Source: Perna viridis (taxonomy: Eukaryota). From it: a DNA stretch of 64,000 nt. Shown one piece after another: positions 1 to 64,000 of this stretch (its first letter is position 1; each line of letters opens with the position of its first letter). Position numbers and translations under genes: made by a program. The notes below the pieces were generated by a model. The model saw nothing but the letters and a program-made list of their open reading frames with translations. It was not told where the DNA came from and did no database searches. The DNA lies in NCBI GenBank assembly GCA_037379345.1, contig CM074522.1, positions 37,825,288 to 37,889,287 of the forward strand. The letters are read 5' to 3'.

Positions 1-877
1 TGAAGACTTGAGGAAAGATTTAAGGATAATCTTAATTTATTTTTTATGAAACCCAGACCAGATCACTTGAAACTAAAGATTTGAGGGAAATCTCAATTAT
101 AGGTTTGTTTTTGAAACCCAGACAAGGTTAGGTAACTTTTTAGAAATATACCTGAAAAATGTAGACACATATTTTTCTTACAGTATAGAAAATTGTTACA
201 CATGACACAGATAGACTAATTATAAGGAAGAAATTGCTTACAAAACAAAAAATAGTGTAGAGTCATTTGGATTTTGGTGGCTATTTATTTCCTTGAAAGG
301 AGAAAATAAGACATTTTGTGAAGTATACAACTTTAGGTTAATAGTCCTGAAATTAAAAAAGAAACAAGTCTGCATTTTCAGTATTAGTATCATCAAATCT
401 GTTTCCATACTCCCACTGTATATTGTCGTCAGTCAATACGCGGATGGGAACATGGTAATACCAGTGTCTGTCCATCTGTCTGGTCACTTTTATGGACGCA
501 ACTCCTTGGAAACTGCTTGATGGATTTTGTTCAAATTTTGTTTGTCACCATTTGTAATTCTCTTGTCAGTCATACCATACGTCCATCATTTGGTCATCTG
601 ATTTTCATTACAGTTATCTTGATTCTCAATAGAAAGATTGATTACAAATTTGCTATATAGCTTTATGCAGATTGGGTATATATTATAAGTAAATTGGGTT
701 GCTCTCCAAGGTCAACTGCCAGTATTTTGGGACTAACCCATATTCACTAAATGGAATGAGAGGGTTAATATAAAGCATGACAAAAGATTGCAACTTTACC
801 TTTCTGTATGATTTATACTGTACAATGAGTCATCATATGTACAACAATTCTATGAATGCCCTTCATTTACATTTCAG

Positions 878-965
878 GAAGACATGGTGCCAATACTTTG
901 ATGAGAACAATGTTAGAGTAGCATTTTGGTCTGCCCTGTCTGAAACAGAGAGACAAAAACAAAGT
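878..965 (+). CDS. LSG1: LSG1 internal coding exon (first visible in window; upstream exons lie outside)
   Basis: ttcag|G...CAAAGT|gtaagt. Encodes (R)KTWCQYFDENNVRVAFWSALSETERQKQS, matching the LSG1 W-x-x-YF...FWSA (G5 region) motif. Phase is compatible with the next exon. Confidence 0.85.
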
Positions 966-1024
966 GTAAGTTTTACTTATATAGCATTTTGGTTTGCCCT
1001 GTCTGAAACAGAGAGACAAAAAAG

Positions 1025-1570
1025 TCTTTATTATGGTCAAAGTTGTTAGACAACTCTTTGTTAGAGTTATTGCCCTTGAAAGGTGAAAAATGACAGTTTT
1101 TGCAGTTTTCAGCCAATATCTTGAAATTTATAGTACATTGTAGATAGGAAAAACTTTACATTTGATGAAATGATTCTTATGATAAGGCCTACTAAAGTGT
1201 CCACAAGTCAAAATTGTGACAACTCCTTGTTAGAGTTAATGGCCTTAAGTTAAAATATTGTGTTTTTGCAGTTTTCAGCCAATATCATGAAAACTAATTG
1301 ATTAAAAAATCCTTCAATTGATGAAATGATCTTAATGTTAAGGCCAACAAAAGTCTTTTTGGGTCGAAGTTGTCAGATGACTGTTTGTTAGAGCTATTGC
1401 TTTTGAAAGGATGATAAATGGCAATTTTTGGCCTATGTTTTGGAAACTATGATAGTTAAAAAAATAACTTTTATTTGATGAAATAATTCTTATAATTTGG
1501 CCTACTTATCAAAGTCGTAAGAGTTTTAACGCTTTAAGAATTATTGCCCTTGTAATCATTTTTGCAATTT
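1025..1570 (+). repeat. ~160-bp tandem satellite-like units of a HINE-type element
   Basis: 3-4 diverged copies of ...caactccttgttagagttattgcccttgaaagg...cagttttcagccaatatcttgaaa...gatgaaatgatccttat. The same unit recurs at 4620-4900 and 14330-14550. Confidence 0.7.
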
Positions 1571-4534
1571 TTGCGGTTGCCTCAAGAACACGAAAACTAA
1601 TACCCGCGAAAATATATTTACATTTCCAAGTCTTTTGACCGTTATAATTATGGTTCCCACAATTTTGAATAGAAACATCCTTTTGTGTAAGGGTCATGTC
1701 ATTCGATGCAATCAAGTATGAATTTATACTAAGTCTATTATAAAAATGTATATGATAAAAGCATGTGGGTTATTATTTCTAAATTCGCGATCTTGTTTAC
1801 ATGTTTGTGGCCATAGAGTACATGTCACATCAGAGAATAAAAATCAATACTGTGCAAACATTCTATTCACAAAAAGAACAAAATGTATCGGTAAGTGTCA
1901 AACACACACTACAGGTCATCACCGATAAAAGATAAGCGTTAAATACACAAGCTGAGAACTGTCAATAAAAAGCTAATCCGTAAACATGCAATTAAATTGT
2001 CAAAAGATAAAATACCTACAATTAGCTACAGTTTGCGAATTAAGTGAGTTCTTTTTAGTTTTAAATAAGAATACGCTGTTAGATTAAATGGCCAGAGGAA
2101 ACTATATATGTGGATTTGTCAATTTGTTAATGTTGTATCAACAGCTTCATTAATTTATTGAAACAAGTGGTCCAAAGAGGAATCACACACTGAAAAACTA
2201 TTGAAAAACTTTATTTTTTCAACCTTGAAAACTGTGAAAATTAATACCCTTGAACATGTTGACTTTTCAGAAACCGCTAAAATTCGCTGCAGCAAAAATT
2301 AATGTTTACAGTAATTGGCCTTGTCTGTAATACATGTATGTGACGAGTAGGGTGACAGGCCTACTGAGCATACACATTAAAGATCTTACTCAGTTTGTCA
2401 GACTTTTACAAAGCATGGTCTGACCCGATCTGTTTGATTCTTATCCTAAAATGCATGAAATATGTAAAGTATGTACACCATAATGTTCTTTTCTAACTCA
2501 GAATGAGAGAATTCACTTATTTAACTTGAGTTGTTCAGCCATGAAAAAAGGGAAGTTTCCATTTTTTGAGGTGTTTGTGTTACCTGAGGCCATTCCTACA
2601 TATTAAATTGGTCCTTAGATTAGCCAATTCACAGTTTTGAAGGAATAATAGGTGTTTGTGTTACCAGAGGCCATTCATACATATCAACTTGGTCCTTAGA
2701 CTAGCCAATTCACAGTTTGATTCAAAATCATAAGGTAAATATTATCTTATGTTATTCAAAACTGCTATAATTCTTATTTGTTTGGTAAAAATGTGTCTCT
2801 TTTTCTTCAGTGACATATAACTTCAAGAGTTTAATTGTTATGAGTTTAAGAATTCATGCTAGCTGGAATGTCAAAAAAATTAGAGACAAAATGTTAAAAG
2901 CAAACTGTGGAAATTATGTTTGAGGCACTCAGTCAAAACAATAGCTGAAATATAAAAATTGAATTAAAAAAGTGTGAAAACAGATGGAAATATCTCATGT
3001 GTTTTTAAAGGACATGTATTAGGCTATGAGTCGAAATATATATTGGAAAGGGGTTGGGGGATGGGGGGTAACTGAGAAATTGTACATACATTGTATAAGG
3101 ATTTCTCTTGTTACCTAGCAAGGGGAGATATTGAAAAATGAGAGTCTAACATGATTCAAGTCCAAGTGAAGCAGAAGTATTCTTTTTATTGGCTAAAACA
3201 CAATATTTTGATCAATTTCGATCGAAGATCCAAATTGATATAGAAGTTGCCAGAACCTTTAGATTTGTAAAGCCTGATGGCATCTGCAATTATCTTCCAC
3301 TATTGCAGTAAAATAGTCCTATCGGCATACCCCATTTAGGTTCAAATGTTAGGTCCATTTTATAGGTACAAAAATGTATTTCTAGTATATTAAAGTTAAC
3401 ATAGGTACAAAAATGTATTTCTAATATATTAAATTTAATGCCAATAAACAAACCAAATAAACAACTTTTACTGTGAACTAAACAAGCTGATTAATTAGGA
3501 TTGTACATTTGTATTAACAACGATCCATTTAAAAATAGTTGACGTCTAATATCTTAACAGTACGTGTTTATTTTTACGCAATCAGTTGTTCACTATCAAT
3601 ATATTCAAGTTATCTGGTTTTTTTTAGAGGCATATTATAGATAGAAATGAAAACCTTGTGAGGCTATAAATAGTCAGAATGCTGAAGCTGTCTTCTGATG
3701 TTTCATGCAGGCCCTGGCGATTCCAAATATTTACAAAAAGGGGGCAGTGGATCTGATTAAGAAACTTATATAAAGAAAGGGGTACCATGTTATCATTTGC
3801 CACTCATTTTTTTGCCAAATGTTTTACAAAAGAATAGCAAAACTCCTGAAACCATCCCTATGTATCACTCACTGTATTGTGTATTTTTATTATGGTTACC
3901 GTCTCATGAAGCCCGAATGGGAATGGTGTCGTCTGTGTTCTGTTGATATTGCTTTTTTTGTAATAATCATTCTATTGGGTTGTTTTGGTCATGTGTGAAG
4001 ATAATTGAGCTGCAGGTGATCCTAGGCCTTAAAAGTGCATTGCTTGTGTTGTCTGCACCATACATAATTGTTGAAATTGTATTCTAAACTTTGGCATTTA
4101 TGTTAATATGTGTTTGTCTGGAACAAGATGCCCAAGAAACTAAGAACTTGAAATGACACATAGGTGTCTATGCGATAACTTGTAGCACTTGAGTTATTAG
4201 GGTTCTCAACTGAGGAATGTAGCTAGTTCAGAGGGACATGTATCTTTGGACATGATTTATTTCAATGATTATGGTGGCTTAAGTTTGAATGATTTGACAG
4301 ACAGTTTCGACCTGAAGGTCGATAAATTGAATTTCTACTTGAAAATATTTAGAAACTGGGAAAGGCCATCTAGTAGTTCGTAGTTCAATTACACAGTGTG
4401 TTGGAAAGTTTTGTGTGCATTCATCTAGGTGTTCCATGTAAACCAACATCGAACCTGAATATTACACAAACTGGCACACTGCTATGATGCAATATGAAAT
4501 TGGTGAGTACTTTGGTTAGTTTCTGTATAGATCA

Positions 4535-4947
4535 GTTACATTGCCATTACTTGGTGTCCGTCCTTGTGGTCAACTGTTTTTTTTTTTTTTTAAATCACAT
4601 ATATGTCCCCAAAACCGTTTGGTTTAGCCAAATTCTTTCAATTGCTGAAATGATCCTTTTTATAAGGCCTACAAAAGTCTCCACGAGTTCCAAGTTGTGA
4701 GACGGTTCCTGATTAGAGTAATTGCACTTGAAAGGCAAAAAAAATTTTTTTTTCCAGTTTTCATCCAGTATCTTGAAAATTACAAAGATAGGATGAAACT
4801 TTCATTTGTTGATATGATCCTTATGAAAAGTCCTTCCAAAGTCCTCTTTGAGTCAAAATTGTCAGACAGCTCCTTGTTAGAGTTATTGACCTTGAGAGAC
4901 AAAAATTTAACCAGGTGTGCGATTCAGGCTCTTGGGAGACTCTTGTT
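4535..4947 (+). mobile_element. Non-autonomous Helentron/HINE-like element (partial)
   Basis: Internal 160-bp units. The 3' end ccaggtgtgcgattcaggctcttgggagactcttgtt (subterminal IR plus small hairpin) is shared with the copies at 14557-14592 and 25151-25187. Confidence 0.6.
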
Positions 4948-5040
4948 GGTCTGTAGGATCTCTCCTTTTATCCTTTTTTGTAAAAATAGTTATCATATGA
5001 AACTTGAATGAAACTAATTTTCACAATGTTTACTTATCAG

Positions 5041-5160
5041 AAAGCAGAAGAAGGTGAGAAGATGTCAGATGATGTCAGTGAAAATGAAGATGATGATTTT
5101 GAGGGGATCTTGGAGGAACACTTGTTTCATCATCCCAGGGAAATTTCTGATCTAGAAAAG
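5041..5160 (+). CDS. LSG1: LSG1 coding exon, acidic low-complexity insert
   Basis: cttatcag|AAAGCA...GAAAAG|gtaagg. 120 nt open, phase 0/0, KAEEGEKMSDDVSENEDDDFEGILEEHLFHHPREISDLEK. Confidence 0.75.
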
Positions 5161-6362
5161 GTAAGGCATAGTACAGTCAAATCTTGAAAAGAAAACCTGT
5201 GTAAACCTGGCATTTATTAAGTTGATATTTGTTTCAACTGTATAAACTTAACACCTGTATCACTGTAGTCATATATTTTTTTTTTCATTCATGTAATATT
5301 TTCTGGGTGAGAAGATAAAATGCTACTCACATGTAGTAACCAGTTTTGAATGTAACATCCCACCCTAACAGACTCACTGTGATATTTTCTGTGGCAACTA
5401 CAAAACTGGGGGTATTCTGTATGTATCTGTATATACATGTATTAAAACTGCTAAAAGTTTTCAAGTAATAAATTAGGTCAGCCTGTTTATTCAAGGGTTA
5501 GTAAACAGGAAAATTGGTAACATATGTTTTCATATGCTTCAAAACATATGAAAATATATGTTAAAAACCAGTATGGTAATATATATTTATTTTTTTCCAT
5601 TACATCTCATGAACTGCCCCAATTCAAATAAAAACACATGCCTTTAAAGATTAAAATCATTTAAGAAACATTTGTTAACCAGTTTTAATTAGAGAATCTC
5701 ATATATTTAAGAAATAAATCATGGAAAGGGCGAATTAAGTAGAATGATGTTAGATATGACTCAGTTGTTTGCATTATAAGGTCACACATGAACAGGTACA
5801 ACACTTGGACTGAAACGTTTCTTTCATTGACAATTTTTATTGTTTGTTTTCCTACATGATGGCGCATATGGCAGGTTCTACCATGTACCTATGTAAGTGA
5901 TTTTTGTGGAATATATATAACTTTTCTAAAACATAACGTCTCTTATTTTTATTAAATATTAATTTGATCATGCTACTGAAATGAATGAAAACAGCTGATA
6001 CACATCAAATGTTACATGTGTTTGTTTACATGATTTAAGGTAGGCGGTAATTTACATACACACAAGCCACACCCAATAAGTTGTGTGCTGCTCATATAGC
6101 AATCTAAAATCAATCACATTTGTGATCTCAAAGCCATTTAAGAACGTCATATTAGAATTATATTTTTGATATGTTTTTCATGGTGGTCCTAAAGATATGA
6201 AAATCATATGTTTTTAATGGTGGTCCTAAACATATGAAAAACATGTTTTTCATGTGTTTCAGAAAATCATATGTATTTCATATTTTCCTGTGTAATTTAA
6301 ACTTATTTTCAGATTTCTACTATAAGTGAAATAAAGTAAGCATGTTTTTGTTCTTATTACAG

Positions 6363-6764
6363 AAGATGGAAGCAAATGACCTTCAAGGTGATGACCCATT
6401 ACAGGACAGAATGGAGGAAGAAAATTTTGAAGATAAAGACTTAGATACAGAGAAACAAACAGGAAATGCAATTGAAAAAAAGGAAGTTGATGGAGTTGCT
6501 ATGGCAACAAAATGTAACAGTCAAACTGACAGTGATATAAGTTGTGAAGGTGGACAAAAAAGAAAATTATCTGAAAATGAAAATATTACTGAAGGGCAGG
6601 ACAATTCATGCCAGTGTGATGTTGACACTATTGGTGATGCCAAATTAGACAACAGTTATCATGGCAACATACCAGATATTTTAAATGGAGATCAGTTAAT
6701 AAAACTGTTCCGTTGTTTACATTCTGGTACCAAGGCAACACAAGGTCAAACAACTATAGGCATG
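6363..6764 (+). CDS. LSG1: LSG1 coding exon (acidic insert plus residues leading into G1)
   Basis: ttattacag|AAGATG...GGCATG|gtaaat. 402 nt, ends ...QTTIGM, which joins VGYPNVGKS of the next exon. Confidence 0.85.
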
Positions 6765-7187
6765 GTAAATAATTACTTCACTACTCAAGTTCAGGTCAAA
6801 CAACCATAGGCATGGTAAATAATTACTTCATTACTGAAGTTCAGATCAAACAACCATAGGCATGGTGAATAATTACTTCACTACTCAAGTTAAAGTCAAA
6901 CATCATAGGCATGGTAAATAATTACTTCACTACTCAAGTTCAGGTCAAATATCATAGGCATGGTAAATAATTACTTCACTACTCGAGTTAAAGTCAAACA
7001 TCATAGGCATGGTAAATAATTACTTCACTACTCAAGTTCATGTCAAACAACCATAGGCATGGTAAATAATTACTTCACTACTCGAGTTAAAGTCAAACAT
7101 CATAGGCATGGTGAATAATTACTTCACTACTCAAGTTCATGTCAAACAACCATAGGCATGGTAAATAATTACTTCACTACTCAAGTT
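6741..7187 (+). repeat. 49-50-bp minisatellite x9 spanning an LSG1 splice donor
   Basis: Unit ggtcaaacaaccataggcATG|GTaaataattacttcactactcaagttca. CATGGT occurs at 6761, 6811, 6861, 6910, 6959, 7008, 7058, 7107 and 7157. Confidence 0.95.
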
Positions 7188-8196
7188 AATTTTAGCCAAG
7201 TTATCCTAGTTCTCATAAAACCAAGCAAAAAATTCAGAATTGAAGAATAAGCAACAGCATACAATGCAATTAAGAACACAAATCTTGGATACATGTATAG
7301 CTTTGTTTACTGATTAAACCAGCTGAGTGGTCCTAGTTCTTGTAGAACCTAATGAAAAAAATCAGAATTTGAGGAAAAAGTTATGAACCAACGAACCTAA
7401 TAGTATAAAAATATCTTTGATAAAAGTTTTACAGATTTTAAACTTAGAGTAATAATAGTTACAATTGGTGATGCAGTTTGAAATTTAGAAATAATTAGAA
7501 CACTCATCAAGTGAATTTTACAAATATAATACTCTATCACAAGAAGTCAACAACCAGTGAACCATGAACAGCACATGTCAAAAGTGTTTTACTGAATGGT
7601 TATCACATGAATTGTTTATGATAATTTTTAAACTAACAAGTTTTCTTATTTGATATACAATTTTCATCTATCATCTTACAGACTGAAATGTTCCATGTGA
7701 TGATGACCTCATCTGTAAAAGCTGATTATATTATCATCTCTGCAAGCACAAACTTGAACATAAGTGTGTGTCACATGATTGACAACATTTCTTCATGGAC
7801 CAAACTTCTGTTGCTGTTTGAGGCTTCCCCTAGACCAATATAGAATATCACTGCATTATGCCTTCATCTTCAAGCATCATGAAGTTTAAGATGTGTCCCC
7901 AATTGGTCGTTTTAGATTTATTTGTAATTTTTTACCTGATTTGCAATTTCACATATACTACTGTTGTGTTTGCACCCATTTATTATACTTTTACAAGACC
8001 ATATTAGGGTGAAGACTACTTATAGAAGGTTTTGGAAAATGTATTGTTTCATGTGTAGGTTGGGTGCCCCAAAAATAATAATTTCATGTTATGCTTTATT
8101 GCCCTATGAATGCATGAAAGTACCCTAGTTCATAAATTTCTCTGGAAAACTCTGGCATATATGTATTTTATATCTGTATGTCTTTGTTGTATGTAG

Positions 8197-8298
8197 GTTG
8201 GTTATCCTAACGTTGGTAAAAGTTCCACAATCAATGCCATACTAAAGATGAAGAAAGTTCCTGTATCTGCTACACCAGGCAGAACTAAACATTTTCAG
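8197..8298 (+). CDS. LSG1: LSG1 coding exon with P-loop G1 and G2
   Basis: atgtag|GTTGGT...TTTCAG|gtgggt. Encodes VGYPNVGKSSTINAILKMKKVPVSATPGRTKHFQ, the YlqF/YawG-family signature. Confidence 0.95.
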
Positions 8299-9975
8299 GT
8301 GGGTATCAAAATATTGTGTTACCTCCATGGTCTACATTGTAGTCCTCTGACCTCTGGTGGAAGAGGATGAGGAATTAATCCATAACTTAGTCAGTACCAG
8401 TGGTGGTGACTGCTCCTTTGTCGTTGTCCATTTTTTTTTCTTTTTAGACAATAACTTGAGTATAAGAGTATGAATCTGTATGAAATTGTATCACAAGATG
8501 CCATACCAAATTCATCCATTAAGGAATTTGGAGCCAGAAACTACAATTTTTTCCTCCCATTTCCGGACAATTATTTGAGTCCTTTTAAACTTGTACCACA
8601 AAGTGTCACACCACAAACAGAAGACTGGGATTAATTTTGATAGTTATGAACTGTTTAAGAATTACATACATGTAATATGGGTAAAAATAATGGTTTTCAT
8701 GATGTCTGAAAAATAGCATGAGTATAAGTGTAATGAGAATAAGTATGGTGAGTATGTCAAAGAGACAACAACCCCCTATCTGAAAATGTCAGCCAAAGGC
8801 CATGCATTGGTCTCCAAAAGCGAAGAGAAAACCCTCTCACCACAGGGCAAGCTAAAATGTACTGTATAGATCTATGAAATTGTACCACAAGGTGCCAAAC
8901 CTTTAAAGGAAGGCTGGCATTGGTTTTTGTTATTGTGACTTGAATTGTTTAGCAATTATGGGCTTAAAAGGAGCCAAAAACAAGCACTGTTAATACAATT
9001 AACACCATAAAGTTGTTTACATTGGAAGGAAAAACAACATGGCCGACATGATAGCCACTTAAAAGTGAGCTCTACAGATTTTTGGCAAATTTGATGGTTT
9101 TCTGTAGGATATTATTCATTATATTTATATGAGAAGAAACAGAAATTTTCATACTTCCAAGTGACGTATTTGATTTGTAGAAATATTGGATTTTGCACTT
9201 AAATGTCCACCATTAATTACACTTATGATAAAGGTGAATCCTTACTGGAGAGCTCATTAGAGTTATCTCTCTTAGAACATGTAAAACAGAAATTAAATGG
9301 AAATTTAACAAGTACTTGACTGCAAGTTTGAAATTGTACTACAAGGTGTCATACAGGTAGGCTGAGATTGATATTAGGGGTTGTGACTGGAACCATTAAT
9401 GAAAGGGCCAAATTGATGGATGGTCAAATTCTTATCTTGTGTCAAATATTTGACTAGAATGAAAATTCAGAGCTATATCAAGCTTGACTGATGTGTCCAC
9501 ACTCAGGGTTTGACCTCTGTGGTCATATTAAGTGCACCCTGTGAAGCATATTATTAAAATGATGCTTGCAGCAAGAGATGTGATTTGTGAAATATTTAAT
9601 ACTTTTATAGAGAAAAAAAAATCTGTTTATTTGGTGAAATCATTCCTTGCTGTAACTCACCCTTTTTTTTTTTCAAATTCAGATTTCTTTCCTAAAACAT
9701 AAAGAAATTTGGTCTGCTGTCTATTTGATAGCCTCTTCTACTTTCCAGTTCAGACACTGTCTGTATAGAAGGGCCTGATTTGTGAAATATTTAACACTTT
9801 TTACAGAGAAAACAATCAGTTTGTAATGTAAGGCAGGTTGGTGGGCAGACTGTCAGGCAACCTTGTTATAACTCAAACAACCTTTGGCAGAATCAGATTT
9901 GTTTCCTAAGGAAAGTTGGTTTGCTGTCTGTCTGACAGCCTCTTGTGTAATAAATTTCACTACTTTCTATTTCAG

Positions 9976-10119
9976 ACACTGTACTTAGAGAAGGACCTGA
10001 TGTTATGTGATTGTCCTGGACTTGTCTTCCCATCATTTGTGTCAACCAAAGCTGAGTTGGTTGTTAATGGCATCCTACCAATTGATCAGATGAGGGACCA
10101 TATACCTCCTGTGTCACTG
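9976..10119 (+). CDS. LSG1: LSG1 coding exon with G3 (DCPG)
   Basis: tttcag|ACACTG...TCACTG|gtatcctt. Encodes TLYLEKDLMLCDCPGLVFPSFVSTKAELVVNGILPIDQMRDHIPPVSL. Confidence 0.95.
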
Positions 10120-10971
10120 GTATCCTTTAGTATAACTTAGTAAGAAAGTGTGGGCTGGGTTGTACAATTGTAAATGACATCCTCTTCTTTGATCAGATGA
10201 GGAGTGTCACTGGTAGACTTTGATATAACTTTGTAAGAATTGTAATGGACAGAATGTGTTGTAATATTATAGAGACTTCCAGTCCTTCGCAAGATGGCCA
10301 TCTATAAACTGTGTGTGTCGTAAGTTCCTGTTACAATATCTTGTAAAAATAGGACATTGATGGAACATTAAATGATATCCCCATGTTATGGTAAAAAAGG
10401 GGTTGGCAAAACTGCATTTTGGATTTTTACTGAAAATTTAACTTAACCTGTATTTTATGGTACTGAACAACTGTGCATAGTTTCAAAAAAGTTTATTGAT
10501 CTGTTCTCAAGTTGTCATGTAGAAACCATCGGAGTACTGACAGACAGATGGATGAACAAGCGGACGGTAACACATAATACCTCCCACTGGCAGAAAATGG
10601 TTGTGGTCATACATAATAAATAATATTCAAAAAGGTGGAGAATAGTGGGAAATGTTATTCTATCTATGTAAAAGATGGTGAATGAAATACCTCCATTGTC
10701 GTAGGTCATGTATCTCCCATTTCTTAAGTATCCTGTATTAATGTATTGTAAAAAGGGGAAAGGGTTATTTACATGGTACCTTTCAAGATTAAAAAGTATT
10801 AAAATAATTGCTTGAAACTAAAAAAAAAATCAGCAATTCCTGAAAGTTTTCTTCTTTTTCATGCTTTATAATCATTACAATCTTTTCAGTTTTTAGCAAG
10901 CCCTAAATTCCAATAAAATATTTTTGTAACTCTGTATCATAGCTGTTGTATGTCCTTAATTTTGACCTCAG
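10120..10971 (+). other. U12-type (minor spliceosome) GT-AG intron of LSG1
   Basis: The 5' site GTATCCTTT is a perfect U12 consensus. Branch site TCCTTAAT at 10953-10960 lies just upstream of the AG at 10970-10971, with no long polypyrimidine tract. Confidence 0.9.
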
Positions 10972-11095
10972 GTGTGTCACAACATACCCCGGACAACACT
11001 TGAGGAGATGTATGGTATACATTTGCCTCTCCCTCAGGAAGGAGAGGATCCTGACAGACCCCCCACAGCTCATGAAATTCTGAATGTTTATGGAA
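10972..11095 (+). CDS. LSG1: LSG1 coding exon
   Basis: cctcag|GTGTGT...GGAA|gtgagt. Encodes VCHNIPRTTLEEMYGIHLPLPQEGEDPDRPPTAHEILNVYG, ends in phase 1. Confidence 0.92.
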
Positions 11096-11364
11096 GTGAG
11101 TACTACATTTATTTGTGGGTAGTGGAAGTTTCATTTACAGCCAAACCTGTCTTAAGTGACGTTCCAAGGGACGAAAAATCATGGTCACATTATACAGGTG
11201 GTCTGTATGTATAGGTCAATTTTACAGTGAATGCATTACATTCTTTTAAGACTTATTATTGGTTAATCCAAGAGGTTGTAAACACAAGTTGACAGTAAAA
11301 TCCTTAAGATTTTATTGAAATGAAGTTCCTTTTTATTTATTCTTCTCTTAAATTGCCTCACATA

Positions 11365-11515
11365 CAGTAAAACCTCTCTAAACCAAATCCTGTATTGGCA
11401 GTAGAATTTGTTCAGTTTAGGCAGGATCAACATACATTTAAATTGACATGAAGGGATAAAAAACAGTGTTTGGTGTAAAGTTATTTTTGGGGTTTTGTAA
11501 AGGCAGGTTTCACTG
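11365..11515. mobile_element. Tc1/mariner(pogo)-type MITE
   Basis: TA|CAGTAAAACCT ... AGGTTTCACTG|TA: terminal inverted repeats with a TA target duplication. Confidence 0.65.
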
Positions 11516-11711
11516 TATATGGAAAATAATCAAAATGTATCTAAGTAAATAAGATGCTGAAACATTTAAATATACCAATATTTAATCCAAGTGTGGTTGA
11601 CTAGATTTTAGACCATTTTCATTTATATTAATCAGGGAATAATAAAAAAGTTCCAAGGACATATCCAAAACCTTATGTGGTAGATAAGTACCTAGACAGA
11701 TACATTTTTTG

Positions 11712-12018
11712 TGATCAATCATCCTTCATTGATTTCATTGATTACAGTCATTGATAAGTTATGGGTCCATCATTGGTCAATCCTTCAGTCATTAATTATA
11801 GTCACAGATCAATCATTGGTCCATCATTCAGTCATTGATTATAGTCACTGGTCAATCATTGGTCCGTCCTACAGTCATTGATTAAAGTGACAGATCAGTA
11901 ATTAGTCTATCATACAGTCGTTGATTATAGTCAGGGATCAGTGATCGGTCCATTATGCAGTCATTGATTAGTTACAGATCCATCATTGGTCCATCATACA
12001 GTTATTGATAAGTTACAC
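11712..12018 (+). repeat. ~39-bp diverged minisatellite
   Basis: Repeats of cagtcattgattatagtcacagatcaatcattggtccatcat. Confidence 0.8.
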
Positions 12019-12044
12019 TTGAAACATTTACATTTCCTATTTTA

Positions 12045-12290
12045 GCATTCATGCATCCTTTATTGTGTGTTTACACATCGTTTGTGTTCGTTTAAACGCA
12101 CGATAGAAGCATTTAGTTTAAACACACACTAGGAGTGTTCGTTTAAATGCAAGCTAGAAGCATTCCTTTAAACGCACAGTAGGAGCATTCTTTTAAATGC
12201 ATCCTTTATTGTGCATTTACACATTGCTTGTGTTCTTTTAAAGGCACGCTGGGAGTGTTCGTTTAAAGGCGCGCTGGGAGCATTCGTTTA
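12045..12290 (+). repeat. ~20/40-bp diverged minisatellite
   Basis: Repeats of ggagtgttcgtttaaacgcac / agaagcatt..tttaaacgcac. Confidence 0.7.
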
Positions 12291-12831
12291 TTATCATAAT
12301 TTGATTATTTCCATGATTCAACTGTTAATTTTATATTATTTGCTATCATTAATTTACATGTTTTCATTAATTCAATTTTTTTCTTTCTTTATTCAACAAG
12401 CCATTTTGAGTGGAGCAATGATTTAAACCACACATGACTGAAGGAGAATTTATATTTCAATATTTTTTTTTATTTAAATTAGATGCAGTATGTGAATATA
12501 ATATTTTGAATTTGAAGCAAAATTACTTTGTATTTTAAAATTAGATCTATTGAAATTTAGAAGAATTGATCATCCCCTATCTTACATAACAAAACCATGA
12601 TCATATCAGTCAATGGTTATCAATCCATCAAAAAGTTGCTGGAAATAGTTTGTTGTCTATACATATACATGTTTATAATATAGTACAATTTATTATGGAT
12701 GATTAATAAATGGAAATAATTTCTTTGGCAATCCTCATAAGTTGAAACAATGACATCAATTACAAGTCAATTCTACTGTTAATTTCTAGATTTTCACACC
12801 GTGAGTTAAATCATTTTTACATGATTTTTAG

Positions 12832-12911
12832 CAATGAGAGGTTTTATGACATCCAAAGGATTACCTGATGGTCCCAGGACATCACGCTACATTCTGAAAG
12901 ACTATGTCAAT
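12832..12911 (+). CDS. LSG1: LSG1 coding exon
   Basis: tttttag|CAATGAGA...GTCAAT|gtaagt. Encodes (T)MRGFMTSKGLPDGPRTSRYILKDYVN, matching the conserved RGFMT...R...YILKDYV. Confidence 0.93.
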
Positions 12912-13540
12912 GTAAGTCTGTCTTCAAAAATAGGTCTAGATCACAGTACATACTGAAACAATTTTTAGATATAAGCTGGTCATATCAAATAGTCATGCTA
13001 CATACTGAAATCTACATTTTTGTATGTTATTATATTTGTTGGAAAATACTACATCAAGCTACAAACTTAATGACTTGTAAATGAGAAATATTGTAAGTCT
13101 AAGACTATGTTCAATTGAGTCTATCTTTAAACAAGATTAATCGCATGCTACACATGCTTTAAGTTTCAGATCTTGGTATATATTTTATTCAAATGCAACT
13201 GATGAGAGGTTGCTCCTTGAAACACGTGTGCAGCATATCAAAATTTGCAATATACATGTATATAATTTGTATTTTTTGTATCTACATAATTTTTCAAAAA
13301 CCTGTTTTGGTATGTGTGTCAGTGATTTCTCCCTAGTATTTAACAGTTTTAAATGTCACTCCTGAGAGTGCCTTAATAATACCCCATGGAGGCTAGAATG
13401 CGTTTTGGCTTGAGAGTCAGTCTGTTAGTCTACTGTTATAACTCTTTGAAATTTATGAAGTATATTTAATTATTACTGAATCATCTTGTTAATAAAAGAA
13501 ACATTAAAGAGTTTCATAAAAAGAACATGTTTAATTTTAG

Positions 13541-13693
13541 GGTAAGTTACTGTACTGTAAGAATCCCCCTGGTACTGATCCTGAGGAATTCAATTGTGCT
13601 TGTACTATTATCCCTGAGGAGAAGAAAAAGCATCCTGTCATACAAAACCAAATGCCACAACAGTCAAAACTAGACAAAGAATTCTTCAGAAAG
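13541..13693 (+). CDS. LSG1: LSG1 coding exon
   Basis: ttttag|GGTAAG...AGAAAG|gtttgt. Encodes GKLLYCKNPPGTDPEEF...SKLDKEFFRK. Confidence 0.9.
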
Positions 13694-13730
13694 GTTTGTT
13701 ATTTTGGTTTTGTAGAAGATGATTGATCCA

Positions 13731-14592
13731 TTTTCAGCTCACCTGGCCAATGGACACGTGAGCTATTGCCATCACTTGGCATCCATCGTCATCATCCGTC
13801 GTTGTTAACTATTTTTCAAAACTCTTCTCCTCTGACCAATCAAACTTGGTATAAATGTTTTTAGTGGTATCCTGCATAGAACTGGTATGGGGATTTTTAA
13901 TCCATCGAAAAACATGGCGGCCATTACTAAAAATAGAACAATAGGGTCAGACAGTAGTTTTTCACATATATATCTAAGACTGTTAGGTTTAGCTAAATTC
14001 TGACCAGGTAAAAGTGTTTAGCATGATGAGATCTATCTGCAGTCAAATATTAGTTTTAATCCATCAAGCCGTGTTGATGTTATTGCCCTTTTTCAATGTT
14101 TTTTTGCTATTTATAACGTTATTTCTTTCAAAAATCTTCTCCTCTGACAATACTTAACCAATTGAAACCGAACTTGGTATTAATGTTCCTTTGAGGTATC
14201 CTGCATATAACTGATGTGGAGATTTTTGATCTGTTGAATAACATGGCTGCTGTTACTAAAAATAGAACATAGGGGTTAGACAGTAGTTTTTCACATATAT
14301 CTCCAAAACAGTTAGGTTTAGCCATTTTTTTTCAAAAGCTGAAATGATCCCTATTATTAGGACTACAAAAGTTTTCAAGGATAAAAGTTGTCAGATGACT
14401 CCTTGTAAGACGTTTTTTTTTTTGTTTTTTTTTTACAGTTTTCAGCCACTATCTTGAAAACTATGATAGAAACTTTCAATTGCTGAAATGATCCTAATCA
14501 AAATTGTTATACAACTTCTTGTTAAATTTATTGCCCTTGAAAGGCAGAATTCAACTAGGTGAGCAATTCAGGCTCCTGGGAGCCTTTTGTTT
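13731..14592 (+). mobile_element. Full-length non-autonomous Helentron/HINE-like element
   Basis: 5' TTTT-cagctcacctgg...gtgagc, then a (CGTC/CATC) microsatellite and internal tandem units. 3' ctaggtgagc (inverse of gctcacctgg) plus hairpin aggctcctgggagcct, then TTTGTTT. Confidence 0.75.
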
Positions 14593-15750
14593 CGTTCACT
14601 TGACCAAAAGGCCATGTGAACTATTGTCATCACATTGCAGCTTTATGTTGTATGTAGTAAACTTTTGAAAATGTCTTCTCCTCTGAAACTACAAGATGGA
14701 TTGCAACCAAACTTGGTATGAATGTTCCTTAGTGTGTGCTCTACATAACTGTTGTAGGGATTTTTTTATTTGTCGAAAAACATGGCTACCATTAAAAATA
14801 GAACATAGGGGTCAGACAGAAGTGTTTTGCATATATCTCCAGAACTGTAAGGTTAAGCCAATTCTGACTGTGTAAAAGTGTTCAGCTTGATGAGATCTAT
14901 CTGCGGTTAAATTTTCATGGTAATCTGTTTAGCCATGTTGGAGTAATTGCCCTTTTTAGATGTTTTTCACTATTTTTAATGTTATTTCTTTCAAAAATCT
15001 CCTCTGACGCTACAGAACCAAGTAAGAACTTAACTTGGTATGAAAGTTCCTAAGGGTGTTCTGCATAGAACTGATATGGGTTTTTTTTTATCCAGCGAAA
15101 GAACAATCAAGGGAACCAAGGTTCTAGCGGGAATCAAAAGAATGCAATCCAGGGACAGACCAAACATGGAAAACAGACATACACAACAAAGAACATTAAG
15201 TAACTATAAGAATACATACAAAGTAACAAAAGCAAATGGGCAACTCAGACTCCACTTGAAACTGGGAGCATGGACCAGGTAGGGCAAGTGTCCTCTGCTT
15301 TTCTAGAAACACCCGCCAAGTTCCTCATAAAAAGTAGACGAAAGAGGAAAAGGAAAACTATGACACAAACAAATCAGTTTTCATGGTGCAGGTGGATACA
15401 TCGTAACAATCCACGAGTTCATGATGGTGACCATAAAACTAGCCACCGTTATCAAAAATAAAACAAAGTAAGACAGAAGTTTTTCGCATATATTTCCAAA
15501 ACCATTAGGTTTAGCCAAATTCTAACATGAGAAAAAAATGTTTATCATGATGAGATCTATCTGTGGTCAAATTTTCATGTTAATCTCTTTTTTTTTGCAT
15601 TTTTTATGTTAGTACTTTGAAAAAAAATTTCCTAAAAAATTACTGGACAGAATTCAATAAAAATTGATAAATTTTTATCTGAGAAAAAACGGCAGCTTTT
15701 ACAAAAATAGAATGTTGCTTATCAAGCTAGGTGAGTGATTCAGACATTCT
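14593..15750 (+). mobile_element. Second, adjacent HINE-like copy, interrupted by a retro-derived insert at ~15100-15470
   Basis: 5' gttcacttgaccaaaaggccatgtgaactattgtcatcac, body homologous to 13731-14592, 3' ctaggtgagtgattcag. Confidence 0.65.
15100..15465 (-). mobile_element. Penelope-derived non-autonomous fragment (end of ORF plus 3' UTR)
   Basis: Minus strand reads FYGHHHELVD-like (PLE RT C-terminal motif), then ggcgggtgtttctagaaaagcagagg...ctcccagtt...tagaaccttggttcccttgatt. Related pieces lie at 25361, 27601, 31190, 34907, 47667, 60480 and 63170. Confidence 0.55.
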
Positions 15751-16359
15751 TATTTTTAGCCAAATGAGATTTCCTTATCGCACTTGTTAGGGACTTAAAA
15801 CATGTGATGTTTGTGACATTCAGCATGCCCATTCACTAACTGCAGTTGGTTATTCACATACAATAAAATCATGTTCGTACAGTCTCACAAGTCAAAACAT
15901 TTATATGTAAACAGTATTCTTTTTTAAATTTTAATCTTTGAATTTCTGGTATTCTGTTATGTTGGGTAATTTGATCGCCTGCTATTTATTTTTTTGTTTA
16001 ATCATGGGAAGCTGTTTTTTATTCAACTGCCATCATATTCAACATAGACCAACATGTGCCAAACAGTACAAATCATATTACATCTATTCTACACTGTACT
16101 GTCACATTACATTTCTATAATAAAAAAAAGTGCAAATTGATCATTTTAACATTTTAAAAACGATCTACCCCGAAATACAAAGATTAAGGGATGCATTAAC
16201 CCCCAAAACTAGTGGGCATGCTGACGTTCCAATAGAATGTTTTAAGGCGTCTTATGAACACAATAGGGACAGGCATTCTGAATTGTAGTACTGATCAGAA
16301 AACTAATTTTAAAAGTGAAGAAGAATCAAACACCACCAGAAACTGAAGGAAATCTCATG

Positions 16360-17895
16360 TGTCAGGCTCTAACAGTCTACTAGTGCTGGCTCTGAAAGTC
16401 TCTTGGTTACCTGTATCTTGCTCTGAAAGTCTCTTGGGTACCTGTATCTTGCTCTGAAAGTCTCTTGGTTACCTGTATCTTGCTCTGAAAGTCTCTTGGT
16501 TACCTGTATCTTGCTCTGAAAGTCTCTTGGTTACCTGTATCTGGCTCTGAAAGTCTCTTGGGTACCTGTATCGTGCTCTGAAAGTCTCTTGGGTACCTGT
16601 ATCGTGCTCTGAAAGTCTCTTGGGTACCTGTATCGTGCTCTGAAAGTCTCTTGGGTACCTGTATCTTGCTCTGAAAGTCTCTTGGGTACCTGTATTGTGC
16701 TCTGAAAGTCTCTTGGGTACCTGTATCTTGCTCTGAAAGTCTCTTGGTTACCTGTATCTTGCTCTGAAAGTCTCTTGGTTACCTGTATCTTGCTCTGAAA
16801 GTCTCTTGGGTACCTGTATTTTGCTTTGACAGTCTCTTGGGTACCTGTATCTTGCTCTGAAAGTCTCTTGGGTACCTGTATCTTGCTCTGACAGTCTCTT
16901 GGGTACCTGTATCTTGCTCTGAAAGTCTCTTGGGTACCTGTATCTTGCTCTGAAAGTCTCTTGGTTACCTGTATCTTGATTGACAGTCTATTGGTTAGGT
17001 GTATTTGGCTGTGACAGTCTATTGGTGATGTGCATCTGGTTCTGACAGTCTGTTGGTGTCGTGTTTCTGGCTCTGACAGTCTATTGGTGACGTGTATCTG
17101 GCTCTGAAAGTCTGTTTGTTAGGTATTTCGGTGTGACAGTCTATTGGTTAGGTGTATCCAGTTATTTGTGGTGTGTATCTGGCTCTGGCAGTCTAAATAA
17201 GGTTTCAGTATCCATTACTTTATGTTATACGAAAGAACTTGATTTGGTTAATCATCAGCCTTTATATACCAAATGGTTGAAGCCATCCTTTGAGCAAAAT
17301 ATGCCAGCAGTCTATTGGTGACATGCATTTTGCTCTGACAGTCTATTGGTGACGTGAATCTTGCTCTGACAGTTTATTGGTTAGGTGTATGTGGTTCTGA
17401 CAGTCTGTTGGTTGCCTGTTTCTTGTTCTGACAGTCTCTTTGTGACATGTATCTGCTCTGACAGTCTCTTTGTGATGTGTATCTGGCTCTGACAGTCTGT
17501 TGGTAAGGAGTATCTTGCCCTGACAGTCTATTGGTGGCATGTATCTTGATCTGACAGTCTTTTGGTGATGTGTATCTGGCTCTGACACTCTACTGGTGAC
17601 ATGTATCTGGCTTTGACAGTCTATTGGTGACATGTATCTGGCTGTGACAGTCATTTGATGATGTGTATCTGGCTCTGACACTCTATTGGTGACATGTATC
17701 TGGTTCTGACAGTCTATTGATTACCTGTATCTGGCTCTGACAGTCTATTGGTGACCTGCATTTGGCTCTGATGGTCTATTGTTGACGTGTATCTGGTTCT
17801 TACGGTCTGTTGGTTAGGTGTATATGGCTCTGACAGTCTATTGGTTAGGTGTCTCTTGCCCTGACAGTCTATTGGTTAGGTGTATTTGGCTCAGA
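16360..17895 (+). repeat. 30-bp tandem satellite in the last LSG1 intron
   Basis: Unit gctctgaaagtctcttgggtacctgtatct. Homogeneous at 16390-16980, diverged at 16980-17190 and 17305-17895. Confidence 0.95.
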
Positions 17896-17934
17896 GTTTT
17901 GACAAAGACAAAGCAGGGTGTATTCAATGGTCAA

Positions 17935-18246
17935 GTGTTCCTGGTTTGTTTTCTTATTAAGTGGTAAGCGTACAGTCCACCGTCACTATGACTGTCCTGG
18001 TATTGTATTCTTACTAAGTGGTAAGCGTACAGTCCACCGTCACTATGACTTTGTCCTGATATTGTATTCTTACTTAGTGGTAAGCTGTACAGACCACCGT
18101 CACTATGACTTTGTGCTGGTTTTGTATTCTTACTAAATGTGGAGATGTACAGTCCACTGTCACTAAGACTTTGTCCTGGTATTGTACTCTTACTAAGTGA
18201 TAAGCTTTACAGTGTACCGTCACTATGACTTTGTCCTGGTATTGTA
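17935..18246 (+). repeat. ~60-bp minisatellite x5 abutting the last LSG1 acceptor
   Basis: Unit tcctggtattgtattcttactaagtggtaagcgtacagtccaccgtcactatgactttg. Confidence 0.92.
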
Positions 18247-18273
18247 ATAGTACATTTGTCTTTTCGTTTTCAG

Positions 18274-18465
18274 AATGAGTCTAAGGTGCGATCTAAAGGA
18301 GTAGTGGGTGTTTCAAACATGGCTCGTGCTCAAGGACAGATGAGTAACACTAACTCACCAATGAGTAGCACACAGACTCTAAATGAAAAACCCTGGAAAA
18401 AACATCATAATACTAGAAAACGGGAAAAGTTAAGGAGACTTTATAAAGATCAGGACTGTATCTAG
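18274..18465 (+). CDS. LSG1: LSG1 terminal coding exon
   Basis: ttttcag|AATGAG...TAG. Basic C-terminus KPWKKHHNTRKREKLRRLY is typical of LSG1. AATAAA follows at 18487. Confidence 0.92.
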   Translation, partial: NESKVRSKGVVGVSNMARAQGQMSNTNSPMSSTQTLNEKPWKKHHNTRKREKLRRLYKDQDCI

Positions 18466-18486
18466 GTTTTTTAGCTGTGATAATGC

Positions 18487-18492
18487 AATAAA
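18487..18492 (+). terminator. LSG1 polyadenylation signal
   Basis: AATAAA about 20 nt after the stop, followed by T/GT-rich sequence. Confidence 0.6.
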
Positions 18493-20621
18493 TTATGCTA
18501 TTGATGGTATAACATGTATGTGTTATTATTTTGCATTAACAATCCCAGAGCCTTACAATATGGTAGGTTTGCTAGTAGTTTTTCAAACCTATTGGTCATA
18601 TGCTTTGACAAACTAAATATTGTGTCAATAATTGTCTTGATGCAATATGTTTTAGTGGTTGGAATAATTAGTTAGTCAAAGCACGTGCCAAAATCTCCTG
18701 TTTATATCATGAGTGAATGAAATATAATGAAATGAAGTTCTTTTCCACACTTTTGCAGAATTTACGCATTTCTGCACTAATGTGTCCATGGATGAACTGC
18801 AAAAAAAGTTTTGTTTGCAAAGTAAGCAAACATATGTACTAATTATTATGCAATATACAAATATGATAAACTTATAAACTTAACATACCCCTTTAATTAC
18901 AGTAAACAAGGTAAATTGGATAGTAATATGTGGTTATCCCTTTTTCATGCACCACTACAAAAAGATTTTATAATAGTATAGTGCTGTCGCCATGGTCATT
19001 TTAAGTCCAATCGGAACTACTTGGCCATTTCCACTACACTAGAAAATAACCTCAGACGCAGAAAGGAGAATTTCTTCTCAAAAACATTGCCAGAATTGTA
19101 GTCATACGCGAATCAAATTCGTTTTATTCACCAGGTGGCGCTAAAAAATTTTAGTTTGATAGCTCTAGAAATAAAGAACAACAACTCTTCCAAGAATTTT
19201 GGGGCGAAGCAAGGAGCTAAGAAAAAAGTAACGTTAACAAATTCAACTATATAACTTCAGAATCGGATCGGTCAAAATCCGGACAGATCCATCCGCTTAG
19301 TGCCTCCCAGGTTTTTCTTTTGTGTAACTAGAAAGGCTGAGGTATTCCGATTGGTCTTATGTCATCGTCCTTAGACATTTGGTTTTCATTTGATAAATTG
19401 AATATTGGTTGATCTTCAGGCGTTTAGCTGAGGCCAAATTGAAGTGTAGGCAAAATTACGGCAGGGGGTCTGGGGGCCACTTCAGGGTTTAGACAGAAAA
19501 TTTTAGAAATAAGGGCCAGAATCATACATTTCCCTTTTGTCCAATAAGTTGACTGTTGGCAAATGGTTCACTTTTAAATTTTATAAAAAGGTGCCATACC
19601 ATGAAAGGAAGACTTGCATTGATTTCAGGGGTTTAGACTTGAAAATTTTTAAATAGGAGCCTAAACAGAGGCCTGAAGCATGCATTTTCCTTATGTTTGG
19701 ACAATAACTTGAGGAAAAATAAATGGATCTTGTATAAATTTTACTACAAGGTGCTGTGCCACCAAAGGAACCTGAACAGTTGGGACAAGTATTGCCACAC
19801 CGTTCAAACTTTATTTTGATTATAATTAGATGTGTAACGAAAGGAAGAAAGGATGGAAGGACGGACAACCTAATCTCTTTACATCCCCACCTGATTTGCA
19901 AATAAAAAGGATTTTTAGGGGTGTAGTCCCTTTGACCCTACAGAACTCGAATGCCATAAGAGATATCTGCAATCTGATTGGAAAACGCAGGCAACAATTT
20001 TCATATGGGATCCAATAAAAAACATCTAAATCAGACCAAAAATTTTTAAAGAGTTGAATTTTTTGGGCGTGGCCGAATTTCGTACCCCTTTAATTCCAAA
20101 CGGGAATATACCACTCAAAACTATAGAGCCCTCCAAAATGTCCTTAAGAACAACGTGTCAAAATTTCAAAAAGATTAGATAAGTTTTCTTAAGTTATTGA
20201 AATAAACCAAGGTTAACGGACGTCAGTAATGACTACGAAGACGTGACGACAACAACGATGACATGGTGATACTTCGCCCAAATTTTTTTGGTGGTCATAT
20301 AAAAAGCCATTGAATAATTTTAAAGCCTATAATCTTGCAGGATACAAGGTCTATTGAAGGACAAACAAATTTTCTATATATATGAAGGGTAATTATAACA
20401 AAATTATAGAACTGATGAAATCTAGGCAATAGTCAAACTGAACTAGTTTCTGTGCCCCTTGTGTCCCTTTATCCTTATTTGGCTCAAGTCACGCAACCCA
20501 AAAAAATCAATACTAAGACTTCCTTTGGTGGTACAGCACCTTATAGGAAAATTTATATAAGATCCATTCATACTCCAAAAGGAAAGTTTGGATTTAGTTT
20601 TAAGGTTTCGACTTCAACCAT

Positions 20622-23600
20622 TTAAGTAGCAGTCCACCTAAGAATCATTTTTGGGCCTAAAAAAACACAAAAACATTACAATTTTAATGTATTTTTTTTG
20701 TATCTAATGGTGGAAATTTGTTAAACTACATAATTATATTAATGAAGTATGTCATCAAAAACAATTTACAATAAAGTACAAAGCAATCAGATTGGTTTAG
20801 ATCTGGTTACCATAGCAACAAAAATTCTTAATTTTTGACAATTTGAAATATACGAAAATAGGTTATGTTCAGACCCGTTTTGCTAACAAGAGCAAGAAGA
20901 TATTAATTAAATGTATGCATGGATATGTAGTAGGTGCTCGCCACTGAAAAATATCAAAAATAAAAATATGTAGCATGTCTTTGTTTTTTTGCTCATCTGC
21001 ACCCAAAATCACCCCCTGTAAGGACTTTTCTTCTTAAAGTTTTTCATACAAACTTGTCCAGACCATAACTTTTTTGTCTTATGACCTAGACTTCTAATAT
21101 TTGGTATGTTGGTATATCCTCTCAGGGTAGATTGTTGCATACCAGAGTGGTAGACTTTTAACCTTGATCTTTAACCTCAAGGTCAAATAACTTACAAATT
21201 TTGGCAAAATACGATACATAATTTTATCTGTGCATTATTGTTGGGTCTTTTTACTTATATACATGATCTTTGGCATTTAAGTATATCACACCAAGGCAGG
21301 GAGTAATGTTTTAGGTAGGTGACCTTTGACCTTGACCTTTGGCCCCGAGGACAAATAACATAAAAGTTTTGGCAAAATACCATAAAAAACTTCGTCTTGG
21401 CCATATTGTTTTTTTGTCTTTTTACCAAGATATCTCATGTTTGGTATGTAAGTAAACCACATTAAGGTAGAGTGTAATGTTCAAGATAGGATAACTTTTG
21501 ACTTTGACCTTTGACTCCAAGATCAAATGACATACAAAATTTTGGCCAAATACCAGACAAAAATTTGTCTGGGCTAAAATTGTTTTGTCTTTTCACTTAC
21601 ACATCTGATATTTGGTATTGGATTATAAAACCTGAAGGTCAGGCACCACATACTAGGGTGGTTGACATTTGAACTTGACTTTTTACCTCATGTTCAAATA
21701 ACATACCAAGGTTTGACGCCATTCATACAAAATTTGTTCATATGTTATGTCGTAAATTATGTGGTCAGAGCGGAGAAGTCGAGGGCATGGCATGGCTCCT
21801 CGAGATGTCGACTGCCTCCCCGTCCGACATGTTAATATGAACTCTATCTTTTCGAGTGACATTTTGTTTGTTGGGGAAAACTAGTTCATGGTAGAGTCTT
21901 GATGGAGCGGTGGTGTTTTCTTGCTATGACTGACATACATGTAGTTTTGTTTTGTGTCCCTGGCCTATCGGACACTGCATGCTTTCGAGGCTGGCCTGGT
22001 AAATAAAGATATTAAGTTTTACTCTTTTTTGTCCTAAACGTACACTGTGATACCAGGGCTGGGTCGAGCTCCCTTAAAAACTCAGTATCACGTACTGTCG
22101 GACCTGACTTTATTTACCAATGAAATCTCTCAATTTTATTTAATTTCCAAAGATGAATATTCATAACGCCTTAGTATAGGAAACGTTTGGTTATGTAAGA
22201 TTACGTTTACCCAAACTTACTTTATCTTTTTATGTCGGATACTGTTTTAATTTATTTATCCTTAAACAATGGAAACTATTACCTAAAGCAATTAAATACA
22301 TTTTGCTAATTTCTATAAAGTGTCAGTTGTTTACCTATGTATTATTTAATAATATTACACATATTTCTTTCTTTCGGCTAAATTTACAAATATGTAAGCT
22401 AAAATACAATTTTATTTATTTTTAATTTTTGCTGAATCATATAGAATTTTACTGCATCACACATATCATAACGCTTTTTGTCTTTTTGACCTAGACTTCT
22501 AATATTTAGTATGTTGGTATATCCTCTCAAGGTGGAGTGTTGCGTACCAGAATAGATAAAATTTTACCTGAATTTAACCTGTCTACCTCATGGTCAAATA
22601 AGATACTCATTTTGGCAAAATACCACCAAAGTTTTGCCTGTGTCATAACCTTTTTGCTTTTTACTAAGATATCTGACATTTGGTATGTGTGTATTTCACG
22701 CCAAGGTTGAGTGTCATGTACCAATTAAGGTGTGTGACTTTTGAACATGACCTTTGACCTTATGGTCAAATGACATACACAATTTTGGCTTGAGTTCATG
22801 ACTGATTTCATGCAATATTTCACCTCACAGTATGTCGTAATTGTAAAGAATCACCTGATTGTGCGCAACTCCAGTAGCAGTACTAATCTTTTACATCTGT
22901 TATGGAATATGGGTCCTCTTAATTTCAAAGGAGAAGAACTCTGAGCTTAAATAATTATACCCCACGCAATGCAGTTGCGCAGGGTAAAATGTGTTTGACC
23001 CGTCCGTCTGACCGTCAGTCCATCAGTCCATCTTAAGTTTTCCGCACTTTTGTTTTAAACACTTGCAGATATTGAAATATTTTTTTGGTTAATAAGTTCA
23101 ACATGATAAGTTAAAGGACAAGTATACTTTTTGATAATTTTTACCGAAATTACGGGCTCTGTAATCATCAAAAGTCACAGACATTTTTTTTCTGAACATT
23201 TGCAGATATTGACATGATAAGTTTTAAACTAACATTCTGAGTAACAGAAATTATAAATTAACCGTGATAAGTTACAATACAAGTTTGTGTTTGGTTTCAC
23301 TTCGATGATTTTACTGAAATTACGGGCCTTGAACTTAACAAAATTTACAGAAATAATCGTTTTAAGGACTTTTTTTCCTAAACGCTTGCAGATAATGACA
23401 TGATAAGTTTTAAACTAACATTCTGAGTAACAGAATTTAGTTAGAAGAGGTTGTTTTTCTCATCGTATATTTAAGCTCATCTTGGACGAAGGTCAGTGTG
23501 AGCCATTGCCATCACTTTGTGTTCATTGTAGTTGTCTGTTGTTGTTGACTTTTTCAAAAATCTTTTATTTTATATTGTTGCAATCTTTTTTAATGCCTAT

Positions 23601-26600
23601 AAAAATCATTTTCAAAAATCTTTTAAAAATTTCATTTTTGTTGCAATCTTTTCTACACCTGATTTAACACTCTAATTCTTTTTTATGTAGGTCCTTCTAA
23701 ATGTATTTCTCTTATCAATCTACCTACATGTTTATGCCTGAGGTCCAGCATAGTTGAGTATAGGGGAAATATATAAAGGAATATGCCAAAGAAGACAAAA
23801 CACTTAATTGTGTGTGAAAACATCACGGTTGAGTACTTTTGGTATCATACCTCATTAAATATAAATGACAGGATTATATAACTGAAGTCATAAACGGATA
23901 CATTAGGATATTGAATCAGCATCCAAATGAAGTCTGCAACCTATATTTTACATTTCATTGACTGTATTAACGTTTACTTCTGATCTCATGTATGGGCAAT
24001 AATAAGTAGAAAGATCATGTAAACTTGTTGACTATAAATTAAAGTAGTTCATATTTTACAATTATGCAATTTATTCTTAAATGCCAATACAAGATGAAAT
24101 GTATAATTTTAGGTTACCCATGTTTGGTTCTCACATAGTTTCTAGACAGCTACAAGTAATAGATGTAGAGTAACAGGCCAGTAAACAAACATTTGTTATT
24201 TTTAGCTCTTCTTGCCAAAGGCCAAGTGAGCTTATGCCATCACTTGGCGTCCCTCCTCGTCGACAAATTTTCGAAATTCTCCTCCTCTAGATAATTGTGC
24301 ACAAAATGACTGTCGGGATTTATGATCCGTGAAAAAAACATAGCCGCCGTTACTAGAAATAGAACATAGGTGTCAAAAGGCTTTTTTTAAAAAAAAAAAT
24401 ACTCAAAAAACCGTTGCCTTTAGCGTAATTCTTGCAGGGGATAATATTGTCCAGGATTAAGAGAAAACCTATGCCGTAATTCTGCAAACGATATTTACAA
24501 CTGATGTAGGAGTTATGACCCCTATAAAAGTTTTTTTGGCATTCCTCGTATGTACAACTTTGCAAATATTCTCCTCAAAAACAATTGTTCTGTATGGTTT
24601 CCACAAAAAAATAAATATTGGTATTCTTGATCCGTGACAAAAACATAACCCCTGTTACTAAAAATAGAACATAGGGGTCAGAAGGCAACTTCTTGCAAAC
24701 AACTCAAAGGTTGTTGCCCTTTTTGGAGAATTATATAGTTCAGCATCAAAAGATTGACCAATACCGACATTTTCGAAACGATTCGTTTACCAATGTAGGA
24801 GTTATGGCTCCTGAAACAATTCTTAATTTTTCCATATGTATATGTGCAATTTTGCAAATCTTCTCTTAAACCATTCAAGATCAGTTAATACACATATTAA
24901 TTCTTTAGTGTATTGTGCTCGAAATGACTTGTGTTTTTAAATCCATTAAAAATGTATATGGCTGCCTATACTAAAAATGGAACATAGGGGTCGGAAGAGT
25001 TTTTTAAAAATAATTAAAAAACTGTTGCCTTCAGCAAAATTCTGGTTCACGTCATAAAATGCTATGAAAAGTGTTTCCTGCATTTGACTATTCAGTTAAT
25101 TTTAACTTAGCCTGTCTCATTGCCATTTTTTCTAATAAGCAAATGGTAAGCCAGGTGAACGATTCAGGCTCTCTTAAGCCTCTAGTTATCCATTTATAAT
25201 GTTTCTATAATATATTATAAAATTTAATGTTGATTTTCCAATTGTTCTTATCTAAATTTCTGGCACAAAATTCCATGTTGAGTAAGTCACAGTATTGTGT
25301 ATTATTTTAAACAACAAAATTATAAAACATTTTGAAATACCTACATGTTCATGTTTACAAGAGTAATAATGGGAACCAAGATTCTAGTTGAAATCAAAAG
25401 AATGTAATCCTTGGACGTTTTGATAAGGAGATGTGCATTTCAGTAAAACAGGAGTTAAAAATGGAAATGGATATAATGTCAAGAGTTGATCAACAAAAAC
25501 AAGAAATAGTCTACTTGGGTCTGATTGAATTCTCTCAAAATACAGAAATTGAAAAAAAAAGTTTAGTATCAGTCATATAACATTTGTCCTCATTAACACT
25601 CATCAAGTCAAAAGTTGATATGTTATTTGACCATGAGGTCAAAGGTCAAGTTCAAATGTCAACCAATCTATTACGAGGTGCCTCGCCTTGAGAAAACATA
25701 ACCCCATACCAAATATCAGATGTCTCAGGAAAAAGACAAAGAAAATTATAGCCCGGACAAAATTTTTTATGATATTTGGCCAAAATTGTGTATGTCATTT
25801 GACCTTGGAGTCAAAGGCCAAGGTCAAAAGTCATCCAATCTAGAACATTTCATTTTAACTTGATGTGATTTATTTAATTGTCTATCAGGTCAGATATCTA
25901 AGTAGAAAGATCAAAACGTAATGGCACAGAAAAAATTGTGTATCGTATTTTGCCAAAATTTGTATGTTATTTGACCTTGATATAAAGGTCAAGGTCAAAG
26001 GTCACCCACTCTGGTACGCGACACTCTGCCTCGAGAGGATATACCAACATACCAAATATTAGAAGTCTAGGTCAAAAGACAAAAAAGTTATAGTCTGGAC
26101 AAAGGTTGTATAAAAAGCGTTAAGAAGAAGAAAAGTCTTTATGGGGGTGATTTAAGGCCCAAATGAGCAAAAAACAAAGATATGCTACATATTTTTATTT
26201 TTATATGTTTCAGTGGAGAGCACCTACTACACATCCATGCATACATTTGGATAATATCTTCTTGCTCTTGTTAGCAAAACGGGTCTGAACATAACCTATT
26301 TTCGTATATTTCAAATTGTCAGAAATTAAGAATTTTGGTTGCTTTGGTAACCAGATCTTAACCAATCAGATTGCTTTGTACTTTATTGTAAATTGTTTTC
26401 CATAATACACACTTCATTAATATAACTATTTAGTTTGGAAAATTTTCACCATTAGATATGAAAAAATACATTCAAATTGTGACATTTTTGTGATTATTAG
26501 GCCCTAAATTGGTTGTTGCTAAGGAGTGGTTGTTGCCATGGTAACAGTGTAAACATTTTTCATTTTTTTCATTTTATTCACTGTTTTTCTGATATATCCA

Positions 26601-37559: not shown

Positions 37560-38285
37560 TTACCTAGTCCAACCTCTGGAAGTGGTCATTAAACATTCCA
37601 GGTCAATCTCAAAAACAATTTGAAAATACACGTAAACAACAGAATCGGATTAGAAAACTACAAACCGCATTTCTTTTCGGTCTTAATGATAAAATCAGGG
37701 ACAAAAGGAACACATGGATATTGTCGACAAAAGAAAACGCAGTCACAGATCTCATGGTAAACAAATTAATCGAAATAAACGTTTTAGCACGTTCATAGCA
37801 CTTATTATTCACGGAACAATGGTGGATATTAATTGTTATGTCAGTTGGGTTTATTACTTATTATAAAGTATATTATATCTTTAAAGAATGTGCACATACT
37901 AGTATATCTTTTAAAGGTCCATTCTACGAGGGTGATCGCATAATTATATCAAAAATTGTTATCTCGTATAGATAATCCTGAAGATCATAAATGACATTTT
38001 TATGTATAAAACACATCAATAGCGGTATTGATTTCATAAATTGATCAAGCATATTTCAATAAAATAACTGTTCAAAATTGCATACCTCCTATTTTCGATA
38101 ACATTGAACCATCAATTAGTTCTTATAGCTATAAACAATCTAGCAGAAATTTAATTTTTGATTATACATCAGTTATATCGGATGTTAACATTAAAGATAA
38201 TACTCCTTTATCATGAGTTTACTATATTAAAATTCAGATATGAGCCCTGTGGTCATGTTATTCCCAGTGACCTTAACATCATCGA
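37560..38285 (+). mobile_element. Decayed Penelope-like element, N-terminal region
   Basis: Translates to IRKLQTAFLFGLNDKI (GIY-YIG C-terminal-like), IPPIFDNIEPSISSYSY and YEPCGHVIPSDLNII (pre-RT GH-x-x-TGDL motif). Confidence 0.6.
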
Positions 38286-38290
38286 TGACC

Positions 38291-39240
38291 GAGCGCAAGC
38301 TTGAAGAACTATCCAGGCAACTGATGCTGTCTGAATTATCAATTTCTGAAAGTGCTCGTTCAGAACTTGATTCTGGTATCAAACAAGTTAGAACAACAGA
38401 GGGTGGGACTAAGTCTTACTTCACATCAACACACACACTTAATTCAGTATGTTCAATCCACGAACATGCTAATTATGACAGAACTCCGGGAATGGGCGAA
38501 TTTGTTGCTAATCTCAACGGCGTAGAGTTCAGAACTCGTCACAACGATTACAAACTTAAAATGCCAAGTAAAACATCACAAGCCTACCACAGAACGTAGA
38601 ATATTCCATTCCCACGTGTTCCTCCGTCTGTCCTAGCCAAACGTACTCTTAACGACCAAAGAAATGCAGAACTACTTTAGAGCATTTACTTTCCAAAACT
38701 ACCATTTCAGAGACTACCGCCCATACTTCAAGCCAGTTCTTTGTTATCTAGAAGGTGCATGGACAACAAATACAAAGAACATAAACGAACCTTTCGAGAG
38801 CGACCGCCATAACATCGATGTTCAGAATTGGTTTGACCTACAAGAGAAGATCAGATTTACTGCCTATACTGGGGGTAAGCACTACCTGGAAAATTTCTCC
38901 TATCTACCAACAACTATCATGAATATGAACAATGGAACACCCGAGTATGCGCAGTTTAATTATAGAATACTGTGCCATCCACTCAAAAATGATCTTCCTC
39001 TTGGACTTCTGAAACCAGTCGATGACATGGCTGCTAGAGTTGCTCGCAAATTACCCGCATTGCTCACTCCCGTGCTGCGAGATTCTCCCTTGCAGCCGGC
39101 CACCGATTGAAAGGAAATCAGTTCCATTGGCAAGATGGATACGGTGCTTTTAGCGAAAGGAGATATGTTAATGGTTTATTGGACGATCTTATGAATGAGA
39201 ACCCAGGCAAGAACAACAATCCAGCTAAGCTTCACGATAC
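38291..39240 (+). pseudogene. Truncated pseudogene of gene A family (copy 1)
   Basis: Begins at ERKLEE with no signal peptide. Nonsense GAG>TAG at 38597, 4-bp deletion at ~38660, 7-bp deletion at ~39050. Ends abruptly at LHD. Confidence 0.93.
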
Positions 39241-40330
39241 GTAAGAAATCTTTTTAGACGTATTTCCTCATACCACTGATTCAGGAGTCTGTTATGTAAA
39301 GATTTAAGGCGTTTAAGGAAATCAATATAGCTAGTAGTTGCTCTAGCGTAGCGAATCCGTTGAGAAATATAAACACCATATGCAGGAGATGAAGGTCTAA
39401 TGTTGCATAAGTAAGACAAATTAGGATTTTGAATTATAGTGGTCTCTTTTATCATAAATCTTAGTACTAAAATGACCAGTGTTGTCGAATTTAGATCCTA
39501 AAAAGATGCTGAACCAGCTGTTTCTGTAGTCTCCATTATCTCGAGCTTTGGTGGATATATTGAAGGTGACCATGAAGGGTTGTTAGTGGACAACAAATCA
39601 ACAACATGTATCTGTATGGAAAAAAGGATTAAGCATTTTCATATTTTGATTCTTTAGTTTACAAGATTCGGAAGAAATTCAATCTCGAATGAATACAGCA
39701 ATATTGCTAGCAGAGAAACACAATTAGTGCCTGTTGTAATGTCACCTTGTTGATGAAAAATAGCTCGCCAAAATGTAACAAATATGTTATCAATGAGGAA
39801 ATTAAGCATGCTACAAACATATTTTTTCTGTGTATCACACTCCCCCTTTGAGATGTTTATGAAAAAATCGTAGATTTGTAATCTAAAACAACATAATTTC
39901 TCGAATCAGCAAGAGATTTTATCAATTTATCATGTGGCAATGTAGTGCAAAGAGTTGGGAAGGTAAAAGCTTGAGAACTAATTTCCGTAAAACTATAGGA
40001 TTTTCGGTTTTTAAGTAAATCTTTAAATTTTTACGTATCCACATATGATAAATGTAACTACGAGATTAGGTAGTACTTCAACTAGCTTGCTGCCAATCTT
40101 TGACTGCGGACAATGTCTTAGTAAAGTGAATTGACATCTCTGTCGTGGAGCAAGATTCAGAATGCAGCTACGCACCGTTCTTTGTATGGATTCGTATGAC
40201 GTTTGGGAATCCAATACAAGTAAGGAAAGTCCTCATATTTTGTTTCAATGTTGAAAGAAGACATGAAGGTTATTTAGGATTTCATGTTTGTTAAAAGTAG
40301 TTCGTGTATATGTGTAATATTATTATCAAT
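39241..40330 (-). mobile_element. Decayed Penelope-like reverse transcriptase
   Basis: Minus strand: FPYLYWIPKRH, MLNFLIDNIFVTF, TGTNCVSLLA, PSSPAYGVYISQRIRYARA. Confidence 0.85.
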
Positions 40331-40599
40331 GCCTATCAAAGGTCTGAAAATAGATTGCACAAAGATTTAAGAATTAACTGAAAACCAAATCCACGCACAA
40401 GAATTAATACTTATCTTCAGAAACTCGGTTCGAGGTTTGTTTTTGTACTGGCAGACATAGCAGCCAGTAATGTGGTAATGCTGTGACGTAAATACTATAT
40501 AAATGTACTTAAGAATGACATTTCGAATTCTTCTACAGTCCAAGCCATGTACTCAACAAGGAGTCAAATAGTAAATAATCATAATTCTGACAAAGATAA

Positions 40600-41600
40600 G
40601 CTAAAGGCTATACATACGTACTGAAGAAAGTGTGGACAGTTACGATTTCTCCACACTTCACACCACACATCACACCATACTTCACACCACACTTCCAAAT
40701 TATTTATTAATCAGAAATTTTCTTATTAAATGGTGTTTCGATTAAATATTACAAAAATATTTTTGTTGTAATAAATTTCAAGAAATGTCATTTTCTTAGA
40801 CCAACGAGAAATATAAAACTAAAATTACAGGATCCATTTAGGCGTAACAATTTATCGGCAGGTTGTCGGAATTCCGATGGGCACAAGTTGTGACTCCTTC
40901 AATAGCAGATATTCCGGTATTGTTATGTATCTCGGTTTATGGCCAAATTTCCTAACCAAAGATCCTTCCAAATCTGATTTAATAGAAAAAAATATGATAC
41001 TTATCGCTACACTGATGACGCTGAATAACACTGACTTTTACAAATACACTGCTGGAATTTACCCAAAGGAACTGACTTTAAATAAAAGCTATTAAGAACA
41101 GTTTTTTGTTATCCATTTCTGTATTTGGATGCTTCCATTTTTACAAGGTAATCTCAAAACTAACATTTACTACAAGGAGGACGATTTCTCGTTTCCAATT
41201 TTTAATTTTCTCTTTCTCGACGTTCCTTCGGTGTTTATATGTTTCAACTAGTTAGATATGCCCGCGTTTGTAGCGATGTTAGAATTTAATTAACGAGATC
41301 TCTTTATTACCGGTAAATTGTTAAGTCAATGTTTCCGTTACCACACTTTTTTTCTGAATATTGCTCATAAAAATGAAGCGGTGAAGATTTGATGCTGAAG
41401 TTTGGTTGAACTTGTTGCAACATATTCAAAAATTGGATTTCATATCCTGGTTTTTATGGAAATGTAATAAAGCTCAGATCAATTTATTCTTGAAAAATAT
41501 TTGAATAAACTTATTCGTAAGGGTAATTTTCACTGTTTCATTGTCAAATCTTTGCATTATAATTTTATTGGTTCTAATATTGACTCTCATGTTAATAAAT
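40600..41600 (+). mobile_element. Decayed Penelope-like reverse transcriptase
   Basis: VDSYDFSTL, RQVVGIPMGT, YPKELTLNK, DDFSFPIFNF, QLVRYARVCS. Confidence 0.85.
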
Positions 41601-43949
41601 TAAATATCAATTATCTTTAGTATATTTTGCCCTACTTCCTGCCAATACTTTTCATCTTGGCTTTTGCGCGAAAACCTTGTTTTTCTTAGACATTTTATGA
41701 TATGTCTTCACTAAATCCTTTTGAACATGTTTTTATTGTTAATTGTGTCTAAGTAAACTAAGTGGGCTTATCAGTTGCTTTTGCATTTTGAACTTGCTTA
41801 CAGAAACTGTAAGTACTCTTTCGATGTAGGCGCGGCTTGTTGTCTTTTGTCCTAATTGTTAATAGTTTCATATAATTTATATTGGGGCCTTTTACAGCTT
41901 GGCTTATGGAATGGGTTTCGTCCATTATCGAAGATCATGTTGTGACCTTTAGAAGTGTAATTGTTCATGGCTTGGCATTTGGTGGATAGCTAACTCTTCG
42001 GCAATCATACCACGTCTCCTATTATTGTTAGCGACTTCTCCTAGTTGTAATTTCGGTACTTAGTATTCGCATAAATATATAGTTATACGCCACGCAATGC
42101 TGCAGATTCTCGCCGTTTTTTTTTCGCAGTAGCGTCACAGTTCTAACTACATACGAGATAAAAATGTACCTCTTAAGTATCATACAGTTACATGTGTGTT
42201 CTGCGTGTGTTTCTCTCTTGTATGAAAATGGGAAGTTTACATGAAATGATCGGTTAGCTTTGAACATTACCCAGTTTCCGATTCAGGCATTTGGGGTCGT
42301 TACAAGACAATATAGGTCATATACATTAGCACGCCCCAATATTTGTGAATATTCATTGCCAGTTGACTAATCTGGTTCCTGAACTGATTCCCTTGTCAAT
42401 ATAATAAGCGACTCAAAGATTGCTACAAAGTACCTCTTTTAAAACATATACACATTTGACATTTTAGCGGAAGTCACCTGATTTTAGAGCATATCGCATT
42501 CGTAACATTTCGGATGTTGAAAGGAAGCCAAAATCACTGACTGAATATCTGACGATTAGCGACTTTGAAGACTTCAGTCTTTGATATTATATTTTGTATT
42601 TATTACTACTATAGTATTAAGTGAATTTATCTACATGATATGGGTCTTTTAAGACCCTGCCAGGTACTAAAGAGATGGAGGAGAAACCAGAACCGGACTC
42701 ACTGTCAACAGTTGTCTTTGGTACAACGTCGCATTTACAACCTTAAACACTGCAATAATTTACATAAATCAGTATTCAAAAACATAGAAGCAGCAAACTG
42801 TATTGAATCTGCTCTGAGAAATGAGAAATATTTTGTTATACCCTCGACAAAGCCCTGAACAACATTGTTGTTTATGTGAAGCGAATAACTAATGCTCAAC
42901 AAAAGAACCGAGATAAAAGATAATTCTTGTAATCCTACAAACACAATATGTTCTACAAATCATAGGTAACCACAAGTTCTTCATGGCTTCGTTAAATATT
43001 TTTTCAAATGATATCTAGAAGTCTGAGGATTTTCTTTATTTGTAATGGATTCCAAAACTACATTAAAATCAATACAAGCAAAATCATGTACGTGCTCAAC
43101 AAACGAGCCGTCTGGACGCAGTGAAGGAGGGAAAACAAAAATACTGTGAAACTTGCGAATTGCTATTTATTATATGTGGATTTTCCTTTATACTTTTCAA
43201 CATTATATACTACCTTACCCTACGAAAACCTGTCTAAAAGAAGTCAAACACGAAGCATTTCACTGTAAGAATGATAATTCTTACAAATTTGTTATTTTAG
43301 GCTTCGATTCTACAAATTTTACCACTGCAAGATCAAAAGTATCAACACAGAGCAATAGGTGGTCAGTTTGCCAGAGTTTCTCCTTGGCAATATATTTGTC
43401 ACTTTCAAATTGTCACTTTTCTCAACAGGTTATTGTCATTCCAATAAGTATTCATCGTCCCCTACTCCTAGCCGACCGGTTTCTATATTCATATGAATCA
43501 GAGTTTGTTCAAATTCTTATGAAAGATTCCAGAACTAAATTATAGAGACAACTGACACATCTTTTACACGTCCTTTTTTTTTACTTCACTTATATGACAA
43601 CCGTGGTCATTCCTTTTTTTTTTTTTTTTTTTTTTTCGATGGATAAATAAACGTATGCCATGCTCCAAATTTAGCAATTTGAAATGAAGGAACATGGTTA
43701 ATATAACGATGTGTGAAATTAAAGGATGTAGATTCTTTAACCTTCTTGAGATTCAAGTATAAAATCCTGCCTTGCACTTTATGTTTGTATGATCTGTTTC
43801 ATGTTTTTTTTTTAATTAAATGAAAATAAGGTAAGACCCAAGACATCTCAGTTGATGTAATATTCAACGAGGCAATGTAGGATTTACGGATAACTAGGAT
43901 TTCATCCTTGTACAGCGTTTGTATATAGTATTACCAGATTATATTTAAT

Positions 43950-44700
43950 TCCTTGTTCTTGTCTTTGATAAAGAACCACCCAGATGAAACTTCTATAAAT
44001 TTTATATGATCCGCCATTCGGTTTAAAGATAGTTTCACTACTAGTCTTTAGCATTATAAAATTCATAAATTAATTTTCTCTACATATCTTAAAAAATGGA
44101 AAAAAAATATATTTAGACAAAAACAAAAGGTGTTTAGATGACTAAACGAAATATCTAGACGGAAAGCACATAGGTAGTTTAAAACTACCTAGATGCTTCC
44201 TTGGGTGATCCTGGGGGTAGATGCGAAGTATTTAATATTCCAATATAGGATTGAAACGTCTGAATATCATCCGTATAGCAAAAACTAAAATTAAAGGATA
44301 TGGCAAAACGAAGTTCATTCTTTTGGATAACATCAGCTTTATAAGAGTAAAGGCATATGTCAGCAAGTATCGGGGCATAATTTGTACCCATTGGAATGAA
44401 GACATATAGTTGCACAACGCTTGGCACATATCTGTTGTCGATAGAAATTTGATAACATCTTTCTCAGAATATTTAGAAGATCATTTGGAATCGTTTTTGT
44501 TCGCGTATTTGTATCTAGATGCTCCACCATTCTTAGAATATCAACGATGCTGACTGCTTTTGAATCGGAATCTTAACAGAGAATTTTGAAAAGTATAAAG
44601 AGGAAAATTAGAGGTATATCGCTATTATTAAATTCCGAAAGCAGTTTAGCGAGTTCCAAGACGATCTTCCCAATTATAATCTAGCTGTTCTTGTCGAAAT
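43950..44700 (-). mobile_element. Decayed Penelope-like reverse transcriptase
   Basis: IPMGTNYAPILADICLYSYKAD...FNFSFCYTDD (RT core with a degenerate YxDD). Confidence 0.8.
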
Positions 44701-46469
44701 TTTCAAACAACCTCAACACATTTCATTATATCAAGGTGTTTAAATGTGTTTTTATTTTGTGCGTTGTCTTTTGTACCTGTACCTTTCTTTTTATCATCTT
44801 TGTATTGTCCTTGTTGTAATTGTTGGGTTTGTTGGGTTCACAAAAATATTTTATGTACTATTTATTTGTGCCCAAGTTATTGCACTTGAACTCAACAAAA
44901 TACGCCTGAGTGTTCAAGACATAAAGTTAGGGAAAATTAGAATAACTTATCTTTAGAGTACTTCTTGTGCATATCAAATCATGTCTTAAAGTAATATTGA
45001 CTATATGTTTGTAGACAGTTTCTGCAATAATACAAAAACAAAAAAAAAACAAAAAAAAAAAAAAAACAGCCTGAATACGGCAACTTAAGATAAAACAGAA
45101 CGTCTTTAATTTTACATCGAAACCTGTGTTAACCATAGCCTGAACAAACAAAAACCCGATTCTTTTCTTTTTTCTCTCGGTTTTTGTGTAAATAATCTGT
45201 TGTTATTTGATTGTTCATGTTACAACATGACAGTGGTTGTTTTGCGTATTGAATGTTACATTTTTTTGTTATTCTTCAAACTTACTGTATTTTTTCATTT
45301 ATTCATTTTCAGTCAGCCCAAAAAGAATTTTATTTGCATGATAACTGACAAACTGCAAATAATATGAACAGTAAGTATATATAAATAAGAAATAAGTAAA
45401 AATAGCCACAATTTAAAAGGTGAAAAAGGAAATAAATACAAAATACAAACAAAACGTATTGGGCGAAAATTTTCTGATTTACTGACTTTGTTTCAATTGA
45501 AACAACTTCGTAGATGTTTATGTAATATCAGGTTGGGAAACGAGATATAATGAATTATGCATTCTTAAGATAATAATCGACATATAATTATTACATGCAA
45601 GTTTATGATTGGCGAAGTGGATACTTAAGTTATAATGTAACTAAATACTACTTCATGATGAACAATTTCTTTTAATTCGCATTGATGAGCAAGGAATGAT
45701 TCTTTCATTTCTTTTATAACAAGGCAGCATTTGATAAAGCAGAAACAAATAATTAAAGGTTCGGTGAGGTTCTCATTACTTCGATCGAGTTAAGATACAT
45801 ACAGATTCAAAATTAGGTTTCATTAGTTATTAGATGATACAGGAAAGTTGAAATGCCAAATGGTGTTTAGAAATCTGTAATTGTTTTCTAAAATTAACTG
45901 TACAGATGAAGTTTTATAATCAAAACGACAAAATGTACACAGAAAAACATTTAATAAGGAATTAACTCAAATAATGCCTTAATTATTGCCAGAAAACGTT
46001 TGGCCTCAACGCGGTGCACAACGGACATTGAACAGAAATTCGACTCTAATTGTGTAAATAGTTTAAGTCTTTTTGTTAATCATTTTTGCAAAATTGATAC
46101 ACATATCAACGTTAAATTCCTCTTTGTTTATTTGCAAACATATCGCAGACGAATCTATTTATAACATTATAGCTTATAATGCTCTTTATAACAGCTCCTC
46201 AGAGCATTTTCCCTTTTTGTATTTACTTTCCCCTTTTTCGCTCTACAAGTATATGTATGTAATAAAAATACATCGGAAGCATGTGCAACATGTCCTTAAA
46301 ATATGATACATTCTACCTTTCTTTTTTTTTCCTAGGCAATTGTTCTTTTATATCAAAGATCTTGCACTTAGTAATCATGACCCCAGACAAAAGTAACCCA
46401 AAGGCTACAAAATAATCATTGTCGATTTCATATCACAAACACTGGCTGGTGGTGCAATTGACCTGCACG

Positions 46470-46570
46470 TATATAACAGAAACAGTTATGGTTGTAGTCA
46501 AGTATTTCGCAGGGTCGATCGTGAATCCCTAAGCAGCCTGTTGTAGAATCGAACCATCAGAAAGGTAACT
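46470..46570 (+). promoter_or_regulatory. Candidate TATA box plus non-coding exon 1 of the chimeric gene (same at 59285-59385 for gene B)
   Basis: TATATAA at 46470, then a GC-richer ~65-nt stretch and donor AAAG|gtaact at 46565. Acceptor ttacag at 48163, 8 nt before the ATG. Confidence 0.4.
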
Positions 46571-47352
46571 TTTATACTAAGATATATACAATATGTATGT
46601 TCCGATAATTTGTTTTGTGTAAATGTTAAAACTTATCAAAATACCCTTATTTCAACTTGCTTTAAATTTGAAATTGAGCGGATAACTTTAAGGAAAAGAA
46701 AATATTGATATAATTCAATGTCCTCATAGAGGAAAAGGGTTAACTTGTAAAATATTTTTATGATATTGTGACAAGTTTGCTCAACGTTTGTGTTAATGCG
46801 TAATCATAGCATATCACTTCTGATACATAATTTTTATTTTAGTAAGAAAAATGTGTATTTTTTTTATCACTCATTTTTAAATGCTATACCAAATTAGGAC
46901 AATTACGGTGATTTCAAAGTTTCATGGTTTTTTACCCTTATTTTGCCATTTCCTTTTGACTCTTATTTTTGACAACTGGTTAAATGTTCTCTGTTCGGTA
47001 ATTTTGCCATTACACTTTTTTATGAAAATTCACACTCGTGTTGTGCAAATGTAAGACAAAAGATCGCTATTTTTTTAAATGTATTCACTAATATCATGTA
47101 AACTCACCATCGCATTAACGTACTAACTGGAATAATTTGGCAAATATGAAAATCATTTTCCTCTTGAATGTTTCTCAGCAAAACTGTGGTCTATTTGTTT
47201 TATGTCACACAAAGTATCTTGAAAATTAATTTCAAATTGAATGGCCAATTTAAAAAAATACTCGTTGGATATCTCCCGTCAAAGTTTGGATCTTCATTTT
47301 CAATGAGCTTAAGCTAGTAAACATTGGTTTGTTAAATGATTATAACTATATA

Positions 47353-47552
47353 CTGTGAAAGTACTTTAATTCGTGGATACCAATTTCCGTTGATTAGGGA
47401 AGAAACACAAATTCGTGGATTCTTGAATTCGTGGTTTTGTGGTTTTTAGTATACACGGAAATCTTCTTGTCGTTGGGAACCAAATTTCGTGGTTTGGCCT
47501 ACCCACGAAAACCATGAAAGTTTGTACCCCACGAATAATGGTGCTTTCACAG
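47353..47552. mobile_element. 200-bp MITE with TA target duplication
   Basis: TA|CTGTGAAAGTAC ... GTGCTTTCACAG|TA, with internal ttcgtgg/ccacgaa repeats. Confidence 0.85.
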
Positions 47553-48171
47553 TATCCTTTTAGCGAAATTAAAGGAATAATCGATAGAAAAAAAACATCC
47601 TTGTTACCTTCATTTCTAAATGTCGAGATAGGGCTTGTAAAAGAATGGGTCCCTAATTTCTCTTCAAAGAGTAATCAAGGAAACCAGATTCGAGCAGAAA
47701 ACACAAGAATACTAAGTATTATACAAGGAAAACTGATACATACAAAAATGAACATAAAATAATCAAAATGACAAGCACAAAGAAACAAAAGAAAATGAAC
47801 AACTCGGACTCTACCAAAAACTGGGAGCAAAAGCATAGAAAGTTGTTGTTTTTAGAGTAAAGACTGCAATCAAATCAACGCAAACATTTATGTTAGATGT
47901 GATGATAAACATATGACTCTTACTATCCGTTTACTATGATGAGTTTGTACGAAATAAAAAAAAATGCCTCTAATTATACATCACAATAAGTAGCAAAATA
48001 CATAGCTTCCTTTTTGGATACTTTACGAAATATATATATTACGGTCTGCAAAGGAATCGTGAAGGATACTAACTATCCTTTTAACATGAGAAACCACTAC
48101 AGCACAATAGTTAGGACATATTAAATAGAAAAACAATAATGATCAGTTATATTGATCTTACAGAAACTACG

Positions 48172-50214
48172 ATGAAAACCTTTTTGGTTTTATCTTGGTT
48201 GGTTACTGTCACCATGGCAGTGGTTGACGAACATCGAGTCAGCTTATTAGAGCGCAAGCTTGAAGAACTGTCTAGACAACTTATGTTGACCGAGTTATCG
48301 ATATCTGAGAGAGCTCGTTCACAACTGGACTCTGGTATCAAACAAGTTAGAATAACGGGAGATGGAACCAAACCTTATTTCACATCAACACACACACTTA
48401 ATTCAGTATGTTCAATCCACGAACATGCTAATTATGACAGAACTCCGGGAATGGGCGAATTTGTTGCTAATCTCAACGGCGTAGAGTTCAGAACTCGTCA
48501 CAACGATTACAAACTTAAAATGCCAAGTAAAACATCACAAGCCTACCACAAAACGGAGGATATTCCATTCCCACGTGTTCCTCCGTCTGTCCTAGCCAAA
48601 CGTACTCTTAACGACCAAATTAAAGAAATGCAGAACTACTTTAGAGCATTTACTTTCCAAAACTACCATTTCAGAGACTACCGCCCATACTTCAAGCCAG
48701 TTCTTTGTTATCTAGAAGGAGCATGGACAACAAATACAAAGAACATAAACGAACCTTTCGAGAGCGACCGCCATCACATCGATGCTCAGAATTGGTTTGA
48801 CCTACAAGAAAAGATCAGATTTACTGCCTATACTGGGGGTAAGCACTACCTGGAAAATTTCTCCTATCTACCAACAACTATCATGAATATGAACAATGGA
48901 ACACCCGAGTATGCGCAGTTCAATTATAGAATACTGTGCCATCCACTCAAAAATGATCTTCCTCTTGGACTTCTGAAACCAGTCGATGACATGGCTGCTA
49001 GAGTTGCTCGCAAATGGAACATTACCCGCTTTGCTCACTCCCGTGCTGCGAGATTCTCCCTTGCAGCCGACCACCGATTGAGAGGAAATCAGTTCCATTG
49101 GCAAGATGGATACGGTGCTTTTAGCGAAAGGAGATATGTTAATGGTTTATTGGACGATCTTATGAATGAGATCCCAGGCAAGAACAACTATCCAGCTAAG
49201 CTTCACGATACAACATTTGATATGAAGACAGTTGACTCTCGCCATCCACAGAACGCGACCCTGCTGAACACCGGATATTACCACAGATACTACAACCATG
49301 ATAGAAAAGGTGCCATGGGAACGTTCAGAAACCATAGAGGGTACTCAGACTCAAACTTGTTCGTCGCTCAAACTTCAAATCCAGAGGTCGCTGAAATGAA
49401 AATAAAATGGTGCAGGAAGGATAACCACCACAAACAAATCTGTACCCAGGAAGGAATCCGATACTCGTACGCCATTCCATTGGAGATTATTTACATGACA
49501 CCTCTCATGTCATGGAACCCTCACAATCTACCTACAATCACCGACCATAGAAAATTCTATAAAGTTACCCATGGTGGAAGAAATGGTGGATTAACAAAGG
49601 ACAAAGCATACAATGGAACTGCCCTGAACAATTACTACCACACTCCAGTCGAATTTTTCCACGGTACCAATGTCGACAAGGATAGGGCCGACACCGACAA
49701 AGGTGCAGTAGGTGTTCTAGACAGTCATGGTAACGTCAAGCGTGTCGTAGCATCCGGTGTACGCATCACATTGCCCGACATTCCAGGAGTCGGCAAAGTT
49801 AGGATGAGGTACCCGATCATGCCAGTAGCAGCCGAGGGAGACCCCACAAGGAAGGAATTAGAAGCTGTTAAAGAGGTTCTTAACCATCTTGAAACAATGG
49901 GATCGTATCTTCAGGAGAAACCAAGTTCCCTTTCAGGCGGTGGTAACGCTAAAGCTGATGCTCACTTCAGAACCTCCGTTACCAACCAAGATCCACCAGG
50001 TCATCACTATCACGAACTGTTTATCCCCAACGAGGACATGCTCGCACTAGGCAAAGGAGAGACAGTCGCCGTTGTTACCACTACTGACAACAACCACGAC
50101 CACACACTCGAGATTTCATATAACACACAAACCCACAAATACACTATACACAAATGTGACGGATTGGCTCATTGTTGGGACGGCCACACTCCAGACCTAG
50201 TTCGACTAGAATGA
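48172..50214 (+). CDS. Uncharacterised secreted His/Cys-motif protein, chimeric gene B/A (680 aa)
   Basis: Start MKTFLVLSWLVTVTMA after the acceptor at 48163 (the ORF-track Met at 48139 is likely intronic). The first ~210 nt match gene B, the remainder is gene A-like. Confidence 0.92.
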   Translation: MKTFLVLSWLVTVTMAVVDEHRVSLLERKLEELSRQLMLTELSISERARSQLDSGIKQVRITGDGTKPYFTSTHTLNSVCSIHEHANYDRTPGMGEFVANLNGVEFRTRHNDYKLKMPSKTSQAYHKTEDIPFPRVPPSVLAKRTLNDQIKEMQNYFRAFTFQNYHFRDYRPYFKPVLCYLEGAWTTNTKNINEPFESDRHHIDAQNWFDLQEKIRFTAYTGGKHYLENFSYLPTTIMNMNNGTPEYAQFNYRILCHPLKNDLPLGLLKPVDDMAARVARKWNITRFAHSRAARFSLAADHRLRGNQFHWQDGYGAFSERRYVNGLLDDLMNEIPGKNNYPAKLHDTTFDMKTVDSRHPQNATLLNTGYYHRYYNHDRKGAMGTFRNHRGYSDSNLFVAQTSNPEVAEMKIKWCRKDNHHKQICTQEGIRYSYAIPLEIIYMTPLMSWNPHNLPTITDHRKFYKVTHGGRNGGLTKDKAYNGTALNNYYHTPVEFFHGTNVDKDRADTDKGAVGVLDSHGNVKRVVASGVRITLPDIPGVGKVRMRYPIMPVAAEGDPTRKELEAVKEVLNHLETMGSYLQEKPSSLSGGGNAKADAHFRTSVTNQDPPGHHYHELFIPNEDMLALGKGETVAVVTTTDNNHDHTLEISYNTQTHKYTIHKCDGLAHCWDGHTPDLVRLE

Positions 50215-50444
50215 GGAACAACTTTAATAGGATACCAGTAGTAAAATACTAATAAACAAATGAAAAGTTCAGTTATCTTTATTTTAATTACCAGTAATAA
50301 AAATAACTCTCCTTCAGAACATACCCCCACAAGAAAAACAAAAACAAAAAACAAACCAAAAAAACAAAAAAAAAAAACAAAAAAAAATTTACCAAACATA
50401 CAAACAAAACAAAAATACCGAAACTGATGAAAAAAAAGACTTAA

Positions 50445-51170
50445 TTACCTAGTCCAACATCTGGAAGTGGTCATTAAACATTCCAGGTCAATCTCAAAAA
50501 CAATTTGAAAATACACGTAAACAACAGAATCGGATTAGAAAACTACAAACCGCATTTCTTTTCGGTCTTAATGATAAAATCAGGGACAAAGGGAACACAT
50601 GGATATTGTCGACAAAAGAAAACGCAGTCACAGATCTCATGGTAAACAAATTAATCGAAATAAATGTTTTAGCACGTTCATAGCACTTATTATTCACGGA
50701 ACAATGGTGGATATTAATTGTTATGTCAGTTGGGTTTATTACTTATTATAAAGTATATTATATCTTTAAAGAATGTGCACATACTAGTATATCTTTTAAA
50801 GGTCCATTCTACGAGGGTGATCGCATAATTATATCAAAAATTGTTATCTCGTACAGATAATCCTGAAGATCATAAATGACATTTTTATGTATAAAACACA
50901 TCAATAGCGGTATTGATTTCATACATTGATCAAGCATATTTCAATAAAATAACTGTTCAAAATTGCATACCTCCTATTTTCGATAACATTGAACCATCAA
51001 TTAGTTCTTATAGCTATAAACAATCTAGCAGAAATTTAATTTTTGATTATACATCAGTTATATCGGATGTTAACATTAAAGATAATACTCCTTTATCATG
51101 AGTTTACTATATCAAAATTCAGATATGAGCCCTGTGGTCATGTTATTCCCAGTGACCTTAACATCATCGA
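50445..51170 (+). mobile_element. Duplicate of PLE N-terminal fragment
   Basis: Near-identical to 37560-38285. Confidence 0.6.
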
Positions 51171-51175
51171 TGACC

Positions 51176-52125
51176 GAGCGCAAGCTTGAAGAACTATCCA
51201 GGCAACTGATGCTGTCTGAATTATCAATTTCTGAAAGTGCTCGTTCAGAACTTGATTCTGGTATCAAACAAGTTAGAACAACAGAGGGTGGGACTAAGTC
51301 TTACTTCACATCAACACACACACTTAATTCAGTATGTTCAATCCACGAACATGCTAATTATGACAGAACTCCGGGAATGGGCGAATTTGTTGCTAATCTC
51401 AACGGCGTAGAGTTCAGAACTCGTCACAACGATTACAAACTTAAAATGCCAAGTAAAACATCACAAGCCTACCACAGAACGTAGAATATTCCATTCCCAC
51501 GTGTTCCTCCGTCTGTCCTAGCCAAACGTACTCTTAACGACCAAAGAAATGCAGAACTACTTTAGAGCATTTACTTTCCAAAACTACCATTTCAGAGACT
51601 ACCGCCCATACTTCAAGCCAGTTCTTTGTTATCTAGAAGGTGCATGGACAACAAATACAAAGAACATAAACGAACCTTTCGAGAGCGACCGCCATAACAT
51701 CGATGCTCAGAATTGGTTTGACCTACAAGAGAAGATCAGATTTACTGCCTATACTGGGGGTAAGCACTACCTGGAAAATTTCTCCTATCTACCAACAACT
51801 ATCATGAATATGAACAATGGAACACCCGAGTATGCGCAGTTTAATTATAGAATACTGTGCCATCCACTCAAAAATGATCTTCCTCTTGGACTTCTGAAAC
51901 CAGTCGATGACATGGCTGCTAGAGTTACTCGCAAATTACCCGCATTGCTCACTCCCGTGCTGCGAGATTCTCCCTTGCAGCCGGCCACCGATTGAAAGGA
52001 AATCAGTTCCATTGGCAAGATGGATACGGTGCTTTTAGCGAAAGGAGATATGTTAATGGTTTATTGGACGATCTTATGAATGAGAACCCAAGCAAGAACA
52101 ACAATCCAGCTAAGCTTCACGATAC
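51176..52125 (+). pseudogene. Truncated pseudogene of gene A family (copy 2)
   Basis: Same stop (51482-51484), frameshifts and breakpoints as 38291-39240. Confidence 0.93.
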
Positions 52126-53225
52126 GTAAGAAATCTTTTTAGACGTATTTCCTCATACCACTGATTCAGGAGTCTGTTATGTAAAGATTTAAGGCGTTTA
52201 AGGAAATCAATATAGCTAGTAGTTGCTCTAGCGTAGCGAATCCGTTGAGAAATATAAACACCATATGCAGGAGATGAAGGTCTAATGTTGCATAAGTAAG
52301 ACAAATTAGGATTTTGAATTATAGTGGTCTCTTTTATCATAAATCTTAGTACTAAAATGACCAGTGTTGTCGAATTTTAGATCCTAAAAAGATGCTGAAC
52401 CAGCTGTTTCTGTAGTCTCCATTATCTCGAGCTTTGGTGGATATATTGAAGGTGACCATTAACCAATGAAGGGTTGTTAGTGGACAACAAATCAACAACA
52501 TGTATCTGTATGGAAAAAAGGATTAAGCATTTTCATATTTTGATTCTTTAGTTTACAAGATTCGGAAGAAATTCAATCTCGAATGAATACAGCAATATGG
52601 CTAACAGAGAAACACAATTAGTGCCTGTTGTAATGTCACCTTGTTGCTGAAAAATAGCTCGCCAAAATGTAACAAATATGTTATCAATGAGGAAATTAAG
52701 CATGCTACAAACATATTTTTTCTGTGTATCACACTCCCCCTTTGAGATGTTTATGAAAAAATCGTAGATTTGTAATCTAAAACAACATAATTTCTCGAAT
52801 CAGCAAGAGATTTTTTTCATTTTATCATGTGGCAATGTAGTGCAAAGAGTTGGGAAGTTAAAAGCTTGAGAACTAATTTCCGTAAAACTATAGGATTTTC
52901 GGTTTTTAAGTAAATCTTTAAATTTTTACGTATCCACATATGATAAATGTAACTACGAGATTAGGTAGTACTTCAACTAGCTTGCTGCCAATCTTTGACT
53001 GCGGACAATGTCTTAGTAAAGTGAATTGACATCTCTGTCGTGGAGCAAGATTCAGAATGCAGCTACGCACCGTTCTTTGTATGGATTCGTATGACGTTTG
53101 GGAATCCAATACAAGTAAGGAAAGTCCTCATATTTTGTTTCAATGTTGAAAGAAGACATGAAGGTTATTTAGGATTTCATGTTTGTTAAAAATAGTTCGT
53201 GTATATGTGTAATATTATTATCAAT
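52126..53225 (-). mobile_element. Duplicate decayed Penelope-like RT
   Basis: Near-identical to 39241-40330. Confidence 0.85.
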
Positions 53226-53494
53226 GCCTATCAAAGGTCTGAAAATAGATTGCACAAAGATTTAAGAATTAACTGAAAACCAAATCCACGCACAAGAATT
53301 AATACTTAACTTCAGAAACTCGGTTCGAGGTTTGTTTTTGTACTGGCAGACATAGCAGCCAGTAATGTGGTAATGCTGTGACGTAAATACTATATAAATG
53401 TACTTAAGAATGACATTTCGAATTCTTCTACAGTCCAAGCCATGTACTCAACAAGGAGTCAAATAGTAAACAATCATAATTCTGACAAAGATAA

Positions 53495-54495
53495 GCTAAA
53501 GGCTATACATACGTATTGAAGAAAGTGTGGACAGTTACGATTTCTTCACACTTCACACCACACATCACACCATACTTCACACCACACTTCCAAATTATTT
53601 ATTAATCAGAAATTTTCTTATTAAATGGTGTTTCGATTAAATATTACAAAAATATTTTTGTTGTAATAAATTTCAAGAAATGTCATTTTCTTAGACCAAC
53701 GAGAAATATAAAACTAAAATTACAGGATCCATTTAGGCGTAACAATTTATCGGCAGGTTGTCGGAATTCCGATGGGCACAAGTTGTGACTCCTTCAATAG
53801 CAGATATTCCGGTATTGTTATGTATCTCGGTTTATGGCCAAATTTCCTAACCAAAGATCCTTCCAAATCTGATTTAATAGAAAAAAATATGATACTTATC
53901 GCTACACTGATGACGCTGAATAACACTGACTTTTACAAATACACTGCTGGAATTTACCCAAAGGAACTGACTTTAAATAAAAGCTATTAAGAACAGTTTT
54001 TTGTTATCCATTTCTGTATTTGGATGCTTCCATTTTTACAAGGTAATCTCAAAACTAACATTTACTACAAGGAGGACGATTTCTCGTTTCCAATTTTTAA
54101 TTTTCTCTTTCTCGACGTTCCTTCGGTGTTTATATGTTTCAACTAGTTAGATATGCCCGCGTTTGTAGCGATGTTAGAATTTAATTAACGAGATCTCTTT
54201 ATTACCGGTAAATTGTTAAGTCAATGTTTCCGTTACCACACTTTTTTTCTGAATATTGCTCATAAAAATGAAGCGGTGAAGATTTGATGCTGAAGTTTGG
54301 TTGAACTTGTTGCAACATATTCAAAAATTGGATTTCATATCCTGGTTTTTATGGAAATGTAATAAAGCTCAGATCAATTTATTCTTGAAAAATATTTGAA
54401 TAAACTTATTCGTAAGGGTAATTTTCACTGTTTCATTGTCAAATCTTTGCATTATAATTTTATTGGTTCTAATATTGACTCTCATGTTAATAAAT
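53495..54495 (+). mobile_element. Duplicate decayed Penelope-like RT
   Basis: Near-identical to 40600-41600. Confidence 0.85.
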
Positions 54496-56392
54496 TAAAT
54501 ATCAATTATCTTTAGTATATTTTGCCCTACTTCCTGCCAATACTTTTCATCTTGGCTTTTGCGCGAAAACCTTGTTTTTCTTAGACATTTTATGATATGT
54601 CTTCAGTAAATCCTTTTGAACATGTTTTTATTGATAATTGTGTCTAAGTAAACTAAGTGGGCTTATCAGTTGCTTTTGCATTTTGAACTTGCTTACAGAA
54701 ACTGTAAGTACTCTTTCGATGTAGGCGCGGCTTGTTGTCTTTTGTCCTAATTGTTAATAGTTTCATATAATTTATATTGGAGCCTTTTACAGCTTGGTTT
54801 ATGGAATGGGTTTCGTCCATTATCGAAGATCATGTTGTGACCTTTAGAAGTGTAATTGTTCATGGCTTGGCATTTGGTGGATAGCTAACTCTTCGGCAAT
54901 CATACCACGTCTCCTATTATTGTTAGCGACTTCTCCTAGTTGTAATTTCGGTACTTAGTATTCGCATAAATATATAAGTAATGCTGCAGATCCTCGCCGT
55001 TTTTTTTTCGCAGTAGCGTCACAGTTCTAACTACATACGAGATAAAAATGTACCTCTTAAGTATCATACAGTTACATGTGTGTTCTGCGTGTGTTTCTCT
55101 CTTGTATGAAAATGGGAAGTTTACATGAAATGATCGGTTAGCTTTGAACATTACCCAGTTTCCGATTCAGGCATTTGGGGTCGTTACAAGACAATACAGG
55201 TCATATACATTAGCACGCCCCAATATTTATGAATATTCATTGCCAGTTGACTAATCTGGTTCCTAAACTGATTCCCTTGTCAATATAATAAGCGACTCAA
55301 AGATTGCTACAAAGTACCTCTTTTAAAACATATACACATTTGACATTTTAGCGGAAGTCACCTTATTTTAGAGCATAGCGCATTCGTAACATTTCGGATG
55401 TTGAAAGGAAGCCAAAATCACTGACTGAATATCTGACGATTAGCGACTTTGAAGACTTCAGTCTTTGATATTATATTTTGTATTTATTACTACTATAGTA
55501 TTAAGTGAATTTATCTACATGCTATGGGTCTTTTAAGACCCTGCCAGGTACTAAAGAGATGGAGGAGAAACCAGAACCGGACTCACTGTCAACAGTTGTC
55601 TTTGGTACAACGTCGCATTTACAACCTTAAACACTGCAATAATTTACATAAATCAGTATTCAAAAACATAGAAGCAGCAAACTGTATTGAATCTGCTCTG
55701 AGAAATGAGAAATATTTTGTTATACCCTCGACAAAGCCCTGAACAACATTGTTGTTTATGTGAAGCGAATAACTACTAATGCTCAACAAAAGAACCGAGA
55801 TAAAAGATAATTCTTGTAATCCTACAAACACAATATGTTCTACAAATCATAGGTAACCACAAGTTCTTCATGGCTTCGGTAAATATTTTTTCAAATGACA
55901 TCTAGAAGTCTGAGGATTTTCTTTATTTGTAATGGATTCCAAAACTACATTAAAATCAATACAAGCAAAATCATGTACGTGCTCAACAAACGAGCCGTCT
56001 GGACGCAGTGAAGGAGGGAAAACAAAAATACTGTGAAACTTGCGAATTGCTATTTATTATATGTGGATTTTACTTTATACTTTTCAACATTATATACTAC
56101 CTGACCCTACGAAAACCTGTCTAAAAGAAGTCAAACACGAAGCATTTCACTGTAAGAATGATAATTCTTACAAATTTGTCACTTTCAAATTGTCACTTTT
56201 CTCAACAGGTTATTGTTATTCCAATAAGTATTCATCGTCCCCTACTCCTAGCCGACCGGTTTCTATATTCATATGAATCAGAGTTTGTTCAAATTCTTAT
56301 GAAAGATTCCAGAACTAAATTAAAGAGACAACTGACACATCTTTTACACGTCCTTTTTTTTTTACTTCACTTATATGACAACCGTGGTCATT

Positions 56393-56425
<33 letters not shown>

Positions 56426-56729
56426 ATGGATAAATAAACGCATGCCATGCTCCAAATTTAGCAATTTGAAATGAAGGAACATGGTTAATATAACGATGTG
56501 TGAAATTAAAGGATGTAGATTCTTTAACCTTCTTGAGATTCAAGTATAAAATCTTGCCTTGCACTTTATGTTTGTATGATCTGTTTCATGTTTTTTTTTA
56601 ATTAAATGAAAATAAGGTAAGACCCAAGACATCTCAGTTGATGTAATATTCAACGAGGCAATGTAGGATTTACGGATAACTAGGATTTCATCCTTGTACA
56701 GCGTTTGTATATAGTATTACCAGATTATA

Positions 56730-57490
56730 TTTAATTCCTTGTTCTTGTCTTTGATAAAGAACCACCCAGATGAAACTTCTATAAATTTTATATGATCCGC
56801 CATTCGGTTTAAAGATAGTTTCACTACTAGTCTTTAGCATTATAAAATTCATAAATTAATTTTCTCTACATATCTTAAAAAATGGAAAAAAAAATATTTA
56901 GACAAAAACAAAAGGTGTTTAGATGACTAAACGAAATATCTAGACGGAAAGCACATAGGTAGTTTAAAACTATCTAGATGCTTCCTTGGGTGATCCTGGG
57001 GGTAGATGCGAAGTATTTAATATTCCAATATAGGACTGAAACGTCTGAATATCATCCGTATAGCAAAAACTAAAATTAAAGGATATGGCAAAACGAAGTT
57101 CATTCTTTTGGATAACATCAGCTTTATAAGAGTAAAGGCATATGTCAGCAAGTATCGGGGCATAATTTGTACCCATTGGAATGAAGACATATAGTTGCAC
57201 AACGCTTGGCACATATCTGTTGTCGATAGAAATTTGATAACATCTTTCTCAGAATATTTAGAAGATCATTTGGAATCGTTTTTGTTCGCGTATTTGTATC
57301 TAGATGCTCCATCATTCTTAGAATATCAACGATGCTGACTGCTTTTGAATCGGAATCTTAACAGAGAATTTTGAAAAGTATAAAGAGATGGAAAATTAGA
57401 GGTATATCGCTATTATTAAATTCCGAAAGCAGTTTAGCGAGTTCCAAGACGATCTTCCCAATTATAATCTAGCTGTTCTTGTCGAAATTT
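56730..57490 (-). mobile_element. Duplicate decayed Penelope-like RT
   Basis: Near-identical to 43950-44700. Confidence 0.8.
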
Positions 57491-57822
57491 TCAAACAACC
57501 TCAACACATTTCAATATATTTCAAGGTGTTTAAATGTGTTTTTATTTTGTGCGTTGTCTTTTGTACCTGTACCTTTCTTTTTATCATCTTTGTATTGTCC
57601 TTGTTGTAATTGTTGGGTTTGTTGGGTTCACAAAAATATTTTATGTACTATTTATTTGTGCCCAAGTTATTGCACTTGAACTCAACAAAATACGCCTGAG
57701 TGTTCAAGACATAAAGTTAGGGAAAATTAGAATAACTTATCTATAGAGTACTTCTTGTGCATATCAAATCATGTCTTAAAGTAATATTGACTATATGTTT
57801 GTAGACAGTTTCTGCAATAATA

Positions 57823-57882
<60 letters not shown>

Positions 57883-60167
57883 AGCCTGAATACGGCAACT
57901 TAAGATAAAACAGAACGTCTTTAATTTTACATCGAAACCTGTGTTAACCTTAGCCTGAACAAACAAAAACCCGATTCTTTTCTTTTTTCTCTCGGTTTTT
58001 GTGTAAATAATCTGTTGTTATTTGATTGTTCATGTTACAACATGACAGTGGTTGTTTTGCGTATTGTATGTTACATTTTTTTTGTTATTCTTCAAACTTA
58101 CTGTATTTTTTCATTTATTCATTTTCAGTCAGCCCAAAAAGTATTTTATTTGCATGATAACTGACAAACTGCAAATAATATGAACAGTAAGTATATATAA
58201 ATAAGAAATAAGTAAAAATAGCCACAATTTAAAAGGTGAAAAAGGAAATAAATACAAAATACAAACAAAACGTATTGGGCGAAAATTTTCTGATTTACTG
58301 ACTTTGTTTCAATTGAAACAACTTCGTAGATGTTTATGTAATATCAGGTTGGGAAACGAGATATAATGAATTATGCATTCTTAAGATAATAATCGACATA
58401 TAATTATTACATGCAAGTTTATGATTGGCGAAGTGGATACTTAAGTTATAATGTAACTAAATACTACTTCATGATGAACAATTTCTTTTAATTCGCATTG
58501 ATGAGCAAGGAATGATTCTTTCATTTCTTTTATAACAAGGCAGCATTTGATAAAGCAGAAACAAATAATTAAAGGTTCGGTGAGGTTCTCATTACTTCGA
58601 TCGAGTTAAGATACATACAGATTCAAAATTAGGTTTCATTAGTTATTAGATGATACAGGAAAGTTGAAATGCCAAATGGTGTTTAGAAATCTGTAATTGT
58701 TTTCTAAAATTAACTGTACAGATGAAGTTTTATAATCAAAACGACAAAATGTACACAGAAAAACATTTAATAAGGAATTAACTCAAATAATGCCTTAATT
58801 ATTGCCAGAAAACGTTTGGCCTCAACGCGGTGCACAACGGACATTGAACAGAAATTCGACTCTAATTGTGTAAATAGTTTAAGTCTTTTTGTTAATCATT
58901 TTTGCAAAATTGATACACATATCAACGTTAAATTCCTCTTTGTTTATTTGCAAACATATTGCAGACGAATCTATTTATAACATTATAGCTTATAAAGCTC
59001 TTTATAACAGCTCCTCAGAGCATTTTCCCTTTTTGTATTTACTTTCCCCTTTTTCGCTCTACAAGTATATGTATGTAATAAAAATACATCGGAAGCATGT
59101 GCAACATGTCCTTAAAATATGATACATTCTACCTTTCTTTTTTTCCTAAGCAATTGTTCTTTTATATCAAAGATCTTGCACTTAGTAATCATGACCCCAG
59201 ACAAAAGTAACCCAAAGGCTACAAAATAATCATTGTCGATTTCATATCACAAACACTGGCAGGTGGTGCAATTGACCTGCACGTATATAACAGAAACAGT
59301 TATGGTTGTAGTCAAGTATTTCGCAGGGTCGATCGTGATTCCCTAAGCAGCCTGTTGTAGAATCGAACCATCAGAAAGGTAACTTTTATACTAAGATATA
59401 TACAATATGTATGTTCCGATAATTTGTTTTGTGTAAATGTTAAAACTTATCAAAATACCCTTATTTCAACTTGCTTTAAATTTGAAATTGAGCGGATAAC
59501 TTTAAGGAAAAGAAAATATTGATATAATTCAATGTCCTCATAGAGGAAAAGGGTTAACTTGTAAAATATTTTTATGATATTGTGACAAGTTTGCTCAACG
59601 TTTGTGTTAATGCGTAATCATCGCATATCACTTCTGATACATAATTTTTATTTTAGTAAGAAAAATGTGTATTTTTTTTATCACTCATTTTTAAATGCTA
59701 TACCAAATTAGGACCATTACGGTGGTTTCAAAGTTTCATGGTTTTTTACCCTTATTTTGCCATTTCCTTTTGACTCTTATTTTTGACAACTGGTTAAATG
59801 TTCTCTGTTCGGTAATTTTGCCATTACACTTTTTTTATGAAAATTTACACTCGTGTTGTGCAAATGTAAGACAAAAGATCGCTATTTTTTTAAATGTATT
59901 CACTAATATCATGTAAACGCACCATCGCATTAACGTACTAACTGGAATAATTTGGCAAATATGAAAATCATTTTCCTCTTGAATGTTTCTCAGCAAAACT
60001 GTGGTCTATTTGTTTTATGTCACACAAAGTATTTTGAAAATTAATTTCAAATTGAATGGCCAATTTAAAAAAATACTCGTTGGATATCTCCCGTCAAAGT
60101 TTGGATCCTCATTTTCAATGAGCTTAAGCTAGTAAAAATTGGTTTGTTAAATGATTATAACTATATA

Positions 60168-60367
60168 CTGTGAAAGTACTTTAATTCGTGGATACCAATT
60201 TCCGTTGATTAGGGAAGAAACACAAATTCGTGGATTCTTGAATTCGTGGTTTTGTGGTTTTTAGTATACACGGAAATCTTCTTGTCGTTGGGAACCAAAT
60301 TTCGTGGTTTGGCCTACCCACGAAAACCATGAAAGTTTGTACCCCACGAATAATGGTGCTTTCACAG
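60168..60367. mobile_element. 200-bp MITE (duplicate of 47353-47552)
   Basis: Same TIRs and TA duplication. Confidence 0.85.
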
Positions 60368-60984
60368 TATCCTTTTAGCGAAATTAAAGGAATAATCGAT
60401 AAAAAAAAAAACATCCTTGTTACCTTCATTTCTAAATGTCGAGATAGGGCTTGTAAAAGAATGGGTCCCTAATTTCTCTTCAAAGAGTAATCAAGGAAAC
60501 CAGATTCGAGCAGAAAACACAAGAATACTAAGTATTATTCAAAGAAAACTGATACATACAAAAATGAACATAAAATAACCAAAATGACAAGCACAAAGAA
60601 ACAAAAGAAAATGAACTTGGACTCTACCAAAAACTGGGAGCAAAAGCATAGAAAGTTGTTGTTTTTAGAGTAAAGACTGCAATCAAATCAACGCAAACAT
60701 TTATGTTAGATGTGATGATAAACATATGACTCTTACTATCCGTTTACTATGATGAGTTTGTACGAAATAAAAAAAAATGCCTCTAATTATACATCACAAT
60801 AAGTAGCAAAATACATAGCTTCCTTTTTGGATACTTTACGAAATATATATATTACGGTCTGCAAAGGAATCGTGAAGGAGACTAACTATCCTTTTAACAT
60901 AAGAAACCACTACAGCACAATAGTTAGGACATATTAAATAGAAAAACAATAATGATCAGTTATATTGATCTTACAGAAACTACG

Positions 60985-63027
60985 ATGAAAACCTTTTTGG
61001 TTTTATCTTGGTTGGTTACTGTCACCATGGCAGTGGTTGACGAACATCGAGTCAGCTTATTAGAGCGCAAGCTTGAAGAACTGTCTAGACAACTTATGTT
61101 GACCGAGTTATCGATATCTGAGAGAGCTCGTTCACAACTGGACTCTGGTATCAAACAAGTTAGAATAACGGGAGATGGAACCAAACCTTATTTCACATCA
61201 ACACACACACTTAATTCAGTATGTTCAATCCACGAACATGCTAATTATGACAGAGCTCCGGGAATGGGCGAATTTGTTGCTAATCTCAACGGCGTAGAGT
61301 TCAGAACTCGTCACAACGATTACAAACTTGTAATGCCAAGTAAAACATCACAAGCCTACCACAAAACGGAGGATATTCCATTCCCACGTGTTCCTCCGTC
61401 TGTCCTAGCCAAACGTACTCTTAACGACCAAATCAAAGAAATGCAGAACTACTTTAGAGCATTTACTTTCCAAAACTACCATTTCAGAGACTACCGCCCA
61501 TACTTCAAGCCAGTTCTCTGTTATCTAGAAGGTACATGGACAACAAATACAAAGAACATAAACGAACCTTTCGAGAGCGACCGCCATCACATCGATGCTC
61601 AGAATTGGTTTGACCTACAAGAAAAGATCAGATTTACTGCCTATACTGGGGGTAAGCACTACCTGGAAAATTTCTCCTATCTACCAACAACTATCATGAA
61701 TATGAACAATGGAACACCCGAGTATGCGCAGTTTAATTATAGAATACTGTGTCATCCACTCAAAAATGATCTTCCTCTTGGACTTCTGAAACCAGTCGAT
61801 GACATGGCTGCTAGAGTTGCTCGCAAATGGAACATTACCCGCTTTGCTCACTCCCGTGCTGCGAGATTCTCCCTTGCAGCCGACCACCGATTGAGAGGAA
61901 ATCAGTTCCATTGGCAAGATGGATACGGTGCTTTTAGCGAAAGGAGATATGTTAATGGTTTATTGGACGATCTTATGAATGAGATCCCAGGCAAGAACAA
62001 CTATCCAGCTAAGCTTCACGATACAACATTTGATATGAAGACAGTTGACTCTCGCCATCCACAGAACGCGACCCTGCTGAACACCGGATATTACCACAGA
62101 TACTACAACCATGATAGAAAAGGTGCCATGGGAACGTTCAGAAATCATAGAGGATACTCAGACTCAAACTTATTCGTAGCTCAAACTACTAATCCCGAAG
62201 TGGCCGAAATGAAAATAAAATGGTGCAGAAAAGATAATCATCAAAAACAAATCTGTAGTCAGGAAGGGGTGCGATATTCCTATGCCATTCCATTGGAAAT
62301 AATTTACATGACACCACTCATGTCATGGAACCCTCACAATCTACCTACAATCACCGACCACAGGAAATTCTATCTGGTTACGAAGGGAGGCAGAAATGGT
62401 GGAATGACAAAAGACAAGGCATACAATGGAACTGCCCTGAACAATTACTACCACACTCCTGTCGAATTTTTCCACGGTACCAATGACGACAAGGATAAGG
62501 CCGACACCAACAGAGGTGCAGTTGGTGTTCTAGACAGTCATGGCAACATCAAGCGTGTCGTAGCATCCGGTGTACGCATCACATTGCCTGACATCCCAGG
62601 AGTCGGCAAAGTCAGAATGAGATACCCAATCATGCCAGTAGCAGCCGAGGGAGACCCCACAAGGAAGGAATTAGAAGCTGTTAAAGAGGTTCTTAACCAT
62701 CTTGAAACAATGGGATCATATCTCCAGGAGAAACCAAGTTCCCTTTCAGGGGGTGGGAATGCTAAAGCTGATGCTCACTTCAGAACCTCCGTTACCAACC
62801 AAGATCCACCAGGTCATCACTATCACGAACTGTTTATCCCCAACGAGGACATGCTCGCACTAGGCAAAGGAGAGACAGTCGCCGTCGTTACCACTACCGA
62901 CAACAGCCACGATCACACACTCGAGGTTTCATATAATACACAAACCCACAAATACACAATACACAAATGTGACGGATTGGCTCATTGTTGGGACGGTCAT
63001 ACTCAGGATCTTCTCCGACTGGAATGA
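60985..63027 (+). CDS. Uncharacterised secreted His/Cys-motif protein, gene B (680 aa)
   Basis: Uninterrupted ORF after the ttacag acceptor. Same N-terminus as 48172. The C-terminal ~40% carries many synonymous and some amino-acid changes relative to gene A, and the 3' flank differs. Confidence 0.93.
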   Translation: MKTFLVLSWLVTVTMAVVDEHRVSLLERKLEELSRQLMLTELSISERARSQLDSGIKQVRITGDGTKPYFTSTHTLNSVCSIHEHANYDRAPGMGEFVANLNGVEFRTRHNDYKLVMPSKTSQAYHKTEDIPFPRVPPSVLAKRTLNDQIKEMQNYFRAFTFQNYHFRDYRPYFKPVLCYLEGTWTTNTKNINEPFESDRHHIDAQNWFDLQEKIRFTAYTGGKHYLENFSYLPTTIMNMNNGTPEYAQFNYRILCHPLKNDLPLGLLKPVDDMAARVARKWNITRFAHSRAARFSLAADHRLRGNQFHWQDGYGAFSERRYVNGLLDDLMNEIPGKNNYPAKLHDTTFDMKTVDSRHPQNATLLNTGYYHRYYNHDRKGAMGTFRNHRGYSDSNLFVAQTTNPEVAEMKIKWCRKDNHQKQICSQEGVRYSYAIPLEIIYMTPLMSWNPHNLPTITDHRKFYLVTKGGRNGGMTKDKAYNGTALNNYYHTPVEFFHGTNDDKDKADTNRGAVGVLDSHGNIKRVVASGVRITLPDIPGVGKVRMRYPIMPVAAEGDPTRKELEAVKEVLNHLETMGSYLQEKPSSLSGGGNAKADAHFRTSVTNQDPPGHHYHELFIPNEDMLALGKGETVAVVTTTDNSHDHTLEVSYNTQTHKYTIHKCDGLAHCWDGHTQDLLRLE

Positions 63028-63298
63028 GGAACCAAAAAAAAGACATTTATTAGTTCATTTTTGTTAATTAAAATCACTAAATCTTTTTTATATCATTTCT
63101 TTGAAAAGAGAAATCGCTGTACGTTTAACAGAGACGATGAAAATGGCCCACGATAAATTACAATCCCTTGTTTAGTGGAGCAAGGTTGCTCATTTATCCT
63201 TTAAGAACTAGTTAATATGATAGCTCCAGGTTTTCGTTTGTTGTTTCCCTTAAAAACGCTACTGGGTTCAATACGTTTTATTACTTATGAAAATGGTG

Positions 63299-63336
63299 TG
63301 GTTACCCATGAATCAAAAATATAAAATTATAATATT

Positions 63337-63367
<31 letters not shown>

Positions 63368-63420
63368 TTATATATATATATATATATTAGAATTTTATAT
63401 TTTTGATTCATGGGTAACCA
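63299..63420. repeat. Palindrome: 30-bp perfect inverted repeat around a (TA)n core
   Basis: tggttacccatgaatcaaaaatataaaatt ...(TA)n... aattttatatttttgattcatgggtaacca. Confidence 0.9.
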
Positions 63421-64000
63421 TTAATTGAACTGAATGCTGATACTTCTTTTAATAAGAATTTGATGCTCATACATTATTAAACTGAGATTCTTTTCTAGCT
63501 GAAGTAGTTTCAAGAGATTAAAGTTACATTTGTTACACTTTCGAAAAATGGCCATAGTTTCAACTTGCAAAATGAATGCATGCACCAGTCCTTCTAAGAA
63601 CCTTATTGAGAATTTTTTTTAAAAAGTTGTTACGAAATGTTGTAAAATGATTGCAAATACTAGTATCATTTTTTTCCTTTGGTGTACAGTGACTGTGTAT
63701 ATAGGATGCCTTAAAATATAAACTTAAAAATGTTCTTGTATAGAAAATGTATTTAAATTGCTCAGTAACCTTCCTAAATTTGTATTGAAATTGTATTGGA
63801 ACTGGTCTATTTCAACTAGCTGTAATTTGATCTGATGAAGCAGTGTAGCGAATAGAATCGTCACATTCTGAGACGTTGTGCAATATTGATTTGTTGTGAC
63901 ATGTATCCTACAAAACAACACCTAGTCATTCTGGACGTTACCTCACTCTATACCAACATTCCTCATTCTGATGGCATCGAAGCGTGCAGAGAATTGTTGG

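What the first reader, a model, noticed from the sequence alone, without database searches (positions are those of the whole stretch)
48164..50214. Middle gene is a B/A chimera: signature of unequal crossing-over, with crossover at ~48382-48441
Seen: upstream sequence and the first ~210 coding nt of the middle gene match gene B (MKTFLVLSWL..., ataacgggagatggaaccaaaccttatttc). From 48442 on it matches gene A at nearly all A/B diagnostic sites (RTPG, LKMP, EGAW, NHHKQICT, HTPDLVRLE), and its 3' flank is A-type. The architecture A-spacer-B/A-spacer-B is what misaligned recombination between A and B produces (Lepore/anti-Lepore logic). Consequence (inference): an essentially A-type mature protein placed under B's promoter and signal peptide, and probable copy-number polymorphism.
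Basis: partly seen in the sequence, partly recalled or inferred. Interest (0 to 1): 0.7.

Follow-up and report, generated by a model that had tools for sequence, protein, structure and literature searches.

The report
Young hybrid gene in a mussel
A mussel-like bivalve carries an intact extra gene whose front end comes from one neighbouring gene and whose body comes from the other, likely made by a misaligned crossover; it is a new example of a textbook way to make genes.

Summary
Confirmed, and not an assembly artefact as far as indirect data show. The middle gene M (CDS 48172-50214) matches gene B at 38 of 38 A/B-diagnostic coding sites up to 48381 and gene A at 83 of 85 after it. It sits at the join of a 12.8-kb tandem duplication whose units differ by 0.6%: the anti-Lepore layout A, B/A, B. 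Contig depth in four public DNA runs is 1.6-2.0x over the spacer and 3.9-4.5x over the shared gene core, against 1.8 and 4.0 modelled for a homozygous duplication and 0.9 and 2.4 for falsely joined haplotypes. So the duplication looks real and common; the suggested copy-number polymorphism was not seen. An RNA contig shows a spliced B-type leader exon 1.6 kb upstream, which M inherits. 48382-48441 is only the minimal switch interval: it opens a 950-bp tract where A and B are 99% identical, and several markers there look private to this B allele. No read spanning the switch could be examined. The protein is a predicted secreted 680-residue member of an unnamed invertebrate family. Known mechanism, new instance.

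The parts
28194..30242 (-). Gene C, older paralogue (682 aa, 67-68% identical to M), outside the duplication
   Evidence: groups with Mytilus C-type proteins in the tree
35285..37327 (+). Gene A coding sequence (680 aa), donor of the hybrid's body
35495..48381 (+). Repeat unit 1 (A body, spacer, B-type leader and first 210 coding bases)
   Evidence: a contig of run X1 begins exactly at 35495
38291..39240 (+). Broken internal fragment F1 of the gene (A-type 5' part, no signal peptide, stop codon and frameshifts)
46485..46564 (+). B-type non-coding leader exon upstream of M (5' end approximate)
   Evidence: contig 1 of run X11 joins 78 letters ending in this sequence to 48162; GT donor at 46565
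46565..48163 (+). Leader intron of M, GT..AG; contains the upstream in-frame ATG at 48139, which is therefore not the start
48172..48381 (+). B-derived part of the M coding sequence (codons 1-70, predicted signal peptide 1-16)
   Evidence: 38 of 38 diagnostic sites equal B; hydrophobic N-terminus
48382..48441 (+). Minimal switch interval: 60 bases identical in A, M and B
48382..49331 (+). 950-bp tract where A and B differ at only 9 sites; the likely substrate of the misalignment and the outer bound of the crossover
48442..50214 (+). A-derived part of the M coding sequence
   Evidence: 83 of 85 diagnostic sites equal A
48382..61194 (+). Repeat unit 2, 99.4% identical to unit 1
   Evidence: spacer present exactly twice in the assembly
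51176..52125 (+). Broken fragment F2, copy of F1
59299..59378 (+). Leader exon of gene B, by alignment with the copy upstream of M
   Evidence: 46400-46620 matches 59214-59434 at 99%
60985..63027 (+). Gene B coding sequence (680 aa), donor of the hybrid's leader and signal peptide

Best explanation
The middle gene is an intact hybrid, gene B up to coding base 210 and gene A thereafter, sitting at the join of a 12.8-kb tandem duplication that likely arose by a misaligned crossover between A and B. Shown: the letter-by-letter switch, the unit boundaries inside the gene, the B-type leader exon and intron, and doubled contig depth in four DNA runs. Inferred: (1) earlier gene conversion made the middle 950 bp of A and B 99% identical; (2) B on one chromatid paired with A on another and exchanged in that tract, most simply in 48382-48441 and probably before 48705; (3) the duplicated chromosome spread to high frequency; (4) M would deliver an A-type secreted protein wherever B's promoter is active, adding a third dose of a near-identical protein. 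Whether that was selected or drifted is not shown.
For: Switch statistics. Units 0.6% apart while A and B differ at 13 of 31 and 27 of 126 fourfold-degenerate sites outside the tract and 2 of 126 inside it, so M is far younger than A/B. No extra bases at the join. Spacer twice and flank once in the assembly. Single-contig depth, spacer over AT-matched flank 1.63, 1.94, 2.03, 1.90 and gene core over gene C 3.92, 3.95, 4.51, 4.32 in X1, X2, X5, X3, against 1.8/4.0 (homozygous duplication), 1.3-1.4/3.2 (heterozygous) and 0.9/2.4 (false join) from a 31-mer model. B-type 5' end and A-type 3' end both above single copy (1.5-2.2x and 1.9-3.1x). 34 of 36 listed in-unit variant letters are the unit-2 letters. 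Five Mytilus species list two A/B-like proteins plus one C-like protein, mostly with consecutive accessions, so the extra copy looks derived. Spliced B-type leader in X11.
Against: No read or contig bridges the switch: contigs break at the 60-base identical stretch, and the three raw-read RNA runs gave 0, 2 and 0 reads. The read tool warns that contig depth is not a copy number; I used single-contig values from truncated tables (40 of 79 variant rows, about 8 longest pieces per run). Against the mixed-GC flank the low-depth runs give only 1.40 (X1) and 1.62 (X3), and 1.40 also fits a heterozygote. The product cannot tell a meiotic crossover from a homology-guided template switch. M-specific transcripts are not shown, since M and B are identical over the X11 contig's aligned part.
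Confidence: 0.85

Rival explanations
1. Assembly artefact: two haplotypes of an A-spacer-B locus were joined in tandem through the near-identical middle of A and B, giving the same layout on paper.
For: The units differ by 0.6%, a plausible allele-level distance. The exact M protein is not in the 15-billion protein collection, but neither are A and B. No read spans the switch.
Against: The false-join model predicts 0.9x spacer and 2.4x core depth; all four runs show 1.6-2.0x and 3.9-4.5x. Spacer contigs exceed the deepest flank contig in 12 of 13, 15 of 15, 13 of 13 and 13 of 16 cases. Leaving out X2, which may be the source or close to it (1 substitution in 5.7 kb of flank), three samples from two studies remain.
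Confidence: 0.04
2. Same duplication, but the crossover lay further 3' (up to 49331 or near the stop codon) and later gene conversion from A, or new mutations in B, moved the apparent switch to 48382-48441.
For: Seven of the nine A/B differences in the tract are carried by B alone against A, M, F1 and F2. B's Ala91 (48442) replaces a Thr found in 111 of 114 family members. In X11 a B-like contig has the B letters at 48705 and 48720 but ends as if lacking 48721, and no rows appear for 48442, 48517-48518, 48621 or 48939 (contigs drop variants, so this is a hint). A and M are identical over 1289 bases.
Against: At 48720 and 48921, where B shares its letter with F1 and F2, M follows A, and the B letter at 48705 is present in X11; this places the exchange before 48705 unless conversion followed. 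M's whole 3' third and 3' flank are A-type.
Confidence: 0.3
3. The duplication was made by a replication template switch or sister-chromatid exchange using the same homology, not by a crossover between homologous chromosomes.
For: Such events leave the same seamless junction (established knowledge). Non-coding unit divergence of 0.69% exceeds contig-versus-reference differences in the flank of 0.02-0.25%, so the units may have diverged after, not before, the event.
Against: No templated insertion or second junction. Not separable from the sequence alone.
Confidence: 0.2
4. The duplication is a common copy-number polymorphism.
For: X1 gives 1.40 against the mixed flank, equal to the heterozygous model. 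Arrays like this can contract again by the same route (inference).
Against: With GC-matched baselines all four runs exceed the heterozygous expectation in both measures.
Confidence: 0.2

Closest known systems
Anti-Lepore HBB/HBD fusion genes of mammalian beta-globin clusters (PMC4041002; abstract, outline and section 10 read)
   Same: Duplication product of unequal crossing-over: 5' flank and 5' coding part from the downstream gene, 3' part and 3' flank from the upstream gene, intact frame, prior interparalogue conversion, coding sequence of one gene under the promoter of the other.
   Different: Unrelated protein family in a bivalve; intronless coding sequence; units only 0.6% apart; both parents are still intact here, whereas that abstract says parents were typically inactivated or deleted once the fusion was fixed.
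CYP11B1/CYP11B2 chimera of glucocorticoid-remediable aldosteronism (PMC8750845; search listing and start of abstract only)
   Same: Chimeric fusion from unequal crossing over between two similar neighbouring genes.
   Different: That is a rare human disease allele; this duplication appears in all four samples examined and no phenotype is known.
Unnamed ~680-residue protein family of molluscs, corals, brachiopods and annelids (e.g. Mytilus VDH89427, 72% identical)
   Same: M, A, B and C are members: 647 hits at E <= 0.001, the 120 listed at 43-73% identity.
   Different: Named Mytilus records show two A/B-like proteins per assembly; the window has three plus two fragments. No listed relative has a functional name that a family scan supports.

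Membership tests
Anti-Lepore-type chimeric duplication | Hybrid lies between both parental genes in the same orientation | tested here: met
   A 35285, M 48172, B 60985, all on +
Anti-Lepore-type chimeric duplication | 5' flank and 5' coding part from the downstream gene; 3' part and 3' flank from the upstream gene, with one switch | tested here: met
   38 of 38 and 83 of 85 sites; flanks
Anti-Lepore-type chimeric duplication | Whole intergenic segment duplicated, junction inside homologous sequence without added bases | tested here: met
Anti-Lepore-type chimeric duplication | Exists as a real chromosome, not an assembly join | tested here: met
   Indirect: contig depth fits the duplicated model in 4 of 4 runs; no spanning read
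Anti-Lepore-type chimeric duplication | Hybrid is transcribed from the donor promoter | tested here: inconclusive
   B-type spliced leader seen in X11, but M and B are identical there
Anti-Lepore-type chimeric duplication | Origin by meiotic crossover, with a reciprocal A/B deletion product | not testable with these tools
   Needs pedigrees or population long reads
False tandem duplication of haplotypes | Units together carry single-copy depth | tested here: not met
   1.6-2.0x observed versus 0.9x modelled
Copy-number polymorphism | Individuals with different unit numbers | tested here: inconclusive
   4 samples, all nearer the homozygous model; X1 and X3 are low-depth
Any named protein family or solved fold | Profile or structure match | tested here: inconclusive
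   No significant match; a missing match does not show a new fold

The most novel reading that the evidence does not exclude
A very young anti-Lepore gene that has already swept to fixation in a mussel and is transcribed as strongly as its two intact parents, selected because it moves the A-type version of an abundant secreted, possibly metal-binding protein of undescribed fold into B's expression domain. The only expression hint: in X11 the B-type 5' contig is 76-80% as deep as shared mid-gene contigs while B-type body contigs make up 31-39%; the tool warns contig depth is a poor measure of expression.
Probability: 0.15. Interest if true: 0.55.

Novelty: new member of a known kind. Interest (0 to 1): 0.35.

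Why it matters
It is a clean, young case of promoter-swap gene birth outside vertebrates, with both parents intact beside it, so the early fate of such hybrids could be tested directly with allele-specific expression and population long reads. It also warns that short-read expression of this locus cannot be assigned to A, M or B. The mechanism itself is textbook, A and B proteins are 96% identical, and no phenotype or function is known, so a specialist would not be very surprised.

Tried and rejected
No RNA holder was listed as such by the run search. Raw RNA runs X21, X22, X23 gave 0, 2 and 0 reads on 48050-50450: no test of M expression. Contigs cannot phase the switch because the identical stretch (60 bases) is longer than the 31-base word. 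Bin-summed depths are inflated by interspersed repeats and overlapping contigs and were not used; I left out depth cells that were sums of two contigs for X2 and X5, but one such X3 cell (15.9) stayed in. Exact look-up found none of five A, M, B protein forms, only C. Protein identity: no Pfam hit at E <= 1 for M or C, only sub-threshold hits in 4 of 11 further queries, no PDB sequence match at E <= 10, no usable Atlas hit for a Mytilus homologue, no fold match for the full model (Foldseek best E 0.28, best Z 5.6, rmsd 4.9, 164 aligned) or the C-terminal domain (best E 0.14, best Z 3.7, rmsd 3.3, 69 aligned); the middle domains were not folded alone. The 691-residue frames from ATG 48139 and 60952 were rejected because that ATG lies in the leader intron. 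No homologue of B's leader exon was found upstream of A, and A's promoter was not located. No further units lie in the 16.7 kb beyond the window or elsewhere in the assembly. Literature: four searches for this locus or family found nothing relevant (0 papers; 1 unrelated paper, listing only); the library lacks most subscription journals and supplements were not searched, so this does not show it is unpublished. Earlier scan findings: none. The tree (26 rows) puts A, M, B in their own clade apart from the Mytilus pairs; it cannot separate a lineage-specific A/B duplication from an old one homogenised by conversion.

Full report
Observation. The window holds three intact, intronless 680-codon frames in tandem, A (35285-37327), M (48172-50214) and B (60985-63027), and an older paralogue C on the minus strand (28194-30242). 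Aligning A, M and B shows one switch: M equals B at 38 of 38 coding differences up to 48381 and equals A at 83 of 85 after it, p about 1e-29. The exceptions are two silent sites where M equals B (49671, 49986) and one silent site unique to M (49803). M's upstream DNA is B's and its downstream DNA is A's.

Anatomy. M sits at the join of two units, 35495-48381 and 48382-61194, that differ by 78 substitutions and 20 indels; non-coding divergence is 0.69%. Each unit carries a broken internal fragment of the gene. A and B are old relative to this: they differ at 13 of 31 fourfold-degenerate sites in codons 1-70 and 27 of 126 in codons 387-680, but at only 2 of 126 in between. That middle tract (48382-49331 in M, 9 differences in 950 bases) looks like a gene-conversion patch (inference) and is the obvious substrate for misalignment. 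At protein level M differs from A at five signal-peptide residues and residue 61, and from B at 19 residues. A contig from run X11 matches 48162-48411 with no differences and continues into 78 letters that end in sequence found at 46534-46562 (compared); a GT donor at 46565 and an AG acceptor at 48162-48163 flank the gap. So B-type genes have a non-coding leader exon 1.6 kb upstream, the start codon is 48172, and M inherits B's promoter region, leader, intron and signal peptide.

Is the duplication real? A false join of two haplotypes would give the same layout, so this was the main test. The spacer occurs exactly twice in the assembly and the flank once. I laid contigs of four DNA runs (X1, X2, X5, X3: four samples, three studies) on 28400-48381. 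The tool warns that contig depth is not a copy number, so I ignored the summed bins and took one value per distinct contig from its tables, which show 40 of 79 variant rows and about 8 pieces per run. Spacer contigs were deeper than the deepest flank contig in 12 of 13, 15 of 15, 13 of 13 and 13 of 16 cases; median ratios to the whole flank were 1.40, 1.84, 2.11 and 1.62. With GC-matched baselines the spacer ratios are 1.63, 1.94, 2.03, 1.90 and the contig over the gene core shared by all copies is 3.92, 3.95, 4.51, 4.32 times gene C. A 31-mer model of the window predicts 1.8 and 4.0 for a homozygous duplication, 1.3-1.4 and 3.2 for a heterozygote, and 0.9 and 2.4 for a false join. All four runs reject the false join and lie nearest the homozygous model; X1 is the least clear. 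X2 may be the source or near it (1 substitution in 5.7 kb of flank); without it three samples from two studies remain. B-type 5' and A-type 3' contigs are both above single copy, which by counting needs one gene with a B start and an A end. Of 36 listed variant letters inside the unit, 34 are the unit-2 letters, and M's unique letter at 49803 appears in contigs of three of the four runs. No molecule spanning the switch was seen: contigs break there and the raw RNA runs barely cover the gene.

Where was the crossover? 48382-48441 is the interval between the last B-type and first A-type letter given this B allele. Its left edge is firm: a contig of X1 starts at 35495 and one of X11 ends at 48411, the break points expected if A-type and B-type 5' ends merge there. 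Its right edge is soft. Seven of the nine tract differences belong to B alone against A, M and both fragments; the one at 48442 changes a threonine kept in 111 of 114 family members; and X11 shows B letters at 48705, 48720 and 48921 but no rows for 48442, 48517-48518, 48621, 48721 or 48939 (weak, as contigs drop variants). A safer statement is 48382 to about 48704, outer limit 49331.

Relatives and protein. The closest named proteins are from Mytilus (72%), then scallops and oysters, with members in gastropods, brachiopods, annelids and corals, so the host is likely a mussel. Five Mytilus species each list two A/B-like proteins and one C-like protein, mostly under consecutive accessions (adjacency inferred, loci not seen), which makes C-A-B the likely older state. 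A, M and B form their own clade (100/100) beside the Mytilus pairs. The protein has a hydrophobic N-terminus and folds with mean pLDDT 91; the C-terminal 94 residues fold alone at 93.6. Residues H612, H614, H642, H644, C662, C668, D670 and H672 are at least 95% conserved in 114 sequences, which suggests a metal site (inference). Searches for a family or fold are listed under Tried and rejected.

Mechanism. Most likely B on one chromatid paired with A on another through the converted tract and exchanged there, duplicating the 12.8 kb between and creating M; the duplicated chromosome then became common. M would put A-type protein under B's control and add a third dose. The hybrid structure, the leader and the depth pattern are shown; the recombination route, M's own transcription and any selection are inferred. 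A weak hint for M transcription: in X11 the B-type 5' contig is 76-80% as deep as shared mid-gene contigs, while B-type body contigs account for 31-39%.

Comparison. This is the anti-Lepore arrangement described for mammalian HBB/HBD fusion genes, including prior conversion and promoter acquisition (PMC4041002; abstract, outline and section 10 read). The CYP11B1/CYP11B2 chimera is a second case (PMC8750845, listing only). It meets the structural definition; expression and meiotic origin are untested. It differs in lineage, protein family, youth, and in keeping both parents intact. Four searches found no paper on this locus or family.

Verdict. A real, well-formed new instance of a known kind of event. 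Interest 0.35.

Noticed in passing
window 48172-50214 and relatives: The protein belongs to a large unnamed invertebrate family (647 hits) with a confident model, no Pfam or PDB match in my searches, and a conserved His/Cys/Asp cluster in the C-terminal domain that may bind metal. The family may deserve study on its own.
   Followed up: partly
window 38291-39240 and 51176-52125: Broken internal copies of the gene, A-type at the 5' end, with a stop codon and frameshifts; 96.5% identical to A and carried along in both units.
   Followed up: partly
window 61255 (48442 in M numbering): This B allele has Ala at residue 91, where 111 of 114 family members have Thr; possibly a mildly harmful private variant.
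   Followed up: partly
G000:C10:39405923-39416167: A second, distant pair of the same family (42-43% identical to M), about 8 kb apart on another contig.
   Followed up: no
window 30242-35285: Genes C and A are divergently oriented with about 5 kb between them; A has an AG acceptor just before its ATG like B, but its leader exon and promoter were not found.
   Followed up: partly
window 16356-17895: Long tandem array with a period of about 31 bases, in two diverged blocks (self-comparison).
   Followed up: no
window 6742-7190: Tandem repeat with a period of about 50 bases, 90-94% identical copies.
   Followed up: no
window 20640-21544 and 25609-26517: Inverted pair of about 900 bases at 82% identity, with internal repeats.
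   Followed up: no
window 43287-43394: A 107-base segment present in unit 1 and absent from unit 2, the largest indel between the units; usable as a PCR marker.
   Followed up: no
window about 31000-31700, 34400-35000, 39100-40400, 41700-43000, 47100-47900: High-copy interspersed repeats, seen as depth spikes of 10- to several-hundred-fold in all four DNA runs.
   Followed up: no
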